The notes under the pieces: model-generated
Told to the model about the DNA's origin: nothing
What the model saw: only the letters and a program-made list of their open reading frames with translations
Database searches by the model: none
Assembly (NCBI GenBank): GCA_964452635.1
Contig: CAYVMP010000006.1
Location: 1 to 37,599, forward strand
From: an uncultured Candidatus Saccharibacteria bacterium
Lineage (GTDB): Bacteria; Patescibacteriota; Minisyncoccia; Phycocordibacterales; DATDWN01
DNA length: 37,599 bases
Reading direction: 5' to 3'
Part shown: positions 1-37,599 of the stretch, in pieces
How the letters are laid out: each line of letters opens with the position of its first letter
Position numbering within the stretch: position 1 is the first letter of the stretch
Made by a program: the position numbers and the translations under genes

Positions 1-2
1 TG

Positions 3-1118
3 ATTACAGAGATTACCGGAGGACGTGTTGGTGGGGGCGTTGATGTGTATACTAAACGAGAACTAGAAATTAAAGTCAAAACATCTGCGAAAAAGATTTC
101 CATGATTCTCGGTGTCGATATTTCTTCACAGAAAATAATTGAGTTGCTTGGCCGGCAACTTATACATGCAGAGGAGAGCGGGGATAGTATCGTGGTTTCT
201 GTTCCACGGGAGCGACTGGATATTCGTTTGGAGGAAGATATTGCTGAGGAAGTTGGAAGACTATACGGATATGAAAATATTGCACCGCAAGAGCTTGCCC
301 TCTCAGGTGGGTATGAAGTCAATCCACTACAATACGTCGAACAGTCAATACGTCGAGCACTCTGTCGAATAGGCTTCTCTGAGATATATACATATGGGTT
401 TGCACAGATGGGTGAGGTTTTGGTTGAAAATCCGCTTGCAGGGGATAAAAAGTTTTTACGATCAAGTTTGCTACCTGCAGTGAGTGCGTCACTTGAGCAT
501 AATTTTAAATTTACTGATCTTCTCGGCATGAGAGAGGTTTTGGTGTATGAAATGGGAACTGTGTTTCGAGAGAGTGGTGAGTTCGTGCATCTTGCACTTG
601 GTGTAAAGTTACCAAAGGGCAAAAAGTCAGATGTTGCTGATGAACGTATTGCGCATGCGATACACACCATTGAAGACGAGCTTGGTGTCTCTGTTGGAGA
701 TGTCTCGATAGTTGGTGGGGTAGCAGAGATAAACATCGAGCGTATCATCTCTGAGGTCAAAGTTCCAGAAAAATATCCGGATGATTTCTGGGTTACACCA
801 CTACATGCACAGGGGAACTACATGCCGATTTCTCCGTACCCATTTGCAGTGCGTGATGTGGCTGTCTTTGTACTAAGTACAGTATCGGCAGAGAGTGTGG
901 AGGGGATTATTCGTACATATCTCACGCCGATTGTCGTACGTTTCTCACTTTTTGATACGTTTACTAAGAATTTTCCTGATGGTACTTCTAAAACTTCGTA
1001 TGCATTTCGTCTCGTTTTCCAGTCTCTCGAGAAAACTCTCACAGATGATGAAATCAACGCAGTCATGAACCCAATCTACGACTCACTCAAGGCACAGGAG
1101 GGGTTTGAGGTGCGATAA
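3..1118 (+). CDS. pheT: Phenylalanine--tRNA ligase beta subunit (PheT), C-terminal part; 5' end lies outside the window
   Basis: The reading frame is open from the window edge. The B5-like segment (RERLDIRLEEDIAEEVGRLYGYENI) and the C-terminal anticodon-binding fold are typical of PheT, and the gene ends at TAA 1116-1118. Confidence 0.8.
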   Translation: MTEITGGRVGGGVDVYTKRELEIKVKTSAKKISMILGVDISSQKIIELLGRQLIHAEESGDSIVVSVPRERLDIRLEEDIAEEVGRLYGYENIAPQELALSGGYEVNPLQYVEQSIRRALCRIGFSEIYTYGFAQMGEVLVENPLAGDKKFLRSSLLPAVSASLEHNFKFTDLLGMREVLVYEMGTVFRESGEFVHLALGVKLPKGKKSDVADERIAHAIHTIEDELGVSVGDVSIVGGVAEINIERIISEVKVPEKYPDDFWVTPLHAQGNYMPISPYPFAVRDVAVFVLSTVSAESVEGIIRTYLTPIVVRFSLFDTFTKNFPDGTSKTSYAFRLVFQSLEKTLTDDEINAVMNPIYDSLKAQEGFEVR

Positions 1119-1180
1119 TTTTCTCACTTTCTATTTTACGCCTATAAATATAGATGTTTTTTAATTAAGAAACATATTAT

Positions 1181-1234
1181 TTATTTGTCAAAAATTTTAT
1201 TGACAAATAATGTATTTTATGGATAATAATCAAC
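1181..1234 (+). promoter_or_regulatory. Promoter (−35 TTGACA 1200-1205, 17-nt spacer, −10 ATAATA 1223-1228) overlapped by a perfect 11-bp inverted repeat, ttatttgtcaa-N8-ttgacaaataa (1181-1210). A hairpin plus T-run (1246-1266) lies in the leader before the RBS AAAGGAGGG
   Basis: Read directly from the sequence. The palindrome is perfect and contains the −35 hexamer. Confidence 0.5.
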
Positions 1235-1284
1235 CAGAACACGACGGGGCACTAGCCCCTTTTATCGTGTGAAAGGAGGGAAAA

Positions 1285-3105
1285 ATGGAAACATTTTTCC
1301 AGACATTGTTGGGTTATTGGTGGGTTCTAGCCATCGTGTTAGTTCTCGCCTGTTACAAACTTGTTTTCCGACTGTTCGGCGCGGTTATCATTCCGCAGGA
1401 CAGTATCGGCATCGTCAACAAGAAGTTCGTTCTGTTCGGCAAGAATCGCACGCTTCCCGACGGGTGCATCATCGCACTCAACGGCGAGGCTGGTATTCAA
1501 GCCGACACGTTGGCGCCCGGGATTCATTTCGGGTTCTGGCCTTGGCAGTACGAGGTTAGGATCGAAGGATTCACTCAGATTGAGGAGGGGATGATCGGTG
1601 TTGTTGAATCTGCCGATGGCAGATCTCTCAGTGCGGGACGTGTCCTTGCAGAACGAGTAGATTGCGACTCCTTTCAGGATGCTCGCAAGTTCCTCACGGG
1701 TGGTGGTGAACGTGGACCGCAAATCACGGTGATTCCTCCAGGAACTTACCGTGTTAACATAGGTCTGTTCACGGTCGTTCAAGAGGAGGCTCTCGAGATC
1801 GAAGATAACATGGTCGGTGTTGTCACGACGCGTGAAGGCAAAGCTCTTCCGACTGGCGACATTGCGGGCGGGGAAATCCGAGGACATAAAATGTTCCAGG
1901 ATGCTCAAGCTTTCATCGATAACGGTGGATTCAAGGGTCTGCAGGAACAGGTCATGCTGGCTGGTAGATACTTCATCAATCCGCGGTTCGCAACGGTGGA
2001 AACCAAACCAATGACCGAGGTCCCGATTGCCAATGCTGGCGTCGTCATCGCTTTCGTTGGTGATGCTGGCGTCGATGTGACAGGAGAGTCATTCAAACAC
2101 GGCAACTTGGTGAAGAGGGGTCAAAAGGGTGTCTGGGTCGAGCCTCTCGATCCGGGCAAGTACCCAATCAACCCTTACACTCACAAGGTGGAATGCGTGC
2201 CAACGGCAAACGTTGTTCTCAACTGGGCAACAGGTAAAACCGAGTCTCACATGCTCGACAAAAACCTGTCCACCATCACTGTTCGTTCGTCCGACGGCTT
2301 CACGTTCAATCTCGACGTTAGTCAGATCATTCACATTCCACGCACCGATGCTCCCAAAGTCATCGCTCGCTTCGGCAGTGTGGCCAATCTGGTCACTCAG
2401 GTTCTCGAACCGACAATCGGAAACTACTTCCGCAACGCTGCGCAAGGGTCCGATGTTATCGAGTTCTTGAAGCAACGGCAACAACGCCAGAATGATGCCA
2501 AAGAGCAGATCTCTGAGGCACTCGAAGATTACAATGTCGGTGCGGTGGACACCCTCATCGGTGACATTACTCCGCCAGCATCGCTCATGACAACTCTCAC
2601 CAACCGAAAGTTGGCTGAGCAGGAGAAGATTACGTACGATACGCAACGTCTGGCCGAGGATACCCGTAAGGAGCTTCAGCAAGCGAAAGCGCTAGCAGAT
2701 ACGCAGGCGCGAGTGGTAGACGCGGAACGGAGTGTTCAAATCGCCGAGTTCAATGCGAAAGCCACAGTCAAGAAGGCTGAGGGTGACGCACTTTCGAAGA
2801 CAATTAACGCCAAAGCTGATGCTGAGGTTCTCACGACCGTTGGCTCGGCTGAAGGTACGAAGATCACGGCAGTCGGTGAGGCAGAGGCGAAGGTTATCCA
2901 GTTAAAGACCAACGCGGTTGGTCCGGGTAACTATGCGATGATTGAAGTCGGCAGAGCACTGGCTGGCAGCGGCTTCAAGTTAGTGCCGGACGTGATCGCC
3001 GGTGGAGGGACTGACGGTGGAAGTTCTGGGATCATCAACGTACTTATGGCAGGAATACTAAAGGACTCGTTGAACGGTCATCGTCAGGAAGTTCCGAAGC
3101 AATAA
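1285..3105 (+). CDS. Flotillin-like SPFH/band-7 membrane protein (YqiK/FloA type). The gene is GC-rich (~58-60%) with C/G-ending codons, unlike the rest of the window
   Basis: The protein has an N-terminal TM segment, an SPFH domain and a C-terminal Ala/Glu-rich coiled coil (AEGDALSKTINAKADAEV...GEAEAKV). An RBS (AAAGGAGGG) sits 5 nt upstream. Codon usage is dominated by ATC, AAC, TTC, GTC, GGC and GAC. Confidence 0.75.
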   Translation: METFFQTLLGYWWVLAIVLVLACYKLVFRLFGAVIIPQDSIGIVNKKFVLFGKNRTLPDGCIIALNGEAGIQADTLAPGIHFGFWPWQYEVRIEGFTQIEEGMIGVVESADGRSLSAGRVLAERVDCDSFQDARKFLTGGGERGPQITVIPPGTYRVNIGLFTVVQEEALEIEDNMVGVVTTREGKALPTGDIAGGEIRGHKMFQDAQAFIDNGGFKGLQEQVMLAGRYFINPRFATVETKPMTEVPIANAGVVIAFVGDAGVDVTGESFKHGNLVKRGQKGVWVEPLDPGKYPINPYTHKVECVPTANVVLNWATGKTESHMLDKNLSTITVRSSDGFTFNLDVSQIIHIPRTDAPKVIARFGSVANLVTQVLEPTIGNYFRNAAQGSDVIEFLKQRQQRQNDAKEQISEALEDYNVGAVDTLIGDITPPASLMTTLTNRKLAEQEKITYDTQRLAEDTRKELQQAKALADTQARVVDAERSVQIAEFNAKATVKKAEGDALSKTINAKADAEVLTTVGSAEGTKITAVGEAEAKVIQLKTNAVGPGNYAMIEVGRALAGSGFKLVPDVIAGGGTDGGSSGIINVLMAGILKDSLNGHRQEVPKQ

Positions 3106-3121
3106 ACAGAAGTTCTTTAAC

Positions 3122-3156
3122 CCCGGCGGTGCGCCTCAAGCGCCCGCCGGATTTTC
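3122..3156 (+). terminator. Rho-independent terminator of the flotillin gene (ccggcgg tgcgcctcaagcgc ccgccgg + ATTTT)
   Basis: GC-rich perfect stem followed by a T-tract. Confidence 0.7.
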
Positions 3157-3196
3157 GTATATAAAATTTTAGTAATATGTGTGATACAATTTATTT

Positions 3197-3727
3197 ATGG
3201 ATTTCATATCACATGGACTATACGGAGGGGTGGCGTTTGGGAGAGAGAACAGAAAGATGTTTTGGTGGGCTTTTTTCTTTGGGATGATGCCAGATATTTT
3301 GGTATTCGGACCGTTTTTCGTACAGCGAATTGTTTCTGCTCTATTTGGACGAGGAGGAGGAAGTTTCCTCGGGAGACCAGAGATGATGTCTATTCCACAG
3401 TATGTGTATGAGGGGTACAACATCACTCATTCTCTCATTGTGTTTCTTTTAGTATTTGGTTTGCTCTGGCTTGTGTTTCGTCGACCAGTGTACGTGGTGC
3501 TCGGATGGCCACTCCACATTCTCACGGATTTATTTACACATTCTACTGAGTTTTTCCCCACACCTATTTTCTGGCCACTGTCGAATTTTCATATAAATGG
3601 TATTCCATGGTCACATCCTATTATTTTCATACCAAATGTGATTTTGCTTATCATTCTGTACACGTATTTTTTCGTCATACGCCCACGTCAGAGAAAGCGA
3701 ATTGAATGGAAAGGGGAGGAAAAGTAA
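3197..3727 (+). CDS. Putative membrane-bound metal-dependent hydrolase (YdjM/DUF457-like), multi-pass membrane protein
   Basis: The protein is 176 aa and hydrophobic, with His-rich motifs (HGLYGG, HSLIV, HILTDLFTHS). An extended −10-like sequence, TGaTACAAT, lies upstream at 3181-3189. Confidence 0.5.
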   Translation: MDFISHGLYGGVAFGRENRKMFWWAFFFGMMPDILVFGPFFVQRIVSALFGRGGGSFLGRPEMMSIPQYVYEGYNITHSLIVFLLVFGLLWLVFRRPVYVVLGWPLHILTDLFTHSTEFFPTPIFWPLSNFHINGIPWSHPIIFIPNVILLIILYTYFFVIRPRQRKRIEWKGEEK

Positions 3728-3788
3728 TACACAGTGAGAGATTGATTTTCTCTGAAGAAAGGAATATTGTTTTGGAGGAGGATCGAGC

Positions 3789-3923
3789 ATGACTTTTTCT
3801 GTTTTTTTGATGAGTGTTGTACCGATGTCTCTGAGGATTTTTTGTGGACTTTGTAAAAGGGCCTACCATCCAGAGCATCGCGCCTGCCCCTTTTGTGGGG
3901 CAAAAAAACCGGCAACACGATAA
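3789..3923 (+). CDS. Small (44 aa) zinc-ribbon protein with a C-x2-C-x10-C-x2-C motif and a hydrophobic N-terminus; not in the ORF track because it is under the length cut-off
   Basis: The start codon is preceded by GGAGGAGG at a 6-nt spacing, and an intrinsic terminator follows immediately (3932-3968). The sequence is MTFSVFLMSVVPMSLRIFCGLCKRAYHPEHRACPFCGAKKPATR. Confidence 0.4.
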   Translation: MTFSVFLMSVVPMSLRIFCGLCKRAYHPEHRACPFCGAKKPATR

Positions 3924-3931
3924 TCATTCTA

Positions 3932-3968
3932 AGCCCAGGGGAAATTCTCTCCTGGGCGTTTGGTTTTG
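3932..3968 (+). terminator. Intrinsic terminator (cccagggg aaattctct cctggg + GTTTGGTTTT)
   Basis: Stem-loop followed by a T-run. Confidence 0.65.
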
Positions 3969-3982
3969 TGTGCTTTTTGTCT

Positions 3983-4011
3983 TTGTTTCCTACAACCAAA
4001 TATGCTATAAT
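3983..4011 (+). promoter_or_regulatory. gyrB promoter: −35 TTGTTT (3983-3988), 17-nt spacer, −10 TATAAT (4006-4011)
   Basis: Consensus −10 element at the correct distance upstream of gyrB. Confidence 0.55.
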
Positions 4012-4035
4012 ACATAGATAAAAAACTATAGTTAT

Positions 4036-6177
4036 ATGTCTAAAGAATCTGAAAAAAAAGTGAAAAAGGACACGCCCACCAACGCTAAAGCTAAGGTGGA
4101 CACGTACGGAGCGGATGCAATCCAGATTTTGGAGGGTCTTGAACCCGTACGAAAGCGTCCTGGAATGTACATTGGTACGACTGGTCCAGACGGTCTTCAT
4201 CACCTTATTTGGGAAATTTTCGATAACTCACGTGACGAAGCCATGGGTGGTCATGCAAATGACATTGAGGTTACACTTTTGCCCAACAACCGTATCCGTG
4301 TTACGGACAATGGTCGTGGTATTCCAGTAGATATTCATAAACAGACCAAGGTGTCTGCGCTTGAAACCATTATGACAACACTCCACGCAGGAGGAAAGTT
4401 TGGTGGTGAAGACGGTGGCTACAAAGTGTCTGGAGGTCTGCACGGCGTGGGAGCATCGGTAGTTAACGCACTCTCTATTTATTGTAAAGTAACTGTTCAT
4501 AAGGACGGAGGTGTGTACATGCAGGAGTACTCTCAAGGCAAGAAAAAAGCACTTGTAAAGAAGATTGGAAGTACTAAAGAACAGGGAACGATTGTTCTCT
4601 TTGAACCTGATACAGCAATCTTTCAATCAGTTGAGTTTGATTTTGACCGAGTGGTCAACCATTTGCGCCAGCAGGCGTATCTCGTGAAGGGCTTGCGGAT
4701 TACAGTCAACGATGCACGTGAATATGCAGGAAAAATAAAAGAGGACGATACATTTAAAATATCTGAGCTTGGGTTGGAAATCCCATCAATGTCATTCTAT
4801 TTCGAAGGAGGTTTACTCTCTCTCGTCAAATTCTACAATAGTACTCAAAAACCGATTCATAAAAATATTTTCTATATTGAGAAAAATACAAACGAGTATG
4901 AGTCTGTTGAGGTATCCCTTCAGTACGTTGACGATATCTCATGTCGAATACTTCCATTTGCAAACAATATTTATAACCCCGAAGGAGGTACGCATGTAAC
5001 GGGATTTAAAACCGCACTGACACGTATTTTGAATGCGTACGCTCGTAAAAATAATTTGATAAAAGAAAGTGAAGATAACTTCACTGGTGACGATGTTCTC
5101 GAGGGTTTGACCGCAGTAATCTCCGTGAAGCTACGAGAGATTCAGTTCGAAGGTCAGACTAAAGCAAAACTCGGTACTGTCGAGGCACAGAGTTCAGTCA
5201 ACACAGTATTCTCTGAAGGATTCACATACTTCCTCGAGGAGAACCCAGATGATGCTCGATCAATCATTTCTAAAGTAGTTCTCGCACTCAAAGCTCGAAA
5301 GGCTGCAAAGGCTGCAAAGGATTCCGTGCTCCGTAAGGGTGTGCTTGAAGGTATGACACTCCCTGGTAAACTTGCCGACTGTCAGTCAAAGAGTTCTGAG
5401 GATTCTGAGCTCTTCATTGTGGAGGGAGATTCTGCAGGTGGTACTGCAAAGACTGGTCGTGATCGACGCACACAGGCGATACTTCCACTTCGAGGAAAGA
5501 TTCTTAACATTGAACGTGCACGTCTCGACCGAATGCTTGAGTCAGAACAGATCAAAAATCTCGTGCTTGCACTTGGAACTGCTATTGGTGATACGTTTGA
5601 TATTGCAAAACTTCGATATCACAAAGTGATTATTGCTACCGATGCAGACGTGGACGGTGCGCATATTCGAACATTGATTCTCACACTTTTTTATAGATTT
5701 TTCCGACCGCTTATTGATGGGGGATTCATATATATTGCTCAACCACCACTCTATAAAATAAAGAAAGGCAAGGAGGTCCACTACGCATATTCAGATGAGG
5801 AGAAGGCGGGTATTGTCGGAAAAGCTGAAGTCGCTGAGATTGGAGAAATCAGCGAGGAAGACCTTGCCCTGCGTAGCTCAAGTGAAGCGCAGAGCGAAGC
5901 AGGGGAAGATGCTGACACTCCTGCTTCGCCAAAGGCTTCGCAGGATAAAGCTAAAGCTTTGAAGATCTCTATTCAACGATACAAAGGTCTCGGAGAGATG
6001 AATGCTGAGGAACTCTGGGAGACAACGATGGACCCTGCTCGTCGAATACTCAAACAAGTTACTGTTGAGGATGGTGTGTCTGCTGACAAGGTATTCGATA
6101 TTCTCATGGGAAGTGACGTTCCATCTCGAAAGTCGTTCATTCAATCAAACGCAACTAAGGCAAATCTTGATATATAA
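4036..6177 (+). CDS. gyrB: DNA gyrase subunit B, with a ~35-40 aa low-complexity insertion in the C-terminal linker that contains a repeated palindromic element
   Basis: The ATPase (GHKL), transducer and Toprim domains are recognisable, including EGDSAGG, PLRGKILN and IQRYKGLGEMN motifs. The linker between YAYSDEE and IQRYKGLGEM is ~60 aa, versus ~20 aa in typical GyrB. Confidence 0.95.
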   Translation: MSKESEKKVKKDTPTNAKAKVDTYGADAIQILEGLEPVRKRPGMYIGTTGPDGLHHLIWEIFDNSRDEAMGGHANDIEVTLLPNNRIRVTDNGRGIPVDIHKQTKVSALETIMTTLHAGGKFGGEDGGYKVSGGLHGVGASVVNALSIYCKVTVHKDGGVYMQEYSQGKKKALVKKIGSTKEQGTIVLFEPDTAIFQSVEFDFDRVVNHLRQQAYLVKGLRITVNDAREYAGKIKEDDTFKISELGLEIPSMSFYFEGGLLSLVKFYNSTQKPIHKNIFYIEKNTNEYESVEVSLQYVDDISCRILPFANNIYNPEGGTHVTGFKTALTRILNAYARKNNLIKESEDNFTGDDVLEGLTAVISVKLREIQFEGQTKAKLGTVEAQSSVNTVFSEGFTYFLEENPDDARSIISKVVLALKARKAAKAAKDSVLRKGVLEGMTLPGKLADCQSKSSEDSELFIVEGDSAGGTAKTGRDRRTQAILPLRGKILNIERARLDRMLESEQIKNLVLALGTAIGDTFDIAKLRYHKVIIATDADVDGAHIRTLILTLFYRFFRPLIDGGFIYIAQPPLYKIKKGKEVHYAYSDEEKAGIVGKAEVAEIGEISEEDLALRSSSEAQSEAGEDADTPASPKASQDKAKALKISIQRYKGLGEMNAEELWETTMDPARRILKQVTVEDGVSADKVFDILMGSDVPSRKSFIQSNATKANLDI
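5865..5904. repeat. 40-nt palindrome-ended element, tgccctgcgtagctcaagtgaagcgcagagcgaagcaggg, inserted in-frame in gyrB and encoding ALRSSSEAQSEAG. An identical copy sits at 17574-17613 in smc. Further GCGAAGC/GCTTCGC palindromes follow in gyrB up to ~5942
   Basis: The 40 nt are identical at both loci. The ends are inverted repeats (ccctgc / gcaggg), and the 10-bp inverted repeat gcgaagcagg / cctgcttcgc lies at 5893-5926. Confidence 0.8.
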
Positions 6178-6186
6178 AAATAAATA

Positions 6187-6216
6187 CCTCACTCACGACG
6201 AGTGGGGTATTTTTTC
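6187..6216 (+). terminator. gyrB intrinsic terminator (cctcactc acgacg agtgggg + TATTTTTT)
   Basis: Stem-loop followed by a T-run directly after the gyrB stop. Confidence 0.65.
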
Positions 6217-6483
6217 AAAACTTTCAACAGTCATGACTTTGCGTTCTGACGCATTAAGCCATATTTCCACTTGGTCGGTATACTCCGACCTTAGTAACGG
6301 ATTTCGTTCATCCGCATGATCAATCTTTACCCAACTATCTTCGAATGTTGGGTAGGTACTGGTTATAGACTTGATATGGGTAGTAATGCTTGGTGTCACC
6401 CAAAATAAACTAACTCTGTACAACGTACACCTCCTTTCCAAGGTTACTGTGGTACAGGTCGTCTGTCAAATTTTTGCAACTAA

Positions 6484-8235
6484 CTATTTCTTCTCTTTTA
6501 TTTCCGTAACAAGTTTTTGCACGAGATCATCGAGTGACATCTGTCCAAGTTGTCCATGATCTCGGGATTCAAGAGTGACTTTATTCGCCTCAATTTCTTT
6601 ATCACCAATGACAATCCAATATGGAATTTTATTATTTTTTGCATCGCGGACTTTTTTGCCGAGATTTTCATCTGCATCATCTAGCTCGACACGAACATCT
6701 GAGTTTCTGAGTGTTTCAAATACCTGACGAGCATAGTCAGTATGATTTACCCTTACAGGGATGACTTTGACCTGTCGCGGTGAGAGCCACAGAGGGAAAT
6801 TTCCTGCAAAGTGTTCGATCATTACTCCCATGAATCGCTCGAGGGATCCAGATATTGCACGATGAATAACCACAGGTCGTTCCTGCTCACCCTTCTCGTT
6901 TGTAAACGAGAGATTAAATCGTTCAGGTAGGTTAAAGTCACACTGGATTGTGGCAAGTTGCCATTCACGACCAATGGCGTCTTTGAACATGACATCGAGC
7001 GTTGGTCCGTAGAATGCTGCTTCCCCCGGTCCGAGTTTGTAGTTGAGTTGGTTTGACTGAGCAACGTCCTCAAGTATTTTCTCCGCTGTTGCCCAGTTTT
7101 CTTCTGTTCCAATGTATTGGCTTTTATCCTCACCGCGAGTAGAGAGTCGTACCCAATAACCCTCTAGCATTCCCATTGTTGTGTAGAATTCTCTAATGAT
7201 TCCCGCAATCGTTCCGGCCTCATCTTTGATCTGAGACATTCTGCAGAACAAATGACCATCATCCTGTGTAATCGCGCGTACTCGAGTGAGTCCTGAAAGC
7301 TGACCCTTTTTCTCATCACGGTAGATAGTTGCAGGTTCAAAATATCGAACAGGCATATCGCGATATGAAAATTGATTGTCAGCAAAGATTTGCATGTGAT
7401 GCGGACAGTTCATCGGCTTCATGAAGAATTTTTCTTCTTTGCCCTGTACTCTAAAAAGCTCATCACCAAACTTTGATGCATGTCCAGATGTTTCGTAGAG
7501 TGCCTCCTTTGCAATGTGTGGTGTCCATACACGAGAGTATCCTTTATTTCTATGAAGACTCCATAGGTAATCCTCGATTTCCTTGCGAATAATCATACCG
7601 TTTGGTTGCATGAGTGGGAGTCCAGAACCAATGAGGTCGGAAACAGTAAAGAGTTTCATTTCTTTTCCGATAATTCGATGATCTCGTTTTTTAGCTTCTT
7701 CAACTTGCCATTCATATTTTTCTAAATCCGCTTTGGATTCAAACGCAAGTCCGTATATACGAGTGAGCATTTTGTTTTCTTCATTACCTCTCCAGTATGC
7801 ACCGGCAATACGTTCGAGTTTCCATGAGTCAGAAGGAATACTACTTACATCATCACTGTGTCCACCACGACATAGGTCAGTAAATGAATTTTTTCCTTCG
7901 CCAGAAGTGTATGTAGTGATAGTCTCTCCCTTGGCATTGATTTCCTCTACGAGTTCTAGTTTGTATGGGTTGTGTGAGAAGTATTCCCGTGCCTCTGCCA
8001 ATGACAGTTCTTTTTTGGAAAAACCTTTCCATGTTTTTCCAATCTGACGCATTTTTTGTTCGATTTTTTCAAAATCTTTGTCTGAAATAGGGGACATGAA
8101 TTCAAAGTCGTAGTAGAACCCAGTGTCGGTCGCGGGTCCTATCGTTGGGAGTGTTTGTGGATACAAATCGAGAATGGCGCAGGCCAATAGATGAGCAAGA
8201 GAATGTCGTATGTGAGGCAATTTTTCGTGTTCCAT
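6484..8235 (-). CDS. thrS: Threonine--tRNA ligase lacking the N-terminal TGS domain; the start is probably the ATG giving MEHEKLPHIRHS..., not the upstream TTG at 8265
   Basis: The N2 editing-domain motif HIRHSLAHLLACAI is present, followed by a class II catalytic core and a C-terminal anticodon-binding domain. ATG lies at 8233-8235 on the − strand. Confidence 0.9.
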   Translation of the reverse strand: MEHEKLPHIRHSLAHLLACAILDLYPQTLPTIGPATDTGFYYDFEFMSPISDKDFEKIEQKMRQIGKTWKGFSKKELSLAEAREYFSHNPYKLELVEEINAKGETITTYTSGEGKNSFTDLCRGGHSDDVSSIPSDSWKLERIAGAYWRGNEENKMLTRIYGLAFESKADLEKYEWQVEEAKKRDHRIIGKEMKLFTVSDLIGSGLPLMQPNGMIIRKEIEDYLWSLHRNKGYSRVWTPHIAKEALYETSGHASKFGDELFRVQGKEEKFFMKPMNCPHHMQIFADNQFSYRDMPVRYFEPATIYRDEKKGQLSGLTRVRAITQDDGHLFCRMSQIKDEAGTIAGIIREFYTTMGMLEGYWVRLSTRGEDKSQYIGTEENWATAEKILEDVAQSNQLNYKLGPGEAAFYGPTLDVMFKDAIGREWQLATIQCDFNLPERFNLSFTNEKGEQERPVVIHRAISGSLERFMGVMIEHFAGNFPLWLSPRQVKVIPVRVNHTDYARQVFETLRNSDVRVELDDADENLGKKVRDAKNNKIPYWIVIGDKEIEANKVTLESRDHGQLGQMSLDDLVQKLVTEIKEKK

Positions 8236-8279
8236 AATGTATACACAATACCAGAAAGCTACCAAAAAATCTAATATGA

Positions 8280-11200
8280 CTACTCGAGTACTTTCACTTT
8301 ATCAACGAGAATACTTTTGCCATCATTACGGGTGGAAAAGGTACCTTTAATGACCACACATCCTTCTGGCACGAGAATATCTTGAAACTCCTCGAATATT
8401 TTAGGAAAGGCGACTGCTTCGATTGAGTCCGTCATATCTGCTATTTTCATGAATATCATTTTATCGCCCTTTTTGGTGACAACTGGTTTTATTTCCTCGA
8501 TGATACCACCGACAACGATTGGTTGTTTTTCTTTTGCTGTCTCTTTGATTTTTCTAATTGTCATTTCTCTTTTATCGAGTTTTTCTTTGAAACTATCAAG
8601 AGGATGTCCAGAAATGTAGAGTCCGAGAAGTTCCTTTTCCCACATGAGGTTGTTTGCAGATGTTCCAGTTGGCGCAGGTACAAGTGTGATCTCTGTCACC
8701 ACATCTCCTCCAGACATGAGAGAGAAAAGTGAGTCCTGAGCAGTTTCTCGAACACGTTCTTCTTTATTGAACATGAGAAGTGTTTCTAGGTTATGGAGAA
8801 GTGTTGCGCGATATTCCGATGCGGGAATGTGAGGAGTGGATAGTGCAAATGAATCAAGAGCCCCAGCTTTGATGAGAGATTCTAGACTTTTTTTGTTGAG
8901 ATTTTTGTCTGTGATGCGTCGAAGGAAATCCGAGAGTGAGACGAATCTTCCATTTTTCTTACGCTCGGAAATGATAAACGTTCCGATACCTTCACCGAAG
9001 TTTTTGATAGTTGTCAGTCCGAATCGTATTGAATCCTTCTCGTCACCCTTAACAACAGTAAATCCTTCGAATGATTCGTTGACATCTGGAGGAAGTACGG
9101 GGATTCCCATACGTTTACACTCACTGACGATTTCAGAAATCATATCAACGTCGCCCGACTCAGCGGTGAGTACGGCTGACATGTATATAGCAGGGAAGTT
9201 TGCTTTCATGTATGCAGTTTGGTATGCAACTTTTCCGTAACTTGCTGCGTGCGCTTTGTTGAAACCATATCCTTGGAATGGTTCAAACAGATCCCATATT
9301 TGTTCTGCTTTTTCGGCTGTCATTCCGCCATGTGTTTGGCAACCCTCCACGAATTTAATGTGTTGTTTTGCCATTTCTTCTCGGATTTTCTTACCGACTG
9401 CTTTTCGGAATTTGTCTACTTCGCCCCATGTGTATCCAGCCACTTCGATAGCGGTCATGAGAAGGTCGTCTTGGTACACGAGCACACCAAATGTACGATC
9501 GAGAAAGTTTTTCATCTTTGGATGCATGTATGTGATTGGTTTTTTGCCGTGTTTTCGAGCAACATATTCATTGATGTTGTCCATCGGTCCCGGACGATAC
9601 AGAGCAACCATCACGTTGATATCGTGGATTGTGGTTGGGCGAAGTTCTTTGAGCCATCGTGTCATGCCATCGCCATTGAGTTGGAAGAGACCAATAGTTT
9701 CTCCACGAGCGAGCATCTCAAAAGTTTTTTTATCATCGACGGGTACATTTTCAATATCAATGTGCGTGTGTTCGATTTTCTCTACAATCTTCACAGCATC
9801 TGCAAGGATCGCGAGGTTTCGAATTCCAAGAAAATCGAATTTGAGGAGGCCAACACCGTCTTCACCGACTGAGTGCATATCGTACTGGGTGATAACTTTC
9901 TGATCACCTTTTGTATCGTACTGGAGTGGCGTGAAATCCGTAAGTGGTGTTGGAGAGATAACGACACCTGCTGCGTGCACAGAAATGTGTCGAGCGGAAC
10001 CTTCGATTTTCTGTGCCATATCGATGATGGTCTTTGTGTCCGGTTCGGTTGTGTACATTTGTTTGAGTTCCGGCACCTCTTTGAGTGCTCGTTCAATGGT
10101 CATTGGGAATCCCTGTGCACCCATTGGTATGAGTTTGGCAATCGTATCTCCGACACCATATGGGAATCCAAGTGCTCGCGTAACGTCGCGTACAGCACCA
10201 CGAGCAGCCATGGTACCGAATGTACCGATCTGAGCAACTTTATCAATTCCATATTTCTGTCGAGCGTATTCGATAACTTCGTCTCGACGATTATCGGCGT
10301 AGTCCATGTCGATATCCGGTGCAGATGGTCGTGATGGGTTTAGGAATCGTTCGAAGGGGAGGTTGTACTCAAGTGGGTTTACGTTTGTAATATGTGAGAG
10401 ATATGTTACAAGTGATCCTGCCACTGATCCTCGAATAGTAGTGAGAATTCCGTTTTCGTGTGCGAAGTTCAGTAGGTCTGATACGACGAGAAAGTATGGC
10501 GCATATCCTTTGTCTTTGATAATAGAGAGTTCATATTCCATACGTTCAAGGAGCTCGGGTGTTCTTTCGAGTCCTCGTGTGGCGATACCATTTTCTGTAA
10601 TAAACCTAAGCTCGTCGTCATATGAGCGTCCACTCGGCACGATGTAGTTCGGAAGTGACCATTTGCCGATTGAAATCTCTAAGTTGCATCGATCTGCGAT
10701 TTTGACTGTGTTTTCGAGTGCATCTGGAATGTTCTTAAAGTATTTCTCTGCTTGTTTTTCAGTAATGAATGAAAAATCCTCATCTGTCACTTCTATTTTC
10801 TCATCTGTTTGTGATTGGATGGACATGAGTGTCTGTCGAGCAACTCTGTCCTCGGGTTCAAGATAGTAGACGTCGTGTGATGCAACGATTGGGGTTTGTG
10901 TTTCTCGTGCAAACGTGATGAGTTTTTGCATCGTTTCCTCGTGACCTTTAATTTCTGGGTGATGAGTAATTTCAATGTAGAAGTTTGGTTCACCATTTGC
11001 ATCTACACCGAATACTTTTTTGTACCATGCCACTCGTTCGAGTGCTTGTTCTGTGTGAGAGAGTTTGACCGATTGTACAATGTCTCCCGTAAATGATGGT
11101 GAAATCGCGATAAGTCCTTCGTGGTATGTTTCGAGAAGTTCACGGTCAATGCGAGGTTTGTAGTAGAACCCCTCCATGTGGGCAAGCGTAACAAGTTTGA

Positions 11201-11507
11201 TGAGGTTTTTGTATCCAGTGTCGTTGACTGCAAGGAGCACAAGACGATACCGCTCTTTGTCGATTTGCTGTTTGTCGTGTCGGCTTCTGTATGCAACGTA
11301 CGCATCAATACCGATGATTGGTTTAATTTCTTTTTTCTTGCATGCTTGGTAGAACTCGATTGCTCCGTATAGGTTACAGTTGTCTGTCAGTGCAATAGCA
11401 GACATGTCATTTTTCTTTGCTTCTGCGACGAGGTCGGGAATTTTAGGTAGTGCGTTAAGCAGGGAGTAGTGGGAGTGGGTATGAAGATGGATAAATTTGG
11501 ATGACAT
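8280..11507 (-). CDS. dnaE: DNA polymerase III alpha subunit
   Basis: The 1075-aa protein has an N-terminal PHP domain (HLHTHSHYSLLNA), a polymerase core and a C-terminal OB domain. Confidence 0.95.
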   Translation of the reverse strand: MSSKFIHLHTHSHYSLLNALPKIPDLVAEAKKNDMSAIALTDNCNLYGAIEFYQACKKKEIKPIIGIDAYVAYRSRHDKQQIDKERYRLVLLAVNDTGYKNLIKLVTLAHMEGFYYKPRIDRELLETYHEGLIAISPSFTGDIVQSVKLSHTEQALERVAWYKKVFGVDANGEPNFYIEITHHPEIKGHEETMQKLITFARETQTPIVASHDVYYLEPEDRVARQTLMSIQSQTDEKIEVTDEDFSFITEKQAEKYFKNIPDALENTVKIADRCNLEISIGKWSLPNYIVPSGRSYDDELRFITENGIATRGLERTPELLERMEYELSIIKDKGYAPYFLVVSDLLNFAHENGILTTIRGSVAGSLVTYLSHITNVNPLEYNLPFERFLNPSRPSAPDIDMDYADNRRDEVIEYARQKYGIDKVAQIGTFGTMAARGAVRDVTRALGFPYGVGDTIAKLIPMGAQGFPMTIERALKEVPELKQMYTTEPDTKTIIDMAQKIEGSARHISVHAAGVVISPTPLTDFTPLQYDTKGDQKVITQYDMHSVGEDGVGLLKFDFLGIRNLAILADAVKIVEKIEHTHIDIENVPVDDKKTFEMLARGETIGLFQLNGDGMTRWLKELRPTTIHDINVMVALYRPGPMDNINEYVARKHGKKPITYMHPKMKNFLDRTFGVLVYQDDLLMTAIEVAGYTWGEVDKFRKAVGKKIREEMAKQHIKFVEGCQTHGGMTAEKAEQIWDLFEPFQGYGFNKAHAASYGKVAYQTAYMKANFPAIYMSAVLTAESGDVDMISEIVSECKRMGIPVLPPDVNESFEGFTVVKGDEKDSIRFGLTTIKNFGEGIGTFIISERKKNGRFVSLSDFLRRITDKNLNKKSLESLIKAGALDSFALSTPHIPASEYRATLLHNLETLLMFNKEERVRETAQDSLFSLMSGGDVVTEITLVPAPTGTSANNLMWEKELLGLYISGHPLDSFKEKLDKREMTIRKIKETAKEKQPIVVGGIIEEIKPVVTKKGDKMIFMKIADMTDSIEAVAFPKIFEEFQDILVPEGCVVIKGTFSTRNDGKSILVDKVKVLE

Positions 11508-11517
11508 GGTGGTTGGA

Positions 11518-11710
11518 TTTTAAAAAATAATTTCTTTCTCACCACTTCATTTTGAGAGACCCCGTCTCGGCGTGCTCGCCGATCGGTTGCCTCGAAAATC
11601 TAAGAAAACAATGTCCTCGACCGTGTACCATTCACGGTCTCGTCCTTGTTTTCTAAATTTTATGCGAAGTCTCTCAAAATGAAGTGATTCAACGAAATTA
11701 TTTTTTAAAA
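11518..11710. repeat. Structured intergenic element, copy A (~190 nt). Arms of ~35 bp form an imperfect inverted repeat (11526-11560 versus 11669-11702) enclosing a ~105-nt core with two local hairpins. Related to the copy at 24755-24925 and to a miniature copy at 1115-1170
   Basis: The left arm, aataatttctttctcaccacttcattttgagagac, pairs with the right arm, gtctctcaaaatgaagtgattcaacgaaattatt, with an internal 8x7 loop. The core hairpins are cggcg-tgct-cgccg and ccgtg-taccatt-cacgg. Confidence 0.6.
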
Positions 11711-11761
11711 CTATCATATTGTACCATGTCATCCAAAGTTGTGGTGAGGGGGGTGTTTTAT

Positions 11762-11794
11762 AAAAAAAAGAAACCCGGTGCTAGACAGGTTTCT
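11762..11794 (-). terminator. Intrinsic terminator after the RHH gene on the − strand (gaaacc ... ggtttc + T8)
   Basis: The reverse complement shows a hairpin followed by TTTTTTTT. Confidence 0.6.
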
Positions 11795-11810
11795 GATTAT
11801 TGATGTTGAT

Positions 11811-12056
11811 TTAGACAGGGATATCTTCAAAGATATCTATTTCTTCGTATCGCCCATCTTTTTTGATTGCGAACTCATGTCCTTGCCGATGCAGTTCCCA
11901 GAGCAAAATGAGTATCTGGCACCCATTTCGCACCGATGCTCCTAGACTCGGAGCATCCATTTCTTTTTTGATTGATTCCAAATCGGCAAAAAGTTTAGTC
12001 GGAAAATCAATCGTTAGTCTCTTGTTTGCCTTTTTTGTTTCGAGTTTAATAATCAT
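11811..12056 (-). CDS. Small ribbon-helix-helix (CopG/Arc-like) DNA-binding protein
   Basis: The N-terminal KRLTIDFPTKLFADLESIKKE matches the RHH beta-strand/helix pattern, and its own terminator lies downstream. Confidence 0.5.
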   Translation of the reverse strand: MIIKLETKKANKRLTIDFPTKLFADLESIKKEMDAPSLGASVRNGCQILILLWELHRQGHEFAIKKDGRYEEIDIFEDIPV

Positions 12057-12124
12057 TCTGATGAGTTTTATAACGTATTATTTAATTTTAGTCAAAAAAT
12101 TATTGAGTGTGTTAAAATTAATTC

Positions 12125-12739
12125 ATGAAATACATTATCGGTATAGATGAGGTGGGGCGGGGGCCTTTGGCAGGGCCGGTGACTGTTGGGGTCGTGGCGT
12201 GTAAAGCGAATGTGTATACGAAACTCAAGAAACTCAGGCAATTGCCCTTGGTGGGCAAAGACAGCAAGAAACTATCAGTGGCTGATCGAGAAAAATATTC
12301 AAAAATATTACAGTTACTTGCCGAGGAGGAAGCGATTTATTTCTCAATCATTCATATTTCGAATACTGTAGTAGACAGCAGAGGAATTTCCTTTGCTATT
12401 AGAAAGGCAATGGCTGATGGTTTGAAGAAAATACAGAAAAGGGTTGGCTTCAATCCACGGGAGTGCGACCTACGACTTGATGGGGGACTTCGAGCACCAC
12501 GTGAATTCACACACCAGAAAACAATCATAAAAGGTGATGAAAAAGAAAAAATTATTGCGTGGGCGTCAATTCTCGCAAAGGTTTCTCGGGACAGGGTGAT
12601 GGTGCAAGCAGGGAAAAAGTTTCCTCAATACGGATTTGAGATTCATAAAGGATACGGCACTTCTAAACACAGGGAGGCAATCCGTACTCATGGTTTAAGT
12701 CACATTCACCGCAAAACTTTTTGCAGGAGTTTGGTATGA
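12125..12739 (+). CDS. rnhB: Ribonuclease HII
   Basis: The MKYIIGIDEVGRGPLAGPV motif and a DE..D catalytic core are present. Confidence 0.9.
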   Translation: MKYIIGIDEVGRGPLAGPVTVGVVACKANVYTKLKKLRQLPLVGKDSKKLSVADREKYSKILQLLAEEEAIYFSIIHISNTVVDSRGISFAIRKAMADGLKKIQKRVGFNPRECDLRLDGGLRAPREFTHQKTIIKGDEKEKIIAWASILAKVSRDRVMVQAGKKFPQYGFEIHKGYGTSKHREAIRTHGLSHIHRKTFCRSLV

Positions 12740-12780
12740 AAGGGTGGGACGTGTGGTTCCACAATAACCCCTTGTTTTTT
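12740..12780 (+). terminator. Probable rnhB terminator: an imperfect hairpin followed by TTGTTTTTT. An extended −10 (TGaTAGTAT, ~12793-12801) for rpmF follows
   Basis: T-run directly after a GC-containing hairpin. Confidence 0.45.
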
Positions 12781-12820
12781 ATACGAGGTGTGATAGTATA
12801 GTCACATTATGGTAGTACGA

Positions 12821-13036
12821 ATGCGACATACACGAAGTCAGAGAGGAAATACGCGTTCACACCACGCGCTCTTTAATCCTGCAGTTACAGTTGATGCACA
12901 GACACAGGTTCCTCACTTGCGACACCGAGCATCTCTCCAGACTGGTCAATACAAAGGCAGAACAGTGATTGATGTTCAAGCAAAACTCGACCGCAAAGCA
13001 AAGAAGGCACAGGAGGCAAAGAAAGAGGGAAGATAA
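12821..13036 (+). CDS. rpmF: 50S ribosomal protein L32 with a Lys-rich C-terminal tail
   Basis: MRHTRSQRGNTRSHHAL...HLRHRAS...YKGRTV matches the L32 signature. Confidence 0.8.
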   Translation: MRHTRSQRGNTRSHHALFNPAVTVDAQTQVPHLRHRASLQTGQYKGRTVIDVQAKLDRKAKKAQEAKKEGR

Positions 13037-13110
13037 TTATCCACTTTTTATTTATATTTTCTTTTGTTTTATTTTAAATATGATTGTATACTGGTATTAA
13101 ATACAGTTGT

Positions 13111-14007
13111 ATGGCAAACAGGCACCTTTCAAGATCAATAGTTCTCCAATCCCTATTTGAATGGGATTTCAATCATACGTCTGCCGAAAAGGCAAAGGAA
13201 ATTTTCGTCCGTAATGCAGAGGAGTTTGCTCCTGGGCAGGGCGATTTTTCTTTTATGGAAAATCTATTCACTGGTGTGCTCGATAAACAAAAAGACATCG
13301 ATGTAATTATCGAGAAAGCAGCTCCAGACTGGCCAATTGATAAAATCAGCGTGATGGATAGAAACATTATTCGTATCGGTCTCTTTGAACTCCTTTTTGC
13401 TGATCGTTCTCAGGTACCACCAAAGGTTGCTATTAATGAAGCAATCGAGCTTTCTAAGACATTCGGAGGTGAGACATCCGGCAAATTCGTAAACGGTGTA
13501 CTCGGTGCTGTATATAAAGAACTTGGTGAACCGGGCAAGGAAGAAACATCTCGCGATAAGAAAAACGGCAATCCTGCAAACGTTGTCGCTCCTACGGAGT
13601 ACCTCGGTGGCGCAGTGGTATATGCACGTGACGGTGAGGATGTATATCTCGCACTTGTTCATGATGTATTCGGACGATGGACTCTTTCAAAAGGTCATAT
13701 TGACGGTGAAAAGGATCCAATCGAAGAAATCAAACGCATTATAAAAGATGAGATTTCTTTGGACGTTACTGTGCAGGATAAACTTGGAAGTAATGAATAT
13801 GTCACGTACCATCCAGAAAAAGGCAAAATAAAAAAGAACGTAACATATTATCTCGTTGAATCTCCCTATGTTGATGTGAAGCTTGTAAACTCTGGTGGGC
13901 TTGACGATGCTCGATGGTTCAAGATGGGTGATATACTTGACCTTAATTTTTATAATGATATTCTACCGCTAGTTACTAAGGCGATTAATATACTGTTAAA
14001 GAAATAA
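13111..14007 (+). CDS. nusB: NusB antitermination factor fused to a C-terminal ~150-aa Nudix-fold-like domain with a degenerate Nudix box
   Basis: The N-terminal 140 aa form a typical NusB (SRSIVLQSLFEWDF...DRNIIRIGLFELLF). The C-terminal GEKDPIEEIKRIIKDEISLDV resembles GX5EX7REUXEEXGU, but with RE replaced by DE and EE by LD. Confidence 0.7.
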   Translation: MANRHLSRSIVLQSLFEWDFNHTSAEKAKEIFVRNAEEFAPGQGDFSFMENLFTGVLDKQKDIDVIIEKAAPDWPIDKISVMDRNIIRIGLFELLFADRSQVPPKVAINEAIELSKTFGGETSGKFVNGVLGAVYKELGEPGKEETSRDKKNGNPANVVAPTEYLGGAVVYARDGEDVYLALVHDVFGRWTLSKGHIDGEKDPIEEIKRIIKDEISLDVTVQDKLGSNEYVTYHPEKGKIKKNVTYYLVESPYVDVKLVNSGGLDDARWFKMGDILDLNFYNDILPLVTKAINILLKK

Positions 14008-14037
14008 TAACAGTCGACAATACTAACTACTCTGTCT

Positions 14038-14730
14038 ATGCATGACTTCTCTGAGTTCGAAAAAAATACAGGTTTGGATTTTAAAGACAAGGGGTTGCTC
14101 AAACAAGCCTTTGTTCATCGTTCATATATAAATGAAAATAAGGGTTCAAAACTTGAACACAATGAACGACTTGAATTTCTCGGTGATGCGGTGCTTGAGC
14201 TCGTGATCACAGATTTCCTCTATAGAGAATATCCAGCGAAGCCTGAGGGTGAATTGACGGCATTTCGATCTGCTCTTGTAAATGCGGATACATGTGCAGG
14301 TATCGCAACATCACTTGCTGTTAATGATTTTCTCCTTCTCTCAAAAGGTGAGAGCAAGGATATGGGTCGTGCTCGACAGTACATACTCGCAAACGCACTC
14401 GAAGCTATCATTGGTGCAATCTATTTGGATCGTGGGTATGATAGCGCAAAGGTTTTCATTGAGGCGCATTTCGTACCACGAATTGATTCTATTATTTCTG
14501 CACGAAGTTTTATTGATGCAAAATCACTCTTTCAGGAAAAGGCACAAGAGTTTGAGAGTGTAACTCCATCGTACCGAACAATCAAAGAAGTTGGTCCGGA
14601 TCATGGTAAGCAATTTACTGTCGGTGTCTATATTGGAAAGGAATTAGTGGCAACTGGTGATGGTCTCTCTAAGCAGGATGCGGAACAATCCGCAGCTCGT
14701 AAGGCACTTGAGGTTCGTGGATGGGAATAA
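14038..14730 (+). CDS. rnc: Ribonuclease III
   Basis: The ERLEFLGDAVLELVITDFLY signature is followed by a C-terminal dsRBD. Confidence 0.95.
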   Translation: MHDFSEFEKNTGLDFKDKGLLKQAFVHRSYINENKGSKLEHNERLEFLGDAVLELVITDFLYREYPAKPEGELTAFRSALVNADTCAGIATSLAVNDFLLLSKGESKDMGRARQYILANALEAIIGAIYLDRGYDSAKVFIEAHFVPRIDSIISARSFIDAKSLFQEKAQEFESVTPSYRTIKEVGPDHGKQFTVGVYIGKELVATGDGLSKQDAEQSAARKALEVRGWE

Positions 14731-14742
14731 TTTTTAAAAATT

Positions 14743-15060
14743 TTGCAAAATAAAAGCTCCCTGTCTTGGTTCAGGGAGCACGGTCACACGTTTATCCAGG
14801 ATGAGGGGTTCAAATCCCCCGAGCACCCAATTTCAAAGGAGAATTGCGGGCCCACAATTTCTCCTGTCACCCCACCCAAAAGATGGTTTTGGATTTTTCC
14901 CTTTAAGAGACCGATCGTGATGATCAGTCCAGAAGCTTTAGTAGTGTTCTGCCAAAACACTACTTCTTCGACCCAAGTGTCTTGTTTGGATAGGCTAGAG
15001 CATGACTCTAAAACCTAACTTCATTCAAGGGAATCACCGCCCGAAGGCTTTTTGTTTTAT
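14743..15060 (+). ncRNA. Structured ~300-nt noncoding region ending in an intrinsic terminator (15037-15060). It contains a tRNA/tmRNA-like T-arm plus acceptor 3' strand (GAGGGGTTCAAATCCCCCGAGCACCCA, 14803-14830). Its identity is unresolved; the 91-aa ORF called here is probably spurious
   Basis: A canonical T-loop, TTCAAAT, lies between 5-bp G/C stems. Several local hairpins are visible (14756-14780, 14838-14864, 14941-14962). No complementary 5' acceptor strand was found. Confidence 0.35.
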
Positions 15061-15142
15061 TCGTGTCTAGGAGTAACACTATTTTATTTTTCATTTCCTG
15101 TCAACATGTTGGTGTGGTACACTTATATCTAGGAGGTGTGCT

Positions 15143-15478
15143 ATGGGAGCTTTTAGAAATTTTCCTGAAGAAGAAATTCCAGATTTTTTCCCCGATATTA
15201 ATTGGCAACATTGCCAAGGTAAAGGGGATATAGTAGAAGCCTCTCAACCATCTGAAGAGCTTCAGGATGTTCCTGAGCGAAATGAATTGTCGTTAATGGA
15301 TGATATCAGTCGCATTGCTCGCTTTAGAAGTATAGCGAGGGAATGCGAAAGAATATTTTCGTCACTTCTGAGAAATGGAGTTGATGAAAGGTATTTATCG
15401 AGTGCGGAGGATACACTTCGTACACTCGAAGATGAGCTGAATAGATGTCAACAGGAGATTGAAGAGGGTGCGCCATAG
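15143..15478 (+). CDS. Hypothetical acidic protein (111 aa)
   Basis: A strong RBS (TAGGAGGTG) is present, and a terminator hairpin overlaps the stop codon. Confidence 0.55.
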   Translation: MGAFRNFPEEEIPDFFPDINWQHCQGKGDIVEASQPSEELQDVPERNELSLMDDISRIARFRSIARECERIFSSLLRNGVDERYLSSAEDTLRTLEDELNRCQQEIEEGAP

Positions 15479-15496
15479 GGCCACCCTTTTGTTTTA
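15465..15496 (+). terminator. Intrinsic terminator (agggtg cgccatagggc caccct + TTTGTTTT)
   Basis: Stem-loop followed by a T-run. Confidence 0.6.
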
Positions 15497-15543
15497 TGTT
15501 CCCAAAATGTATAATGAAGTTTGTTAAAAATAAATTTGTTGAA

Positions 15544-15636
15544 CCAATATGTTTTTGGCATATGCCGCAACGCGTGAAGACGTGAGGTTAAGGAAAAATC
15601 GTAGCAACGATTTATTCCGGTGCCAAAAACATATTG
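15544..15636 (+). promoter_or_regulatory. Perfect 17-bp inverted repeat, ccaatatgtttttggca / tgccaaaaacatattgg, enclosing 58 nt in the smc leader
   Basis: Read directly from the sequence. It ends 34 nt upstream of the smc ATG. Confidence 0.5.
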
Positions 15637-15669
15637 GTGAGAAAAAATTTATTTTACACACTGAAAACT

Positions 15670-17961
15670 ATGTATCTCAAATCAATCGAACTTTCTGGAT
15701 TCAAATCATTCGCAAAGAAAAGCGAGTTGCTTTTCAACTCGTCAATTTCTGCTATCGTTGGACCAAACGGATCGGGAAAGTCGAACATTGCGGAGGCATT
15801 CCGGTTTGTACTCGGTGAACAGTCCATCAAATCACTCCGTGGGAAAAAGGGTGAGGACCTCATATTCAACGGTGCAGGGGATTTGCCACGATCAAACCGT
15901 GCATCAGTGAAAGTCGTGTTCGACAATAGTAGTAAATTTCTACCAGTTGATTTTCAAGAGGTGACTATCGAGCGAGTCGTCCATCGAGACTCAGTCAATG
16001 AATACCTCATAAATGGCTCACAGGTTCGTCTCAAGGATGTGATTGAACTTCTCGCTGCTGCACACATCGGAGCATCTGGACACCATATCATTTCGCAGGG
16101 AGAGGCTGATCGTATTTTAAATGCAAGTGTCAAAGAACGTAAATCAATGATTGAAGATGCTCTCGGTCTCAAGATGTATCAATATAAAAAACAAGAAAGC
16201 GAACGTAAACTCGAAAAGACCCGAGAAAATATTGTACAGGTAGAATCCCTCCGGCGAGAGATTCTTCCGCATATTAAATTTCTCAAGAAACAGGTTGAGA
16301 AAGTCGAGAAGGGAATTGAGCTGAAAGGTGAATTACGAGAACGTGCGATTGAGTATTGTAATCGTGAACAGGAATACATCACACGAACTACAGCCCACTT
16401 ACATGAGACGCGTTTACCACTTGAGTCGACACTTCGTGCGCTCGAAGAAGAGTTGCAGGAAGCTAAATCGATTCTTAATGCCCGCGAACACAAGGATCAA
16501 AAATCCGAAGACCTCATTCAACTTGAAAAAAGTTTACATGCAATTCGAGATGAGAAAGACAACCTCTATCGTGAGTTTGGACGCATCGATGGTGAAATGA
16601 CATCGCTCGTGCGTATGGTAAAAAAACAGGAGGAGGTTGCGCAATCATACGAACATAAAACTGTACCACTTGTATCTGTCGAATCATTGTCACAAAATAT
16701 TGAGTCAAAAGTCCACACAGTACGGGGGTGTGTGACGGATGGCGACATCACTCTTGCTCTACAGACGTGTGACGAGATTGTACGACTTGTTACTGAATTT
16801 GTTGATGACAATAAAGATAAAGTGGATATGTCACTCCTCTCTGATGCTCAAAGAGATATTGAACATTTGAAACAGTCCAAAAATGATATTGAAAGCAGAC
16901 TTCAAGATATAAAGCAAAAGGAAATACGCGTGAGTGAACAGTATACTGTGCTCAAGGAAAACATTGAAAGGGAAAAAGATTCTAATCGTGATGCAGAAAA
17001 GGCAGTATTTCGTATTATGGCAGAACAGCAGGAAGTACGATCAAAACTGCACTCCCTCGAGAGTGATGAGAATCTTTTGAAAGTAGTCTCTGAAGATTTC
17101 AAGCGAGAAATCACAGAACTTGCGGTACTACTTGGGCGTGATGTATTGCAGTTTTCGGCGTATACGTTTGACTATACCGAACCTCGTACTGCTCAGGAAG
17201 AGAGGAGAAGAATGGTTGAGAAAATCAAGATTCGTTTGGAAGAAATGGGTGCGTCGGGTAGTGATGATGTGCTAAAGGAATACACAGAGGCTACTGAGCG
17301 AGACACGTTTCTCACGAAGGAGCTTTCTGATTTGGAGGCCTCAGCCTTGTCACTGACTGGACTCATTGCGGATTTGGATACGAGACTTTCAACAGAGTTT
17401 AAAACAGGAGTAGAGAAAATCAATCGACAATTTAAGGAATACTTTGCTCTCATGTTTGGTGGAGGGGAGGCGTCTCTTTCGGTTATTGTGGAACAAAAAC
17501 GCAGGAAAAGTGATACTGGTGCAGATGATTTGTTTGGGGGTGATTCTCATGATTTGTTAGACGATGGAGGGCATGCCCTGCGTAGCTCAAGTGAAGCGCA
17601 GAGCGAAGCAGGGATTGATATCGAGGTGAGTCTTCCAAAGAAAAAGGTGAAGGGACTCATGATGCTCTCAGGTGGTGAGAGGGCACTGACATCCATCGCA
17701 CTCCTCTTTGCTATTTCTCAGGTTAATCCTCCACCGTTTATTATTCTCGATGAGACTGACGCAGCACTCGATGAAGCCAATTCAAAGAAATATGCGGACA
17801 TGATTGAAAACTTATCAAAATACTCTCAACTCATTGTGATTACACACAATAGAGAGACCATGTCCCGCGCAGGAATCCTCTACGGAGTAACGATGGGTAT
17901 GGGTGGGGGATCGAAGTTGCTGTCCGTTGCCTTTGACGAAGCTGTTTCGGTTGCAAAATAG
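15670..17961 (+). CDS. smc: SMC-family chromosome segregation ATPase, short form (~764 aa). An in-frame insertion before the LSGGE signature carries the same 40-nt element found in gyrB
   Basis: Walker A GPNGSGKSN, a long coiled coil, the LSGGERALTSIALLFAI signature and the Walker B motif ILDETDAALD are all present. The start is chosen at MYLKSIELSGFKSF. Confidence 0.85.
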   Translation: MYLKSIELSGFKSFAKKSELLFNSSISAIVGPNGSGKSNIAEAFRFVLGEQSIKSLRGKKGEDLIFNGAGDLPRSNRASVKVVFDNSSKFLPVDFQEVTIERVVHRDSVNEYLINGSQVRLKDVIELLAAAHIGASGHHIISQGEADRILNASVKERKSMIEDALGLKMYQYKKQESERKLEKTRENIVQVESLRREILPHIKFLKKQVEKVEKGIELKGELRERAIEYCNREQEYITRTTAHLHETRLPLESTLRALEEELQEAKSILNAREHKDQKSEDLIQLEKSLHAIRDEKDNLYREFGRIDGEMTSLVRMVKKQEEVAQSYEHKTVPLVSVESLSQNIESKVHTVRGCVTDGDITLALQTCDEIVRLVTEFVDDNKDKVDMSLLSDAQRDIEHLKQSKNDIESRLQDIKQKEIRVSEQYTVLKENIEREKDSNRDAEKAVFRIMAEQQEVRSKLHSLESDENLLKVVSEDFKREITELAVLLGRDVLQFSAYTFDYTEPRTAQEERRRMVEKIKIRLEEMGASGSDDVLKEYTEATERDTFLTKELSDLEASALSLTGLIADLDTRLSTEFKTGVEKINRQFKEYFALMFGGGEASLSVIVEQKRRKSDTGADDLFGGDSHDLLDDGGHALRSSSEAQSEAGIDIEVSLPKKKVKGLMMLSGGERALTSIALLFAISQVNPPPFIILDETDAALDEANSKKYADMIENLSKYSQLIVITHNRETMSRAGILYGVTMGMGGGSKLLSVAFDEAVSVAK
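17574..17613. repeat. Second copy of the 40-nt palindrome-ended in-frame element (identical to 5865-5904). A perfect 10-bp palindrome, gggcatgccc, is created at its 5' junction
   Basis: Exact 40/40 identity with the gyrB copy, translated in the same frame (ALRSSSEAQSEAG). Confidence 0.8.
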
Positions 17962-18014
17962 CTCCTTGATTATTTTGTAAAAAAGTGTAGAAATATGTGT
18001 GGAGGTAAGCGAAA

Positions 18015-18638
18015 ATGTCCAATAAGTTTCTGGGGGTGCCTAAACCCTTTAAACTCCCACTGTTGGAGGAAAGATTGTGTGAACATAAAATCCCTACATT
18101 ATGGGATGATTCGATGTCTATCGGGTTATATATGGTGTACGCCACTGACGATGATGGACAAGAGAATTTGGAGGAGTTTTGTAAAAAACATCCTTCTAAA
18201 AAATACTTGGTTAGCATGAGTGAATTTGTGCTGACCTGTATTCAAGGAGTTCTGTTTGTGCTTTTTTTGGTAATACCCGCGTCTACAATAGGGAAACCCA
18301 GTATTCCTCAGAATGTCGCTTTGTCCATTATCGAGATGATTATATTAGCTGTGTTCATTTTCTCCCCTAGTTACATAAAGAAGTTGCAGTATACTTTGCG
18401 TGGGAGAGGATGGTCGGAATCTAACCCAGCACTGTTTGCCCATGAGCATCCAATGGATGTTATCAAGCAAATCTGCGGGTGTTCTACAGATGACTGTACT
18501 CACTCACCATTTAATTTCTTGGTGTCGCACCACCCAAGAAATCCTACTCGATTCCTGTCTGTTAAGGGACCAGATACTGGTCCTGCGAGAGTGTACTTCC
18601 TCGCTTCGTGGGAAAAACCATCAGAAAAATCAGAGTAG
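18015..18638 (+). CDS. Small membrane protein, paralog 1 (207 aa), with two predicted TM helices and a Cys/His-rich C-terminal region (ICGC...C.H...HHPRNPTRFLSV...YFLASWEKPSEKSE)
   Basis: RBS GGAGGT; promoter TTGATT-N16-TAGAAA; its own terminator at 18648-18676. Confidence 0.7.
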   Translation: MSNKFLGVPKPFKLPLLEERLCEHKIPTLWDDSMSIGLYMVYATDDDGQENLEEFCKKHPSKKYLVSMSEFVLTCIQGVLFVLFLVIPASTIGKPSIPQNVALSIIEMIILAVFIFSPSYIKKLQYTLRGRGWSESNPALFAHEHPMDVIKQICGCSTDDCTHSPFNFLVSHHPRNPTRFLSVKGPDTGPARVYFLASWEKPSEKSE

Positions 18639-18647
18639 AGTAGATAT

Positions 18648-18676
18648 CCTCCGGTACACGCCGGGGGATTTGTTTT
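18648..18676 (+). terminator. Intrinsic terminator of paralog 1 (cctccgg tacacg ccggggg + ATTTGTTTT)
   Basis: Stem-loop plus T-run; an identical copy lies at 19415-19446. Confidence 0.6.
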
Positions 18677-18766
18677 ATATCAATCCGTAGCGAGAATTTC
18701 ATCAAAAATCTTTCTACCTTGATTATTTTGTAAAAAAGTGTAGAAATATGGGTGGAGGTACGTGAA

Positions 18767-19405
18767 ATGTCAGATAAGTTTACGGGTACGTTTAAGCCCT
18801 TCGAGTACCCAGCGTTGGAGTTGGAACACCGTCTCCATAGTCGTAGCGTAGTGGTATCTGAAGAGCCATCTCAAGTGGTTCTGTATATGGTGTACGGTAA
18901 GGATTATGATGCACTTGCAAACCGAGAGGAGTTTTGTGAAAAACATCCTTTCCAGAAGTATTTTGTTGGAATGAGTGAGTTCGCGTATGCTTCCTTTATC
19001 CTTCTTGTTGGCTTATTGTTTCTGTTTACAACTGTCATAGCCTTTACTGGAGAACGAGGATTCACTACCCAGAACATACTAAAAAGCATTTTTATGATAG
19101 TTGTGATTTATCTCTGTATTTTTTCCCCCAGATACATAGAAAGACTAAACCATTCTTTGGAGGGTAGGGAATGGACGACTTCCCCTCCATCACATTTTAC
19201 CAATGAGAATTCGATGGATAGCATGAAAATAATCTGTGGTTGTCTCGATGCGGTTTCAAAATGTGCTCACCCAGGGTTTATTTTTAAGGTGTGGCACCAC
19301 CCACGCAATCCTACTCGGTTTCTGTCGGTTGAAAGTGTTCGTTCTGAAGGCAGAAGAAGATATTTCCTCGCCTCGTGGGAAAAACCATCAGAAAAATCAG
19401 AGTAG
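18767..19405 (+). CDS. Small membrane protein, paralog 2 (212 aa) of the same family. The start is the ATG after GGAGGT, not the upstream GTG
   Basis: It shares the N-terminal MS.KF.G..KPF, LYMVY, EEFC.KHP, FSP.YI, ICGC and HHPRNPTRFLSV...YFLASWEKPSEKSE motifs with paralog 1. Confidence 0.7.
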   Translation: MSDKFTGTFKPFEYPALELEHRLHSRSVVVSEEPSQVVLYMVYGKDYDALANREEFCEKHPFQKYFVGMSEFAYASFILLVGLLFLFTTVIAFTGERGFTTQNILKSIFMIVVIYLCIFSPRYIERLNHSLEGREWTTSPPSHFTNENSMDSMKIICGCLDAVSKCAHPGFIFKVWHHPRNPTRFLSVESVRSEGRRRYFLASWEKPSEKSE

Positions 19406-19414
19406 AGTAGATAT

Positions 19415-19446
19415 CCTCCGGTACACGCCGGGGGATTTGTTTTTTT
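19415..19446 (+). terminator. Intrinsic terminator of paralog 2, convergent with the rnr 3' end
   Basis: Identical hairpin plus T-run. Confidence 0.6.
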
Positions 19447-21385
19447 ACACCAATCCGTAGTCGAGAACACGACGTTCCATATCTGCAGAGATAACCTTGA
19501 ATCTGAGTGTGTCACCGAGTGTGAATTTCTTGCCACTTTTTTCACCTTTGAGAGTGTAGTTTTTTTCATCGAGTGTGAAGAAATCATCTCCAAGATCACG
19601 GAGCTTTATCATTCCCTCACATTTAGTTTCTTTCTCTTCGATGTAGATGCCCCATTCAGTTACACCCGTGATAGTTCCATCAAATGTTTCTCCGACATGT
19701 TCCTGCATGTACTCAACTTGTTTGTATTTAATAGACGAGCGTTCTGCATCCGATGCTCGTTTTTCATTTTCACTTGATTCGAGACAGATTCGTTCGTATT
19801 TTTCAAATTCATTTGGTTCGATTTTGCCACCCTTGAGTTCTCGTTCGAGGAAACGGTGTACGAGAAGATCGGGGTATCGACGAATTGGAGATGTAAAGTG
19901 TGTGTAGTATGTGAACGCAAGCCCGAAGTGTCCGATATTTTTCGTTGAGTAGACGGCCTTTGCCATACTCCGGATCGTTGCCGTTTTGATAAGTTCTTCG
20001 TTGCTACTTCCTTCGACATCCTTGAGTAGTTCGTTGATATCTCGAGAGGTAACTTTGCCCTCTTTATTGTGCAAATCAAACCCAAGTGCTTTGAGAAATA
20101 CCGCAAGGTTTTCGATGCGTTCTGTATCGGGAGTATTATGTATTCGGTACACTGACTGTGCACCCTTTTTAGAAATATTTTCCTTTTGAGATTTGAATAC
20201 AAACTCAGCAACAGCACGGTTGGCAAGGAGCATGTATTCCTCAACAAGTTTATGAGTATCAAGTCTCTGTTTTCGATACACACGTATTGGTTTGCCTTTC
20301 TCATCGAGGACGAACTTCACTTCATCTGTTTCGAAATTGATCGCACCATTTTCGAATTTTTTCTTTTCAAATATTTTTGCAATTCGATGGAGTGTTCGGA
20401 GTTCTGTTTGGAATGGTCCGTCGAGCTCACCATCAATCACTTTCTGTGCATCTTCGTATGTAAATCTGCGATCACTGTGGATGATTGTTCGCCCAAACCA
20501 TTGATCGATAATTGTGCCGTGTGTATCTATTTTAAATACTGCAGAGAATGTGTATTTGTCTTCGTTTGGGTTGAGTGAACAGAGGTCGTTTGAGAGAACT
20601 TCTGGGAGCATTGGGATGGTGCGGTCGACGAGATATACGGAGAGCCCGCGTTTTTCTGCCTCACGATCAAGCTCGGTACCGGGGGTAACGAAATATGACA
20701 CATCTGCAATGTGCACGCCGATTTCGTACGTGTCATCACCAAGGTCAACAAATGAAATCGCATCATCAAAATCCTTGGCATCTGCTGGGTCAATGGTCAT
20801 TGTGGTAGTAGAGCGCATGTCACGGCGGTTTTTGATTTCAGTTTCAAATGTAGTCGGGTATTTCTGTTTGAGGAGTTCAGCTTCTGCTTCGACGGTGAGA
20901 GGGAATTCAACTCGAAAACCCTTTTCGAGAACAATCGCTTCCATTTCTGTATTGTTTTCTCCGGATGCGCCAATGATTTTGGCGACGGTACCCATGAGTC
21001 GAGTTGTACTTGCCTCCCAATCTATTTCGACGAGAACTTTTGTGCCTTCTGGGATCTTTGCTTCCTCGTCGGTAGGTAGGAAAATATCTGCATACATGCG
21101 TTTGTCATCTGGGACTACATACGTTCCAGCATCACCGTGTACTACAGTGCCGACATACTCATTTTTAGTACGAGTGACTACACGCACCACCTTTCCTTGG
21201 TCTCGGTTTTTGATTTTCTCTCCTGTTGCCTCGATTTCAACAATGTCTCCGTGAAATGCACGGTTTACATACTCGGGTTGAATCTCGATACTATCAGTTT
21301 TCTTTTTATTTTCTGGATCGAGATCAAAAAAACCAACTCCTTTGGAATTGATACTAATCGCTCCAGTGAATCGTTTGCCTTTCAT
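19445..21385 (-). CDS. rnr: Ribonuclease R (RNase II family 3'-5' exoribonuclease)
   Basis: The RNB catalytic domain sits between N-terminal cold-shock/OB folds and a C-terminal S1 domain. An extended −10, TGtTATACT, lies upstream (~21400-21415 on the − strand). Confidence 0.9.
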   Translation of the reverse strand: MKGKRFTGAISINSKGVGFFDLDPENKKKTDSIEIQPEYVNRAFHGDIVEIEATGEKIKNRDQGKVVRVVTRTKNEYVGTVVHGDAGTYVVPDDKRMYADIFLPTDEEAKIPEGTKVLVEIDWEASTTRLMGTVAKIIGASGENNTEMEAIVLEKGFRVEFPLTVEAEAELLKQKYPTTFETEIKNRRDMRSTTTMTIDPADAKDFDDAISFVDLGDDTYEIGVHIADVSYFVTPGTELDREAEKRGLSVYLVDRTIPMLPEVLSNDLCSLNPNEDKYTFSAVFKIDTHGTIIDQWFGRTIIHSDRRFTYEDAQKVIDGELDGPFQTELRTLHRIAKIFEKKKFENGAINFETDEVKFVLDEKGKPIRVYRKQRLDTHKLVEEYMLLANRAVAEFVFKSQKENISKKGAQSVYRIHNTPDTERIENLAVFLKALGFDLHNKEGKVTSRDINELLKDVEGSSNEELIKTATIRSMAKAVYSTKNIGHFGLAFTYYTHFTSPIRRYPDLLVHRFLERELKGGKIEPNEFEKYERICLESSENEKRASDAERSSIKYKQVEYMQEHVGETFDGTITGVTEWGIYIEEKETKCEGMIKLRDLGDDFFTLDEKNYTLKGEKSGKKFTLGDTLRFKVISADMERRVLDYGLV

Positions 21386-21497
21386 GTGAGATTAGTATAA
21401 CAGATTGGACACATTTTACCTACTGTCTTGTAAAAGAGCTATACTGAGCCATATTATATAATTCTAAAAAAGTATTTTGATTTTCATATAAATTTGC

Positions 21498-21526
21498 TTG
21501 ACAAAAAATTGAAAGGGTGCTACTAT
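21498..21526 (+). promoter_or_regulatory. Strong sigma70-type promoter: −35 TTGACA (21498-21503), 17-nt spacer, −10 TACTAT (21521-21526)
   Basis: Consensus −35 with ideal spacing; it drives the GC-rich noncoding segment downstream. Confidence 0.6.
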
Positions 21527-21534
21527 ATACCCAT

Positions 21535-21740
21535 AATGATCTTTCAAAATTTTTCGTTCGGCGTACGAACTACGCCACGCACAGGCTTACCCGGTCACCT
21601 GACCGGGGCCCACTAGGGGCTTAAACTAGCAACTTGTCTCGCGCAAGCTCGAGATCGCCAACATGGCCCGAATCGCCATGCTGGCAGCGGATCCCGAGTC
21701 TTGTAGAGACAAAGAGGGCAGGAGAAATCCTGCCCTTTTC
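21535..21740 (+). ncRNA. Unidentified ~200-nt GC-rich structured ncRNA with its own promoter and intrinsic terminator (gggcagg agaaat cctgccc TTTT, 21714-21740). The ORFs called here on both strands are probably spurious
   Basis: Multiple stable hairpins are visible: cccggtc-acct-gaccggg at 21590-21607, catggc-ccgaatc-gccatg at 21662-21680, and ggcgta/tacgcc. It is 57% GC in a 42% GC genome, with no credible coding potential. Confidence 0.5.
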
Positions 21741-21785
21741 CATATATAAATTTACAATTTTTTCCTTTTACAAAAAGGGTATCTG

Positions 21786-21794
21786 TGGTATCAT
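21786..21794 (+). promoter_or_regulatory. Extended −10 promoter (TGgTATCAT) upstream of the uvrA leader
   Basis: A TGn + TATCAT element; the same TATCAT hexamer is used at 26755 and 27044. Confidence 0.4.
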
Positions 21795-21860
21795 AATGCT
21801 CACTATATATGCAGTACGCCCGTCCGCGGGTCTGTTTGTGTATGTGTACGTTATGTAGAC

Positions 21861-22051
21861 AGTTTTCAAAATTCGTCGAGTGCACTTACTGTTCTGGCAC
21901 ATTGCGCAGTCAATTAGAAAACAACTGTGGGCGAGTGATGGGAACACGAGATCCGCATCTTGTTTTCTTGATTGGCGAGCGTGAGGAAAATTTCTAGCAA
22001 GAAATTATTCCGGTGACAGAACAGTAAGTGTCGAGACAAATTTTGAAAACT
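21861..22051 (+). promoter_or_regulatory. Long-range inverted repeat in the uvrA 5' leader. The arms agttttcaaaatt...cacttactgttctg (21861-21896) and cagaacagtaagtg...aattttgaaaact (22017-22051) enclose ~120 nt and end 12 nt before the uvrA ATG
   Basis: The 13-bp and 14-bp perfectly complementary segments are separated by a 9-nt mismatch loop in each arm. Confidence 0.5.
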
Positions 22052-22062
22052 ATCCAATTTTT

Positions 22063-24693
22063 ATGAAACCCAACCCAAAACAAAACGAACTCATTATCGT
22101 CAAAGGAGCACGAACACACAACCTTAAAAACATTACGGTTGAAATGCCTCGCAATAAAATGATTGTCTTTACTGGTCTCTCGGGTTCCGGCAAATCATCA
22201 CTTGCATTCGATACGATATTTGCAGAAGGTCAGCGTCGATACGTGGAGTCACTTTCGTCCTATGCGCGACAATTTCTCCGACAGATGCAAAAGCCGGATG
22301 TAGATGAAATCGTCGGACTCTCACCAGCTATCTCTATTGATCAGAAATCTCGTTCGAACAACCCACGTTCGACTGTGGCGACGATTACAGAAATCTACGA
22401 CTACCTCCGTATTCTCTACGCACGTATCGGTCATCCACACTGTCTCGTGTGTGGGAGAGAAATCACTAAACTTTCAAACGAAGAAATTAAAAACTTTATT
22501 CTCGGGAAAATCAGTGAGCAGACCAAGCTCATGAAGAAATCAGAAAAGAAAATCCCATTTCCAATGTATGTTGAACTGTTTGCTCCTGTTGTCCGTGGTC
22601 GCAAGGGTGAGTACTATCAACTCCTCTATGATTTACTCGGCAAGGGATACACACATGTTCTCATTGATGGTGAGCGAAAATCTCTTCGAGAGAGAGTTGA
22701 ACTTTCAAAGACGAAACGACACACAATAGATGTGCTCGTGGACAGTCTCTCGCTTTCTGATTTTACAACTGATATGAAAAGTGCTGAGGAGCGTTTGGCG
22801 GAAAGTCTCGAAAAAGCACTCAATGAGTCAGATGGTCAGGTGAAAATACTATTTCGAGATATTGGACGTGAATCTGAAAAAGAATACAAACCAGAAGAAT
22901 TTTTCATGTCTTCAAAACTTTCATGTCCGCACGATGGGTACTCATATCCAGAGGTTGAGCCACGGTTATTTTCATTTAACTCTCCATACGGAGCGTGTTC
23001 AGAGTGTAATGGTTTAGGAACACGGCATTTCTTTGGCAATGAAGTCTGTCCTAAATGTAAGGGTGCACGACTTCGTGAGGAGGCCCTCCATGTGCTCATC
23101 GGGGGGAAGAATATCGTTGATCTTACTGCATCATCTATCAAGGATGCACATACATTTTTCGATACACTCAAACTAACAGACCGTGAGAAAAATATTTCCA
23201 AAGTTGTCATGCGAGAAATTGAATCTCGACTTCTCTTTATGATAAATGTCGGTATTGAGTACCTCTCACTCTCGCGACGTGCACACACGCTCTCTGGTGG
23301 TGAGGCACAGCGTATTCGACTTGCAAGCCAGCTCGGATCAGGACTGGTTGGTGCACTCTATGTACTCGATGAACCGACGATTGGACTGCACTCACGAGAC
23401 AATGATCGTCTCATTCAGACACTCATTGATTTGAAAAATCTTGGTAACACTATTATCGTTGTCGAACACGATGAGGATACTATTTTTGCATCTGACTATA
23501 TTGTTGATATTGGTCCGGGTGCTGGTCGGCACGGTGGGGATGTTGTCGTGTCTGGATACCTCGATGAACTTTTGACTGCAAAGAAAAACACATCGGGTTC
23601 GCTGACACTCGACTATTTGCGAGGGGATAAAATAGTAGAACTTCCTGAGAAAAGACGTGATACACCAAAAGGTGAGTTGCAGATTCGTGGTGGAAATATT
23701 TTTAATATTAAAAATATGAACGTTGATATTCCACTTGGACGACTCATTGTGGTGACGGGAGTGTCCGGTTCAGGCAAATCATCCTTTGTGTATGAGATTT
23801 TAAATAAAAATTTGCAGGCTCGGTTTGAGCGCAAGTATCGGAGTGCAGAAATATACAACTGCAAAAGCTTTACTGGTACGGAATATCTTGGTCGCTCTAT
23901 TTTGATTGATCAGAGTCCTATTGGACGTACTCCACGAAGTAACCCTGCGACATACACTGGTAGTTGGTCGTTCATACGGGATCTCTTTGCAGAGACATCA
24001 GAAGCACGTGCTCGCGGATGGAAGGCAAATAGATTTTCTTTCAATGTGAAGGGGGGACGATGCGAGACGTGTCAAGGTAACGGCATGATTGAGGTGGAAA
24101 TGCATTTCCTTCCGACAGTATATGTACCGTGTGATGTGTGTAAGGGCAAGCGGTTTATGAAAGAGACACTCGAAGTACAGTACAAAAAGAAAAATATCTA
24201 CGATATTTTGAAAATGACTGTTGAGGAGGCACTTACATTTTTCAATGATATTCCTACAATCTACGACAGACTCAAAACACTTGATGAGGTTGGGCTTGGC
24301 TACCTCGAACTCGGACAGTCTGCAACGACGCTCTCCGGTGGTGAGGCACAGCGTGTAAAGATTTCATCCGAGTTGTACCGACCACATTTACAGAAAACAA
24401 TGTATCTGCTCGACGAACCGACAATCGGTTTGCACTACGAAGATGTGAAGAAACTAATTGAGATTGTTCAGAAATTAGTAGACAAGGGAAACACAGTGCT
24501 CATTATTGAACACAACATGGATGTCATTAAATCTGCTGACTATCTACTCGACATTGGTCCAGAAGGTGGTGAGGGCGGGGGACAGCTTGTAGCAAAGGGA
24601 ACTCCGGAGGAGGTTGCAAATAGTGAGAAGAGTCACACAGGGAAGTATTTGAAGAAGGCGTTGAAGCAGTATAGGGCGTATAGGAAATCCTAG
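22063..24693 (+). CDS. uvrA: Excinuclease ABC subunit A
   Basis: Two ABC ATPase modules are present ([18 protein letters not shown], twice LSGGEAQR), with zinc-finger Cys clusters. Confidence 0.95.
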
Positions 24694-24754
24694 ATTCTGA
24701 TACGGTACATTTCCGAGCACGTATAAGGGAACACTTAGCTCTTCCTCGGTAGTA

Positions 24755-24925
24755 AAAAAATTACAGTAATTTCTTTCTCACCATCTATTTTCTCCAGACC
24801 GCGTCCTCGCCCGGGAGCGAGTCGCTTGCCTCGTCATTCATAAGAAAATGTAAAGTGGAATACCACTAACATTTTCTAAAATGACTGCGAAGTCTTGCAA
24901 AAATAGATGGTTCGACGAAATTATA
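24755..24925. repeat. Structured intergenic element, copy B. The left arm is taatttctttctcaccatctattttctccagac (24767-24799) and the right arm is gtcttgcaaaaatagatggttcgacgaaatta (24892-24923). It has the same architecture as copy A, and the conserved motifs are shared
   Basis: It shares AATTTCTTTCTCACCA, TTGCCTCG, TTTTCTAAA and TTCRACGAAATTA with copy A. The stem positions differ from copy A but remain complementary within copy B. Confidence 0.6.
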
Positions 24926-24943
24926 AAATTACTTGAGTTTGTA

Positions 24944-24976
24944 AAATAAAAAGGTGCCGGTTTCTCGGACACCTTT
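24944..24976 (-). terminator. Intrinsic terminator for the − strand gene 24998-25264 (caaaggtg tccgagaaaccgg cacctt + TTTTT)
   Basis: Hairpin plus T-run on the − strand. Confidence 0.6.
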
Positions 24977-24997
24977 GGAATTCCTAATCTAATATTC

Positions 24998-25264
24998 TTA
25001 AGCAAGTAGTTCTAAAAATTTGTTAACATCAGATATTTTTTGAAATAAAAGTTTTGGTGATGATGGGATATCTGTTCTGTCAATAGTATCCAACCATTTG
25101 TTTAATAGTATTACTGCTTCCGGATGAATTTCTTGGGTTGATCTCTGTGCGCCATCTGTCCGGCTATGGTGATTTTTGGACATATAGATTTTTTCTCCAT
25201 CCCAAGCATTCAAGACTGCGCCAGTGTACGCAGCCATTTCCTCAACCTTTTCTTTGTGTGTCAT
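24998..25264 (-). CDS. Hypothetical protein (88 aa)
   Basis: A good RBS (GGAAGGAG) lies 8 nt upstream of the ATG, and a terminator follows downstream. Confidence 0.5.
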   Translation of the reverse strand: MTHKEKVEEMAAYTGAVLNAWDGEKIYMSKNHHSRTDGAQRSTQEIHPEAVILLNKWLDTIDRTDIPSSPKLLFQKISDVNKFLELLA

Positions 25265-25299
25265 TGTTTTTCTCCTTCCAATTTGATATCATATTTGGG

Positions 25300-26619
25300 A
25301 TGAAACGTCAAGATGTTCTACAACTCATTAAGAAATTTCCAGATGCACCGGGGGTGTATTTCTTTAAACGTGGGGAGGGCTCGGGTAGTGAGATTTTGTA
25401 TATTGGAAAGGCTACATCTCTCCGTGATCGGGTGCGCAGTTATTTCTCCAAAGACATTGGTGAGGTTCGTGGTCCACTCATTACCAAAATGCTCAGTGAG
25501 TTTGGTAGAATCGAGTATACAGAGACAGACTCCGTGCTCGAAGCTCTTATTCTCGAAGCTCATCTCATCAAAAAACACCAACCTCCTGCAAATGTGATGG
25601 AGAAGGATGACAAAAGTTTCAACTTCGTTGTCATTACGAAGGAGGAATTTCCGCGGGTGCTCATTGTGCGTGGACGTGAACTCCTAGTCTCACACCTCTC
25701 ACAGAAACAGGAGGATAAACTTGGCTACGAGATTGCGTATTCATTTGGACCATTTCCAAATGGTATACAACTCAAGGAAGCACTCAAAATAGTGCGAAAG
25801 GTTTTTCCATATCGGGATGAAAAGTGTGTTCCTGCAAGAGAGCAGAAGATAAAGAAAGATCAAAAACCAAAAGCCTGTTTCAATCGTCAGATTGGACTCT
25901 GTCCGGGTGTGTGCACAGGCGAAATATCTGCACAGGAGTACGCACAGCAAATCAAAAATATCGTACTCTTTTTTGAGGGGAATAAAAAACAACTCGTGAG
26001 AGATTTGGAAAAAGAGATGAAGCGTTTTGCGAGTGATCGTCAGTTTGAACGCGCAGGTGAAATTAAACGACAGATATTTGCACTTGGGCACATACAGGAT
26101 GTGTCGCTTATCAAGGAAAATAAAAATCATCTCGCTGGTCGAGGTATTTCGGGCAGGGTAATGCGTATTGAGAGCTATGACATCGCTCACATGTCCGGGC
26201 AGAATGTGGTCGGAGTGATGACTGTAGTTGAGGATGGTGAGGTCAAAAGGAGTGACTACCGAAAATTCAAAATCAAAGATAACCCGGGGGTCAACGATAC
26301 ACGGGCACTTCGAGAAGTGCTCACACGACGGCTCGGGCATACTGAATGGCCACTGCCGACACTCATTGTCGTTGATGGAAGTACGGCACAGCGTAATGCA
26401 GTGAATAAAGTACTGCGAGAACATTTTGCCGACACTCCGGATGGAAAGGGGACGAGTATTCCCGTAGTTTCTGTGGTCAAGGATGAGCGACATCGGGCAC
26501 GAGAGATTCAGGGTGATACTGTGTGGCTCGCATATGAGAAAGACATCCTCCTTTCAAATGCAGAGGCGCATCGGTTTGCGATTGGTTTCCATTCTCGTCT
26601 TCGAGGTAAGATAAAGTAG
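25300..26619 (+). CDS. uvrC: Excinuclease ABC subunit C, short form lacking the C-terminal HhH domain. It starts at MKRQDVLQ and is divergent from the upstream − strand gene
   Basis: The GIY-YIG motif (GVYFFKRGEG...LYIGKATSLRDRV), the UvrBC-interaction region and the RNase H-like endonuclease domain (ESYDIAHMSG) are all present. Confidence 0.9.
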   Translation: MKRQDVLQLIKKFPDAPGVYFFKRGEGSGSEILYIGKATSLRDRVRSYFSKDIGEVRGPLITKMLSEFGRIEYTETDSVLEALILEAHLIKKHQPPANVMEKDDKSFNFVVITKEEFPRVLIVRGRELLVSHLSQKQEDKLGYEIAYSFGPFPNGIQLKEALKIVRKVFPYRDEKCVPAREQKIKKDQKPKACFNRQIGLCPGVCTGEISAQEYAQQIKNIVLFFEGNKKQLVRDLEKEMKRFASDRQFERAGEIKRQIFALGHIQDVSLIKENKNHLAGRGISGRVMRIESYDIAHMSGQNVVGVMTVVEDGEVKRSDYRKFKIKDNPGVNDTRALREVLTRRLGHTEWPLPTLIVVDGSTAQRNAVNKVLREHFADTPDGKGTSIPVVSVVKDERHRAREIQGDTVWLAYEKDILLSNAEAHRFAIGFHSRLRGKIK

Positions 26620-26731
26620 ATTTTTCAAATACTCATAAACAACTCATTTTTTTGAGAATTCTAAAAAATGTTGAAAAATAAAGGCTTTTTGAAATTCATT
26701 CTGATGATTTTGATTTTTCCCTGAAAATTAG

Positions 26732-26760
26732 TTGACAGAAAATACTGGGTGTGCTATCAT
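26732..26760 (+). promoter_or_regulatory. Promoter: −35 TTGACA (26732-26737), 17-nt spacer, −10 TATCAT (26755-26760)
   Basis: Consensus −35 with ideal spacing. Confidence 0.6.
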
Positions 26761-26766
26761 TATTTC

Positions 26767-27010
26767 CAGTGAGCCTCTGCAGGGGACGGTACCAATGTCC
26801 TGCCATTGGTACTGAAGAACAAACAAAAGCAGGTTTGCCGGCTGATCCTGAAGGAATTCCAAGTCTTCTTTTGGGGCATATAAATGTCGGTAATAATAAT
26901 GAGCTTGGGACAAGTGGGTTGCGTCCAAAACGGGGCGCCCAAATGGCGTCAGTGACCCACGGGGTCGGGTAAGTATCGAGTAAATCTCGAAAACTGCCCG
27001 GCCCTTTTTC
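26767..27010 (+). ncRNA. Unidentified ~240-nt structured ncRNA bounded by its own promoter and an intrinsic terminator (ggggtcggg ... cccggccc TTTTT, 26961-27010). It is separate from proS, which has its own promoter after the terminator
   Basis: A 9-bp hairpin, gtaccaatg-tcctgc-cattggtac, lies at 26790-26813. The GGAATTCC palindrome and a GC-rich 3' domain are also present. Overlapping ORFs have no RBS. Confidence 0.45.
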
Positions 27011-27020
27011 ATATCAATTT

Positions 27021-27049
27021 TTGACCGACCATCATTTTTCCTATATCAT
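27021..27049 (+). promoter_or_regulatory. proS promoter: −35 TTGACC, 17-nt spacer, −10 TATCAT (27044-27049). The ATG at 27056 lies ~7 nt downstream, so the mRNA is leaderless or nearly so
   Basis: Based on the spacing of the −10 element to the start codon; no Shine-Dalgarno sequence is present. Confidence 0.5.
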
Positions 27050-27055
27050 GTGGGT

Positions 27056-28309
27056 ATGCGACAATCCCATCTATTTACAAAAACACGCAAGGAAGTGCCT
27101 GCAGATGAGTCAAGTAAAAATGCTCAACTTCTCATCAAGGCAGGCTTTATACATAAAGAAATGGCAGGAGTGTATTCTCTTCTACCACTTGGGTTCACAG
27201 TAGTCCAAAAAATTAAAAAAATCATTGCTGATGAAATGGAAGCACTCGGCTCTCAGGAGATTATCATGTCTACACTTCAGAGTAAGGAAGTGTGGGAGAA
27301 AACCGATCGATGGAGTGATGATAAAGTGGATGTGTGGTTTAAATCGAAATTGAAAAATGACACCGAAGTTGGTTTCGGATGGTCGCATGAGGAGCCGATT
27401 ACCTCGATGATGACATCACACATTGCAAGCTACCACGACCTTCCACGTGTCGTGCATCAATTCCAAAACAAACTTCGCAACGAAACACGTGCGAAGAGTG
27501 GCATCATGCGATGTCGAGAGTTTGTCATGAAGGATATGTACTCCTACTCACAGGATGAAGCACAGCACATGGATTTCTATACAAAAGCCACTCAGGCATA
27601 TCTCACGGTGTTCAAACGTGTCGGTCTTGGAGATATTACATTTGTAACATCTGCATCGGGTGGAGTGTTTACTGATAAATTTAGTCACGAATTTCAGACG
27701 CTCTGCGAGGCTGGTGAAGACAATATATATGTACACACAGACGGTGTGATTGCTCTTAACGAGGAAATTTTTAATGATGAAACTCTCTCAAAAATGGGAA
27801 TGCAGAAATCTGATTTTGAAATGAAGAAAGCGGCTGAAGTTGGAAATATTTTTACATTTGGAACGAAAAAGTGTCAGGAGCTTGATCTCTACTATACAAA
27901 TGAGGCGGGTGAGAAAACCCCAGTATTTCTGGGCTCCTATGGTATTGGTGTCACTCGTCTCATGGGAGTGATTGCAGAAGTGTGTTCGGATGAAAAGGGG
28001 TTGATGTGGCCAACAGAGGTCGCTCCATTCGCTGTGCATCTTGTTCGTCTTGGAAATTCACCGGAGACACTCGCTGAGGCGGATGCACTGTATGCGAGTC
28101 TCCGTAAACAATCAATTGAAGTGCTCTATGACGATCGTGATATGCGACCAGGGGAAAAGTTTGCTGACGCGGATCTCATCGGTATCCCGATTCGTCTCGT
28201 TGTGTCTGACAAAACAGTCGCACAGAATAAAGTCGAGATGAAATACCGATCGAGTACCGAGTCCGAGTTGGTGAGTGTAGAGGAGGTGATGAAGGTGGTA
28301 ATAAATTAA
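27056..28309 (+). CDS. proS: Proline--tRNA ligase, bacterial type lacking the INS editing domain
   Basis: MRQSHLF...EVPADE...GVYSLLPLGF is the conserved N-terminus. The class II motifs are present and the length of 417 aa means no insertion domain. Confidence 0.9.
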   Translation: MRQSHLFTKTRKEVPADESSKNAQLLIKAGFIHKEMAGVYSLLPLGFTVVQKIKKIIADEMEALGSQEIIMSTLQSKEVWEKTDRWSDDKVDVWFKSKLKNDTEVGFGWSHEEPITSMMTSHIASYHDLPRVVHQFQNKLRNETRAKSGIMRCREFVMKDMYSYSQDEAQHMDFYTKATQAYLTVFKRVGLGDITFVTSASGGVFTDKFSHEFQTLCEAGEDNIYVHTDGVIALNEEIFNDETLSKMGMQKSDFEMKKAAEVGNIFTFGTKKCQELDLYYTNEAGEKTPVFLGSYGIGVTRLMGVIAEVCSDEKGLMWPTEVAPFAVHLVRLGNSPETLAEADALYASLRKQSIEVLYDDRDMRPGEKFADADLIGIPIRLVVSDKTVAQNKVEMKYRSSTESELVSVEEVMKVVIN

Positions 28310-28575
28310 TTTCTAAAATCCTCCACCACAGTGGAATTTTCAGAGACCCCGGAGGTAATTAGGAAACAACGACGAACGAGAAGAAGCGCGAAGCACTGTT
28401 TGACGAAGTCGTACTCGACGAGGAGTTTGCGAAAGCGCTCTGGAGTGAGGACGATTGTTTCCTTGATTACCGAGGAAGAGCAATTCGTGACCACACGAAT
28501 ATGCGTGCTCTGAAAATAACACTGTGATGGAGGATCTGTAATACGGTTTTGTAGTGTGTGTTAATATATCAAATA

Positions 28576-29637
28576 ATGATAAAATCTTTTGAACAATTCA
28601 AACGCCTTCTCTCTCACGATATCGGTATCGATCTTGGTACTGCAAACACACTCGTGTATGTTGCTGGACGCGGTATTGTGCTCAACGAACCATCTGTGGT
28701 TGCGGTTAATCAGAAAACAGGTCAAGTGGTCGCGGTTGGCAATGATGCAAAACAAATGCTCGGTCGCACTCCGTCACACATCGTTGCGATACGTCCTCTT
28801 GTGGATGGTGTTATTTCTGACTTCGAAGTGACCGAAGAGATGATCACGTATCTTCTCAATAAGGCTCAAAAAGATAATAAAAAGCTACTTGGTCCACGAG
28901 TTGTGGTTGGTGTACCATCTGGTATTACTAATGTAGAAACACGTGCGGTACGAGATGCAACTCGAAATGCTGGAGCGAGTGAAGTTCACATTGTCGAAGA
29001 GCCCATCGCTGCGGCAATCGGGATTCGTCTGCCGATTATGGATCCTGTGGGAAGTATGGTGATTGATATTGGTGGAGGGACGACTGACATTGCGGTAATT
29101 TCTCTTGGTGGTGTGGTACGGTCAAAAAATCTTCATATTGCGGGTGATAAACTGAACAATGACATCATTGCGTACATGCGAAGTGAATTCAAAATTCTCA
29201 TTGGTGAAAAAACAGCAGAACGTATTAAAATATCCATAGGGTCTCTGCATCTCGATCAGGAACCTCTTGAGGAGAGAGTTAAGGGACGAGATTTAATATC
29301 GGGCTTGCCTCGTGAGGTTGTGGTTACAGACTCTGATATTAGAGAAGCTATTTCTCAATCAATACACACACTCGTCGAGTCAGTCAAAGAGGTTTTGGAA
29401 ACGACTCCACCAGAAGTACTCGCCGATGTTATGAATCGAGGAATATATTTAGTTGGCGGTGGAGCACTCATTCGTGGTCTCTCAGAGATTATTGCGGATT
29501 ATACAAAAATCGCTGTACACATAGCACTTGAACCACTTACTGCTGTCTGTCGAGGTACAGGTATTATTTTGGAACATATGGATGTATATCGTGATGTTTT
29601 AATTGCACATGAAAATGAACTTCCCCCAAAAAAATAA
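28576..29637 (+). CDS. mreB: Rod shape-determining protein MreB
   Basis: The actin-like ATPase motifs are present (IGIDLGTANTLVYV, DIGGGTTDIAVIS). Confidence 0.95.
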   Translation: MIKSFEQFKRLLSHDIGIDLGTANTLVYVAGRGIVLNEPSVVAVNQKTGQVVAVGNDAKQMLGRTPSHIVAIRPLVDGVISDFEVTEEMITYLLNKAQKDNKKLLGPRVVVGVPSGITNVETRAVRDATRNAGASEVHIVEEPIAAAIGIRLPIMDPVGSMVIDIGGGTTDIAVISLGGVVRSKNLHIAGDKLNNDIIAYMRSEFKILIGEKTAERIKISIGSLHLDQEPLEERVKGRDLISGLPREVVVTDSDIREAISQSIHTLVESVKEVLETTPPEVLADVMNRGIYLVGGGALIRGLSEIIADYTKIAVHIALEPLTAVCRGTGIILEHMDVYRDVLIAHENELPPKK

Positions 29638-30415
29638 ACGCACATCAGACACAACAAAGAAAATGCTTCTCGTTGGAGTGTTTTTTGTATGTTTGAGTGT
29701 TGTTGTTTTCTTTTTCTCTTCATCAATGCAGAGTGTGATAAGAGGAGTTGCTCGTCCACTGTGGTATGTGCGTGATTCAGTTGTCTCACATGTCATTTCT
29801 GTCGGTAATTATTTTGTATTTAAAGGTACACTGATTAAGAAAAATACTGAATTGACTGATACAATAACAGCACTCGAACTTAAGGTTCAGGATTACGATA
29901 CTTTAGCCAAGGAAAACCAAGAATTAAAATCATTGTATGGTGGCGGTGCAACATCGACACTATCATCGCACAGAATCAGTGCGCGAGTTATTTCAAAACC
30001 TCCGTACTCTCCGTTCGATACCTTTGTGCTTGATGCTGGATCCGGTGAAGGACTTGTTGTCGGTGCGCGAGTGTATGTATCCGACACTGTACTTATCGGT
30101 CTCGTTACAGATGTGACATCGCACACATCACTTGTTACTCTATTTTCTTCTAACAGTCAAAAAGTTCGTACCGAATTGTCACGAACAGGAATGATGTACG
30201 AGCTGTCTGGTTCTGGTGGTGCAAATATGACACTTACTGTTCCTAAGGATACTGATATCGTATGGGGAGATGTCTTCATGTATTCAGGGAAATATGCGAG
30301 TACTATCGGAAGTGTTTTCTATATTGATGAGACATCGCAAGGATCATTTAAAACTGTCTACATACGAATGCCACAGAATGTGTTCTCTTCAAAGTGGGTT
30401 ATGATTGAAAAATAG
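29609..30415 (+). CDS. mreC: Rod shape-determining protein MreC
   Basis: It has an N-terminal TM segment, a coiled coil and a beta-rich C-terminal domain, sits immediately after mreB, and overlaps the mreB stop. Confidence 0.75.
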   Translation: MKMNFPQKNKRTSDTTKKMLLVGVFFVCLSVVVFFFSSSMQSVIRGVARPLWYVRDSVVSHVISVGNYFVFKGTLIKKNTELTDTITALELKVQDYDTLAKENQELKSLYGGGATSTLSSHRISARVISKPPYSPFDTFVLDAGSGEGLVVGARVYVSDTVLIGLVTDVTSHTSLVTLFSSNSQKVRTELSRTGMMYELSGSGGANMTLTVPKDTDIVWGDVFMYSGKYASTIGSVFYIDETSQGSFKTVYIRMPQNVFSSKWVMIEK

Positions 30416-30461
30416 AGAAATGAAATAAGTCACACAGAGTTTGTGATACTATTGTACCAAT

Positions 30462-30716
30462 ATGGGAAAACCTCTTTTTCGTTTTATATATAGTATATGC
30501 GTGTTCCTTTCGGTCTGTGTATTACCGTGGTGGATTTCTGTTCTTATTGTAGGTGTCTCTATATTCATATTTCCTGTGTATATCGAAGCTATTGTATGTG
30601 CACTTCTCTACGACGCACTCTATTCACCATATTTTTCTCTGTACAGTAGAAACGGTATACTTGTAACAGTATTTTTGATACTCACGATATACGCAAAAAC
30701 ATTTATTCGAAGATAA
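30462..30716 (+). CDS. MreD-like small polytopic membrane protein, by its position between mreC and mrdA; much shorter than typical MreD
   Basis: The 84-aa protein is hydrophobic with 3 predicted TM segments; the call rests on conserved gene order. Confidence 0.5.
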   Translation: MGKPLFRFIYSICVFLSVCVLPWWISVLIVGVSIFIFPVYIEAIVCALLYDALYSPYFSLYSRNGILVTVFLILTIYAKTFIRR

Positions 30717-30718
30717 CT

Positions 30719-32422
30719 ATGTTGCAAAAAATCACTCAATTTTTCAGAAGAAGTACTCGGCAAAAATACTCTCCGATTGATCCGGATGAGATTTTTCTCG
30801 ATTCAAAAAATCTACCAGATTTTAATGTACATCAATTTGAAGGAAGATTGGAAAAACCAATATCCTCTCAGGTATTTGGGGGGGTTGCTCTCTGCATGTT
30901 GTTAATCGCATCTATATTTACGTGGAAAATATGGCATCTGCAGATTGTTGATGGAGAGACATACACACAGAGAAGTCAGAATAATAGTCTCCATATGACA
31001 AGAATATTTGCAGATCGAGGATTGATTGTAGATAGAAATAATATTCCACTCGCATGGAATGAATTAAATACAGGAACGACTACTGACTTTTCTCTTCGTG
31101 CGTATGCGACATCGACAGGATTTTCTACAACTCTCGGATACATTAAGTATCCATCCAAAGACTCCTCTGGATTTTATTATCAAGATACATTTGATCCCAA
31201 AGATGGGCTGGAAAAAATATATAATGATGTATTGCATGGATCCACAGGCAGAAAAATCGAAGAAGTTGATGTGAAAGGAAATATTATTTCTGAAAGTGTG
31301 ATTGAACCACCACAGTCTGGAGAAAATGTGGTACTGAGTATAGATAGTAGAGTTCAAAAAAGACTCTATGAGTCAATGCTTGATATTGCCGGACGTGCGG
31401 GGTACAAAGGTGGAGCGGGAGTAATCATGGATGTCACTACAGGTGAAATACTTGCGAGTGCGAATTTTCCTGAATATGAATCCGGTGTTCTCACTGATGG
31501 TACTGATAGGGATAAAATAAATACGTGGATTAAAAGTAAAAATAATCCGTTTATGAATCGGGTGGTTGATGGACTCTATACGCCGGGTTCCATTGTTAAG
31601 CCGTTTGTCGCAATGGGTGTACTTGATCAGGGAGTGATTGATCCACGAACTCAGATCCTTTCGACGGGTTCTATATCTGTACCAAACCCATATGCTCCAG
31701 ATAAACCATCTATTTTTATGGATTGGAAAGCACATGGTCTTGTGGATTTGCGACGAGCATTGGCTGTATCATCAAACGTGTATTTCTATGAGGTTACTGG
31801 CGGGTACAAAGGCCAAAAGGGTATTGGGATTTATAATATAGAAAAATACGTGCGTATGTTTGGGTTCGGGACGACCACGGGAATTAATTTCCCCGGAGAG
31901 AAGAAGGGAATCATTCCTGATCCAGAATGGAAATCAGCAACGTTTGATGGTGAACCGTGGCGACTGGGAGATACGTATAACACCGCAATCGGTCAGTATG
32001 GTTTTCAAGTGACACCAATTCAAGTTGTGCGTTCGGTTAGTGCGATTGCAAATGGGGGAACGCTTCTCGTACCGACTTTTATCAAAGGATCACCCACTAC
32101 AGTTTCAGGGAAAGTGTCACTGAGTCCGTCCTACTACACAATCGTGAAAGAGGGAATGCGACTTGGTGTGACCGAGGGAACATCTCAACCACTTCATGTG
32201 CCATTTGTTGAGGTTGCAGCGAAGACTGGTACTGCACAGCTTGGTGTTACTAAAGATGAAGTGAACTCGTGGGTTGTGGGATTTTGGCCGTATGAACATC
32301 CACGATATGCCTTTGCAATCGTGATGGAGCGTGGTTCAAAAAACAATCAGTTTAGCTCGACCTTAGTAATGAAAGGACTTTTGGATTGGATGGGGGTGTA
32401 TGCCCCAGAGTACTTGAAATAA
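30719..32422 (+). CDS. mrdA: Penicillin-binding protein 2 (elongasome transpeptidase)
   Basis: SxxK (GSIVKPF), SxN (SSN) and KTG (KTGTA) motifs are present, with an N-terminal TM segment, directly downstream of mreBCD. Confidence 0.9.
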   Translation: MLQKITQFFRRSTRQKYSPIDPDEIFLDSKNLPDFNVHQFEGRLEKPISSQVFGGVALCMLLIASIFTWKIWHLQIVDGETYTQRSQNNSLHMTRIFADRGLIVDRNNIPLAWNELNTGTTTDFSLRAYATSTGFSTTLGYIKYPSKDSSGFYYQDTFDPKDGLEKIYNDVLHGSTGRKIEEVDVKGNIISESVIEPPQSGENVVLSIDSRVQKRLYESMLDIAGRAGYKGGAGVIMDVTTGEILASANFPEYESGVLTDGTDRDKINTWIKSKNNPFMNRVVDGLYTPGSIVKPFVAMGVLDQGVIDPRTQILSTGSISVPNPYAPDKPSIFMDWKAHGLVDLRRALAVSSNVYFYEVTGGYKGQKGIGIYNIEKYVRMFGFGTTTGINFPGEKKGIIPDPEWKSATFDGEPWRLGDTYNTAIGQYGFQVTPIQVVRSVSAIANGGTLLVPTFIKGSPTTVSGKVSLSPSYYTIVKEGMRLGVTEGTSQPLHVPFVEVAAKTGTAQLGVTKDEVNSWVVGFWPYEHPRYAFAIVMERGSKNNQFSSTLVMKGLLDWMGVYAPEYLK

Positions 32423-32460
32423 TATATTTTTGTGGTAGTGTGGGTAACGGAGGTGCGTGC

Positions 32461-32889
32461 ATGAAAAGGATAGAAGGTCGTCTCAGTAGAGAGTGTGAGA
32501 TGGCACTACAAATCGCTGAAAGTGTTGCGAAATCAAATGCCTCGGAAATTGATCCTGAGCATATTATGTGGGGATTGGTGTATCTTTTAGAAGATTATTT
32601 TCGTCGGGAACTTGAATTGTTCGATAAGTTCGATATTCTCAAGGAACGCATGAGGAGTGTAATGACTTCCGGGGACGTTTTACCGGAAGACATGAGATTT
32701 TCTAATACCTCAATGATAGTTATTGGTGAGACAAGAAAATTCTTACCAGAGAGTCTACCGGTGATGAACTGTGTAAATTTGTTATATGGCTTGATGGTGA
32801 CGCTTGAGGATTATAAGAATCTTTTGGCCGAATTTGATGTCACACCGGAAAAGGTCAAGATGACTCGGCCACTTTTTTTTAACACATAA
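32461..32889 (+). CDS. Clp N-terminal-domain-like protein (standalone double Clp_N repeat)
   Basis: An RBS (GGAGG) lies 7 nt upstream. LSRECEMALQIAESVAKSNASEIDPEHIMWGLV resembles the Clp_N repeat. Confidence 0.5.
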   Translation: MKRIEGRLSRECEMALQIAESVAKSNASEIDPEHIMWGLVYLLEDYFRRELELFDKFDILKERMRSVMTSGDVLPEDMRFSNTSMIVIGETRKFLPESLPVMNCVNLLYGLMVTLEDYKNLLAEFDVTPEKVKMTRPLFFNT

Positions 32890-32900
32890 GTTTCTGTCGA

Positions 32901-32936
32901 AGGTCTTGCGATGTAACGCCAGACCTTTTGTTTTTA
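32901..32936 (+). terminator. Intrinsic terminator (aggtct tgcgatgtaacgcc agacct + TTTTGTTTTT)
   Basis: Stem-loop plus T-run. Confidence 0.65.
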
Positions 32937-33021
32937 TTGCAAAACTTCAATCCATTGACCTGCTGGTATTTTTGGGATATGATAGCAATACTCATTTTAC
33001 AATTATTTTAACTGAAAACCT

Positions 33022-33483
33022 ATGGATCAAAAGGAATATTTGACTCAAGAAAAGTTTGATGAATTTAAAGCAGAACTGGCAGAACTCAAGGGTACACGCC
33101 GAAAGGAGGTTGCAGAAAACCTCGAGTATGCAAAAGCACTCGGAGATTTGTCAGAAAACGCTGAGTACCATGAAGCACGAGATTTGCAGGCAACTGTCGA
33201 GGATCGTATCGCATATCTAGAGTCTCTACTCAAAACAGCATCAATCGTATCTTCTCAGCACACTGGATCATCAGCAAACATCGGATCGGTTGTTACTGTA
33301 AAAAAGGATGACAAAACATTTGTTTACACAATCGTTGGCTCAGAGGAATCAGATGTGTTGAATAATAAAATCTCAATCCGATCTCCTTTTGGTCAGGCTA
33401 TTCTCGGTAAGAAAAAAGGTGATACATTTTCCTACAAAGCTCCAAACGGTGAGCTGACATATCAAGTAATGGATATTAAATAA
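33022..33483 (+). CDS. greA: Transcription elongation factor GreA
   Basis: An N-terminal coiled coil (LGDLSENAEYHEARD) and a C-terminal FKBP-like domain. Confidence 0.9.
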   Translation: MDQKEYLTQEKFDEFKAELAELKGTRRKEVAENLEYAKALGDLSENAEYHEARDLQATVEDRIAYLESLLKTASIVSSQHTGSSANIGSVVTVKKDDKTFVYTIVGSEESDVLNNKISIRSPFGQAILGKKKGDTFSYKAPNGELTYQVMDIK

Positions 33484-33490
33484 AAAACAA

Positions 33491-33520
33491 AAAATACCTT
33501 GAAAAAGGTATTTTTTGTTT
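33491..33520 (+). terminator. greA terminator (aaaatacctt gaaa aaggtatttt + TTGTTT)
   Basis: A perfect 10-bp stem followed by a T-run. Confidence 0.7.
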
Positions 33521-33553
33521 ACTTGTTTGTGTAAAAATGTTACTATTCATCTC

Positions 33554-35011
33554 ATGGCTTCACTCGAAGAGATAAAATCCGCACGTTTGGCGAAGTTGGA
33601 ACTACTTAAATCAAAAGGAATTAATCCGTATCCTGCTCGTGTACCAAGAGATTTTCCTATCACAGAGCTTAAATCTAATTTTGAAACATATTCACAGAAG
33701 GCACAGCCTATCTCGGTTGCTGGACGAATCATGGTTATTCGTGGACAGGGCGCGATTCTCTTCGCAGTCCTCTTTGATGGTACAGAAAAAATCCAAGCAA
33801 TTATAAAAAAAGATGTATTATTGGAAGAAGTTTTTTCTCTGTTTACAGATACAGTAGATATGGGAGATTTTATTTCGGTGACGGGTGTGCCGATGACCTC
33901 TGATCGTGGTGAGCCAAGTGTACTCGTATCACAGTGGATAATGGCAGGAAAATCACTTCTACCGCTTCCAGAAAAATGGCATGGGTTGCAGGATATTGAT
34001 GAGAGATATCGAAAACGATATTTGGATTTTCTGATGAACGCCGAGTTGAGAGAATTAGTAGTGAAAAAGTCAAAGTTTTGGGATGCTACTCGAATGTTTC
34101 TAAAAGAGAATCATTTTATTGAAGTCGAGACACCAACCCTTGAAGTAACTACAGGTGGTGCAGAAGCAGAGCCATTTAAAACACATCACAATGACTACGA
34201 TCTAGATGTGTATTTGCGTATTTCGGTTGGAGAGCTTTGGCAGAAACGTCTCATGGCTGGAGGGTTTTCTCGTACATTTGAAATAGGACGTGTGTACCGA
34301 AATGAAGGTTCAAGTCCAGATCATACACAGGAATTTACCAATCTTGAATTCTATGCATCGTTTATGGATTATATCGAAGGGATTGATTTCACTGAGCGAC
34401 TCATTAAATACGTTGCACAGGAGACGTTTGGTACTCTCTCGTTCGAGAGTCGGGGAGAGAAATTTACACTTGAAGGACAGTGGCCTAAAATTTCGTACAC
34501 AGAGGTGATTAAAGAGAAAACAGGTATTGATATTCTCACAGCAACTCCTCTCGAGATGGAACACAAACTTACAGAGCTTGGTGTGAAATACGAGGGGACA
34601 AACGCAGAACGTCTTACAGATACACTCTGGAAGTATTGTCGCAAACAAATAGTTGGTCCAGCGTGGCTCATTGATGTTCCTAAAATAGTATCACCACTCT
34701 CTAAATCAAAAGTGGAAAATCCAAATATCACAGAAAGAGTTCAGCTCATTCTTCTCGGTGCTGAATGTTCAAATGGTTTTTCTGAACTCAACGACCCGAT
34801 TGATCAAAAGGAAAGATTTGAAGGTCAGCAGAAACTGATTGATGCTGGTGACAAGGAAGCAATGATGCCTGATATGGAGTTTGTTGAGATGCTTGAGTAC
34901 GGAATGCCACCGACATTTGGGTTTGCATACGGTGATCGACTGTTTGCATTTCTTGCCGATAAACCACTTCGAGAATTACAGCTGTTTCCTCTGATGAGAC
35001 CGAAGAATTAA
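33554..35011 (+). CDS. lysS: Lysine--tRNA ligase (class II)
   Basis: An OB anticodon-binding domain and class II motifs 1-3 are present. The start is chosen at MASLEEIKSARL. Confidence 0.9.
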   Translation: MASLEEIKSARLAKLELLKSKGINPYPARVPRDFPITELKSNFETYSQKAQPISVAGRIMVIRGQGAILFAVLFDGTEKIQAIIKKDVLLEEVFSLFTDTVDMGDFISVTGVPMTSDRGEPSVLVSQWIMAGKSLLPLPEKWHGLQDIDERYRKRYLDFLMNAELRELVVKKSKFWDATRMFLKENHFIEVETPTLEVTTGGAEAEPFKTHHNDYDLDVYLRISVGELWQKRLMAGGFSRTFEIGRVYRNEGSSPDHTQEFTNLEFYASFMDYIEGIDFTERLIKYVAQETFGTLSFESRGEKFTLEGQWPKISYTEVIKEKTGIDILTATPLEMEHKLTELGVKYEGTNAERLTDTLWKYCRKQIVGPAWLIDVPKIVSPLSKSKVENPNITERVQLILLGAECSNGFSELNDPIDQKERFEGQQKLIDAGDKEAMMPDMEFVEMLEYGMPPTFGFAYGDRLFAFLADKPLRELQLFPLMRPKN

Positions 35012-35054
35012 CTTTTAATTTTCCGTAAAAAATGTATAATACCGAACGACTATC

Positions 35055-35972
35055 ATGAACCGAGACTATACTATTATTTTGTTTTATAAATACATTCATA
35101 TCGAAAATCCAGAACAGTTAAAAGCTGAACAGGTTCAACTTGCGTCATCTCTCGGACTCACGGGCAGAGTGATTGTTGCACATGAGGGTATCAACGCAAC
35201 ATATGAAGGTACCAATGAAAACATTGAAAAATATCTAAACGTATACCTTGCTGATCCTCGGTTTTCCGACACACATATAAAAAGGAGTGTGGGTACAGGT
35301 GATGCATTTCCAAAGTTATCTGTGAAAGTAAGAAAGGAAATCGTTTCTCTGCACCTCGGTGATGAGGATTTTAGTCCAACGGAGGTGACAGGTAAACGAC
35401 TCTCTCCTCAAGAACTCAAAGAATGGTTTAAAAATAAAAAAGTGGGTGAGGATTTTTACATCATTGATATGCGCAATGATTATGAACATGCAGTTGGACA
35501 TTTTGAAGGTTCAATACTTCCTCCACTCTCAAATTTCCGAGATATACCTCAGGTGATGAGTGATCTTGAACAATATAAAGATAAACCAGTGGTTCCTGTG
35601 TGTACTGGTGGTGTGCGATGTGAGAAAGCATCTGGATATTTAATCAAGAAAGGTTTTCAAGATGTATATCAGCTTGATGGCGGAATAGTGAGTTATATGG
35701 AACAATTTCCGGCACAAGAGTTTAAAGGCACACTGTACGTGTTTGACCGACGAGTGACGATGGACTTTGACCCTAAAGACAAACATGTTGTCGTTGGAGT
35801 GTGTGCACTTTGTGGAATTCCATCAGAGAGGTATGTGAACTGTAGGAATCCGCGATGTAATAAACATTTCATATCGTGTGAACAGTGCACTGAAAATACT
35901 CGTTTCTGTAATCCTGAATGTGAGGCACAGGTTGTACTCAAGACATCAGATACTACCCCGATTCATGCGTAA
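35055..35972 (+). CDS. trhO: Rhodanese-domain tRNA uridine(34) hydroxylase (TrhO/YceA family) with a Cys-rich C-terminal extension
   Basis: The IILFYKY N-terminus, a rhodanese domain with active-site CTGGVRC, and a C-terminal Cys cluster. Confidence 0.75.
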   Translation: MNRDYTIILFYKYIHIENPEQLKAEQVQLASSLGLTGRVIVAHEGINATYEGTNENIEKYLNVYLADPRFSDTHIKRSVGTGDAFPKLSVKVRKEIVSLHLGDEDFSPTEVTGKRLSPQELKEWFKNKKVGEDFYIIDMRNDYEHAVGHFEGSILPPLSNFRDIPQVMSDLEQYKDKPVVPVCTGGVRCEKASGYLIKKGFQDVYQLDGGIVSYMEQFPAQEFKGTLYVFDRRVTMDFDPKDKHVVVGVCALCGIPSERYVNCRNPRCNKHFISCEQCTENTRFCNPECEAQVVLKTSDTTPIHA

Positions 35973-36657
35973 ATTTTATTACTATACTCCCATATTGTTA
36001 CAAAAAATCGGTTATATTATTTTTTATTTTGTATACCGTGTGTTTGTTCGGATTGAGGTGGTTGGACGGGAACATATTATGCATGTGACTGGTCCCATTA
36101 TTATCGCAACAAATCATACAAGTGAACTAGATGTGACGGCAATACCTCTCGTGTTGCCGTTTTTTTCTACTTTTTTCCCAATATACTTTGTATCAAATAA
36201 AACTGAGAAGTATAAAACATTTGGCTGGAGAAGCTATATCTACGGTGGAGTTTTCTTTAACATGCTTGGTGGATATGCATCACATTCTGGGTATACTGAC
36301 TACGGGATTGCACTTACTGATCATATTGAACTGTTGAGACAGGGACACACAGTGTGTATTTTTCCTGAGGGGAAACGTACTCGGGATGGTAATATAAATC
36401 CAGCCCGTGGTGGGTTGGCATATTTGGTGCATGCAACACGGGCACATGTTGTTCCTGTTGCCATCGACACCTTCTTCCACCTATCACTGTGGGATTTTCT
36501 TACATTTCAGAGGAAGGTAGTGATACGCATTGGTCAACCACTTTCCCCAGAGGAGATTATTTCGATTAACACACCAATTACTGACATTACTGTTGATGAG
36601 TTTCGCCACGGTGGGGAAGTTGTGTTGGAGAAAATTGGTGAAATGTTGGAAATGTAG
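35965..36657 (+). CDS. plsC: 1-acyl-sn-glycerol-3-phosphate acyltransferase (PlsC/LPLAT family); translationally coupled to trhO (ATGCGTAA overlap)
   Basis: NHTSELD (the HX4D motif) and FPEGKRTRDG (the FPEG motif). Confidence 0.8.
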   Translation: MRKFYYYTPILLQKIGYIIFYFVYRVFVRIEVVGREHIMHVTGPIIIATNHTSELDVTAIPLVLPFFSTFFPIYFVSNKTEKYKTFGWRSYIYGGVFFNMLGGYASHSGYTDYGIALTDHIELLRQGHTVCIFPEGKRTRDGNINPARGGLAYLVHATRAHVVPVAIDTFFHLSLWDFLTFQRKVVIRIGQPLSPEEIISINTPITDITVDEFRHGGEVVLEKIGEMLEM

Positions 36658-36671
36658 TAGTGTAGACTGAT

Positions 36672-37599
36672 ATGAAAAATAAAAAAACAAATACATACAA
36701 ATGGAATTTGAGTTTGTTGTATAAAAATGATGCAGATCCACAGATTGAGAAAGATTTGAAAAATATTGAATCAGTGTGTATTCAGTTTGAGAAAAAATAT
36801 AAAAACAAAAATTTTATTGATACTCCGCAATCGCTACACAAAGGACTTACGGACTACGAATCTCTGAGCGAAACAATAAATGGCAGTAAACCATGGTGGT
36901 ACTTCGCCCTACTTCAGAAACTGGATTCTCGTAGTAACCGTGCAAATGCTACATCGACAATATACGAACAGCGGATTACTCATGCGACAAATAGAATAAC
37001 TTTTTTCGAGCTTGCGATAGCACATATACCTAAGAAAGATCATGCAAAATTTTTGTCATATCCGAAACTTATTCCATTTCGATACATGCTCGAAAAGATT
37101 TTTAGACACGCTCAGCACAACCTATCAGAAGGAGAGGAACAATTAGCAGGTCTGCTCTCTCAGACAAGCTATACGATGTGGGAGGAAGGTCAGAGTCGAA
37201 TTCTCAACCAGAAAATAATTTTCCACAATGGGGAGGAGTTGCCAATCGCAAAGGCAGTGTCACTCTTTTCGGATTTGCCAACATCGGAGAGACGAGAAGT
37301 GTATAAAAAAATTATTGATACTTTCAAAACATGCGCTGATTTTGCGGACTCTGAAATTAATGCCATATATACGTATAAGAAAATAATGGATGAGCGTCGG
37401 GGATATGCACAACCATATAGTGCCACAATACTGGGTTATGAAAACAAAGAGAAAACCGTCGGCACTCTTGTCTCTCTTGTCACTAAAAATTTTTCAATTA
37501 GTCATCGATTTTATCGTCTTCACGCAAAGATACTTGGAGATACGGTGACATATGCAGATAAAAATGTAAAAGCAGGGGAGATTAAGAGAAAATTTAGTT
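36672..37599 (+). CDS. pepF: M3-family oligoendopeptidase F, N-terminal part; 3' end lies outside the window. Not in the ORF track because no stop codon falls within the window
   Basis: The frame is open from the ATG at 36672 to the window edge. The N-terminal region (WNLSLLYKNDADPQIEKDLKNIE...) resembles the PepF N-terminal helical domain. Confidence 0.55.
   Translation, partial: MKNKKTNTYKWNLSLLYKNDADPQIEKDLKNIESVCIQFEKKYKNKNFIDTPQSLHKGLTDYESLSETINGSKPWWYFALLQKLDSRSNRANATSTIYEQRITHATNRITFFELAIAHIPKKDHAKFLSYPKLIPFRYMLEKIFRHAQHNLSEGEEQLAGLLSQTSYTMWEEGQSRILNQKIIFHNGEELPIAKAVSLFSDLPTSERREVYKKIIDTFKTCADFADSEINAIYTYKKIMDERRGYAQPYSATILGYENKEKTVGTLVSLVTKNFSISHRFYRLHAKILGDTVTYADKNVKAGEIKRKFS

Follow-up and report, generated by a model that had tools for sequence, protein, structure and literature searches.

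Comparative sequence evidence gives good support to the view that the SPFH-family gene lying upstream of gyrB in the analysed DNA (a stretch of 37,599 nt, referred to below as the window) was acquired horizontally and is foreign to its host lineage. The transfer is real: the gene deviates in composition from its host, it is absent from the syntenic site in relatives, and its tree conflicts with that of the organisms, while neither an identifiable vector nor insertion scars were found. The initial annotation had proposed a recent horizontal acquisition. The horizontal origin stands, but the event was not recent, since two related loci (L071 and L076) carry GC-rich copies at the same site and dS between the window and L071 amounts to 0.83. 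The gene was gained before the window genome and its closest sampled relative diverged, and therefore the event is old.

The best overall explanation, which we consider quite probable, combines the horizontal acquisition of a single gene, its retention and a cage-forming product. A single-gene cassette would have been taken up by a lineage of Parcubacteria (CPR) into a variable gap between pheT and gyrB, its source presumably being a higher-GC bacterium in which this SPFH family was represented by the clade of 79-84% identity. In the new host the gene would be driven by an AT-rich promoter of the CPR type, and strong purifying selection would have retained it. The product may be an SPFH scaffold, anchored in the membrane and assembling there as an oligomeric dome or cage in the manner of HflK/C, flotillin, QmcA, prohibitin and erlin, with three extra vault-like beta-repeat modules lengthening the cage wall between the anchor and the SPFH core. 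We infer cage formation and topology from a predicted monomer and by analogy with such proteins. The features of the locus are listed in the table.

Table. Features of the SPFH gene and its surroundings (positions in the window)
Feature	Position	Strand	Basis
Inverted repeat, 14-nt arms TTATTTGTCAAAAA / TTATTGACAAATAA, overlapping the -35 box	1181..1210	.	repeat search, 93% complementary
Sigma-70-like promoter, TTGACA-16-GATAAT	1200..1227	+	predicted, consensus match 11/12
5' leader hairpin, GGGGC/GCCCC core at 1246-1259, then TTTT	1239..1270	+	folding
Shine-Dalgarno sequence AAAGGAGG, ATG 5 nt downstream	1272..1279	+	read from sequence
SPFH-family gene, 606 aa, GC-rich island	1285..3105	+	ORF call, Pfam, composition
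N-terminal hydrophobic helix, aa 2-31, predicted membrane anchor	1288..1377	+	AF2 (H2-30) and sequence
Four beta-repeat modules, aa about 33-95, 96-170, 171-245, 246-305	1381..2199	+	
SPFH/Band_7 core, aa 281-468	2125..2688	+	
Long Ala/Glu-rich helices, aa 432-561	2578..2967	+	AF2 model
Intrinsic terminator, 11-pair stem 3123-3150, then ATTTT	3123..3155	+	folding, -23.6 kcal/mol, z -3.8
YdjM-family membrane protein gene	3197..3727	+	Pfam PF04307, E 8.6e-10
44-aa ORF, CxxC...CxxC zinc-ribbon-like motif	3789..3923	+	conserved in L071

The SPFH gene is the sole part of the 37.6 kb that rises above 0.50 GC in 500-nt windows. Its GC is 0.530 and its GC3 0.582, as compared with a GC of 0.419 for the remainder of the window and with values of 0.40-0.45 (GC) and 0.30-0.44 (GC3) for the other 23 ORFs; windows of 500 nt have a mean GC of 0.534 within the gene and of 0.420 outside it (sd 0.028, maximum 0.496). 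The Karlin B codon-usage distance to the pooled other genes is 0.499, about 4 sd higher than for ORFs of more than 400 aa (0.253 +/- 0.060, maximum 0.355). Taking into account these contrasts in GC, GC3 and codon usage, the gene is a real outlier, far beyond chance. GC and GC3 profiles and sliding windows thus confirmed the compositional island, though in a weaker form than originally described: the 58-62% GC given for it was too high (53.0% in fact, with only short windows attaining 0.60-0.64), and the "overwhelmingly C/G-ending" codons were an overstatement, the third bases being C 31%, G 27%, T 25% and A 16.5%. The end coordinate proposed at that time, 3156, spans the terminator as well.

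Two-fold codons of the gene show a strong preference for NNC (TTC 0.92, TAC 0.82, ATC 0.65, AAC 0.69) which, together with the predicted strong promoter and Shine-Dalgarno sequence, might be expected of a native, highly expressed gene whose C/G-ending codons result from translational selection. Such an origin is highly unlikely. The shift in GC3 is a general one (NNG use 0.60, NNC use 0.69), affecting also A/G-ending pairs and four-fold families (GC3 0.52 vs 0.28-0.46), and the site is empty in related genomes, with the gene nesting among GC-rich hosts. Moreover, no such bias is present in rpsB (ribosomal protein S2) and tsf (EF-Ts) of the L076 genome, where GC3 in four-fold families is 0.18-0.27 and NNC is used at 0.17-0.38; the four-fold GC3 of the SPFH copy in L076 is 0.64.

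The best matches of the window gyrB (83-87% aa identity) come from Parcubacteria/Zambryskibacteria and, judging from these sequences, the host is a reduced, AT-rich Parcubacteria (CPR) genome near Ca. Zambryskibacteria, in agreement with the reduced genome supposed at the outset. Relatives of the locus were reached via gyrB homologues (a metagenome scan for syntenic relatives with the YdjM protein gave one match, of 32%), and they share the gene order GT2 - pheS/T - [gap] - gyrB - aaRS - dnaE - rnhB - rpmF. The content of the gap varies. It is empty in L160 (pheT, 136 nt, gyrB), it holds one 134-aa ORF in L159 and two other GC-rich ORFs (GC3 0.67) in L077, while L076 has the SPFH gene alone, directly upstream of gyrB, and both the window and L071 have SPFH plus ydjM. 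The SPFH gene is lacking in three of six syntenic relatives. The YdjM gene has a native-like GC3 (0.42), yet it lies inside the variable gap and, of the related loci, was found in L071 but not in L076, L077, L159 or L160. The small ORF that follows it is the final element of the gap ahead of the gyrB promoter, with a terminator at 3933-3957.

The locus shares with classical genomic islets a deviating composition, a patchy presence with an empty site, and phylogenetic incongruence. Unlike them, it is a single gene with a host-type promoter, and integrase, transposase, direct repeat and tRNA target are all lacking. Scans of the window against Rfam and for tRNAs yielded nothing, no mobility gene or tRNA marks the insertion, and searches on either side of the island for repeats, direct or inverted, gave chance-level matches only. 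A role of the locus in a defence system and its origin as a phage remnant were also considered, and were rejected for want of support in the window.

The most informative relative is L071, an independent JGI contig that is collinear with the window over both junctions (88.5% nt identity). Its orthologue occupies the same position and is equally GC-rich (GC3 0.59 vs a flank GC of 0.415), and the intergenic DNA at the two junctions is 93% and 99% identical to that of the window. This bears on the possibility of an assembly or binning artefact, i.e. a GC-rich fragment joined into a CPR contig, which a single gene with sharp compositional edges on a metagenome-derived contig could suggest, and which had been named earlier as a chimeric join. 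Since both junctions are reproduced in a different organism, and L076 has the same arrangement right upstream of gyrB, the chance of such an artefact is negligible.

The same two loci speak to the age of the gene. A recent arrival still carrying donor codon usage would be in keeping with the strong GC3 and codon contrast, with sharp edges falling at intergenic regions, and with nearest non-CPR proteins that are 82-84% identical, but it is quite improbable. The orthologue in L071 has the same site and composition although 34% of synonymous third positions differ, and the more distant L076 (gyrB 84% aa) also has a copy there, followed by a homologous terminator; the GC3 of this copy is 0.63 vs 0.30-0.43 in neighbouring genes. 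Third-position differences to all non-CPR homologues are saturated (0.52-0.54), and the GC3 of the window gene is already well under the 0.67-0.87 of the sister clade. "Recent" is thus contradicted for any meaning shorter than the split between the window and L071. The gene has meanwhile been under purifying selection (dN/dS 0.043 vs L071).

GC-rich orthologues at the syntenic position had been named in advance as a sign of an ancient, compositionally constrained gene. The orthologues exist, but the ancient constrained gene does not follow from them. A long-resident gene kept GC-rich by a constraint inherent in the family, for instance in amino-acid composition or mRNA structure, might account for the syntenic GC-rich copies, for a gene GC that in almost every AT-rich host is 0.04-0.10 above that of the flanks, and for a GC at codon positions 1+2 of approximately 0.50 in the close homologues, independent of host (0.504 in the window gene vs 0.451 in its flanks). 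Amino-acid composition accounts, however, for only about 0.05 of the excess in total GC and contributes nothing to that in GC3. The GC3 of the gene follows the host in most of the 131 homologous loci, over a range from 0.14 to 0.96 (0.15-0.30 on AT-rich phage contigs), and typically exceeds the flank median by only about 0.03, so that high GC3 is not intrinsic to the family. Among loci with tight flanks, the window (+0.19, z 7.2) and L076 (+0.26, z 5.0) belong to the strongest outliers. With the gene also lacking in half of the syntenic relatives, such a constraint is largely refuted and very improbable as the origin of the island.

Trees, all of them neighbour-joining, group the window and L071 proteins in 100% of bootstraps and nest the pair, with 85.5% bootstrap support, among hosts with a flank GC of 56-64%, at 79-84% protein identity. 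This radiation includes Sumerlaeota, Hyphomicrobiaceae and a 5.99-Mb chromosome, among others. Further CPR copies (Harrisonbacteria, Saccharibacteria and another Patescibacteria genome) branch elsewhere, CPR copies as a whole being polyphyletic. Since comparison with any non-CPR homologue shows saturation at synonymous sites, the donor cannot be named at the DNA level. The Methanoregulaceae locus L038 contains an interrupted copy in a MAG and was not counted as firm archaeal carriage.

In the explanation preferred here, the gene is only partly ameliorated, and its GC3 (0.58) therefore still stands well above the host level of about 0.37. Polarised substitutions between the window and L071 run from GC to AT in 59 of 68 cases, an excess that fits amelioration, but the result was treated as biased, given that every outgroup is GC-rich and that a further 124 sites are ambiguous. 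Persistence of the GC-rich state in two lineages with gyrB genes close to synonymous saturation strains the simple amelioration model for one old insertion, and amelioration alone does not explain why the gene is 2.3-3 times more diverged between the window and L071 than its flanks. A two-state amelioration clock (simple arithmetic) did not separate one old insertion from two younger ones.

These observations leave room for another scenario, possible though distinctly doubtful, in which the pheT-gyrB gap is a hotspot of repeated uptake and the body of the SPFH gene has been replaced at least once by GC-rich alleles, so that it is still GC-rich. Six related genomes have four different contents at this site, three of them GC-rich. 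The window and L076 agree in site and in promoter architecture, and their terminators are homologous, yet their proteins are sisters in 0 of 200 bootstraps, and the window protein nests among copies from GC-rich hosts. The raised divergence of the gene also contrasts with that of the adjacent intergenic DNA, and it is mosaic, third-position differences rising from 0.28 upstream of codon 324 to 0.45 downstream (p = 0.001). On the other hand, the long branch of L076 may mislead neighbour joining, the sample comprises only six genomes, and uneven constraint could produce the mosaic. Our preference stays with acquisition of one gene followed by its retention.

The upstream region is AT-rich, as first described, and native-looking: the predicted promoter is the best sigma-70-like match within positions 1-20000 of the window. 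The inverted repeat at its -35 box is a candidate operator, or may represent two back-to-back -35 boxes; it is identical in L071, and an analogous TTGTCAA-N8-TTGACAA precedes the L076 copy. The leader (1228-1290) folds at -17.8 kcal/mol (z -2.3), and its hairpin, kept in L071 with one loop change, is a candidate mRNA stabiliser or attenuator. In other phyla, many homologous loci show a hairpin in this position too, but not a homologous one. Downstream, the outer stem AACCCCGGCGG...CCGCCGG directly after the stop codon occurs, among 160 loci, in the window, L071 and L076 only. The GC-richness of this terminator had been taken to indicate foreign origin. It is indeed GC-rich but uninformative in this respect, because native terminators of the window (3933-3957, 18646-18669, 19413-19436) are equally GC-rich hairpins.

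The protein was annotated as a flotillin, which is only loosely right. The SPFH core is clear (Pfam Band_7/SPFH, PF01145, aa 281-468; 99.2 bits vs a cut-off of 23.6, E 3.6e-28), but the Flot domain is absent, Band_7 being the sole Pfam match even at E <= 1, and the profile match to residues 248-402, in the C-terminal region of flotillin-2, is weak (E 3.5e-4). With the HflC equivalog model of NCBIfam (TIGR01932) the score is 22.7 bits, below the cut-off of 134.4; PADLOC gave no match, PHROGs gave only phrog_200 "lipoprotein", and exact-sequence look-ups of the protein and of one gyrB homologue returned no record. No HflC-type paralogue lies nearby, the gene being single. The absence of an NfeD partner was correctly described, the flanking genes being pheT and the YdjM-family gene, and no NfeD-like neighbour stands beside the homologues in L001, L002, L072, L073 and L076.

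An AF2 model from a shallow alignment (sequences at least 67% identical) reached a pLDDT of 52.6 and was discarded; addition of 46 homologues at 33-37% identity raised this value to 74.7, for the monomer only. Like solved cage proteins, this model has the SPFH alpha/beta fold with a long helix after it. The fourth beta-repeat module forms the beginning of the SPFH domain, and the Ala/Glu-rich helices are followed by a Gly-rich linker and a C-terminal helix at aa 584-596. K25 and R29 follow the anchor helix, which probably places most of the protein in the cytoplasm. The closest structural matches are major vault protein (MVP) and SPFH cage proteins, with the predicted model matching MVP in fold and domain order (beta repeats, shoulder, cap helix). 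The predicted architecture is closer to vault and SPFH cage proteins than to flotillin, and it resembles MVP more than any solved SPFH protein.

Differences from all of these are evident. Compared with the cage proteins HflK/C, QmcA, prohibitin, erlin, stomatin and flotillin, about 250 extra residues, corresponding to three added beta-repeat modules, are situated between anchor and core. MVP is a soluble 78-mer barrel carrying vault RNA, TEP1 and PARP4. It has nine repeats, as against about four here (relatives of the SPFH protein carry many more), and sequence identity to it is 9-14%; the predicted hydrophobic helix at aa 2-31 argues for a membrane-bound protein and not a soluble vault barrel. 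Neither Pfam Vault nor MVP_shoulder matched the window protein or four multi-repeat relatives at E <= 1. Bacterial and phage MVPs described so far have about 810-820 aa and are findable by BLAST from human MVP (bioRxiv 10.1101/872010, 10.1101/2023.11.10.566534), unlike the present family. Many homologues bear the JGI label "uncharacterized membrane protein YqiK", and E. coli YqiK (COG2268) is likewise an SPFH-domain inner-membrane protein of a similar length class. YqiK/SPFH2 proteins are encoded together with an NfeD-like partner (YqiJ/YuaF) in one operon (Hinderhofer et al. 2009, PMC2636767), whereas no such partner gene is found here or in any homologous locus with tabulated genes; the likeness to YqiK is one of annotation, domain and length class.

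The transfer itself is ordinary biology, and the locus offers a clean and well-controlled example in which one foreign gene became fixed in the reduced genome of a CPR bacterium. The case also demonstrates that GC contrast alone is a poor guide to the recency of a transfer. The presence of differing GC-rich cargo at one gyrB-adjacent site bears on how DNA-scavenging episymbionts acquire genes. The SPFH family maintains 70-84% aa identity over more than ten phyla, with synonymous sites saturated, and is frequent on phage contigs of 200-675 kb (homologues on megaplasmids and huge phages have at most 73% identity, a copy on a Ralstonia megaplasmid 57-63%), which implies a strong and portable selective value. 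A broader reading, rather unlikely as a whole, would join these observations: the gap before gyrB in Zambryskibacteria-like Parcubacteria would be a hotspot for GC-rich uptake and allele swaps, and the gene would represent a phage-carried, phylum-crossing "mini-vault" SPFH family (variable MVP-like repeats, SPFH shoulder, cap helix) forming tall membrane cages, possibly a link between prokaryotic SPFH cages and the eukaryotic vault. The predicted vault-like architecture, together with the multi-repeat relatives, may provide tractable prokaryotic material for studying the relationship between the vault wall and SPFH cages.

The GC-rich island proposed in the initial annotation is real and is confined to one gene. 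The ORF at 1285-3105 (+) encodes a 606-aa protein with a Band_7/SPFH domain (Pfam; aa 281-468, E 3.6e-28), and only there do 500-nt segments of the window exceed 0.50 GC (mean 0.534 within the gene vs 0.420 elsewhere, sd 0.028, max 0.496). Its codon-usage distance from the pooled other genes is 0.499 (0.253 +/- 0.060 for ORFs >400 aa). The measured GC content of the gene is 0.530 (0.419 in the other 35.8 kb), so the proposed 58-62% was too high, and the codons described as overwhelmingly C/G-ending amount to 58% (GC at third positions, GC3, 0.582; 0.30-0.44 in 23 other long ORFs).

Its surroundings are core chromosome, comprising pheT, gyrB, a class II aaRS gene, dnaE, rnhB, nusB-NUDIX, rnc, smc, RNase R, uvrA, uvrC, mreB/C, PBP2, greA and a lysS-like gene. 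By gyrB the nearest relatives (83-87% aa) belong to Patescibacteria/Parcubacteria, several under the name Ca. Zambryskibacteria, so the description of a reduced genome is fair. One ORF (13084-14007, +) joins an N-terminal NusB domain to a C-terminal NUDIX hydrolase domain. Adjacent ORFs 18015-18638 and 18752-19405 (+; 207 and 217 aa, no Pfam match), each followed by the same 24-nt terminator ATCCTCCGGTACACGCCGGGGGAT (18646-18669, 19413-19436), look like a tandem duplication. The dnaE gene of the Parcubacteria relative L160 (9603-14150, -) carries an intein (Intein_splicing and LAGLIDADG); window dnaE (8280-11507) has none.

Horizontal acquisition is borne out by composition, tree position and the empty site in L160. 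As a family-wide control 160 loci were fetched, of which 131 had enough flanking ORFs to be usable. Across these, GC3 of the SPFH gene follows that of the host over 0.14-0.96, with a usual excess of ~+0.03; strong outliers include the window (+0.19, z 7.2 vs its own flanking ORFs) and the Parcubacteria relative L076 (+0.26). Only the GC of codon positions 1 and 2 (~0.50) is intrinsic to the family, accounting for ~0.05 of the total-GC excess, and the bias extends beyond NNC/NNT pairs to four-fold families and A/G-ending pairs. As an expression control, four-fold GC3 in L076 is 0.18-0.27 for rpsB and tsf vs 0.64 for the SPFH copy. Homologues number over 8000, and many share 75-84% aa identity with the window protein; among species-representative genomes their hosts are Sumerlaeota, Acidobacteriota, Gemmatimonadota, Ignavibacteriota, Bacteroidota, Verrucomicrobiota, Spirochaetes, Proteobacteria, Planctomycetes, Cyanobacteria and several CPR groups. 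In neighbour-joining (NJ) trees the window groups with its closest collinear relative, L071 (100% bootstrap), nested in a radiation from hosts with 56-64% flank GC (support 85.5%), and other CPR copies branch apart. No tRNA or target duplication was found by the tRNA and repeat scans, nor does an integrase mark the island. The same gene is a stronger GC3 outlier in L029 and L056 ("uncultured Gammaproteobacteria" MAGs) and in L033 and L035 (Saccharibacteria); the excess of +0.23 to +0.42 over flanking ORFs suggests that other AT-rich genomes acquired the gene independently and probably more recently.

The claim that the transfer was recent is contradicted. The L071 copy is equally GC-rich (GC3 0.59) at a dS of 0.83 from the window gene, and in L076 (gyrB 84% aa) the site is likewise occupied by a copy (GC3 0.63). 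The L076 terminator also has the outer stem of its window counterpart, AACCCCGGCGG...CCGCCGG, which lies directly 3' of the stop codon only in the window, L071 and L076 among the 160 loci. Sister-clade GC3 is 0.67-0.87 vs 0.58 in the window, and 87% of the third-position differences between the window and L071 are G/C vs A/T, a pattern that fits partial amelioration. No donor can be identified from DNA, because the window gene differs from every non-CPR homologue at 0.52-0.54 of third positions.

A chimeric assembly join does not explain the island: L071, a JGI contig from another organism, is collinear with window 1014-4667 (88.5% nt identity; pheT-SPFH-ydjM-gyrB in both), its junction intergenic regions being 93% and 99% identical. 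The terminator is GC-rich, as annotated, but native window terminators are GC-rich hairpins too, so this is not diagnostic of origin. A near-perfect AT-rich palindrome at 1154-1175 (ATGTTTTTTAATTAAGAAACAT), 3' of the pheT stop codon and 5' of the SPFH promoter, is kept in L071.

Putative control elements of the SPFH gene, content of the pheT|gyrB gap, and a phage homologue
Feature	Locus	Coordinates	Strand	Description
Best sigma-70-like site in first 20 kb	window	1200-1227		TTGACA-16-GATAAT, upstream of SPFH gene
Palindrome	window	1181-1210		14-nt arms; overlaps sigma-70-like site
Leader hairpin	window	1239-1270		downstream of sigma-70-like site; strong Shine-Dalgarno sequence then precedes SPFH gene
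SPFH-gene terminator	window	3123-3150		GC-rich, -23.6 kcal/mol
44-aa ORF	window	3789-3923	+	CxxC...CxxC zinc-ribbon-like motif; GGAGGA Shine-Dalgarno; terminator 3933-3957
Gap	window, L071			SPFH + ydjM + 44-aa zinc-ribbon-like ORF
Gap	L076			SPFH alone
Gap	L077	6643-8000	-	two GC-rich ORFs, no SPFH gene
Gap	L159			134-aa ORF
Gap	L160			136 nt only (empty site)
SPFH homologue	LR756502.1	343802-345550		huge phage, GenBank

The gap lies in a block common to the relatives (GT2 - pheS/T - gap - gyrB - aaRS - dnaE - rnhB - rpmF). The L077 gap ORFs encode 161 aa (GC3 0.67) and ~115 aa (hydrophobic N-terminus); both have their own GC-rich hairpin terminators (flanking genes GC3 0.28-0.33). The 44-aa ORF, which falls below the length of standard ORF lists, has a counterpart with conservative substitutions in L071 (2775-2906). 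This varied cargo, together with the non-sisterhood of the window and L076 proteins and the excess and mosaic divergence of the SPFH gene, suggests a recombination hotspot at which alleles may be replaced. The two proteins are sisters in 0/200 NJ bootstraps despite their common site and terminator; a long-branch artefact may lie behind this separation. Between the window and L071 (272-2092) the SPFH gene (dS 0.83, dN 0.036) has 2.3-3x the divergence of ydjM or gyrB, in dN and dS alike, beside intergenic DNA that is 93-99% identical. Divergence at third positions steps up near codon 324, from 0.28 to 0.45 (p = 0.001), for which uneven constraint along the gene may be responsible.

The protein begins with a hydrophobic helix (aa 2-31), followed by four related beta modules (96-170 and 171-245 align at z 17.8), the SPFH core and ~130 residues of Ala/Glu-rich helix. 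A PDB sequence search returned only weak matches, to QmcA and the flotillin-2 C-terminal region. In Foldseek, major vault protein (MVP) ranked first (E 1.7e-11 to 1e-9), followed by prohibitin, HflK/C, erlin, stomatin and flotillin. No Pfam Vault, MVP_shoulder or Flot domain was detected, and the flotillin label holds only loosely. From the AF2 model with a deeper alignment (pLDDT 74.7; repeats 80-92) we infer a putative SPFH cage that would be anchored in the membrane and have its wall extended in vault-like fashion. The repeat region, taken by itself, hits 1616 cluster representatives (50% identity), among them 1300-1800-aa proteins in which 9-10 stretches are matched, some with a terminal VWA domain. 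In five proteins of this size (P0361, P0362, P0363, P0366 and P0370) 6-10 matched N-terminal-repeat stretches precede Band_7, so that repeat number in the family is highly variable; P0361 and P0366 have a C-terminal VWA domain after Band_7.

Homologues also occur on Ralstonia megaplasmids (57-63% identity), in a 642-kb GenBank huge phage (54%) and in 97 IMG/VR stretches, many on 200-675 kb contigs. Those of IMG/VR loci L079-L158 and LR756502.1 are full-length at 50-73% identity, and L088 (578-kb contig) has a T4-type large terminase gene 3 kb upstream. Phage delivery into the window genome is possible but unsupported, because no plasmid or phage homologue is >73% identical to the window protein. 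A full-text literature search found no papers tying SPFH proteins to huge phages. Preprints describe bacterial MVP-like proteins that contain Band-7, as well as phage MVPs of ~810 aa (10.1101/872010, 10.1101/2023.11.10.566534); these are BLAST-findable from MVP, whereas the SPFH family of the window is not. Frequent horizontal transfer of prokaryotic SPFH genes is documented, SPFH1/2 being paired with NfeD (Hinderhofer et al. 2009, PMC2636767); the window gene, as annotated, has no adjacent NfeD partner.

The island is a genuine, partly ameliorated single-gene horizontal acquisition in a CPR genome, ordinary as a transfer event and older than first claimed. What merits follow-up is the hotspot behaviour of the pheT|gyrB site and the character of the SPFH family, which is vault-like, ultra-conserved and carried by phages.

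Follow-up and report, generated by a model that had tools for sequence, protein, structure and literature searches.

The window, that is, the whole 37.6-kb stretch of DNA that was analysed, contains two intact ORFs on the + strand, gyrB (4036–6177) and smc (15634–17961; probable start ATG at 15670), each of which hosts one exact copy of a 40-nt repeat, TGCCCTGCGTAGCTCAAGTGAAGCGCAGAGCGAAGCAGGG. Copy 1 lies in gyrB at 5865–5904 and copy 2 in smc at 17574–17613, both on the + strand. An initial annotation of this DNA had reported that the two sequences are identical and translated in a common frame. Exact matching and translation confirm both statements: the copies agree at 40/40 positions and each is read as ALRSSSEAQSEAG. 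Dinucleotide shuffling produced a match to the 40-mer in 0/100 shuffles, even allowing 3 mismatches, and with 0 matches expected, coincidence is excluded as the source of the identity. The GC content of the repeat is 62.5%, compared with 42.5% for the window.

The ends of the 40-mer are inverted repeats, as had been noted (CCCTGC/GCAGGG, 6 bp, perfect), and the extended arms CCCTGCGTAGC and GCGAAGCAGGG are complementary at 9/11 positions. As single-stranded DNA, the 40-mer folds with a free energy of −10.3 kcal/mol (z −3.2) around a 16-nt loop, which holds a degenerate second right arm, GTGAAGCGCAG. The GNA-rich strand of copy 1 is the sense strand of gyrB. Copy 2, in a codon alignment with L005 and L006, ends in codons that align with a conserved EEG ahead of GIDIEV, and its left boundary falls exactly at the centre of a perfect 12-nt palindrome, AGGGCA/TGCCCT (17568–17579), identified as a self-match. 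No diverged third copy was found in the 37.6-kb window by blastn-short, by mismatch scans of the two halves, or with the covariance model R1 (see below) run with filters off, and the 20-nt core of the 40-mer had 0 matches in a genome-contig collection and 0 in a metagenome-contig collection. A consistent target-site duplication was not found at the two copies: GAAGA at the gyrB copy and AGGG at the smc copy differ in length and sequence. The DNA around both copies is GA-rich, and short flanking repeats of this kind are expected there. Neither a transposase/HUH gene nor a RAYT gene was found among the 22 window ORFs analysed (20 compared with Pfam, gyrB and smc assigned by homology), and the window contains no IS.

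A second hairpin, here termed unit B (5919–5945, − strand), lies 15 nt downstream of copy 1. On the − strand it reads TCCTGC GAAGC CTTTG GCGAA GCAGGA, with a 5-nt loop, CTTTG, and its sense strand encodes PASPKASQ. The same element is present at the same gyrB site in L004, L174 and L237. Together, copy 1 and unit B form an inverted doublet (5867–5945) with a nested fold of −35.9 kcal/mol as RNA and −18.9 kcal/mol as DNA, in which a perfect 10-bp pairing joins the right arm of copy 1, GCGAAGCAGG (5894–5903), to the left arm of unit B, CCTGCTTCGC (5920–5929). The region 5850–5950 folds as single-stranded DNA with −22.8 kcal/mol (z −3.4). The GCGAAGC/GCTTCGC palindromes annotated 3' of the gyrB copy are accordingly present, as the 10-bp inverted repeat and a second GCTTCGC (5935). 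Relative to transcription, the 40-mer and unit B have opposite orientations in the window.

Both copies are located in disordered acidic linkers. The GyrB linker, which contains copy 1 and unit B, spans 5806–5958 (+ strand; residues 93–143 of the C-terminal query), and the SMC-head linker, which contains copy 2, spans 17482–17607 (+ strand; residues 88–129 of the C-terminal query). AlphaFold2 pLDDT is below 50 at residues 105–140 of the GyrB query and at residues 97–128 of the SMC query, the latter between strands 83–89 and 131–138; structure prediction is thus in accord with the surface-loop location that had been suggested for both. The linker comprises 10 residues in S. aureus GyrB (2xcr) and 9 residues in B. 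subtilis SMC (5xg3). Hence, the annotated insertion at a position where homologues have only a short linker holds with respect to the solved GyrB and SMC structures, but not within Paceibacteria, where a long low-complexity linker was found in 120/120 GyrB orthologues (54–82 aa) and in 119/119 measured SMC orthologues (50–80 aa; lengths were measured in 119 of 120). The surrounding low-complexity stretch, which had been annotated as an extra insertion, is instead this clade-wide linker and does not belong to the element. Because all measured Paceibacteria orthologues have long linkers, the 40-mer is a later addition within an older linker. In gyrB the net gain is 4 codons when compared with the closest orthologue; in smc it is 9 or 10 codons. 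At both the gyrB and smc sites, a hairpin is missing from most orthologues; nothing corresponding to copy 2 is present in the closest smc orthologues, and the smc linkers of other lineages contain other in-frame palindromes.

The third-codon positions of the two copies are identical in 13/13 cases. Compared with L004 (from sample ERZ27297344), its closest relative in gyrB, the window is identical at only 54–56% of third positions, i.e., about 45% differ. Because all 13 third positions match against this background of divergence, the repeat points to a recent copy made at the DNA level. The gyrB of L004 lacks the 40-mer but carries the unit B hairpin. The peptide ALRSSSEAQSEAG was found in 0/240 orthologues, so that a check of orthologues for the same residues likewise identifies the identity as that of a DNA-level repeat. 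Judged from these codon comparisons, the two copies must have arisen by DNA copying and not by selection on the peptide.

The arms of the 40-mer, CCTGCGTAGC...GCGAAGCAGG, match those of a class of hairpins found in many phyla. The class has an inverted 5–6-bp clamp, CCTGC...GCAGG, around two direct GCG(A/T)AGC heptamers, an arrangement that leaves a 3x3 internal loop, G(A/T)A/GAA, which is conserved and non-Watson-Crick. Canonical members are 24–27 nt long and have a 4–5-nt YTYR loop, from which the 40-mer departs with its loop of 16 nt. A genome scan identified at least 119 loci in many phyla; genomes rich in the class include the Caulobacter, Taklimakanibacter and Opitutia records to which L015, L114 and L026 belong. 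The pattern CCTGCGAAGC N4-8 GCGAAGCAGG occurred at 28 viral-contig loci, vs 0 for a perfectly complementary control. With the same architecture and other clamps, GAA/GAA cores were found 19 times and GTA/GAA cores 5 times, and each Watson-Crick combination at most 4 times. The flanks of cores outside the selection imposed by the scan pattern were paired at 4/5 or more positions in 33/56 cases, and covariation was seen in pairs that had no role in selecting the sequences. As RNA, the perfect hairpin is more stable than the class form (−20.8 vs −13.0 kcal/mol). The first viral matches, L001–L003, were rejected as relatives: they have the arms alone in common, and their inner stems are GC-rich and unrelated.

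The covariance model R1 was built only from other genomes, with the window left out. Exactly three matches were obtained in the window: unit B at 5919–5945 (35.6 bits, E 2.9e-8), a canonical 27-nt member, and the two copies of the 40-mer at 5868–5903 and 17577–17612 (21.4 bits and E 5.7e-4 each), in which R1 treats 15 nt of the loop as an insertion. The 40-mer therefore matches the hairpin class statistically. Contexts of class members are varied, including protein tails, tRNA flanks and an rRNA gene insertion; next to tRNA genes the orientation is fixed (18/18). Inverted doublets also occur in L010, L015, L031, L136, L144 and L153, and doublets and mosaics in other phyla. Members are read in various frames and orientations and give unrelated peptides, e.g., PASLKLRR, PASPEASQ and SSEASAKE. 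Rfam searches at gathering and permissive thresholds returned no relevant family, only chance miRNA-like matches far below threshold. Literature searches with the arm sequences returned only primers, and those on in-frame or palindromic repeats in CPR returned nothing relevant and no description of the class.

In other Patescibacteria, in-frame members were found in a loop of KsgA, where there is a gap of 5–6 residues relative to B. subtilis KsgA (6ifv), in the N-terminal tail of a DEAD-box helicase, in the C-terminal tail of L25, in the tail of S16 (two members) and in an RluA/L19 gene. The gyrB linker has members in six relatives, strong in L004, L174 and L237 and weaker in L184, L163 and L212. 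The hairpins at this site display a compensatory clamp change, CCTGC/GCAGG to CCGCC/GGCGG. The idea that the gyrB hairpin was inherited vertically within one clade was rejected since its carriers are scattered on a neighbor-joining tree, itself a weak one based on 161 aa only. As judged by these matches, the gyrB linker of several unrelated lineages holds members of the class. In 911 kb of relatives, the five best matches all corresponded to the one gyrB site, and the class was rare elsewhere. This single-site pattern in 911 kb is also compatible with a functional element that is conserved, or with there being just one permissive site. A strict scan covering 885 kb returned a single, marginal match, and the idea that the class is common in Paceibacteria was rejected as well.

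Comparison with known repeat systems reveals partial resemblances. Rickettsia palindromic elements (RPEs), to which the initial annotation had likened the repeat, are palindromic repeats inserted in-frame in unrelated housekeeping genes of a reduced genome, with a passenger peptide compatible with fold and function; they measure ~100–150 bp (peptide 30–50 aa) and are grouped in ten families, and R. conorii has 44 copies (PMC10969869). The 40-mer is similarly palindromic, forms a hairpin (z −3.2, −3.4) and lies in-frame at permissive sites of unrelated housekeeping ORFs. In contrast to RPEs, the unit here is 24–40 nt (8–13 aa), and it is visible in only 2+1 copies, in a host that the names of the orthologues place in Patescibacteria/Paceibacterota; its class also has one consensus across phyla. 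The 40-mer is not an RPE, from which its size (40 nt vs ~150 bp) and host phylum set it apart.

REPs and REPINs are imperfect palindromes of 20–40 nt with a conserved non-paired feature, arranged as singlets, inverted doublets and mosaics (PMC3116915, PMC3337134). Correspondingly, the present class has a conserved unpaired 3x3 GWA/GAA loop, its perfect version is absent, and the gyrB pair is an inverted doublet. REPs are extragenic, occur in tens to hundreds of copies, are species-specific and are linked to a RAYT (Y1 HUH transposase) gene. Unlike REPs, all three members in the window lie in-frame inside ORFs, the window has no RAYT, and the class consensus is near-identical across phyla. Bacterial MITEs are generally ~50–500 bp long, usually have target-site duplications and are IS-derived. 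Those that fuse in-frame with host ORFs, among them ERIC, Correia/NEMIS and BOX, are short, non-autonomous elements with terminal inverted repeats that are sometimes intragenic and translated (PMC10969869; PMC2229807). The 40-mer shares with them its terminal inverted repeats (9/11 complementary), whereas the larger size, a fixed-length target-site duplication and an IS origin are MITE traits not seen in the 37.6-kb window. Mitochondrial genes of Nematomorpha provide another instance of in-frame inverted repeats in essential genes; these are long and perfect, up to 284 bp (PMC6649704). The repeats described here are likewise in-frame in essential genes, but are tiny, imperfect and bacterial and have a conserved mismatch core.

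The reading that we consider likeliest, although no more than an even proposition, is that the 40-mer was duplicated recently and belongs to a class of tiny GC-rich hairpin repeats that is REP- or RPE-like and survives only in permissive linkers. Such a class would spread in the manner of REP/REPIN or RPE sequences, as a non-autonomous hairpin copied via single-stranded or hairpin intermediates, whether by an unseen trans-acting enzyme or by microhomology-primed template switching. Entry may be favored by runs of poly-Glu codons rich in GAAG, because these runs resemble the GCGAAGC arms. In a genome almost without intergenic DNA, the only insertions expected to outlast selection would be those that keep the frame, contain no stop and lie in floppy linkers, and the encoded 8–13 residues would be passengers. 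The earlier proposal of a small selfish repeat that spreads into permissive loops is in part upheld, in that there is a hairpin family with in-frame members in disordered linkers and in loops and tails of several housekeeping proteins, but the spreading itself is less apparent, with only two copies, no transposase in the window and rarity in 911 kb of relatives. The members visible in the 37.6 kb are two copies of the 40-mer and one canonical member.

A broader formulation is offered more tentatively, as one that we regard as possible but somewhat doubtful: the class may constitute undescribed hairpin repeats of 24–40 nt, present in many phyla, with two direct GCGNAGC heptamers in a covarying clamp and avoidance of the perfect form. 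These would multiply via hairpin or single-stranded DNA and settle beside tRNA genes and within insertions in rRNA genes; in gene-dense Patescibacteria they would also settle in-frame, time and again and with near site specificity, in disordered poly-Glu linkers of essential proteins (GyrB, SMC, KsgA, S16, L25), adding short new peptide segments to core proteins. If the hairpins do propagate, the colonization of proteins in the style of RPEs would not be peculiar to Rickettsia. It would be what selfish palindromes generally come to in genomes that have no intergenic DNA to spare, and it would lengthen linkers and supply new peptide segments to the essential proteins of candidate-phyla bacteria. 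The class also raises the mechanistic question of what recognizes or generates it, given that one consensus recurs in many phyla, that the non-Watson-Crick core is preserved and that members next to tRNA genes keep a fixed orientation. At a practical level, low-complexity regions are enlarged by in-frame hairpins of this kind, which can lead to errors in the annotation, alignment and phylogeny of markers such as gyrB.

Several observations could instead reflect a one-off ectopic copy, i.e., a single gene-conversion or template-switch event between GA-rich acidic linkers, in either direction and with no family mobility, the 40-mer having arisen on the spot when unit B was duplicated in inverted orientation: (i) The window contains two copies only. 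(ii) In both genes the right end, GAAGCAGGG, is superimposed on an ancestral GAAGAGGG, which amounts to microhomology. (iii) The unit B arms kept in L004 (CCTGCTTCGC...GCTACGCAGG), when reverse-complemented, give exactly the arms of the 40-mer, and the pairing with unit B is perfect over 10 bp. (iv) The 12-nt perfect palindrome centred on the smc junction is what fold-back copying would leave. (v) Palindromes generated locally from tandem repeats are present in other smc linkers (L234). Quasipalindrome template-switch mutagenesis raises the complementarity of arms, and it could in principle create both the 10-bp pairing and the junction palindrome. However, fold-back copying would give perfect complementarity, and the GWA/GAA core that is conserved in the class, here GTA/GAA, is non-complementary. 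Moreover, the same arms form the consensus in unrelated Patescibacteria genes and in other phyla, which makes a local origin unneeded, and gyrB-site hairpins with differing clamps occur in scattered lineages. We regard a single local event as unlikely, though still a serious contender.

A selected nucleic-acid structure would account for other features. The hairpins would then be DNA or RNA cis-elements (e.g., a processing, pausing or protein-binding site) and the residues incidental. The finding of hairpins at one gyrB position across several lineages, with clamps that change in a compensatory way, is consistent with this reading, as are the strong covariation, a non-Watson-Crick core conserved despite the greater stability of the perfect hairpin, and the fixed orientation beside tRNA genes. 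In addition, REP/BIME elements are reported to bind DNA gyrase. Nevertheless, the lack of such a hairpin at either site in most orthologues, and of a counterpart of the smc copy in the closest ones, argues against selection for structure, and so do the heterogeneous contexts (protein tails, tRNA flanks, rRNA gene insertion), the opposite orientations of the two window types relative to transcription and the absence of Rfam matches. On balance, we judge a selected structure to be improbable.

A functional peptide, ALRSSSEAQSEAG serving as a short linear motif (e.g., a phosphorylation or interaction site) of GyrB and SMC under protein-level selection, could be read from the identical residues and frame in accessible disordered regions of two DNA-organizing proteins, but was rejected as very improbable in view of the synonymous identity, the 0/240 count and the unrelated peptides that other class members encode in other frames and orientations. 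Least credible of all, and also rejected, is an assembly or chimera artefact behind the shared 40-mer: the window probably derives from a metagenome-assembled genome and the 20-nt core is unmatched in the contig collections, as are three window proteins by exact look-up of database records, but each copy is flanked on both sides by orthologous sequence of its own gene with the frame kept, a chimeric join would fuse gyrB to smc instead of patching both in-frame, and L004 independently carries the adjacent unit B hairpin.

Finally, the heptamers of the arms correspond to a motif with known physical properties. Mini-hairpins of d(GCGNAGC) are extraordinarily stable, and the motif has been described in replication origins of phages and plasmids and in N4 promoters (PMC13037366). 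It is physico-chemical and does not define a repeat family. Two further GCGAAGC sites in the window, at 14236 and 28388, were rejected as members of the class because the clamp is missing, and they are considered chance occurrences. Each arm of the 40-mer contains one GCGNAGC heptamer, at 5871 (GCGTAGC) and 5894 (GCGAAGC) in copy 1 and at 17580 and 17603 in copy 2.

The 40-nt sequence TGCCCTGCGTAGCTCAAGTGAAGCGCAGAGCGAAGCAGGG occurs exactly twice in the window, both times on the + strand: at 5865-5904 (copy 1), within the gyrB ORF (4036-6177), and at 17574-17613 (copy 2), within the smc ORF (15634-17961). Exact matching and ORF translation bear out the 40/40 identity and the common frame described in the initial annotation, both copies being translated as ALRSSSEAQSEAG. 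The gyrB/smc identity is confined to the 40-mer and ends there; a 52-nt, 90% extension proposed by a repeat finder was rejected as merely GA-rich codons on the left side. No third copy was found in the window, diverged ones included, and 100 dinucleotide-preserving shuffles gave zero matches with three mismatches permitted. The inverted-repeat ends and further gyrB palindromes noticed earlier are indeed present: CCCTGC pairs with GCAGGG at the ends of the 40-mer, and 3' of it in gyrB lie a 10-bp inverted repeat (GCGAAGCAGG/CCTGCTTCGC) and another GCTTCGC. Folded as single-stranded DNA, the 40-mer reaches -10.3 kcal/mol (z -3.2) and the region 5850-5950 reaches -22.8 kcal/mol (z -3.4). The 40-mer has a GC content of 62.5%, compared with 42.5% for the window, and is open in four of six reading frames.

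This identity reflects a hairpin repeat that was recently duplicated as DNA, not a conserved peptide. All 13 third-codon positions are the same in the two copies, whereas third positions in conserved gyrB blocks match between the window and its closest gyrB relative, locus L004, in just 56% and 54% of cases. The copying thus happened long after the divergence from L004, in which the 40-mer is missing. The peptide motifs LRSSS, SSSEAQ and EAQSEAG are present in 0 of 240 orthologues, in keeping with the initial view of a repeat shared as DNA.

The window carries ordinary housekeeping genes (including pheT, thrS, dnaE, rnhB, nusB, rnc, rnr, uvrA, uvrC, mreB, mreC, a PBP and greA), and no transposase or HUH gene was found in it. 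The closest relatives of its GyrB and SMC are metagenomic proteins labelled Candidatus Paceibacterota or Patescibacteria group. Both proteins align to solved structures as two blocks: GyrB residues 93-143 face 10 residues in the S. aureus chain (2xcr), and SMC residues 88-129 face 9 in the B. subtilis chain (5xg3). In AlphaFold2 models, for which orthologue alignments served as input, GyrB 105-140 and SMC 97-128 have pLDDT below 50 and no secondary structure. The 40-mer peptide lies entirely within this stretch in GyrB, as it does in SMC except for its last residues, which enter strand 131-138. Thus, the structure gaps and low pLDDT support the surface-loop location proposed earlier, and in these models both copies reside in disordered linkers.

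The initial annotation also took the surrounding segment as an extra insertion. That holds relative to the solved structures, but a long acidic linker is universal in the clade (54-82 residues across 120 GyrB orthologues, 50-80 across the 119 measurable SMC orthologues), and the 40-mer is a later event within this older linker. In gyrB it stands in place of acidic codons of L004 (82% amino acid identity), for a net increase of 4 codons, and in smc it brings 9 or 10 extra codons compared with loci L005 and L006. Its last nine bases, GAAGCAGGG, overlie ancestral GAAGAGGG(G/C) in both genes. Unrelated GC-rich hairpins occur in the gyrB linkers of three other loci, L215, L156 and L158 (in frame, CCCCGAC...GTCGGGG, CCGACGCT...AGCGTCGG and CCCGCC GAGGA GGCGGG). 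In other Paceibacteria, the smc-linker position is occupied by different long in-frame palindromes (L234 3001-4137, L235 151-1143, L236 3001-4287): L234 has a stem of ~30 bp composed of tandem GGAGCTA units, and L235 an 11-bp stem, GAAGCTCGCAG/CTGCGAGCTTC. These linkers therefore act as general sinks for in-frame palindromes.

The L004 segment orthologous to 5919-5945, CCTGCTTCGC ATAAA GCTACGCAGG, is the exact reverse complement of both 40-mer arms with a 5-nt loop between them. Scanning one genome per species for CCTGCG(A/T)AGC N4-18 GCGAAGCAGG returned at least 119 loci, against about 33 expected by our own estimate under uniform base composition. The matches listed come from Alphaproteobacteria, Verrucomicrobiota, Planctomycetota and Acidobacteriota, plus nine Patescibacteria loci, and their loops are mainly CTTG, TTTA, CTCG or TTCA. 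The arms of this hairpin class are incompletely complementary: GCG(A/T)AGC reads directly in each, leaving a 3x3 G(A/T)A/GAA internal loop. In an unbiased control on viral contigs, with equal clamp, loop range and composition for both forms, the GAA/GAA form occurred at 28 loci and the perfectly complementary form at 0; as RNA, the perfect hairpin would be far more stable (-20.8 versus -13.0 kcal/mol). With other clamps, GAA/GAA was found 19 times, GTA/GAA 5 times and each Watson-Crick triplet pair at most 4 times, and cores found without a flank requirement still carry complementary clamps (CCTGC/GCAGG, CCTCC/GGAGG, CCGCC/GGCGG).

Two pairs that had no role in choosing the sequences covary: the outermost clamp pair (CG 17, UA 17, UG 5, GC 2, AU 1) and the loop-closing pair, formed by the first and last loop bases (columns 12-15 of alignment A3; UA 23, CG 20). 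The observed covariation score was attained by 0 of 500 shuffles. The loop centre between the covarying bases is TT or TC in the A3 alignment, giving the appearance of a CUUG-type tetraloop or of dyad symmetry reaching a 2-nt centre. The heptamer d(GCGNAGC), known as an extraordinarily stable DNA mini-hairpin (PMC13037366), is present in both arms. Rfam has no family that matches the class, and searching the literature by sequence and by topic found no description of it; as far as could be found, this family context of the 40-mer is new.

The 40-mer copies and the neighbouring gyrB hairpin, unit B, are statistical members of this structured, multi-phylum class. A covariance model (R1) trained on 50 hairpins, all from other genomes, was run on the window with filters off and returned exactly three significant sites: unit B (5919-5945, - strand; 35.6 bits, E 2.9e-8), a canonical member, and the hairpins of copy 1 (5868-5903, + strand) and copy 2 (17577-17612, + strand), each at 21.4 bits (E 5.7e-4) with a 15-nt loop insertion. 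Within its 16-nt loop, the 40-mer holds a degenerate second right arm, GTGAAGCGCAG, which suggests that the 40-mer may be a canonical hairpin with one arm partly duplicated. Together, copy 1 and unit B make up an inverted doublet whose adjacent arms pair perfectly over 10 bp. Inverted doublets and larger mosaics were found in other phyla too; in Caulobacter and Rhizobiales, class hairpins are arranged as repeated mosaics as well as inverted doublets.

Canonical class members lie in frame in other housekeeping genes of Patescibacteria. They are found in a loop of the KsgA/RsmA methyltransferase domain (L097, PASPRLRR; a 5-6-residue gap in B. subtilis KsgA, 6ifv), the N-terminal tail of a DEAD-box helicase (L100, PASLKLRR) and the C-terminal tails of ribosomal proteins L25 (L109, PASPEASQ) and S16 (L064, with two members, PASPEATQ and SSEASAKE), as well as in an RluA-type synthase C-terminal tail or L19 extension (L105). 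A 30-nt member at 956-985 of a Saccharibacteria 23S rRNA gene (L058) precedes the sarcin-ricin loop by ~80 nt; searched alone, this stretch gives no alignment to the LSU model, which the 3' part of the gene exceeds in length by about 450 nt. Another member adjoins a tRNA gene (L124). R1 scores at these sites are 32.8-44.9 bits. That class members are read in differing frames and orientations speaks against selection at the peptide level. For 18 of the 129 class hairpins listed (from loci L007-L125, for example L015 4457-4483, L031 5503-5529 and L124 7201-7226), a tRNA 3' end is no more than 10 nt upstream; seven tRNA identities are represented, and the GAA strand runs antisense to the tRNA in 18/18. 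This fixed orientation hints at a mechanism sensitive to strand or to single-stranded DNA.

A strict scan of 885 kb around gyrB (80 Paceibacteria metagenome loci) gave nothing beyond one marginal match. With R1, the best five matches over 911 kb all fall in the gyrB linker (L004 35.8, L174 29.4, L212 21.8, L184 19.2 and L163 17.8 bits), and L237 is an additional carrier there (34.6 bits). The spacing between the end of the hairpin and the QRYKGLGEM codons downstream of it is 28 nt in the window, as in L004 and L174; L184 and L163 have 19 nt and L237 has 16 nt, its 12-nt difference equalling its four missing codons; these differences appear to track the length of a Lys-rich segment. Clamps at this site vary with compensatory changes (CCTGC/GCAGG versus CCGCC/GGCGG). 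In a weak neighbour-joining tree of the flanking conserved blocks (161 aa), only the window and L004 are sisters, and the remaining carriers are placed among hairpin-free relatives. Such scatter implies that the hairpin was either gained repeatedly at a single permissive or preferred site or lost many times.

The 40-mer resembles Rickettsia palindromic elements (RPEs), as first proposed, in being an in-frame palindrome in housekeeping proteins of a reduced genome, but its size and host set it apart from that family. It shares its size, imperfect palindromy and doublets with REP/REPINs, but not their extragenic location or species-specific consensus, and no RAYT was found within the window. We infer that the class may propagate as a non-autonomous hairpin in a REP/REPIN- or RPE-like manner. 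Poly-Glu runs rich in GAA/GAG would favour entry through GAAG microhomology to the GCGAAGC arms, and in gene-dense genomes only stop-free, in-frame copies in floppy linkers would survive. No consistent target duplication was found at the 40-mer copies. The main alternative is that one chance event, a template switch or gene conversion, copied sequence between two GA-rich linkers. It draws on the right-end microhomology in gyrB and smc, on a perfect 12-nt palindrome (17568-17579) centred on the smc junction and on the 40-mer arms being the reverse complement of neighbouring unit B, as kept in L004; we regard it as unlikely, though a serious contender. The position-locked gyrB hairpins and conserved mismatch core would fit a selected cis-acting structure, which we consider improbable. 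A chimeric assembly is ruled out, since both copies are in frame and have sequence orthologous to their own gene on either side.

Other features of the window were also observed. Two tandem paralogous ORFs (18015-18638 and 18752-19405; 207 and 217 aa) have no Pfam match. Their 83-nt 3' ends with downstream hairpins are 98% identical (18594-18676 versus 19361-19443) and their 51-nt upstream regions 94% identical (17964-18014 versus 18717-18767), and the pair looks like a recent, partly homogenised tandem duplication. A 45-nt motif, 76% alike, lies directly upstream of smc (15584-15628) and uvrA (21977-22021), in both cases with a short palindrome inside (CGTAGCAACG/TCTAGCAAGA-like), and may be a shared leader or operator. 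An inverted repeat (15525-15560/15621-15656) lies on either side of the smc start. One ORF (13084-14007) unusually fuses a NusB domain (residues 16-145) to a NUDIX hydrolase domain (177-290), and an SPFH/Band-7 gene (1285-3105) has a GC content markedly above that of the window (0.54 at 2001-3000 versus a mean of 0.42). The divergent dnaE and rnhB are separated by an AT-rich intergenic region of ~600 nt (11508-12124) with several nested inverted repeats (11519-11560/11669-11710 and 11493-11510/11723-11740).

Follow-up and report, generated by a model that had tools for sequence, protein, structure and literature searches.

Introduction

Bacterial MITEs, for example the Correia elements of Neisseria, ERIC/IRU and RUP/BOX, resemble the repeats described here in their size, their terminal inverted repeats, their intergenic position near genes, their co-transcription, the long RNA hairpins that they form and their presence/absence differences between relatives. 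Integron attC sites are recognised as a folded single strand, in which conserved unpaired or extrahelical features are combined with variable stems and a variable terminal structure; their consensus reads GTTRRRY / RYYYAAC. The strand of a functional RNA is generally expected to tolerate G·U pairs in its helices, but not A·C. Patescibacteria (Candidate Phyla Radiation) possess genomes that are among the smallest and most tightly packed of all bacteria. Mobile REPIN elements commonly carry compensatory changes across their hairpin (Bertels and Rainey, 2011; PMC3116915).

Here, we report on a family of structured intergenic repeats that was analysed starting from one stretch of DNA of 37,599 nt, in the following called the window. 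A sequence-only reading had described two full copies of an element of approximately 190 nt with long inverted-repeat arms. The compensatory changes between the arms of the two copies were taken to indicate either a structured RNA family, possibly a 6S-like RNA, or a structure-dependent DNA element, and to exclude a MITE.

Host and gene content of the window

The window is of the Patescibacteria, Parcubacteria / 'Minisyncoccia' type, and its UvrA and DnaE show 79-88% identity to proteins labelled Parcubacteria, Paceibacterota, Zambryskibacteria or Minisyncoccia in the sources. It carries pheT, gyrB, thrS, dnaE, rnhB, a nusB-NUDIX fusion, rnc, smc, an RNase R gene, uvrA, uvrC and mreB.

Several further features were recorded (Table 1). 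Three small ORFs are located in the expanded spacers alongside copies A and C of the repeat; they are missing from the compact syntenic spacers of the relatives and gave no informative family match. None of the small window-specific ORFs matched a protein family, and for two of them only borderline matches to unannotated PHROG families were obtained. A pair of tandem paralogous genes with near-identical flanks (94% upstream, 98% downstream) separates smc from the RNase R gene; in the relative L056, only 2 nt lie between the two. Searches of Pfam and NCBIfam returned no match for these paralogues, and there was one borderline match to an unannotated PHROG family. An identical 40-nt segment with palindromic ends, TGCCCTGCGTAGCTCAAGTGAAGCGCAGAGCGAAGCAGGG, is present in the unrelated genes gyrB and smc, where it codes both times for ALRSSSEAQSEAG inside a variable acidic linker. 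The peptide is missing in the relatives L056 and L058; a small in-frame insertion or a gene-conversion tract could explain the segment. A 30-nt palindrome, TTATTTGTCAAAAATTTTATTGACAAATAA, is located upstream of the SPFH/Band-7 gene and looks like an operator. Finally, the uvrA-uvrC interval contains a small ORF on the opposite strand that is also found at the equivalent position in L045, L048 and L053; its product appeared hydrophobic by eye in two translated cases, and in the window and L045 the ORF is accompanied by a terminator-like hairpin of its own.

Repeat copies within the window

Altogether, the window harbours five copies of the repeat in 37.6 kb (A to E, Table 1). The two copies described before, A and B, are real and share one common architecture; the span of copy B was adjusted from 24755-24925 to about 24764-24927, and the motifs AATTTCTTTCTCACCA and TTCRACGAAATTA, which had been reported as conserved between the two, are exact in each. 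Copies C, D and E had been overlooked and were first located by a repeat scan and a motif search of the window. When a covariance model was trained without C or E, it recovered copy C with 64.9 bits (E = 7e-14) and copy E with 22 bits (E = 0.005), while copy D matched weakly (12.4 bits, E = 1.3). The end motifs of copy D are divergent, with GTCTCGA opposite CACTCGAC and an outer stem of GTTTTCAAAATT / AATTTTGAAAAC. Copy E has degenerate ends and kept the junction and P4 motifs of the family (TCCTCGGTAATCAAGGAAACAATCG). In contrast, a proposed truncated 'mini' copy at 1115-1170 had to be given up: it folds no better than shuffled sequences (z = +0.46 and -0.69) and gave no model match at E <= 10.

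Table 1. Positions of the repeat copies and of neighbouring features in the window.
Feature	Position	Strand	Remarks
Copy A	11518..11710	+	family 'forward' strand on +; covariance model 96.4 bits
Copy A, outer stem	11518-11534 pairs with 11694-11710
Copy A, internal loop	11535-11540 opposite 11689-11693		TTTCTC opposite TCAAC
Copy A, long variable stem	11541-11560 pairs with 11669-11688
Copy A, core	P3 at about 11561-11586		three-way junction: small hairpin P3, GCCTCG, long hairpin P4, TGCGAAG
Copy B	24764..24927	+	between uvrA stop (24693) and terminator of convergent small gene; 99.6 bits
Copy C	15525..15656	-	short 'type 3' core; end 13 nt upstream of smc ATG (15670)
Copy D	21862..22050	-	end 12 nt upstream of uvrA ATG (22063); based on motif and stem matching
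Copy E	about 28310..28545	-	arms 28318-28345 and 28508-28535; between aminoacyl-tRNA synthetase gene and mreB
dnaE start region, ACCATGTCATCCAAA	11496..11510	-	exact inverted repeat at 11723-11737, on the far side of copy A
Inverted duplicate of dnaE start region	11723..11737	+	exact over 15 nt
Intrinsic-terminator-like hairpin	11769..11794	-	of upstream minus-strand ORF; border of the spacer with copy A
Small ORF	11811-12056	-	expanded spacer
Small ORF	14743-15018	+	expanded spacer
Small ORF	15143-15478	+	expanded spacer
Tandem paralogous genes	18015-18638 and 18752-19405		region 17964-19443
40-nt segment in gyrB	5865-5904
40-nt segment in smc	17574-17613
30-nt palindrome	about 1170-1205
SPFH/Band-7 gene	1285-3105
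Small ORF between uvrA and uvrC	24998-25264	-

Copy A is indeed placed between the dnaE ATG (11507) and the minus-strand terminator, but it fills most of this spacer and not the whole region. The dnaE start region is duplicated in inverted orientation around copy A, and the repeat becomes 18 nt long if one mismatch is allowed; a flank repeat of comparable length was found at none of the other copies. In the dnaE-sense RNA, a 15-bp helix is predicted to close over the whole of copy A and thereby to bury the AUG (-113 kcal/mol, z = -13.9). On the + strand, the duplicate makes a 25-codon ORF that begins with MSSK, like DnaE. The duplicate may be a by-product of palindrome extension via template switching, which would also account for the variation of the outer stems from copy to copy with their complementarity maintained. 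A translational gate is an equally possible reading of the duplicate.

Fold, conserved motifs and covariation

Members of the family are 120-210 bp long and are read here in a 'forward' orientation, which corresponds to the + strand for copies A and B. The outer stem consists of AAATTTC/GAAATTT or covarying variants, usually prolonged outward by another 3-11 complementary bases, which vary in sequence from copy to copy. It is followed by an asymmetric internal loop, TT[T/A]CTC opposite TCRAC, which had been described as 8x7. We define it as 6x5 (TTTCTC opposite TCRAC), because the neighbouring position covaries as A-T, C-G or G-C. A variable stem of roughly 19 bp, closing with AGAC/GTCT, leads to a three-way junction with the motifs (G/T)CCTCG and CTGCGRAG. 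The small hairpin P3 has a conserved TGNT loop, and its stem is perfectly compensated even among otherwise near-identical copies (GTT/AAC, CTC/GAG, CCT/AGG). The longer hairpin P4 exists in at least three interchangeable types. In divergent subfamilies, the outer stem reads AAACTC/GAGTTT or AATCTC/GAGATT, and TTACTC occurs as a variant of the loop. Thus defined, the family is characterised by its fold and a few unpaired motifs, while the arm sequences are not diagnostic. By-eye inspection revealed no fit to K-turn, loop E or hammerhead motifs.

The fold is much more stable than expected from shuffled sequences, with z = -12.3 and -12.8 for the two strands of copy A and z = -7.6 and -7.9 for those of copy B (0/200 shuffles as good in each case), and it is equally stable under DNA energy parameters. 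The claim of compensatory change between copies was confirmed far above chance. For the end stems of 15 copies, both sides were changed in 18 of 25 pairs, a value reached by 0/500 shuffles, and among 23 model-aligned copies this applied to 38 of 41 pairs. In the latter set, 92.0% of the cells are paired compared to 67.1% in shuffles and only about 55% in slid controls, although the pairing is somewhat inflated here by the fitting of the alignment to the covariance model. The corresponding covariation score amounted to 0.578, versus 0.156 for shuffles and no more than 0.12 for slid controls. RNAalifold, applied independently to a MAFFT alignment, returned the same helices, and every helix shows covariation. 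However, the further step from covariation to 'not a MITE' does not hold: in mobile REPINs, compensatory changes across the hairpin have been reported to be frequent (PMC3116915), hence covariation does not exclude mobile DNA, and the present family behaves as mobile DNA.

No Rfam family was matched anywhere in the window at the gathering threshold, and around copy A only chance matches to miRNA hairpins appeared at E <= 10. These negative results also speak against known self-cleaving ribozymes and riboswitches.

Copies in other genomes

At least 23 further copies were gathered from related Patescibacteria MAGs, and the whole catalogue comprises about 28 copies. The covariance model, built from eight trimmed type-1 copies, found divergent subfamilies, some of them in genomes that had been scored empty by sequence profiles; the nhmmer end profiles had missed the subfamilies ending in AAACTC/GAGTTT and AATCTC/GAGATT. 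A pattern scan of GTDB genomes revealed true members only in the MAG JBAQUS01 ('Minisyncoccia bacterium') and in CAZNUU01, the remaining matches being without stems, and four more distinct copies came from a metagenome scan. In JBAQUS01, 13 copies are present in the 40 kb of sequence examined, and some of them are about 95% identical at unrelated loci. A phage, viral or plasmid origin was rejected: collections of phages, viruses and plasmids gave no BLAST match to the family, and the single viral pattern match sits inside an ORF and has no stem. The copies were found in the Parcubacteria / 'Minisyncoccia' group of the Patescibacteria. A description of the family was found neither in Rfam 15 nor in the full-text literature searched; apparently, it is undescribed so far.

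Site occupancy in syntenic relatives

Three syntenic relatives with a DnaE identity of 79-81% kept the gene order RNase R - smc - rnc - nusB - L32 - rnhB - dnaE - thrS - gyrB. The rnhB-dnaE gap comprises 617 nt in the window compared to 61, 161 and 14 nt in these relatives, and the rnc-smc gap 939 nt compared to 62 and 87 nt. Gaps of this size cannot hold a copy, therefore the A and C sites are empty there. In the relative L056, a copy is found between nusB and rnc, which are 30 nt apart in the window, and L048 and L050 have one upstream of xseA, where the gaps in L053 and L062 are 3 nt or less. The site 3' of uvrA contains copy B in the window; in L045 its place is taken by a variant with the loops GATGA/GATTTA, and in L048, L050 and L053 there is no copy at this site. 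It must be mentioned that all genomes from which presence and absence were deduced are diverged by about 20% in their proteins, and that excision or insertion was not directly observed. The different intergenic sites in each genome, the occurrence in either orientation and the unrelated neighbouring genes show that the family has spread or been lost at the DNA level.

Occupancy at the same site was also seen upstream of corA, where L027 (5622-5790) and L062 (21135-21317) each have a copy; their CorA proteins are 67% identical. The two copies share the orientation and differ in core type and stem sequences, and either an insertion hot spot or long-term retention may be responsible. Long-term retention could apply to both the corA-upstream and the 3'-uvrA site, each being occupied in two diverged genomes. 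Copy E and the copy L028p had been considered as a pair of orthologous insertions, which was rejected because the flanking synthetases are unrelated.

Gene neighbours, orientation and strand signal

Across the copies, the flanking genes are functionally unrelated; apart from dnaE, smc and uvrA, they include, among others, the genes for RNase J, CorA, FtsA, an MFS transporter, a GH130 enzyme and ribosomal protein L25. The idea of a regulon or riboswitch, in which dnaE, smc and uvrA would be connected by the shared repeat, was therefore rejected, as was also indicated by relatives without the repeat at the same genes.

The orientation of the copies relative to transcription is random. Between co-directional genes the split is 8 to 6-7, with the remaining copies in divergent or convergent spacers; an orientation bias suggested by an early tally of about 11 to 3 was gone at 28 copies. 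The distance from the end of a copy to a start codon is 10-40 nt, or that from a stop codon to the beginning of a copy 3-70 nt, and so close to genes the copies must be co-transcribed. A consistent promoter or terminator for the copies was not found. The end bearing the TTTCTC side of the loop has a median distance of 20 nt to the nearest gene boundary (a start in 14 cases, a stop in 12), compared to 67 nt for the other end, and this modest asymmetry toward genes may reflect an insertion preference.

We also searched for a signature of the strand on which the fold is formed. Among 899 cells of the consensus helices, 26 are G·T and 32 are A·C; the two kinds of mismatch are thus similarly common and provide no RNA-strand signature. 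In 15 of 16 copies, the fold is more stable on the complementary strand. This asymmetry was discarded as evidence, since shuffles of the better strand also gain 7-8 kcal/mol, which makes the difference mostly one of base composition, and since the stem mismatches are symmetric. The difference that is left concerns positions only: U-A, Y-G and tandem G·A pairs become possible in the conserved loop when the complementary strand is read, and the P4 loops then turn into G·U pairs.

Search for a mobilising enzyme

A target-site duplication was found neither at the boundaries of the near-identical copies nor at those of the other copies. In about 0.6 Mb searched, there was no transposase or recombinase adjoining the copies, no protein common to their neighbourhoods and no parental autonomous element with matching ends. 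One Y1_Tnp / RayT-like HUH protein is encoded in JBAQUS01 (L060, contig JBAQUS010000017.1, 18507-19220, minus strand), inserted between gyrB and pheS. It matches PF01797 with 25.1 bits (cut-off 23) and contains the motifs NHFHIL and YIHLNPV. Its gene is flanked by the inverted hairpins CCCCTAC-N7-GTAGGGG, which are unique in the sequence examined and unrelated to our family; as a candidate mobiliser, the gene showed no link to the repeats.

Discussion

In our view, the repeat is probably a REPIN/MITE-like, structure-dependent mobile DNA, i.e. a non-autonomous foldback element that is passively co-transcribed. We favour mobile DNA because the locations differ between genomes, copying has been recent, the neighbours are unrelated and a strand signature is missing. 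Hence, from the two options left by the sequence-only reading, the structure-dependent DNA element is preferred, with the empty syntenic sites, the near-identical dispersed copies, the random orientation and the symmetric mismatches in its favour. We infer the mobilising enzyme and the mechanism as follows. A folded single strand or a cruciform with the conserved loops would be read by an enzyme acting in trans, much as RAYT transposases use REP/REPIN hairpins and integron integrases use attC hairpins. In this case, selection for the ability to be mobilised would maintain the complementarity of the arms. A further contribution may come from strand-symmetric templated repair or from template switching between the arms, as hinted by the inverted duplication of the dnaE flank around copy A. 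Copies close to start or stop codons may incidentally affect the processing or translation of the mRNA. However, some observations stand against mobile DNA. The outermost stem bases are variable, while a classical transposase is expected to need conserved termini; conserved unpaired nucleotides at the junction and in the hairpin loops are typical of functional RNAs; and target-site duplications and an adjoining transposase or recombinase are missing, while two sites are each occupied in two genomes.

The most serious rival is a cis-acting structured RNA module in 5' or 3' UTRs, possibly mobile itself or exapted from a mobile element, for example a processing site for RNase III or another nuclease, an mRNA stabiliser or a translation-control element. 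We regard this as possible, though rather unlikely. All helices covary and the unpaired nucleotides of loops and junction are conserved, but the stems accept G·T and A·C to a similar extent. The closeness of the copies to starts and stops means that they are transcribed; nevertheless, their orientation relative to transcription is random. The additional loop pairs, the P4 G·U pairs and the lower folding energy of the complementary strand would fit an RNA, yet the energy asymmetry is mostly compositional. Likewise, the predicted helix burying the dnaE AUG at copy A, the presence of an RNase III gene in the window and the shared occupancy upstream of corA are consistent with a function in cis, whereas the same UTRs do without the repeat in close relatives and the neighbouring genes have no common function.

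A more speculative proposal, to which we assign a low probability, is that the repeats are substrates of an unrecognised structure-reading mobilisation system of Patescibacteria, or a mobile RNA module that was co-opted for gating translation or processing. In the first case, the enzyme would recognise the folded single strand via the 6x5 loop and the junction nucleotides, so that all stems including the hypervariable small hairpin would be free to change. This would be the third example of 'structure, not sequence' after attC-integrase and REP-RAYT. The second case is suggested by the buried dnaE start codon at copy A.

It is very improbable that the repeats are attC-like folded-strand recombination sites, whose structure and unpaired bases would be read by a site-specific recombinase. 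The repeats do share the complementary variable stems, the conservation of asymmetric unpaired loops and the variability of the apical structure, and GTTGAAY on the complementary strand fits the GTTRRRY consensus in some copies. However, the GTYGA motif is unpaired and has no RYYYAAC partner, copies with TCGAC break the consensus, and neither an integrase nor cassette arrays were seen; the flanking genes are housekeeping genes in conserved synteny. The assignment to 6S-like RNAs, or to another family of stand-alone regulatory small RNA genes, is effectively refuted: although the length of about 190 nt and the rod-like outline with internal loops would fit, the repeats match neither 6S nor other Rfam families, five copies occur in 37.6 kb, promoters or terminators are not consistent, close relatives lack a copy at the A and C sites, and the orientation is random.

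The family makes up much of the spacer difference between the window (600-900 nt) and its relatives (14-90 nt), with copies lying right next to the starts of dnaE, smc, uvrA and mreB. Covariation of textbook quality does not indicate a functional RNA here, which calls for caution in pipelines for ncRNA discovery. If the mobilising enzyme were found, it would represent a new system for the structure-specific recognition of DNA (or RNA) from a poorly studied phylum.

Comparison with known systems

Compared to 6S RNA (Rfam RF00013 and related), the family is similar in its length, its high degree of structure and its closing stem. It differs by being multicopy, by the three-way junction in place of the central bubble of 6S RNA, and by loci that are not conserved. 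With attC sites it has in common the conserved unpaired features, the variable stems and the variable terminal structure. It differs from them in lacking a paired R-box, an integrase and cassette arrays, the copies being scattered among syntenic housekeeping genes.

More features are shared with MITEs, namely dispersed copies whose presence differs among related genomes and terminal inverted repeats, the outermost bases of which are, however, not conserved. MITEs are defined by the sequence of their terminal inverted repeats, our family by structure and loops, and it lacks a TA or any other target-site duplication. Since neither such a duplication nor a cognate transposase was found, the family is not a 'plain' MITE.

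Regarding REPIN/REP elements, the differences concern mainly the ends. Short paired REP palindromes bearing a conserved GTAG-type motif are absent; in our family, the two ends form the opposite sides of one long stem, which includes an internal loop, and neither end contains a short palindrome. Its conserved features are the asymmetric 6x5 loop and the motifs of the three-way junction, whereas the stems are variable up to the termini. In addition, the host belongs to the Patescibacteria, and no associated RAYT was identified. In other respects the likeness is broad (Bertels and Rainey, 2011; PMC3116915): both are without target-site duplications and without a transposase inside, both form lineage-specific populations with many copies per genome, and both consist of extragenic repeats, about 100-200 nt long and able to form hairpins, in which conserved end regions enclose a less conserved middle and compensatory hairpin changes are common.

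What the first reader, a model, noticed from the sequence alone, without database searches (positions are those of the whole stretch)
17574..17613. smc copy of the 40-nt in-frame element, creating a gggcatgccc palindrome at its junction
This is the second locus of the element described at 5865-5904. In smc it lies within a ~35-aa extra segment (EQKRRKSDTGADDLFGGDSHDLLDDGGHALRSSSEAQSEAG) between the conserved GGGEASL and GIDIEV...LSGGE regions. The different flanking sequence at the two loci argues for insertion and against a local duplication.
Basis: seen in the sequence. Interest (0 to 1): 0.55.

Follow-up and report, generated by a model that had tools for sequence, protein, structure and literature searches.

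The report
In-frame palindromic hairpin element in smc
A 42-base hairpin-forming DNA element, from a hairpin family normally found next to tRNA genes and at gene ends in many bacterial phyla and phages, sits in frame inside flexible loops of two essential genes (smc and gyrB) of an ultra-small Patescibacteria genome; this resembles the known in-gene palindromic repeats of Rickettsia and other bacteria.

Summary
17574-17613 is an exact 40-nt copy of 5865-5904 (0 expected by chance), in the same reading frame (ALRSSSEAQSEAG).

The real unit is 42 nt, or 14 codons, and is codon-aligned in both genes: 17572-17613 in smc and 5863-5904 in gyrB. It folds as CCCUGC / GUA / GCUC-loop-GAGC / GAA / GCAGGG.

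It is not peculiar to this genome. The same basal sequence with covarying apical stems recurs in Verrucomicrobia, PVC, Saccharibacteria and Nomurabacteria genomes, in viral contigs, and in more than 120 metagenome loci. Those copies are mostly intergenic: between convergent genes, or flush against tRNA genes.

The ~35-aa "extra segment" of SMC is a variable acidic loop shared by all 120 close homologues. It is 41 aa here, against 8 aa in B. subtilis SMC. Most homologues lack the element. A few scattered lineages carry a shorter 27-nt version at the same site. None of 120 GyrB homologues has it.

Best reading: a REP/RPE-like, non-autonomous palindromic element tolerated in disordered linkers. 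Its mobilising mechanism is unknown, and no transposase lies in the window.

Verdict: new member of a known kind, moderate interest. The cross-phylum hairpin family is the more intriguing part.

The parts
17572..17613 (+). smc copy of the 42-nt (14-codon) element, CATG + 38-nt hairpin. It encodes HALRSSSEAQSEAG (SMC residues 635-648, counted from the ATG at 15670). Its last codon, GGG, is the invariant Gly of GIDIEV.
17576..17613 (+). The hairpin proper: CCCTGC / GTA / GCTC-AAGTGAAGCGCA-GAGC / GAA / GCAGGG. It has a 6-bp outer stem, a 3x3 internal loop, a 4-bp inner stem and a 12-nt apical part that can add a GUG/CGC stem. It contains three GC-GNA-GC-like heptamers (GCGTAGC, GTGAAGC, GCGAAGC).
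   Evidence: dG -18.5 kcal/mol, z -3.2; consensus structure with compensatory changes in the inner stem
17569..17578 (.). GGGCATGCCC 10-nt palindrome at the 5' junction, formed by the host GGG codon plus the element's CATGCCC. It is probably incidental.
   Evidence: it is absent at the gyrB copy and from the family flanks
17491..17613 (+). Variable acidic loop of the SMC C-terminal head half (about residues 608-648), between strands E600-607 and E647-654. It hosts the element.
   Evidence: variable in all 120 homologues; 41 aa vs 8 aa in 5xg3; residues 610-644 have pLDDT <50 and are coil, in a low-confidence model
5863..5904 (+). gyrB copy of the same 42-nt element, CTTG + hairpin. It encodes LALRSSSEAQSEAG in the linker between Toprim and the C-terminal tail. 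Its flanks CTTG...GAAG extend the stem.
5919..5945 (+). Second, short hairpin of the same architecture in inverted orientation: TCCTGC / TTC / GCC-AAA-GGC / TTC / GCAGGA. It encodes PASPKASQ. It is 24/25 identical to a hairpin 4 nt upstream of a Saccharibacteria tRNA-Gln gene (L005). A degenerate version is present in the GyrB homologue in L018.
15670..17961 (+). smc gene (763 aa from the ATG; SMC_N/AAA family). It is the short SMC typical of this Patescibacteria clade.
4036..6177 (+). gyrB gene (713 aa).

Best explanation
The smc segment 17572-17613 is one of three copies in this window of a small, non-autonomous, hairpin-forming (REP/RPE-like) DNA element. The other two are in gyrB: one long copy and one short inverted copy.

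The element family is defined by a conserved base, (C[T/C]TG)CCCTGC-GTA-GC...GC-GAA-GCAGGG, with a variable, covarying apical stem-loop. It normally lies outside genes, at 3' ends of genes and flush against tRNA genes, in several bacterial phyla and in phage contigs.

In this Zambryskibacteria-like (Patescibacteria) genome a copy has been placed, codon-aligned, into a disordered acidic surface loop of the SMC head, and another into the Toprim-tail linker of GyrB. In one of its four stop-free frames the element reads as a hydrophilic peptide (ALRSSSEAQSEAG), and the host loops already vary in length. The insertions are therefore tolerated and translated as part of the proteins.

Shown:
- exact duplication
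- hairpin potential
- family membership
- presence/absence among homologues
- in-frame, codon-aligned position in a variable loop

Inferred:
- The copies arose by copying from another genomic copy: ssDNA-hairpin transposition by a trans-acting HUH/Y1-type enzyme as for REPs, or template switching or recombination at the hairpin.
- They are neutral or nearly so for the proteins.
For: - The 40-nt repeat is exact, with 0 expected by chance. Both copies are in the same frame and codon-aligned as 14 codons.
- The hairpin has dG -18.5 kcal/mol and z -3.2.
- A stems-only pattern found related hairpins in GTDB species genomes. Two Verrucomicrobia copies match at 35/38 nt, which is 15 of the 18 positions the pattern did not fix. 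A PVC copy matches at 34/38. Saccharibacteria and Nomurabacteria copies end exactly at tRNA position +1.
- In a viral-contig scan that fixed only the base, about 17 of 31 loci had perfectly covarying inner stems. The converse scan, with the inner part fixed and the base free, gave roughly chance.
- Family copies lie mostly between convergent genes or 3' of genes, as REPs do.
- Several contigs carry 2-4 copies.
- Compensatory changes occur in the inner stem (column pair 14/29 is CG 10, UA 9, GC 2).
- Empty sites exist. 0 of 120 GyrB homologues carry the element, and P0234/L018 has the same linker without it. Most SMC homologues lack it.
- Its distribution on the SMC tree is patchy.
- In-frame copies exist in other genes elsewhere: a def-fmt fused ORF, a PNP_UDP_1 protein, and a GT4-GT2 ORF.
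- Published precedent: intragenic REPs, many in replication and repair genes, and Rickettsia RPEs (PMC3733652).
Against: - No transposase or RAYT gene is among the window's ORFs, and the rest of the genome could not be examined.
- Copy number looks low in Patescibacteria: one strict hit per genome, and none besides the smc site in about 130 kb of related loci. This is unlike classical high-copy REPs.
- There is no consistent target-site duplication (GAAGA in gyrB versus (A)GGG in smc).
- GTAG lies inside the hairpin, not at its end.
- Basal-sequence conservation across phyla is unusual for selfish REPs and hints at a selected function.
- Short versions at the same smc site in other lineages keep pairing through compensatory or wobble changes (L014 vs L017). 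This could mean selection on structure rather than neutrality.
- A non-palindromic module (LTLGEATT) is also shared between GyrB and SMC linkers. Linker-to-linker copying therefore does not need a hairpin.
Confidence: 0.55

Rival explanations
1. The hairpin is a functional RNA (or single-stranded DNA) module recognised by a widely conserved factor, for example a processing, stability or pause signal. The same module that flanks tRNAs has been co-opted inside the gyrB and smc mRNAs to control their processing, stability or translation. On this view the peptide is a by-product.
For: - The base of the hairpin, including a 3x3 G(U/A)A/GAA internal loop, is conserved across phyla, while the apical stem covaries.
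- In Patescibacteria, copies end exactly at tRNA +1 and recur upstream of the same tRNAs (Thr, Glu) in different genomes.
- 16 of the 17 tRNA-adjacent copies first tallied are co-oriented with the tRNA. The inverted L005 tRNA-Gln hairpin makes it 16 of 18.
- The short smc versions differ by a compensatory A/G + T/C change and by C-to-T changes that keep G-U pairing on the sense strand.
- Both gyrB hairpins have near-identical twins in Saccharibacteria tRNA leaders, in the same transcript orientation.
Against: - No Rfam 15 family matches.
- Both orientations occur relative to flanking genes: 4 same/same versus 3 opposite/opposite pairs, phage copies antisense to the operon, and the inverted L005 tRNA-Gln copy.
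- Inner stems are essentially all Watson-Crick, with no G-U excess (411 WC, 0 GT, 1 AC). This gives no strand-specific RNA signal.
- The element is absent from most orthologous smc genes and all orthologous gyrB genes, so it is not needed for their expression.
- No U-tract follows the window copies, so they are not terminators.
Confidence: 0.22
2. The repeat reflects protein-level selection for a short linear motif, roughly [DE]-L-x-L-[RGS]-...-E-A-[GT], in acidic loops of DNA-handling proteins. The nucleotide identity would come from recent gene conversion between the two similar low-complexity linkers, not from a mobile element.
For: - Related peptides recur in linkers of both proteins in different species: ELALRSLDEAGEE, ELTLGEATT, GLALSEVEGEE, ELALSVVEG.
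- The non-hairpin LTLGEATT module is shared between GyrB and SMC with near-identical DNA.
Against: - The window copies match 26/26 fixed positions of a hairpin family that is overwhelmingly non-coding in other phyla.
- Identity ends abruptly, with no flanking homology to support conversion.
- Only about 10-15% of homologues carry any such motif, and they are phylogenetically scattered.
- The inverted gyrB hairpin encodes an unrelated peptide (PASPKASQ) but has the same nucleic-acid architecture.
Confidence: 0.12
3. The sequence arose locally by slippage or template switching in GAA/GCN-rich linker DNA, for example by a 12-nt duplication AGTGAAGCGCAG/AGCGAAGCAGGG (SEAQ/SEAG). On this view it only resembles the wider hairpin family by convergence on stable GC-GNA-GC mini-hairpins.
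For: - The long form differs from 26-27-nt forms by 12 nt, and its two 12-nt halves are 8/12 identical (direct reading).
- Acidic linkers naturally generate nGC GAA GCn strings.
Against: - The same long form, apical part included, exists in a Verrucomicrobia MAG (35/38) and in metagenome contigs L074/L156 (35/38), so it was not born in this linker.
- Two identical copies in different genes need copying, not independent slippage.
Confidence: 0.06
4. Assembly or sequencing artefact, such as a chimeric join or collapsed repeat.
For: The window is a MAG contig. The exact SMC product could not be re-located in the contig index.
Against: - Both copies preserve the frame and the flanking conserved motifs.
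- Independent assemblies of related genomes carry versions at the same smc site.
- The family shows natural sequence diversity with covariation.
Confidence: 0.02

Closest known systems
Intragenic REPs (GTAG-/CGTC-tagged repetitive extragenic palindromes found inside ORFs; Di Nocera et al. 2013, PMC3733652)
   Same: - It is a short (20-40 bp) GC-rich imperfect palindrome.
- The family is mostly 3' of genes or between convergent genes.
- Some copies are entirely inside ORFs, in frame, adding 7-30 aa in flexible regions.
- Genes of DNA replication and repair are over-represented among the hosts; here the hosts are gyrB and smc.
- Inverted dimers occur, and gyrB carries an inverted pair here.
   Different: - GTAG sits in an internal loop between an outer and an inner stem, not at an unpaired end. 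Some copies have GAAG instead.
- Basal sequence is conserved across phyla, whereas REP families are usually species- or genus-specific.
- Copy number is apparently low in Patescibacteria.
- No RAYT was seen.
- None of the REP-encoded peptides listed in that paper's supplement matches.
Rickettsia palindromic elements (RPE; Ogata et al. 2000, cited from my own knowledge and mentioned in PMC3733652)
   Same: It is a palindromic repeat inserted in frame into unrelated essential genes. It is translated, located in surface or loop regions, and absent from orthologues of related species.
   Different: RPE-1 is about 100-150 bp, confined to Rickettsia and high in copy number. This element is 42 nt, has no sequence similarity to RPEs, is in Patescibacteria, and has non-coding relatives in other phyla.
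REPIN/RAYT system (Bertels & Rainey; Nunvar et al.; from my own knowledge and PMC3733652)
   Same: The elements are hairpins, sometimes in inverted pairs. The two gyrB hairpins are inverted, and their adjacent arms can pair over 10-12 bp. Such elements are thought to move as single-stranded DNA.
   Different: There is no RAYT gene in the window and no evidence of a population of REPINs. The mobilising enzyme is not identified.
d(GCGAAGC)/GNA-triloop mini-hairpins (Hirao et al.; from my own knowledge, not tested here)
   Same: The element contains GCGTAGC, GTGAAGC and GCGAAGC heptamers. Each arm could fold as a GC-GNA-GC mini-hairpin, and the 3x3 loop could form sheared G-A pairs.
   Different: That is a physico-chemical motif, not a genetic element family. 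Its relevance here is speculative.
Intrinsic terminators / 3'-UTR stabiliser hairpins
   Same: Many family members lie at gene 3' ends. A few are followed by a T-run (L089, L112, L128, L143).
   Different: The window copies are inside ORFs and have no T-run. Most family members also lack one.

Membership tests
REP (GTAG-type repetitive extragenic palindrome) | 20-40 bp imperfect palindrome able to form a stem-loop | tested here: met
   The 38-nt hairpin has dG -18.5 kcal/mol and z -3.2. The consensus structure shows compensatory pairs.
REP (GTAG-type repetitive extragenic palindrome) | Conserved GTAG (or CGTC) tetranucleotide, unpaired, at one end of the stem-loop | tested here: inconclusive
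   GTAG is present at hairpin positions 7-10, immediately 5' of the inner stem, but it is enclosed by the conserved outer stem CCCTGC/GCAGGG. The Verrucomicrobia copies have GAAG.
REP (GTAG-type repetitive extragenic palindrome) | Many copies per genome (tens to thousands) | tested here: inconclusive
   Only 37.6 kb of the genome is available, and it holds 2 long copies plus 1 short inverted copy. Other contigs hold 2-4 copies. Each Patescibacteria species genome gave one strict hit.
REP (GTAG-type repetitive extragenic palindrome) | Predominantly extragenic, downstream of ORFs or between convergent ORFs | tested here: met
   For the wider family, the convergent arrangement is the commonest class (25 loci, against 4 divergent). 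The window copies themselves are intragenic.
REP (GTAG-type repetitive extragenic palindrome) | Association with a RAYT (Y1/HUH transposase) gene | tested here: inconclusive
   No transposase domain was found in the 20 window ORFs scanned against Pfam.
Rickettsia palindromic elements / in-frame palindromic coding repeats | Inserted in frame into unrelated protein-coding genes and translated with them | tested here: met
   The insertions in gyrB and smc are codon-aligned and the ORFs are intact. Translation itself is inferred.
Rickettsia palindromic elements / in-frame palindromic coding repeats | Absent from orthologues in related genomes (empty sites) | tested here: met
   0 of 120 GyrB homologues carry it, and L018 has the same linker without it. 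Most SMC homologues lack it.
Rickettsia palindromic elements / in-frame palindromic coding repeats | Sequence similarity to RPE consensus and length about 100-150 bp | tested here: not met
   The unit is 42 nt. There is no Rfam match, and the peptides differ from the RPE/REP peptides in the PMC3733652 supplement. It works like an RPE but is not a member.
Rickettsia palindromic elements / in-frame palindromic coding repeats | Insertion lies in a surface or loop region compatible with the fold | tested here: met
   It lies between the blocks that align to 5xg3 residues 309 and 318. The AlphaFold2 model gives coil with pLDDT <50 for residues 610-644, but the model is poor overall, with pTM 0.40.
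MITE | Terminal inverted repeats plus a constant-length target-site duplication | tested here: not met
   The arms are inverted repeats, but the flanking direct repeats differ (GAAGA in gyrB, (A)GGG in smc) and fit the codon composition of the linker.
Any Rfam 15 RNA family | Covariance-model match at or near the gathering score | tested here: not met
   Only tRNA and rRNA hits appeared in the loci. Nothing overlapped the hairpins, even at E<=10 on the window segment.
Intrinsic terminator | GC-rich hairpin followed by a U/T run | tested here: not met
   The window copies are followed by GAAGATGC and ATTGATAT.

The most novel reading that the evidence does not exclude
The hairpin CCCUGC-G(U/A)A-stem/loop-GAA-GCAGGG would be an undescribed, cross-phylum nucleic-acid module recognised by a conserved trans-acting factor. 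It would spread horizontally, including on phages, and settle flush against tRNA genes, at gene ends and, in Patescibacteria, inside coding linkers. There, together with other short modules such as AEGELTLGEATT, it would be a recurrent source of the disordered loop sequences of essential proteins, with selection maintaining the structure even within ORFs.
Probability: 0.25. Interest if true: 0.7.

Novelty: new member of a known kind. Interest (0 to 1): 0.5.

Why it matters
It extends the phenomenon of 'selfish palindromes inside essential genes', known from Rickettsia, Opitutus and a few Proteobacteria, to the ultra-small, streamlined Patescibacteria, where repeats are thought to be rare.

It shows concretely how a non-coding hairpin can become part of a protein loop.

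It also exposes a hairpin family with an unusually conserved base across Verrucomicrobia/PVC, several Patescibacteria classes and phage contigs. Copies are often placed exactly at tRNA boundaries. The family is not in Rfam and is unexplained. If it has a function or a dedicated mobilising enzyme, that would be new.

For annotation, such inserts explain lineage-specific length variation in GyrB and SMC, and they can fuse adjacent genes (the def-fmt example).

Tried and rejected
- **tRNA-derived fragment.** The 5' part resembles an acceptor strand plus D-arm (GCGTAGCTCA...GAGC). ARAGORN and Rfam find no tRNA at the element or anywhere in the window. I kept this only as a remark.
- **Known RNA family.** Rfam gave nothing, both at gathering thresholds and at permissive E-values.
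- **Terminator.** The window copies have no T-run.
- **Relatives in cultured phages and plasmids.** BLAST with the 48-nt segment gave only chance-level hits, E>=3.
- **Literature by sequence string.** The search returned only unrelated PCR primers. Searches for in-frame palindromes in Patescibacteria found nothing specific.
- **Peptide census.** The query length and E-value limits blocked the 14-aa and 20-aa queries. A doubled 40-aa query returned no candidates, not even the window's own SMC, so this negative is uninformative.
- **Re-locating the source contig.** I tried by exact SMC product and found no record, so the rest of the genome could not be censused.
- **RNA-specific wobble signal.** Inner stems show no G-T excess.
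- **REPtron-like arrangement.** ORFs between paired copies in L035, L118, L022 and L076 are phage head genes, methyltransferases and similar. One small GIY-YIG-like ORF lies next to the L076 copies. None is an evident transposase (these were not run through Pfam).
- **ATGGAGGG upstream of the smc copy.** It also precedes the Verrucomicrobia copies, where it is the 3' arm of a preceding hairpin. No matching 5' arm exists in smc, so I left this as unexplained or chance.
Full report
**1. Observation**

The string TGCCCTGCGTAGCTCAAGTGAAGCGCAGAGCGAAGCAGGG occurs exactly twice in the 37.6-kb window, at 5865-5904 and 17574-17613, both on the + strand. No match appeared in 100 dinucleotide-preserving shuffles, even with 3 mismatches allowed.

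The first copy lies in the gyrB ORF (4036-6177). The second lies in the smc ORF (15670-17961 from the likely ATG). Both are read in the same frame as ALRSSSEAQSEAG.

Outside the core, identity falls to 7/12 upstream and 5/12 downstream. The three bases just upstream are CTT in gyrB and CAT in smc. The natural unit is therefore 42 nt, or 14 codons, with one mismatch. It begins at codon position 1 in both genes: 5863-5904 and 17572-17613.

GGGCATGCCC (17569-17578) is real. It is simply the host GGG codon abutting the element's CATGCCC. It has no equivalent at the gyrB copy or in other family members.

**2. Anatomy**

The 38-nt core folds as a hairpin: CCCUGC / GUA / GCUC - 12 nt - GAGC / GAA / GCAGGG. 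That is a 6-bp outer stem, a symmetric 3x3 internal loop and a 4-bp inner stem. dG is -18.5 kcal/mol and z is -3.2 against shuffles.

In gyrB, the flanking CTTG...GAAG extends the stem.

Fifteen bases downstream in gyrB there is a second, shorter hairpin with the same architecture in inverted orientation. It is TCCTGC/TTC/GCC-AAA-GGC/TTC/GCAGGA at 5919-5945, and it encodes PASPKASQ. The adjacent arms of the two gyrB hairpins can pair with each other over 10-12 bp. This arrangement recalls inverted REP dimers.

The window contains only housekeeping genes: pheT, an SPFH protein, gyrB, thrS, dnaE, rnhB, nusB-NUDIX, rnc, smc, an RNB-family exoribonuclease (by synteny), uvrA, uvrC, a class II aminoacyl-tRNA synthetase, mreB, mreC, a PBP, greA, a class IIb synthetase and others. 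It has no tRNA and no transposase.

**3. Source organism and host loops**

The closest SMC and GyrB proteins are from Candidatus Zambryskibacteria, Paceibacterota and Patescibacteria MAGs. They are 67-75% identical for SMC and 78-87% for GyrB, and gene order is conserved.

In all 120 closest SMC homologues, the stretch between MFGGGEA.LS and GIDIEV is a length-variable acidic loop. In the window protein 41 residues separate the blocks that are 8 residues apart in the B. subtilis SMC head (5xg3, residues 309 and 318).

An AlphaFold2 model gives coil with pLDDT <50 for residues 610-644, between two strands. The model is poor overall (pTM 0.40), so this is weak support.

Only its last 14 codons are the element. 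The element's terminal GGG encodes the invariant Gly of GIDIEV.

The GyrB site is the equally variable linker between YAYSDEE and IQRYKGLGEM.

**4. Presence and absence**

None of the 120 GyrB homologues contains ALRS...EAG. P0234 (L018) has the most similar linker, including a degenerate form of the second hairpin, but lacks the 42-nt unit. It therefore serves as an empty site.

Most SMC homologues lack the element too. Several carry a 27-nt version at the same place and in the same frame:
- GCTCTGCGTAGTCTTGACGAAGCAGGG (ALRSLDEAG; P0056 group)
- GCCCTGCGTAATCTTGATGAAGCAGGG (ALRNLDEAG; P0052)
- GCCTTGCGTAGCGATAGCGAGGCAGGG (ALRSDSEAG; P0006)
- a version in P0068

The differences between the first two keep pairing: ATC/GAT versus GTC/GAC in the small inner stem, and a C-to-T change giving G-U.

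On a neighbour-joining tree built without the loop, the element-bearing SMCs are scattered, and each has sisters that lack it (no bootstrap). This means either repeated gain at a permissive site or ancient presence with frequent loss.

**5. The element belongs to a widespread hairpin family**

*GTDB species genomes.* A stems-only pattern found 13 loci.
- The high-GC actinobacterial and proteobacterial hits look like chance or perfect palindromes.
- Two copies in a Verrucomicrobia MAG match the window element at 35/38 positions, which is 15 of the 18 positions the pattern did not fix.
- A PVC MAG copy matches at 34/38.
- Three Patescibacteria copies (two Saccharibacteria, one Nomurabacteria) match at 29-31/38.
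- The three Patescibacteria copies end exactly at position +1 of a tRNA gene (Thr, Gly, Glu).
- The Verrucomicrobia copies lie 38 and 140 nt downstream of tRNA genes, directly preceded by a further hairpin; in L004 that hairpin starts right after the tRNA's CCA end.

*viral contigs, base fixed.* I fixed only the base (CCCTGCGTA...GAAGCAGGG). About 17 of 31 loci showed the same architecture with different, perfectly complementary inner stems: GCGC/GCGC, GCC/GGC, GCCCC/GGGGC, GTCC/GGAC, GCT/AGC and others. The rest were unrelated chance hits.

*viral contigs, inner part fixed.* Fixing the inner part and freeing the base gave about the chance number of hits and few hairpins. The conserved signature is therefore the base.

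*Metagenomes.* A scan with 26 fixed bases stopped at its 120-locus limit. It gave 58 distinct sequences from contigs of GC 0.37-0.72.

A consensus fold of 22 representatives shows three inner pairs with compensatory changes.

No Rfam 15 family matches. Cultured phages and plasmids give nothing.

**6. Contexts of the family**

- Most copies lie between convergent genes or 3' of a gene: 25 convergent against 4 divergent among contigs of GC <=0.58. Many of these are repeated samplings of the same locus.
- Four low-GC copies abut tRNA 5' ends.
- Seven high-GC copies lie 26-88 nt 3' of a tRNA, usually behind a second hairpin ending in ...GGATG or GGTG.
- One copy sits in an rRNA spacer between tRNA-Ile and tRNA-Ala.
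- Two copies follow a tmRNA-like 3' end and have a T-run.
- 16 of the 17 tRNA-adjacent copies first tallied are co-oriented with the tRNA. The Saccharibacteria locus L005 also has an inverted-type hairpin 4 nt upstream of tRNA-Gln, which makes it 16 of 18. That hairpin is 24/25 identical to the window's second gyrB hairpin.
- Phage copies are antisense to the surrounding operon.
- Inner stems are essentially all Watson-Crick, with no G-T excess.

Orientation therefore gives no clean RNA-versus-DNA verdict.

In-frame occurrences exist elsewhere:
- a single ORF joining peptide deformylase and Fmt through an inverted copy (L082, GC 0.37)
- a PNP_UDP_1 protein with ALRSSAKRSEAG inside the domain (L141)
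- a GT4...GT2 ORF (L107)

**7. Interpretation**

The sharp boundaries, the empty sites, the perfect match to a mainly non-coding family and the codon-aligned position in length-variable disordered loops all point the same way. The best reading is a small, non-autonomous palindromic element that has been copied into gyrB and smc. It is tolerated because one of its four stop-free frames (and direct reading) gives a hydrophilic peptide.

This matches what is published for intragenic REPs and Rickettsia RPEs. Di Nocera et al. (PMC3733652) report REPs entirely within ORFs in several species, many in replication and repair genes, with the Verrucomicrobium Opitutus terrae richest in them. They argue that such inserts sit in flexible linkers.

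Not shown here:
- How the element moves. No RAYT or HUH gene is in the window and there is no consistent target duplication.
- Whether it is multi-copy in this genome.
- Whether it is translated.

Features that do not fit a purely selfish REP:
- cross-phylum conservation of the base
- exact placement at tRNA boundaries
- apparently low copy number in Patescibacteria
- structure-preserving substitutions in the smc versions

These keep a functional-hairpin reading alive (about 0.2). A peptide-motif or gene-conversion reading is weaker (about 0.1). Local slippage and artefact are unlikely.

**8. Comparison and novelty**

The element works like an RPE or an intragenic REP. It is not a member of the RPE families (different length and sequence). 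It only partly meets the REP definition: GTAG is internal, and copy number and RAYT association are untested.

I rate it a new member of a known kind.

The undescribed hairpin family, and the observation that GyrB and SMC linkers in this clade are mosaics of short shared modules, are the parts that could turn out to be more than ordinary. One such module is a second, non-palindromic one encoding AEGELTLGEATT, with 33-34/36 identical nucleotides between GyrB of two genomes and SMC of a third.

Noticed in passing
L019 11855-11877, L189 4810-4832, L188 4894-4916 (core 23 nt of a ~36-nt module): A second in-frame module is shared between GyrB and SMC linkers of different Zambryskibacteria-like genomes. 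Its sequence is GCCGAAG(G/A)C(G/A)AATTAACATTAGG(C/T)GAAGCTACGAC(A/T), encoding AE(G/D)(E/K)LTLGEATT. 33-34 of 36 nt are identical, including synonymous sites. It is not a strong hairpin. The peptide recurs in SMC P0011/14/35/66/98 and GyrB P0128/229/231/235/236. There was no hit in viral contigs.
   Followed up: partly
L005 2041-2067 (minus strand): The hairpin CCCTGCTCCGCCAAAGGCTTCGCAGGG lies 4 nt upstream of a Saccharibacteria tRNA-Gln gene. It is 24/25 identical to the window's second gyrB hairpin (5920-5944), in the same orientation relative to the transcript.
   Followed up: partly
L082 2108-3502 (minus strand): In a GC 0.37 metagenome contig, a single 465-aa ORF joins peptide deformylase (Pfam residues 7-168) and methionyl-tRNA formyltransferase (190-442). 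The join runs through an inverted copy of the hairpin (PPASLEDELRRA), with no stop codon between them. This is a possible gene fusion mediated by the element.
   Followed up: partly
L141 11658-12506 (minus strand); L107 2025-4622: A PNP_UDP_1 phosphorylase carries ALRSSAKRSEAG (the same frame as the window) inside its domain. An 866-aa ORF joins GT4/GT1 and GT2 domains across a 44-nt family member. I did not check whether these are true insertions.
   Followed up: partly
L001 3758-3936, L004 580-654, and L059, L062, L074, L076, L090, L109, L147: In high-GC (Verrucomicrobia-like) contigs the hairpin is usually preceded by a different hairpin that ends ...GGATG/GGTG, and this two-hairpin unit lies downstream of tRNA genes; in L004 it starts right after the tRNA's CCA end. 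The smc copy in the window has ATGGAGGG just upstream, like the 3' arm of that preceding hairpin in L001/L004, but it has no 5' arm.
   Followed up: no
window 17964-19443: A tandem duplication of about 755 nt lies immediately 3' of smc. It comprises two paralogous ORFs, 18015-18638 and 18752-19405, with 73-98% identical blocks and no Pfam hit. Each ORF is followed by the same GC-rich hairpin, CCTCCGGTACACGCCGGGGG.
   Followed up: no
window 2001-3000: GC content is 0.54, against about 0.42 elsewhere. The stretch lies inside the 606-aa ORF 1285-3105 (SPFH/Band 7 domain at residues 281-468). Several of the most stable local hairpins of the window lie here (2034-2077, 2127-2170).
   Followed up: no
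GyrB homologues P0132, P0138, P0159, P0196 (L020 about 7240-7290); P0122/131/135/184; P0175/194/202: Other recurrent short peptides occur in the GyrB linker of relatives: SSATRRGGG, DSAGGN and VQGEALHKG. In L020 the SSATRRGGG stretch is two tandem GC-rich mini-hairpins (GTCGCC-TCAT-CGGCGAC, CCGCC-GAGGA-GGCGG) within AT-rich acidic sequence.
   Followed up: partly
GyrB homologue P0179: This 753-aa GyrB has an apparent tandem duplication of about 50 aa (YAYSDDEKVK...), just before the variable linker.
   Followed up: no
L085 1793-2140 and L151 (Saccharibacteria-like tRNA arrays): Spacers between consecutive tRNA genes are filled by hairpins that abut the tRNA ends. They show up as spurious microRNA-like Rfam hits on both strands.
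   Followed up: no

Follow-up and report, generated by a model that had tools for sequence, protein, structure and literature searches.

A tandem pair of rare genes with identical ends and divergent interiors between smc and rnr in a member of the Patescibacteria

Introduction

The tufA and tufB genes of Salmonella and E. coli are paralogs in concerted evolution by RecA-dependent gene conversion, a type of exchange for which 34 nt of shared sequence is close to the minimal length. The pilE/pilS system of Neisseria and vlsE of Borrelia depend on a large number of donor cassettes without promoters and on a variable region exposed at the surface, and integron gene cassettes form head-to-tail arrays of single-gene units bounded by repeats. 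In H. pylori, the genes babA, babB, and babC have near-identical 5′ and 3′ regions and a divergent middle, and the identity of the ends is both attributed to gene conversion and permissive for it (PMC4552749).

Here we analyze two adjacent paralogs, A and B, in a window (the whole stretch of DNA under analysis, 37,599 nt) that represents its genome by one 37.6-kb contig, with recA lying outside the contig. The pair resembles tuf in that two paralogs of one genome carry tracts that would be kept identical by nonreciprocal homologous exchange. However, the whole coding region of tuf is homogenized and its copies are dispersed, whereas A and B are adjacent direct repeats in which only ends of 34 and 71 nt are identical and the interiors have escaped. 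With pilE/pilS and vlsE the pair shares variable segments bracketed by conserved flanks, but it consists of two complete genes, each with its own promoter, evolving under purifying selection and with no donors on the contig. As in integrons, single-gene units lie head to tail and are bounded by repeated sequence, but there is no integrase and there are no attC-type imperfect palindromes, the only inverted repeat being the terminator hairpin, and each unit has its own promoter. The bab genes, with identical ends, a divergent middle, and gene conversion, are the precedent for A and B (PMC4552749). Yet Bab proteins are surface adhesins whose genes are dispersed, carry phase-variable CT repeats, and have been observed to form chimeras, whereas for A and B the prediction places most of the protein in the cytoplasm, noncoding sequence (promoter and terminator) makes up most of the conserved ends, and no chimeras or phase-variation repeats were seen.

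Results

Two complete transcription units between smc and rnr

Two head-to-tail units, at 17964–18716 and 18717–~19466, occupy the interval between smc and rnr. As the original prediction held, each has a promoter, a Shine-Dalgarno sequence, a gene for a two-TM protein (207 and 212 aa), and a terminator. The upstream neighbor smc (15634–17961, plus strand, 775 aa; Pfam SMC_N, E 3e-67) has its stop codon 2 nt before the start of unit 1. This unit, on the plus strand like all of its parts, opens with the first copy of the 5′ identical block (17964–17997), which is promoter-like and matches 18717–18750 at 34 of 34 nt. A Shine-Dalgarno sequence, GGAGGT (18001–18006, read from the sequence), lies 8 nt upstream of the ATG of gene A (18015–18638), whose product P0001 was defined by its ORF, the family alignment, an AF2 model, and hydropathy with K/R counts. 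The first copy of the 3′ identical block (18606–18676) equals 19373–19443 at 71 of 71 nt and comprises the last 10 codons of gene A, the stop codon, a 7-nt linker, a hairpin at 18646–18669, and the start of a T-run (terminator scan, RNA fold). It is followed by a decayed copy of the 3′ end of rnr (18677–18696, found by local alignment to 19450–19467) and by a unique junction spacer (18697–18716). A smc-tail remnant in this spacer was considered and rejected, as the similarity is not significant (P = 0.48).

Unit 2, also on the plus strand, repeats the order. The second 5′ block (18717–18750) is the promoter of gene B, with a −35 element at 18719–18724 and a −10 element at 18741–18746; GGAGGT, likewise read from the sequence, recurs at 18754–18759, 7 nt upstream of the ATG at 18767. 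Gene B (18767–19405) encodes the paralog P0002, of the same architecture as the product of A and 46% identical to it. The second 3′ block (19373–19443, terminator scan) holds the last 10 codons of B, the stop codon, and a hairpin at 19413–19436, whose stem ends 8 nt from the stop codon of the convergent downstream neighbor rnr (RNase R; 19445–21385, minus strand, 646 aa; Pfam RNB, E 3e-111). No RNA family was recovered when the window and the locus were compared with Rfam.

A second public assembly (ENA ERZ4216102, hereafter L091) contains a SPAdes node of 1382 nt corresponding to window positions 17968–19349. It covers A, the junction, and most of B, and it reproduces the A–spacer–B layout, arrangement and interiors alike. 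The sole difference in these 1382 nt is 18626 A>C, a non-synonymous change within the 3′ block.

A rare family of membrane-anchored proteins

The protein of gene A has N-terminal helices, a two-TM hairpin (about aa 71–89 and 101–119), and, at the C-terminus, an alpha/beta domain with CGC-x4-C-x-H and HHPRNPTRFL (AF2 model, pLDDT 77). By hydropathy and the positive-inside rule the hairpin is predicted to be N-in/C-in, its outer loop measuring 9–11 aa, and the AF2 model is consistent with this topology; most of the protein would accordingly be cytoplasmic and only the loop extracellular. The Cys/His-bearing alpha/beta domain, of ~85 aa, is possibly metal-binding. Residues of note in the protein are C154, C156, C161, and H163, and H173 and W133, which are invariant.

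The family has nine representatives among 1.84 billion. Searches of Pfam, NCBIfam, PADLOC, and PDB with both proteins and the nine-member alignment gave nothing above cut-offs. In PHROG, residues 39–80 of copy A (LYMVY...EEFCKKHP...) match phrog_3754, of unknown function, in a weak and local hit (E 1e-4). A related ORF at another locus (L083) aligned over just 17 residues, and the match was treated as motif-level similarity. Exact-sequence look-ups of P0001 and P0002 returned no contigs. Within the family, A and B pair as sisters and are equally distant from every other member, and each of the seven other loci recovered has a single copy. This is thus a very rare, uncharacterized family with a conserved dedicated promoter, which is described below.

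The interiors are old and under purifying selection

The nucleotide alignment of the two units spans 777 columns at 67% identity, and its longest identical runs measure 67–71 and 34 nt, followed by 13, 12, and 12 nt. In 5000 permutations the maximum run averaged 14.9 nt and never exceeded 38. Both flank blocks are far above the permutation expectation, whereas the longest interior run falls short of what chance provides, and the near-identical interior stretches and mosaic interior that had been proposed are thus not supported.

Interior dS is ~1.4–1.6 and overall dN/dS ~0.3. The amino acid is unchanged at 80 interior codons; 48 of these are also identical in A and B (33 would be expected at saturation), and 40% differ at synonymous sites. 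Substitutions between A and B affect all bases, and there are indels as well. With dS at ~1.5, a recent duplication cannot explain the pattern, as had been argued from the outset; the strong diversifying pressure suggested for the interior, on the other hand, is not supported by these values. The interior is old and under purifying selection, and its divergence reflects age, not positive selection.

Selection and recombination at the ends

The coding part of the 3′ block comprises 10 codons (SWEKPSEKSE), and the rest is the stop codon plus 38 nt that include the terminator hairpin. When the block is extended to 83 nt (18594–18676), it has two mismatches, both synonymous (Y194 TAC/TAT and A197 GCT/GCC); the base-for-base identity originally claimed for this flank therefore holds for 71 nt but not for the YFLA codons. 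Such identity might come from purifying selection alone, if promoter/operator, C-terminal strand, and terminator were each constrained at the nucleotide level, without any recombination. The coding part on its own agrees with this: of the last 13 codons that have synonymous alternatives, 11 are identical, which compared with 48/80 in the interior is not significant (Fisher P = 0.12), a run of 10 identical codons has by our calculation a ~1-in-3 chance of occurring somewhere among 93 such codons, and the proteins of the family share the C-terminal WEKP motif. The noncoding part does not: A and B are identical at 38 of 38 bases, hairpin loop and linker included, yet the block has no counterpart in the orthologs, whose terminators and C-terminal tails show no sequence relationship, so that family-wide constraint cannot explain the identity. 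Nor is the block immutable, since the L091 variant is a non-synonymous change inside it. The identity of the 3′ block thus appears best explained by gene conversion.

The 5′ block looks different. By its sequence it is a putative promoter element specific to the A/B family and conserved in distant orthologs, a role that the original prediction had missed. In copy 1, −35 (TTGATT, 17966–17971) and −10 (TAGAAA, 17988–17993) elements are separated by a 16-nt spacer with TTTTGTAAAAAAGTG; after the block comes one mismatch and then GTGGAGGTA, again identical in both units. The block is conserved at 30/34 nt upstream of the ortholog at locus L084, in a lineage with 62% identical RNase R, although the ortholog's protein is only 28% identical, and the conserved spacer reads TTTTGTAAAA..GTG. 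The motif TTTTGTAAAANNGTGTANAAATATG occurs only upstream of genes of the family, as checked in the window and in L084, and a similar promoter motif is found at a further locus (L087). Because the motif is conserved in distant orthologs, purifying selection accounts for part of the flank identity. It does not seem to account for all of it. Over 17964–17972, the −35 part, A equals B, yet L084 differs at 7/9 positions. Over 17964–18006, A and L084 differ at 11/43 positions; scaled by protein distance, ~6.6 differences would be expected between A and B, and 1 is observed (Poisson P~0.01), a ~6-fold deficit that, rough as the calculation is, suggests that constraint by itself predicts too little identity at the 5′ end. 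On this balance, purifying selection alone is an unlikely explanation. The collections searched yielded no genome carrying an ortholog of each paralog. The homogenization of the flanks by gene conversion that had been proposed is reasonable, especially for the 3′ block, with the reservation that the 5′ identity is partly the work of selection.

The junction and its counterparts in relatives

The rnr remnant between the units is real: from 18680 to 18696 it aligns with the rnr 3′ end at 19450–19467 with 16/16 identical bases and one 1-nt indel (shuffle P<0.0005), in line with the proposal that the segment was copied as a block. Read on the minus strand, 18677–18696 gives ...YGLI and a stop, against ...DYGLV and a stop in the real gene, that is, two substitutions and the 1-nt indel. 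This neutral sequence lies right beside the 3′ block and is already decayed; its indel and substitutions mean that the junction cannot be very recent.

Family members elsewhere usually lie at the same smc/rnr junction. Both genes were present in the fetched DNA of 58 relatives, where 7 nt to 4.1 kb separate them and the cargo in between is unrelated. The family is patchy, being found in lineages with 51–62% RNase R identity and absent from the closest relatives at 70–80%; none of 80 RNase R-anchored relatives yielded a family member in an HMM search. In the very closest (RNase R 79–80% identical), the gap is empty or has an ECF-sigma-like gene. The smc/rnr junction is thus a variable hotspot, or insertion site, in these relatives. 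A tandem pair at the same site in another locus (L016) was rejected as a distant homolog (hhalign probability 3%), and a scan of metagenome contigs, limited to the N-terminal motifs, returned one unrelated locus.

Discussion

The explanation we favor, at about even confidence, is that the flank identity results from short-tract gene conversion acting on ends that are also conserved by selection. An ancient, lineage-specific tandem duplication would have copied a full transcription unit (promoter, Shine-Dalgarno sequence, gene, and terminator, with ~20 nt of the rnr tail) for a rare Patescibacteria protein, whose N-terminal helices and C-terminal domain, by the predicted topology, face the cytoplasm from a two-TM hairpin membrane anchor. 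Both copies would then have been kept functional by purifying selection while their interiors drifted to near synonymous saturation. The 5′ end, as a family-specific promoter element, would be held by selection, distant orthologs included. Slow divergence of the constrained ends would have kept them available as substrates for short-tract homologous recombination between direct repeats, and conversion between these repeats probably made them strictly identical. The interior would have escaped concerted evolution once it was too diverged to pair. That A and B are adjacent within one genome is consistent with this; the length of the 5′ block, at 34 nt near the lower limit for RecA-dependent exchange, speaks against it.

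Alternatively, A and B could be ancient alternative alleles, or xenologs, of one locus, with flanks that are simply recent common sequence. The variability of the smc/rnr junction and the patchy distribution of the family would fit such allele capture, and a rnr tail at the junction is what a circular intermediate would leave. But A and B are each other's closest relatives, no third allele and no A-only or B-only contig turned up in 5.8 billion proteins, and the A–B arrangement is identical in both available assemblies; moreover, the rnr remnant carries a frameshifting indel and substitutions while the flanks have no differences. We regard this history as rather improbable. As to its route, one can picture homologous recombination through the promoter, the C-terminus/terminator, and the smc and rnr ends, with tandem integration, for example by Campbell-type insertion of a circularized fragment. 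A broader version is quite doubtful: the smc/rnr junction of Paceibacteria-type Patescibacteria would be a recombination hotspot where small cargo genes are swapped via conserved gene ends, the 34- and 71-nt blocks would be the “handles” of an exchangeable cassette, of which a second, divergent allele was captured in tandem, and the promoter element, more conserved than its protein, would be the site of an unknown regulator.

The original prediction also saw in the locus a variable membrane-protein system, with diversifying selection pushing the interiors apart or with cassettes shuffled and exchanged between loci. Identical ends with a divergent middle do recall the bab/opa/pil-type systems (PMC4552749), and the N-terminal 37 residues have dN/dS ~0.75. 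The divergence, however, is old and not dN-driven, the interior identity runs are at chance level, and the second assembly gives no sign of shuffling. Across the full contig, blastn, tblastn, and HMM searches recovered just the two copies, A and B, and no silent cassettes, the neighbors include no recombinase, reverse transcriptase, or integrase, and all other loci recovered are single-copy. Surface exposure of the variable region is also predicted against, the short outer loop being all that would lie outside the cytoplasm. This reading is largely refuted, and we hold it very improbable. Two related candidates were discarded, an integron cassette array, given housekeeping neighbors, no integrase, and no attC-like inverted repeats, and a diversity-generating retroelement target, given no reverse transcriptase on the contig and differences that involve all bases and indels. 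Finally, an assembly artefact, in which alleles of one single-copy locus from two strains were joined in tandem or a repeat was wrongly resolved, is conceivable in a MAG contig with exact flank repeats of the kind that confuse de Bruijn graphs, but it is scarcely credible, as the tandem path needs the unique 40-nt junction (18677–18716) with its decayed rnr tail to be present in reads, the L091 node spans that junction with a single mismatch, and final k-mers or reads are typically longer than these repeats of 34 and 71 nt.

Current understanding is not overturned by this locus, and the main effect of the analysis is to remove the reading of a variable surface-protein system. In its place, A and B would make a clean small case of partial concerted evolution, in which constrained ends are homogenized and interiors escape, in the setting of a reduced Patescibacteria genome, where recombination is little known. 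The case also defines a very rare uncharacterized family of proteins, membrane-anchored and cytoplasmic by prediction, and it points to the smc/rnr junction as a site of variable insertion within the lineage.

Two Tandem Units between smc and rnr

The whole 37.6-kb contig is filled with housekeeping genes (pheT, gyrB, dnaE, a thrS-like gene, rnhB, a NusB-NUDIX fusion, rnc, a short smc, rnr, uvrA, uvrC, mreBC, PBP2, and greA), and, judged by RNase R (identity no higher than 80%), it is most closely related to Parcubacteria/Paceibacteria-type Patescibacteria MAGs. Two units lie head-to-tail between smc (15634–17961, forward strand) and the convergent rnr (19445–21385, reverse strand). Unit 1 comprises a promoter-like block (17964–17997), an SD (18001–18006), gene A (18015–18638, 207 aa), and a terminator hairpin (18646–18669). 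Unit 2 has a promoter-like block (18717–18750), an SD (18754–18759), gene B (18767–19405, 212 aa), and a terminator (19413–19436). The proteins are 46% identical. The 5′ blocks are identical at 34/34 nt and the 3′ blocks at 71/71 nt (18606–18676 and 19373–19443), the latter made up of the final 10 codons, the stop codon, and 38 non-coding bases. Neither block is present anywhere else on the contig. The original prediction of an identical end of about 75 nt including YFLASWEKPSEKSE was nearly right, except for synonymous differences in the Y and A codons. The T-run of unit 1 is followed by a degraded copy of the rnr 3′ end (18677–18696; shuffle P < 0.0005), with two substitutions and a frameshifting 1-nt indel, and apart from this remnant the 40-nt junction between the units is unique. 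The promoter-spacer 12-mer TTTTGTAAAAAA (17973–17984, 18726–18737) reappears within gene A at 18177–18188, where it codes for the conserved EEFCKKHP motif and where gene B has TTTTGTGAAAAA; this recurrence could be due to chance in AT-rich DNA.

Elsewhere on the contig, the NusB-NUDIX fusion protein (307 aa, 13084–14007) is also kept in the related loci L084, L085, and L094. GC content peaks locally at 0.54 in positions 2001–3000 (about 0.42 in the remaining contig), inside an ORF (1285–3105) for a 606-aa SPFH/Band 7 protein that has no Pfam match over its first ~280 residues. In two long stretches no gene is convincing: one of about 900 nt separates rnc from smc (14731–15633, with only a 111-aa ORF at 15143–15478), and one of about 680 nt separates rnr from uvrA (21386–22062). 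Rfam gave no match at the gathering threshold over the entire window.

Age of the Interiors

The units align over 777 columns at 67% identity, with longest identical runs of 67–71, 34, 13, 12, and 12. When the match/mismatch vector was permuted (5,000 trials), the mean longest run was 14.9 and the maximum never exceeded 38, so that the two end blocks alone stand out. The near-identical interior stretches previously read as a mosaic (LYMVY, EEFC.KHP, HHPRNPTRFLSV) are the product of conserved amino-acid motifs at such divergence. Nei-Gojobori estimates give dN 0.45 and dS 1.40 overall (dN/dS ~0.3), with dS rising to 1.59 once the tail is left out; the N-terminal 37 codons are relaxed (dN/dS ~0.75). 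Of the 80 interior codons with an unchanged amino acid and a choice of synonymous codons, 48 are identical; full saturation under the codon usage of the contig would predict 33. Hence, the interior is genuinely old and under purifying selection, which rules out a recent duplication with subsequent diversifying selection. Codon identity in the tail (11/13) is not significant alone (Fisher P = 0.12); the strength of the 3′ signal is in the 38 identical non-coding bases.

A Rare Protein Family

Only A and B were recovered by a word-indexed search of 5.8 billion proteins. Seven further members (E from 8e-14 to 6e-4, 162–209 aa, 19–29% identical) emerged when 1.84 billion representatives were searched exhaustively with a HMMER profile. 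All share the architecture of A and B: the N-terminal region closes with a K-x-H-P motif, a two-TM hairpin follows, and the C-terminal domain carries W..SPF..F..EY, in most cases (I)CGC-x4-C, and next F.V.HHP.SP.RFL.V and YY.D.WEKP. P60, W133, F141, V170, H173, and L181 are invariant, and the cysteines are absent from two members. Sequence searches of Pfam, NCBIfam, PADLOC, and PDB gave no match for the family. Hydropathy and K/R counts predict an N-in/C-in topology with an outer loop of 4–11 aa, which would place nearly the whole protein, divergent parts included, in the cytoplasm. Tentatively, it may be a membrane-tethered cytoplasmic domain that binds metal via the C-x-C-x4-C-x-H cluster and the HH pair. 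Residues 39–80 of A, but of neither B nor the other members, match phrog_3754 (E = 1e-4); an unrelated 195-aa phrog_3754 protein (function unknown, E = 6e-25) on contig JAEIGA010223718.1 (L083:363–947) has 'AEEFCKKHPRGRYIL'.

Three of the seven homologs (L001, L084, L085) lie exactly between smc and convergent rnr, each as a single copy and in the synteny of the window (NusB-NUDIX/rnc/smc/gene/rnr). Another follows pth (L087), one is beside a GT2 gene (L090), and the contigs of the remaining two are too short to show the neighbourhood. Neither the homolog loci nor the rest of the window yielded a further family copy. Within the family, A and B are sisters, equally distant from all other members, which is consistent with a lineage-specific duplication. 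In L001, a near-perfect inverted repeat (AAACTCTCAAATTTGG...CCAAATTTGAGAGTTT, ~115 nt, 602–720) separates the smc stop from the family-gene promoter.

Constraint and Proposed Homogenisation at the Ends

Synonymous sites have come near saturation over the same period in which the 38 non-coding 3′ bases remained identical, and the neutral rnr remnant adjoining them has meanwhile picked up substitutions and indels. In the orthologs, the terminators are unrelated and the C-terminal tails differ past WEKP, so no family-wide nucleotide constraint can account for the identity of these bases (hairpin loop and linker included). Most economically, the 3′ block would have been homogenised by short-tract gene conversion between direct repeats; alternatively, the ends may have a more recent common origin through recombination. 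The whole is best explained, at middling confidence, by partial concerted evolution after an old tandem duplication. The duplication would have given units A and B, whose constrained ends, slow to diverge, would have remained recombination substrates and so been kept identical, while the interiors escaped homogenisation.

Purifying selection accounts for much of the 5′ identity, and constraint alone is a possible, if unlikely, explanation for the whole. In the window, TTTTGTAAAANNGTGTANAAATATG turns up at the two units alone, even with three mismatches allowed; among 90 fetched loci, it turns up only upstream of the L084 ortholog. There, 30/34 nt are identical (window 17973–18006, L084 4961–4994) despite 28% protein identity (62% for RNase R), which indicates strong purifying selection on promoter and spacer. 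Over 17964–18006, however, A and L084 differ at 11 of 43 positions, 7 of them among the 9 of the −35 segment. Between A and B there is a single difference in these 43 positions, against ~6.6 expected from protein distance (−ln identity 0.78 vs. 1.27; Poisson P ~ 0.01). This rough calculation, which assumes clock-like change, suggests that purifying selection is not the sole cause of the 5′ identity, and the unrelated ortholog 3′ ends also speak against pure constraint.

The promoter element itself, TTTTGTAAAA..GTGTA.AAATATG (window 17973–17997 and 18726–18750; L084:4961–4985; L087 about 815–850, a similar element with an indel), is family-specific and better conserved than the protein encoded downstream. 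It carries two TGTA(A/G/T)AAA half-sites 10 bp apart and may serve as an operator.

The smc/rnr Junction

Eighty GTDB relatives were fetched via RNase R; both genes were within the fetched DNA in 58 loci, and in most of these smc and convergent rnr are neighbours. The gap (17962–19444 in the window) ranges from 7 nt to ~4.1 kb (L003–L082, L092, L094) and holds unrelated cargo, assigned by sequence and clustering rather than domain searches: a D,D-carboxypeptidase-like gene (8 loci), DoxX-like, histidine-phosphatase-like, KGG-repeat stress, and ECF-sigma-like proteins, and small conserved ORFs. In the two closest relatives (RNase R 79–80%) it contains an ECF-sigma-like gene and a small ORF, or is empty. 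The junction is thus a variable hotspot in this Patescibacteria clade. None of the 80 relatives has a family member, so the family shows a patchy distribution at this variable site. Allele capture or cassette exchange at this hotspot is a possible, rather improbable, origin of the A/B pattern.

One relative (L016:6970–8089, minus strand) has a different tandem two-TM pair in the gap (173 and 176 aa, 31% identical), with a promoter and terminator per gene, flanks only ~70% identical, and 'TTTTACAAA' of the rnr stop region recurring after both terminators. Its 'LR(L/V)K(H/Y)P' just before TM1 resembles the K-x-H-P of the A/B family; homology with that family is unsupported (hhalign probability 3%).

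A Second Assembly

Protein A shares its 90%-identity cluster with one other sequence, which comes from ENA assembly ERZ4216102. Its 1,382-nt contig (L091) corresponds to 17968–19349 and takes in gene A and the junction together with the greater part of gene B, so the tandem path is present in a second public assembly (its reads possibly shared with those of the MAG), and mis-assembly of the tandem is very unlikely. The sole difference, 18626 A>C (L091:659), is non-synonymous (E204D) and falls in the 3′ block of gene A, which may therefore not be absolutely invariant; at a contig coverage of only 1.9x, it could be a sequencing error. The diversifying variable membrane-protein system originally proposed is hardly credible for an interior that is old and under purifying selection.

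The units resemble the bab paralogs of Helicobacter pylori, where identical ends with a divergent middle are well known and associated with gene conversion (PMC4552749). The A/B pair thus represents a known kind of pattern, joined to an orphan protein family.

Follow-up and report, generated by a model that had tools for sequence, protein, structure and literature searches.

A candidate orphan small RNA gene with a conserved promoter and an unconserved body between rnr and uvrA of a Paceibacteria contig

Results

Gene order around the rnr/uvrA gap

The window, i.e. the whole stretch of DNA analysed here (37,599 nucleotides), is a complete contig of 37.6 kb with a GC content of 42.5%, and represents a fragment of a Paceibacteria (CPR) genome that carries housekeeping genes. 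All of its large ORFs belong to this category (pheT, gyrB, thrS, dnaE, rnhB, rpmF, nusB, rnc, smc, rnr, uvrA, uvrC, hisS, mreBC, a PBP gene, greA and a gene for a class II aminoacyl-tRNA synthetase). The encoded RNase R and UvrA have their closest relatives in MAGs of Patescibacteria, Parcubacteria and Paceibacteria; RNase R reaches at best 80% identity and UvrA 88-90%. No gap of the contig is larger than the 677 nt that separate the divergently oriented genes rnr and uvrA. This gap harbours a putative transcription unit, here termed unit 1, which lies on the same strand as uvrA and ends 320 nt upstream of its start. Between unit 1 and uvrA are a separate promoter and a structured leader, termed unit 2 (Table 1).

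Most relatives display another synteny at this position. There, rpsP-khpA or another gene is divergent from rnr, uvrB is located upstream of uvrA, and the gap between uvrB and uvrA contains variable genes for small membrane proteins. Relative to these genomes, the position of unit 1 is a synteny breakpoint. As rpsP (S16) is divergent from rnr in relatives, unit 1 was also considered as an rpsP pseudogene remnant, of which tblastn found no trace. Tblastx gave no signal either for a coding remnant of the neighbouring genes or of the small ORFs present in relatives.

Table 1 Positions of the features in the rnr/uvrA gap and of the paralogous unit, in window coordinates
Feature	Position	Strand	Description
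rnr (RNase R)	19445..21385	-	divergent from unit 1; probably leaderless: TATACT, 8 nt, then ATG
Upstream AT-rich block of unit 1	21461..21497	+	includes TATTTTGATTTT (21473-21484), which is conserved and lies where an UP element would, at about -60 to -49
Unit 1 sigma-70-type promoter	21498..21526	+	-35 TTGACA (21498-21503), 17-nt spacer, extended -10 with TG (21518-19) and TACTAT (21521-26)
Predicted unit 1 transcript	21533..21739	+	about 205 nt; start from promoter geometry, end from terminator
26-codon ORF	21536..21616	+	MIFQNFSFGVRTTPRTGLPGHLTGAH; ATG 3 nt downstream of the predicted start
Two mutually exclusive small hairpins	21556..21576	+	GUUCG-GCGUA-CGAAC or GGCGUA-CGAAC-UACGCC
Hairpin H2	21590..21607	+	7-bp GC-rich stem, CCCGGUC-ACCU-GACCGGG
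Hairpin H4	21634..21711	+	long, interrupted, 78 nt; apical loop CCGAAUC
Intrinsic-terminator-like hairpin	21712..21739	+	arms AAGAGGGCAGGA / UCCUGCCCUUUU, loop GAAA, 4-U tract
uvrA leader promoter	21767..21794	+	TTTACA-16-TGgTATCAT, 10/12 plus extended -10
Unit 2, rod-shaped structured uvrA leader	21858..22054	+	multi-copy Paceibacteria element
uvrA	22063..24693	+	downstream of unit 1 and of the uvrA leader
Unit 3, paralogous unit	26691..27015	+	same promoter block (26691-26769, E = 2.7e-16); TTGACA at 26732, TGcTATCAT to 26760

A promoter block conserved in related species

An earlier note on this DNA had described a near-consensus promoter (TTGACA-17-TACTAT) upstream of unit 1. This promoter was confirmed: it scores 10 matches out of 12 and additionally possesses the TG of an extended -10 element. 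Sites with at least 10/12 matches plus TG occur three times on both strands of the 37.6-kb window, compared to a mean of 0.97 in shuffled sequences. One of the remaining two is the uvrA promoter, 270 nt further downstream; the other is located at 26732.

The promoter block, in which ATTTTGATTTTT forms an UP-like part next to the -35 and the extended -10 element, is kept beside rnr in two related species. The first is represented by L109, a metagenome contig that contains the rnr/uvrA junction and belongs to the same species as three further loci (L083, L099 and L091). Its rnr and uvrA are 79% and 90% identical to those of the window. The L109 gap spans 840 nt and contains a unit at the equivalent place, followed by the uvrA promoter and leader; the promoter of this unit, TTGACA-16-TGcTATAGT, reaches 11/12 matches. 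L001 is a third species (rnr 78% identical), in which the block is also found beside rnr and has TTGACT as -35 and TGaTAAGCT as extended -10 element. The AT-rich block and the promoter align among unit 1, L109, L001 and a second site in the window, 26691-26769 (nhmmer E = 5.6e-13 to 2.7e-16). The best alignment of the block has E = 1e-22, and each pair scores above 300 of 300 shuffles.

Like stable-RNA promoters with an UP element (rrnB P1 type), the block of unit 1 combines an A/T stretch with a consensus -35 and an extended -10 element. The A/T part, at about -60 to -40 (GAAAAATTATTTTGATTTTTCT in L109), resembles the UP element of E. coli rrnB P1. As a difference from such promoters, the sole tRNA gene seen in a related locus is not preceded by this block. 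From these features we infer a strong promoter. Judged by the alignments, it is also under selection, because it is still recognisable at a divergence at which the bodies of the units can no longer be aligned.

The second site in the window opens a paralogous unit (unit 3). Its predicted transcript of about 245 nt is structured (z = -4.0), closes with a terminator and ends with ...GCCCGGCCCUUUUUCAUAU just upstream of the apparently leaderless hisS, and its body is unrelated to that of unit 1. Unit 3 carries a full-length ORF of 67-73 codons, which was rejected as a real protein family as no homologue was found; a 94-aa ORF on its antisense strand is a singleton. Across 858 kb of related loci, about 14 units running from a strong promoter to a terminator were counted, corresponding to about one per 60 kb, and none of them is known to Rfam.

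A GC-rich chain of hairpins with a predicted terminator

The description of unit 1 as a segment of about 57% GC rich in stable hairpins agrees well with our measurements. The GC content is 54.9% over 21535-21740 and 59.1% over 21555-21740, compared to 28.6% and 35.7% in the flanks, 38.3% in the intergenic regions overall and 43.3% in coding sequence. The minimum free energy (MFE) of unit 1 amounts to -93 kcal/mol, with z = -6.9 on the forward and z = -6.3 on the reverse strand. When the contig was scanned with a sliding window of 210 nt, unit 1 ranked second among 535 positions (z = -8.9; mean -0.66, sd 1.63). As the reverse strand folds almost equally well, the assignment of unit 1 to a strand was taken from the promoter and the terminator only.

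Unit 1 is predicted to fold into five or six separate hairpins strung one after another. The MFE structure and the centroid disagree at the position of the two mutually exclusive small hairpins close to the 5' end. A 9-mer (TGACCGGGG) common to H2 and the L109 terminator is an overlap without significance. Hairpin H4 holds one 14-nt direct repeat with a period of 18 nt, and a short AUCGCCA repeat was noted there with this period; tandem repeats were not found in unit 1 by TRF at a minimum score of 30.

At the end of the unit, a hairpin of 12 bp with a free energy of about -20 kcal/mol and arms that are 92% complementary precedes the U-tract. To call this terminator 'clean', as the earlier note did, is slightly generous, since the tract consists of only 4 U. 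The forward strand narrowly fails the U-tract rule of the scanner, and the reverse strand was scored as a terminator.

Possible base pairing with mRNAs was also explored. Predicted duplexes of unit 1 with the start regions of 25 genes of the window were no better than those of shuffled controls, and in neither species did the 5' tail form better duplexes with the leaders of uvrA and rnr than shuffled controls did.

Coding capacity of unit 1

Three ORFs overlap unit 1 (21634-21858 on the forward strand; 21613-21885 and 21621-21743 on the reverse strand). Overlapping ORFs on opposite strands, which the earlier note had mentioned as artefacts, are thus present, and none of the three was called as a gene or occurs in the protein collection. 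The accompanying claim that unit 1 has neither an RBS nor a credible ORF was correct in that there is no Shine-Dalgarno site and no conserved ORF, but it overlooked the 26-codon ORF that starts with an ATG at 21536.

This ORF deserves attention because rnr and hisS of the lineage look leaderless: its ATG follows the -10 element at a distance of 10 nt, which is near the spacing in these two genes. Unit 1 might accordingly be a small protein gene, encoding either the leaderless 26-aa peptide or another short ORF. Such a gene would be in line with the full-length ORF of unit 3 and with the Shine-Dalgarno-led units for hydrophobic peptides of 33-71 aa that occupy the same slot in relatives with uvrB upstream. 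However, the 26-aa peptide lacks hydrophobic character, is encoded by no more than the first 40% of the transcript and has no Shine-Dalgarno site. No counterpart of the ORF is present in the L109 unit, and the L001 unit is devoid of any ATG. Tblastx of unit 1 against the orthologous gap of L109 gave no signal in the body, and the ORF of unit 3 is without homologue, as noted above. We therefore regard a small protein gene as quite improbable, and translation of the 26-codon ORF as a leaderless peptide as unlikely. The best-supported reading is that unit 1 has no protein-coding capacity and that its ATG-free L001 counterpart is likewise non-coding, as judged from their ORFs.

The uvrB-uvrA peptide units (L086, L088, L089 and L092) nevertheless share several properties with unit 1. 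Both lie in the slot just upstream of the uvrA promoter, are enriched in GC, possess a promoter and a terminator of their own and are highly variable between relatives. They differ in that the peptide units have a Shine-Dalgarno site and hydrophobic ORFs of 33-71 aa, both of which are missing from unit 1 and the L109 and L001 units. In addition, the promoters of the peptide units are different from that of unit 1 and overlap the end of uvrB.

Comparison with known RNA families

The Rfam comparison that the earlier note had proposed was carried out with the 4227 models of Rfam 15: the whole window was searched at the gathering score, and the segment 21350-22100 with permissive filters at E<=10. 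No known family was matched at either level: there was no gathering-score match in the whole window, and at E<=10 the rnr/uvrA gap gave noise only. The same held true at E<=10 for the L109 gap, unit 3 and the copies of unit 2; neither unit 3 nor the unit 2 element has an Rfam match. ARAGORN detected no tRNA and no tmRNA in the window.

The earlier note had not been able to match unit 1 by eye to motifs of SRP RNA, RNase P RNA or tmRNA, and these searches bear out that it is none of them. SRP RNA was rejected as there was no model match and the apical loop of H4 is not of the GNRA type. For tmRNA, ARAGORN was negative and no model of the family matched, and RNase P RNA lacked a model match and would be expected to exceed about 270 nt, compared to the roughly 205 nt of unit 1. 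A riboswitch, T-box or attenuator leader was rejected as well, as no cis-regulatory Rfam model matched above noise and uvrA has a separate promoter.

The suggestion of a '6S-like' RNA did not hold. Unit 1 is like 6S RNA in being about 200 nt long, GC-rich and non-coding in appearance, and in having a strong promoter. Unlike 6S RNA (RF00013), it matches no 6S model and has neither a closing stem nor a central bubble; only 2 bp link its ends in the MFE structure and none in the centroid. No structure is common to its orthologues, one of which, by position, is only about 85 nt long.

TIGR arrays of TIGR-Tas systems are reported from CPR bacteria and phages, may be arrays of variable hairpins and end in rho-independent terminators (PMC12045711). 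They are built either from 8-12-nt repeats that alternate with 9-nt spacers (dual-repeat type) or from box C/D stem-loops in tandem. Unit 1 resembles them in its CPR host, its variable and hairpin-rich non-coding transcript and its predicted terminator of the rho-independent type. In contrast to TIGR arrays, it is embedded among housekeeping genes and is without repeat periodicity and without an adjacent Tas gene. A TIGR array was rejected, as TRF revealed no periodic repeat/spacer layout and none of the contig ORFs of more than 220 aa, all of them housekeeping, has the Nop domain of a Tas protein. Two smaller proteins, of 207 aa and 217 aa, are unannotated.

Taken as one explanation, a diverged housekeeping RNA (6S, SRP, RNase P or a piece of tmRNA) or a guide array such as TIGR is highly improbable. 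It would be compatible with the length and strong promoter, which fit stable RNAs such as 6S, with the variable hairpins and terminators of CPR TIGR arrays (PMC12045711) and with the AUCGCCA repeat of 18-nt period in H4. It is at odds with the negative Rfam and ARAGORN searches, with the absence of a closing stem, central bubble, tandem repeats and Nop domain, and with the fact that a housekeeping RNA would align between species whose UvrA proteins are 90% identical, which the bodies do not.

The uvrA promoter and leader

Downstream of unit 1, uvrA is preceded by its own promoter, whose counterpart in L109 reads TATACA-16-TGaTACAAT. As this separate promoter precedes the uvrA leader, unit 1 is not simply the 5' UTR of uvrA, and as it is conserved, unit 1 is probably independent of uvrA.

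Unit 1 could still act in cis as a 5' leader or attenuator of uvrA, with riboswitch-like or protein-controlled termination. It is located on the same strand 320 nt upstream, its weak U-tract could allow read-through, and its 5' part contains two mutually exclusive hairpins. This reading has to contend with the uvrA promoter, which with 10/12 matches and an extended -10 element is kept in L109, and with the L001 promoter unit: the gene that follows it starts unlike uvrA and has no uvrA match. Riboswitch, T-box or leader matches are lacking, and no antiterminator was seen when the sequence was read by eye, as nothing upstream complements the 5' arm of the terminator. The body of unit 1 is also unconserved, unlike the adjacent leader element. 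We hence consider a cis-acting uvrA leader very improbable.

No region of the contig is more structured than the leader itself (unit 2; z = -9 to -12.6). The element, which is conserved and occurs in several copies in Paceibacteria, consists of a long outer stem of variable sequence, a CAUCGCG/GAGCGCGA helix and a hairpin with a Y-AGCA-R loop. With a covariance model, 25 copies were retrieved from the first 91 sources, and loci added later yielded another 11. The element covaries strongly: each of the 28 modelled pairs is changed on both sides, and 90.5% of cells are paired compared to 59% in shuffles, in an alignment that was fitted to the model and thus favours this structure. In the window, uvrA and smc are each preceded by a copy, as are rnr and uvrA in L109; elsewhere, copies occur after genes or antisense to genes. 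Short colinear direct repeats raised the idea that unit 1 is a tandem duplicate of unit 2; this was rejected, since the alignment is not above shuffles (z = 0.64).

Positional orthologues have unrelated bodies

Conservation in relatives, a check named in the earlier note, turned out to be split: the promoter is kept at the same position in L109 and L001, but the body of unit 1 is without homologue. None was detected by nhmmer, blastn or tblastx in 140 related loci; the searches took in 80 GTDB loci anchored on rnr, the surroundings of the closest rnr and uvrA homologues, and 44 metagenome loci. BLAST against phage and plasmid collections gave no match to the body, and an exact 31-mer of unit 1 was absent from viral contigs. 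A scan with a frame-translated degenerate pattern returned none in viral contigs and none among the matches listed for metagenome contigs. A covariance model built from the single sequence of the unit 1 core found only unit 1 itself and nothing in the L109 and L001 bodies. K-mers enriched in common with related loci were coincidences within coding sequence, and the three orthologous bodies share no motifs beyond chance.

The two positional orthologues differ accordingly. The L109 unit has a predicted transcript of about 205 nt with 57-60% GC, z = -8.7 and a canonical terminator. The L001 unit, also with a canonical terminator, has a predicted transcript of about 85 nt and about 50% GC. Compared pairwise, the bodies of unit 1, L109 and L001 score like random sequence (shuffles) and are unalignable, so that the covariation check proposed in the earlier note lends no support. 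Their lengths are 205, 205 and 85 nt, and the layout of their hairpins varies. As the positional orthologues differ in these two respects, the sequence of the unit 1 RNA may be free of constraint, with the function possibly residing in the conserved promoter.

This pattern brings up the main rival explanation, in which the conserved feature is the pair of promoter and terminator and the RNA as such is without function. The strong divergent promoter beside rnr might be kept for a local role such as supercoiling or insulation, or as the relic of a rearranged operon, with the terminator and its filler shielding uvrA from read-through; the body would then be free to drift or to be replaced. Among the window, L109 and L001, conservation is confined to the promoter block, whereas the bodies score like random sequence and range from 85 to 205 nt in length. 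The position at a synteny breakpoint and the similar appearance of the promoters of leaderless protein genes in this lineage point in the same direction. Neutral filler, however, should drift to the 29-38% GC of the intergenic DNA in these genomes, and the bodies of unit 1 and L109 have 54-60% GC with z = -7 to -9. Moreover, a terminator alone needs about 30 nt rather than 200, and a paralogous unit (unit 3) is present elsewhere on the contig. Together, this makes a promoter-terminator pair without a functional RNA fairly unlikely. The presence of GC-rich, structured bodies between flanks of 29-36% GC is read as a sign of selection on composition or structure, or of recent replacement.

Discussion

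So far, our findings favour, with moderate confidence, the view that unit 1 is an independently transcribed, lineage-restricted and fast-evolving gene for a small non-coding RNA. Transcription would start near 21533 from a strong sigma-70 promoter with an UP-like AT block, a consensus -35 and an extended -10 element. The resulting GC-rich transcript of about 205 nt would fold into five or six stable hairpins, and the hairpin and UUUU at 21712-21739 would release it ahead of the separate uvrA promoter. Two related Paceibacteria appear to keep the promoter by rnr together with a terminator-ended, ORF-less transcript, the bodies being unrelated in sequence and fold. We infer that unit 1 is transcribed, that transcription terminates at the hairpin and that the gene product is the RNA itself. 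The proposal of the earlier note, an unassigned ncRNA that is transcribed independently from a promoter of its own up to its own terminator, is thereby supported as far as sequence goes.

With regard to its mode of action, our best guess is a regulatory sRNA acting in trans or binding protein by means of short motifs or a generic stable structure. Like the genes of bacterial trans-acting sRNAs (e.g. RsaE/RoxS of Firmicutes), unit 1-type loci are intergenic, stand alone, are 85-205 nt long, combine a strong promoter with stable hairpins and a final hairpin followed by a U-tract, and lack an ORF. Unpaired C-runs in L109 and L001 (CCCC to CCCCCC) recall the C-rich anti-Shine-Dalgarno motifs of RsaE/RoxS, but the window copy has no clear unpaired C-runs. 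Also unlike the highly conserved RsaE/RoxS, the body of unit 1 is unconserved even between close relatives, and it has no sequence homology to any described sRNA in Rfam.

Units 1 and 3 and the units of L109 and L001 could further belong to a 'cassette-like' class of CPR small RNAs, in which a conserved frame of a very strong promoter and a terminator, itself under selection, surrounds a hypervariable, GC-rich hairpin body that is exchanged or evolves extremely fast between close relatives. We think of such a class as distinctly unlikely. A role in an arms race (host or phage interaction of these episymbiotic bacteria) would be conceivable for its RNAs, or they might sponge enzymes specific for structured RNA, such as the neighbouring RNase R.

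Patescibacteria (CPR) have tiny genomes and few recognisable regulators. To our knowledge, almost nothing is known about their regulatory RNAs, and our look at the literature for sRNAs or structured RNAs of CPR bacteria found nothing specific. As a lead for RNA discovery, the unit 2 element is more solid than unit 1. Unit 1 is a sound candidate for an orphan sRNA of ordinary architecture, noteworthy for its CPR host and for the conserved promoter versus the unconserved body. It is unusual that a promoter is conserved and a GC-rich structure retained where the sequence is unrelated between species with 90% identical UvrA, which raises the question of whether selection acts on the RNA or on transcription as such. 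If confirmed, a strongly expressed sRNA locus next to the genes for RNase R and UvrA would be among the first candidates to test in CPR bacteria.

A structured element present in multiple copies

Paceibacteria carry a conserved structured element in multiple copies, one of which forms the leader of uvrA in the window (unit 2). The 5′ leader of smc in the window is likewise formed by this element; elsewhere, copies follow genes on their 3′ side or run antisense to them. The element consists of an outer stem of 12-25 bp that is variable in sequence, a helix CAUCGCG/GAGCGCGA and a hairpin capped by a Y-AGCA-R loop, and compensatory changes occurred at 28 of the 28 modelled pairs. It had no match in Rfam. 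The yeast RNase III Rnt1p acts on substrates with an AGNN-type tetraloop on a long duplex; speculatively, the element may resemble these, as it would present such a tetraloop capping a long duplex.

Coordinates of the features in the window and in related loci (L-numbers).
Feature	Locus	Position	Remark
Structured element, copy 1	window	21858-22054	core 21883-22028; 5′ leader of uvrA
Structured element, copy 2	window	15544-15635	
Structured element	L109	2643-2764	
Structured element	L109	3298-3387	
Structured element	L007/L008/L011		immediately 3′ of rnr
Structured element	L084-L087		after uvrA
Structured element	L030		2 copies
Structured element	L094 and L100		3 copies per locus
ORF, 207 aa	window	18015-18638	between smc and rnr
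ORF, 217 aa	window	18752-19405	between smc and rnr
Leaderless-type start, rnr	window	21386-21400	
Leaderless-type start, hisS	window	27043-27058	
Leaderless-type start, rpsP/rnr	L138	3973-4000	
Structured intergenic stretch	window	1121-1330	
Structured intergenic stretch	window	6161-6370	
Structured intergenic stretch	window	11481-11760	
Structured intergenic stretch	window	24711-24990	
Promoter-to-terminator unit	L032	1571-1787 (-)	more distant Paceibacteria
Promoter-to-terminator unit	L034	2233-2500 (+)	more distant Paceibacteria
uvrB-uvrA slot	L086	3466-4000	
uvrB-uvrA slot	L088	3694-4000	
uvrB-uvrA slot	L089	3596-4000	
uvrB-uvrA slot	L092	3083-3540	

Promoter-to-terminator units and apparently leaderless genes

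The promoter block of the predicted sRNA gene between rnr and uvrA (unit 1) has a second copy in the window, with the UP-like ATTTTGATTTTT, TTGACA and TGcTATCAT, as part of a further unit at 26691-27015 (unit 3). The predicted transcript of unit 3 (~245 nt) is structured and unrelated to unit 1, and its terminator directly precedes the leaderless hisS. No homologues were found for a 67-73-codon ORF inside unit 3; the source annotation also calls a 94-aa antisense ORF, a singleton that is probably spurious. Several genes look leaderless, their start codons following a -10 element by 6-9 nt. In relatives, only 28 nt separate the divergent rpsP and rnr, with the -35 of rpsP reaching into the initial codons of rnr.

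Inside H4, the long hairpin of unit 1, the stretch 21654-21696 carries the heptamer AUCGCCA at 21654 and again 18 nt further on at 21672, with AUCCCGA after one more such period at 21690. This spacing is superficially like that of repeats in TIGR arrays; we attributed it to the stem GCCA/UGGC, which is quasi-palindromic.

Units of 180-230 nt and 53-54% GC in more distant Paceibacteria (L032, L034) combine a strong extended -10 promoter with a terminator, lack a long ORF and gave no Rfam match. The strong-promoter-to-terminator architecture occurs about once per 60 kb.

The four further intergenic stretches tabulated for the window have strongly negative folding z-scores (-5.6 to -7.7) and matched nothing in Rfam. 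One of the four is the uvrA-uvrC gap (24694-25137, tabulated as 24711-24990), in which the unit 2 covariance model had no match.

Variable gene content around smc, rnr and uvrA

Neither ORF between smc and rnr contains a Pfam domain, and the 207-aa ORF forms a near-singleton cluster. L109 and L099 lack both at the equivalent position, smc directly following rnr. Relatives ordered uvrB-uvrA-uvrC have a hypervariable slot between uvrB and uvrA, filled by GC-enriched promoter-to-terminator units that each encode one or two hydrophobic peptides of 33-71 aa preceded by Shine-Dalgarno sites. By eye, these peptides appear unrelated across species; one possibility is that they are small membrane proteins, either toxin-like or related to damage.

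Follow-up and report, generated by a model that had tools for sequence, protein, structure and literature searches.

A structured element downstream of uvrA belongs to a dispersed, strand-asymmetric family beside housekeeping genes in a subgroup of Parcubacteria

The element that lies downstream of uvrA, here called copy B, is one of four related copies in the window (the whole stretch of 37,599 nucleotides that was analysed). It belongs to a family whose members share a branched fold, covarying helices and a consistent strand asymmetry, are scattered among unrelated genes, and are present, inverted or absent at one and the same site in different relatives. The family is best explained as a non-autonomous, structure-conserving dispersed repeat of the same kind as ERIC, Correia, RUP and REPIN elements, co-transcribed with its neighbours and with copy B as one member, a reading to which we assign a probability of roughly 0.5. 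As far as sampled, the family is confined to a subgroup of Parcubacteria/Paceibacteria (candidate phyla radiation, CPR). It is apparently undescribed so far, as no description of such repeats in these bacteria was found in the literature.

A preliminary description of this DNA had placed a structured element at 24755-24925, and its existence there is confirmed. As RNA, the + strand of 24745-24935 folds with -59.5 kcal/mol, compared with -32.2 +/- 3.7 kcal/mol for dinucleotide shuffles (z = -7.3). Moreover, a covariance model (R1), trained on 14 short-type relatives that did not include copy B, matched it on the - strand at 24764-24926 (60.0 bits, E = 1.5e-10). The limits were refined to those given in Table 1, together with the parts of the element. 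Beyond the main P2 stem, 24796-24800 is paired with 24891-24895 as an extension of P2. In the core, the GA at 24779-24778 lies opposite the GA at 24913-24912 to form a tandem G.A, the UC at 24915-24914 is paired with the GA at 24777-24776, and the AA at 24775-24774 is unpaired and faces the bulged G.

Table 1. Copy B and its parts, its neighbours and the other copies in the window. For elements, the strand is the better-folding one.
Feature	Position	Strand	Details
Copy B, outer stem to outer stem	24767-24923	-	Better-folding ('sense') strand; fold -65.9 kcal/mol
Copy B P1, 5' arm UAAUUUC	24917-24923	-	Pairs with GAAAUUA 24767-24773
Copy B P1, 3' arm GAAAUUA	24767-24773	-	Predicted fold
Copy B conserved core, 5' side	24912-24916	-	Bulged G 24916, UC 24915-24914, GA 24913-24912
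Copy B conserved core, 3' side GA-GA-AA	24774-24779	-	Fold and alignments
Copy B P2, 3' arm	24780-24792	-	Pairs with 24899-24911
Copy B P2, 5' arm	24899-24911	-	Pairs with 24780-24792
Copy B P3, long branched-off hairpin	24833-24885	-	Three stacked helices of 7, 9 and 5 bp
Copy B P4, G+C-rich hairpin closing the three-way junction	24801-24825	-	Predicted fold
uvrA	22063-24693	+	Pfam; homologues
Small ORF, convergent with uvrA	24998-25264	-	No family match
Separate hairpin terminator GGTG-CCG ... CGG-A-CACC	24953-24973	both	Adjoins copy B
Copy A (long type)	11519-11710	-	Directly 5' of dnaE (ATG at 11507); R1 68.8 bits
Copy C (short type)	15525-15656	+	Directly 5' of SMC-like ATPase gene; R1 126.2 bits
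Copy D (long type)	21862-22052	+	Ends ~10 nt before the uvrA start codon; R1 80.9 bits

The uvrA gene is flanked by elements on both sides, with copy D just upstream and copy B 73 nt downstream. Past the uvrA stop codon (24693) the order is copy B and then the hairpin terminator at 24953-24973, whose T-run is strong on the - strand, where it follows the small ORF, and weak on the + strand, where it follows uvrA. The placement of copy B between the uvrA stop and the terminator of the - strand gene, as originally described, stands, but that terminator is a hairpin separate from the element. A scan of 24600-25400 found no promoter-like site near copy B. In the 73-nt stretch that separates copy B from the uvrA stop (24694-24766) there is another imperfect hairpin, CCGAGC...GCTCTTCCTCGG. 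Its - strand carries a CGAGGAAGAGC motif similar to the junction motif of the element, and this hairpin may be a remnant of another copy.

Copies C and D were first revealed by a repeat finder together with folding, and both are inverted relative to A and B. The preliminary description had recognised two full copies in the same orientation. This is correct for A and B (both + by the strand then taken as folded), but the window contains four copies, of which C and D are inverted. A degenerate end-to-end pattern matches A, B and C, for which 100 shuffles of the window gave an expectation of 0.00 matches. The z-scores of the four copies against shuffles range from -7 to -13, with copy A, in the same orientation as B, reaching -12.6. 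The copies are strongly diverged: their P2 stems share almost no sequence, yet each is nearly perfectly paired. None of the elements, at 130-190 nt, contains an ORF.

Copies A, C and D are placed 10-25 nt before the start codons of dnaE, the SMC-like gene and uvrA, respectively. An extended -10 box, TGGTACAAT, lies upstream of copy A at 11726-11718 (-), and a TG-TATAAT -10 box lies upstream of copy C at 15508-15515 (+), with TATAAT at 15510-15515. Both are 7-9 nt upstream of the first P1 base, so that the dnaE and smc mRNAs would start with the element. No Shine-Dalgarno sequence is recognisable between element and ATG for either gene. Other genes of the window, namely gyrB, rnhB and uvrC, have no copy beside them. 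Between the start of RNase R and copy D, at ~21498-21741 (+), a promoter-like TTGACA-17-TACTAT is followed by a G+C-rich stretch of ~200 nt and a clean terminator, GGGCAGGAGAAATCCTGCCCTTTT; the stretch has no Rfam match at E<=5 and could represent a small RNA or a short ORF that has escaped annotation. The window also holds a unit of ~760 bp duplicated in tandem (17964-18690 and 18717-19443), each unit comprising an ORF (207 and 217 aa) without a Pfam match and an 83-nt terminator-bearing tail that is 98% identical between the two.

All copies follow a common plan. An outer A/U-rich stem (P1, 6-18 bp) encloses an asymmetric core loop, followed by a long stem (P2, 13-20 bp) and a three-way junction with the hairpins P3 and P4. 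The sequence of P2 is wholly different among copies, with pairing kept. Two size classes exist, a short type with a simple P3 (copy C) and a long type with an extended P3 (copies A, B and D). On the better-folding strand the core reads 5' ...C-G-UY-GA-[P2] ... [P2']-GA-GA-AA-G... 3'. Here UY is paired with the second GA, the outer GA dinucleotides form the tandem G.A, and the single G faces AA. GUYGA is invariant in both alignments, and the tandem GA/GA beside P2 is found in every copy. Variants of the core loop were found in two related loci (L numbers denote the sequences searched). In L006 (12685-12888) the mini-helix is UU/AA, with both pairs kept and thus compensatory, and in L202 (8263-8443) it is AU/UU with one pair only; the tandem G.A is retained in both.

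The two strands of the element are not equivalent. The preliminary description had taken the + strand of copy B as the folded one, which has to be reversed. Its - strand is the more stable (-62.6 vs -52.1 kcal/mol), and the corresponding strand of the element is likewise the better-folding one in A (-88.4 vs -75.6), C (-51.7 vs -44.3) and D (-74.2 vs -58.8). On this strand the window copies form 4-7 G-U pairs, compared with 1 on the other. The same strand was more stable in 39/39 distinct whole elements, although this count is biased, as the element scanner allowed G-T pairs on one strand only. The test was therefore redone on the interiors alone, which had played no part in picking the elements. 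The same strand was again better in 36/39 (one further interior was tied; means -37.7 vs -33.4 kcal/mol) and held 76 G-U pairs against 45; the copies are related and such counts overstate their independence, but the direction is consistent nonetheless. The conserved unpaired positions are purine-rich on the better-folding strand.

Alignments of the two size classes reveal extensive covariation. In the short type (14 sequences), compensatory change was found in 33/44 pairs and 90.7% of cells were paired, compared with 71.5% after shuffling. The covariation score was 0.588, against 0.221 for shuffles (none of 500 reached 0.588) and 0.06-0.17 for controls in which the partner was slid. The long type (22 sequences including A and B) gave compensatory change in 28/39 pairs, 93.5% of cells paired (76.9% shuffled) and a score of 0.505 (0.202 shuffled, 0/500 reaching 0.505; slid partners 0.08-0.13). 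P1 pairs covary family-wide, as does, in the long-type alignment, the helix homologous to P3 of copy B, while helices 4-5 of that alignment, which correspond to the P4 region of copy B, show both-sided changes throughout. The interior helices played no part in the selection of sequences, and every one of them has changes on both sides. Therefore, the structure is evolutionarily conserved and more than a prediction. Covariation in P1 also fixes the register of the core loop: columns 7/123, 8/122 and 10/120 favour the UY/GA mini-helix with a G/AA loop.

The window is an entire contig of a Parcubacteria/Paceibacteria metagenome-assembled genome (MAG), and its uvrA is 82-88% identical to that of many such MAGs. 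The search for the element covered the uvrA loci of relatives, 80 uvrA loci from species-representative genomes (~20 Patescibacteria, with the remainder from other phyla serving as controls), 113 metagenome contigs chosen by a match to the degenerate end-to-end pattern, and one viral contig. Outside the window, R1 found copies in L004 (3; assembly GCA_964576615.1), L006 (3; JAHFOB01), L011, L200, L202/L203 and L204, with a single weak match in L008 (26.4 bits, E = 0.015), and it confirmed the element in 41 of the 113 metagenome contigs. No R1 match at E<=1 was found in the ~60 control loci (~1.1 Mb from other phyla), and no copy was found by R1 in the ~22-kb loci of the close relatives L001-L003, whose uvrA genes are 86-87% identical. 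A phage origin was considered and rejected, the pattern match in the single viral contig being unconfirmed by R1.

Searches for known RNAs were negative. The window had no match in Rfam 15 at the gathering score, and at E<=5 its elements gave only a spurious match of copy A to a miRNA precursor (26.7 bits, with a cut-off of 56). About 14 elements in five other element-rich loci had no Rfam match at E<=1, and ARAGORN found no tRNA or tmRNA gene in the window. Hammerhead and other small ribozyme cores were rejected on the unfit junction strands and the negative Rfam result. A tRNA-like T-arm was likewise discarded: GGTTCGA occurs on the other strand, but the closing stem is absent.

Copies are dense: the window has 4 in its 37.6 kb, L004 and L006 each have 3 in 22.7 kb, and L097 has 4-5 in 6.8 kb. 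Adjacent inverted pairs, convergent or divergent and 6-10 nt apart, occur in L004 (14218-14513), L112 (5102-5420) and L100 (12707-13089), recalling the clustered arrangements of REP/BIME. The copies nearly fill the spacers in which they lie, typically leaving 0-25 nt to the flanking genes, and occur in 5' UTRs, 3' UTRs and operon spacers. Their neighbours are unrelated housekeeping genes of glycolysis, translation, cell wall and DNA metabolism, including rpe, rpiB, GAPDH, aldolase, transketolase, alaS, mnmA, ribosomal proteins L9 and S1, a release factor, PBP2, relA, parB, recA, recG, polA, dnaB, dnaE, uvrA/B/C, ddl and the nusB-rnc spacer. Relative to these neighbours, one orientation is preferred without being obligatory. 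Of 49 copies, 29 abut the end of a gene on the opposite strand and 11 are followed by the start of a same-strand gene; the spacers between co-directional genes contain 17, of which 12 are antisense and 5 sense. Certain sites are occupied in the same orientation in more than one genome, namely upstream of dnaE (copy A and L148), in the YceG-mnmA spacer (L086 and L107) and in the DEAD-helicase-xseA spacer (L006, L200 and L204).

This distribution agrees with the earlier suggestion of an element that acts independently and is not a gene-specific leader, as copies are dispersed beside many unrelated genes in the window, in MAGs and in the 41 metagenome contigs. The same evidence, with relatives of copy B well beyond uvrA, disposes of the possibility that it is simply a uvrA terminator without conservation elsewhere. 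Since the element lies in either orientation between housekeeping genes, it is not a signal specific to uvrA, nor is it a terminator of the ordinary kind. A cis-regulatory leader or riboswitch was rejected because neither position nor orientation is fixed and the neighbours are functionally diverse. The location of A, C and D before dnaE, smc and uvrA could have indicated a leader common to replication and repair genes. However, the neighbours in metagenomes are housekeeping genes of all kinds, most copies are antisense to the adjacent gene, the copy-free genes of the window noted above belong to the same class, and DNA-metabolism genes make up only 6 of ~40 unbiased neighbours, a weak excess.

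The site after uvrA exists in several states. It is filled by copy B (-) in the window and by a copy on the same strand (-) in L006, whereas in L202/L203 the copy is flipped (+) and its P1 overlaps the stop codon. In L002, L003 and L200 the site is empty and a hairpin terminator lies directly 3' of uvrA. The small convergent ORFs of the window and L006 are not detectably homologous, and hence only the arrangement is common to both. Copy B is closer to copy A than to the L006 copy at its own site, and the post-uvrA copies of L006 and L202 resemble each other; copies are more alike within a genome than at the same site between genomes. Genes for a transposase, integrase or reverse transcriptase are absent from the window, and neither an integrase nor a transposase was seen beside the copies examined. 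Thirty-nine pairs of flanks showed no consistent direct repeat that would mark a target-site duplication, the A/U-rich P1 ends being hard to place. An autonomous partner with the same ends was not found by a scan for unpaired ends, which is a noisy test, nor was a parent element found in the window.

Several known repeat families resemble the element in part. The enterobacterial ERIC/IRU sequences (127-168 bp) are similar in size, are imperfect palindromes that form long hairpins, and occur in many copies in transcribed spacers near genes, in either orientation and patchily among relatives. In Yersinia, ERIC sequences are reported to have orientation-dependent effects on the stability of flanking mRNAs. 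However, there is no sequence similarity and the phylum is another one. Moreover, the present element has a three-way junction, an invariant asymmetric G.A loop and compensatory change in every helix, and strong divergence separates the copies of a single genome. Correia elements, MITEs of Neisseria (100-155 bp), are also dense near genes and have size variants. For Correia elements and the present family alike, co-transcription with the neighbours is expected, and the long double-stranded RNA hairpin is a plausible substrate of RNase III. Correia elements differ in their near-identical terminal inverted repeats, TA duplication and outward promoters. The present element has no visible duplication, its ends differ by the conserved block (GTYGA vs TTTCTC on the same strand), and its stems vary by covariation. 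REP sequences and REPINs share with it extragenic hairpin repeats, clustered inverted pairs and compensatory upkeep, and in both the single-stranded form is probably the one recognised. Membership of the REP/REPIN group was nevertheless rejected on the size and composition of the unit: REPs are G+C-rich palindromes of 20-40 nt with a RAYT, while the element is A+U-rich, branched and 130-190 nt long, and no RAYT gene is known for it or was seen in the sequences covered. A much smaller palindrome is present in coding sequence of the window. An identical 40-nt G+C-rich palindrome lies in frame in gyrB (5864-5904) and in the SMC-like gene (17573-17613) and encodes ALRSSSEAQSEAG at both sites, apparently a second inserting element like the palindromic elements of Rickettsia.

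The attC sites of integrons provide a further parallel, as the folded strand of both is mostly antisense to the upstream ORF and starts from its stop codon, and both combine conserved structure with variable sequence, unpaired extra bases and a variable terminal part. There is, however, no integron integrase or cassette array in the window, no uniform orientation and no pair of complementary R''/R' boxes. The element was accordingly rejected as an attC site: its GTYGAR box lies in an internal loop opposite GAGAAA and does not take part in the inverse-box pairing (R'' RYYYAAC / R' GTTRRRY). The core also has a likeness to a kink-turn, in that a tandem sheared-type G.A / A.G step lies by a helix and is preceded on one strand by three nucleotides, GUY. 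The 3-nt-bulge register yields only 2 conserved pairs, though, and the register fixed by P1 covariation is a 1x2 loop (G / AA) and not a 3-nt bulge with a directly adjoining C-helix, which excludes a standard kink-turn.

The interpretation as a dispersed repeat accounts for the many copies per genome, the filling of short spacers in either orientation, the inverted pairs, and the occurrence of one site as filled, flipped or empty in different relatives. As in MITEs, the element is short and non-coding, its P1/P2 arms are inverted repeats, and multiple dispersed copies differ in presence or absence at orthologous sites. The lack of mobility genes in the window counts against it, as do the failure of the noisy scan to find an autonomous partner, the absence of a visible target-site duplication and the sites that recur in one orientation in several genomes. 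Copies would be transcribed passively together with the neighbouring genes. Lying between the uvrA stop and the hairpin terminator, copy B is most likely the tail of the uvrA mRNA, where it would form the last ~155 nt of the transcript, in the less stable of its two orientations. The large hairpin at this 3' end could block 3' exonucleases or be a substrate of RNase III. Copies A and C would instead be stem-loops at the 5' ends of the dnaE and smc mRNAs. The consistent strand asymmetry is left unexplained, however, if copies are simply transcribed passively in both orientations. The combination of deep divergence, near-perfect pairing and an invariant purine loop points to long-term selection on a single-strand fold, as against decaying selfish DNA. 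The family is unusual in its branched fold, its invariant asymmetric G.A loop and its depth of compensatory change, and because of these three features and the strand asymmetry a functional RNA or a folded single-stranded DNA site keeps some share of the probability.

Of these, a genuine multi-copy class of structured RNA is unlikely, though several observations speak for it. The better-folding strand would be functional, with its G.A loop and junction bound by protein or RNA, and the copies would be a gene family or genome-wide cis modules in UTRs and not selfish DNA. All helices covary, the interior ones included, stability and G-U content are strand-asymmetric, the loop and the purine-rich junction strands are invariant, and the fold is kept in deeply diverged copies; moreover, the -10 boxes of A and C fit a transcription start at the P1 base, and some sites recur in the same orientation across genomes. 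Several features of the copies and their surroundings speak against it. The sequences upstream of the copies are unrelated and thus hold no conserved promoter, nor does the element carry its own terminator. Many copies are wedged, with 0-25 nt to spare, between a gene end and the start of an opposite-strand gene, leaving no room for a promoter; near copy B the scan found no promoter-like site, and its better-folding strand lies behind a strong terminator. Orientation at one site differs between L006 and L202, and both size and interior make-up vary among copies. A single-stranded DNA site for a recombinase or an HUH/Y1 transposase, selected as a DNA hairpin and not as RNA, is regarded as very unlikely. 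In its favour, and as in attC, the strand that folds mostly runs antisense to the ORF upstream of it and begins right after the stop of that ORF (29 vs 11). The outer stem, unpaired spacer with extra bases, inner stem and variable terminal structure loosely follow an attC layout. G.T and tandem G.A mismatches are stable in DNA too, no target-site duplication is visible, as for IS200/IS605, and one site has filled, flipped and empty versions. On the other hand, no integrase or transposase was seen in the window or beside the copies examined, the neighbours are core genes and not cassettes, and the GTTGAAC-like box is unpaired with any RYYYAAC box, unlike that of attC. The four window copies also have no consistent orientation along the contig, and hence no replication polarity.

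The suggestion in the preliminary description that the long hairpin might act as a bidirectional transcription terminator or insulator between convergent genes is not supported by the tests made here and seems very unlikely. Copy B is indeed flanked by convergent genes, a gene end adjoins 29/49 copies, both strands form very stable hairpins, and the P1 arms are A-rich and U-rich as in bidirectional terminators. However, a separate canonical hairpin is kept beside copy B and beside the L006 and L202 copies, and follows uvrA where the site is empty. The element has no G+C-rich stem adjoining a U-tract, its P1 being A/U-rich and the stem broken by internal loops, and the scan of 24600-25400 flagged only a 5-bp inner hairpin at 24854-24867. 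The start of a same-strand gene comes directly after at least 11 copies, A, C and D among them, and 17 copies occupy co-directional spacers; an efficient terminator at such places would block expression. An intrinsic terminator was thus rejected, with no U-tract after the stem and copies that are not restricted to the ends of genes or operons.

Genomes of the candidate phyla radiation are tiny, tightly packed and usually thought to be poor in repeats, with a size of ~1 Mb in Parcubacteria. The sampled density of about one copy per 8-10 kb extrapolates to ~100 copies, or 1-2% of a ~1 Mb genome. Copies lie in transcripts of essential genes (dnaE, uvrA, smc, recA and polA), implying that they are either costly but tolerated or useful. 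The covariance model should help annotators to mark these elements and keep them from annotating false small ORFs or 'riboswitch-like leaders' at these places. Since the fold is kept by compensatory change with one strand favoured, plain selfish DNA is insufficient as an explanation and either of two outcomes would be informative for this uncultivated group: the family would prove to be a novel mobile element that passes through a structured single-stranded intermediate, or else a novel module of structured RNA. In its boldest and rather unlikely form, the latter would be a new, abundant CPR class of branched RNAs of ~150 nt whose tandem G.A docks an RNA-binding protein or nuclease in the transcripts of ~100 housekeeping genes in each genome; in another version, the mobile agent would be the RNA itself. 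If true, modules in UTRs and spacers would constitute a genome-wide network of post-transcriptional control or processing.
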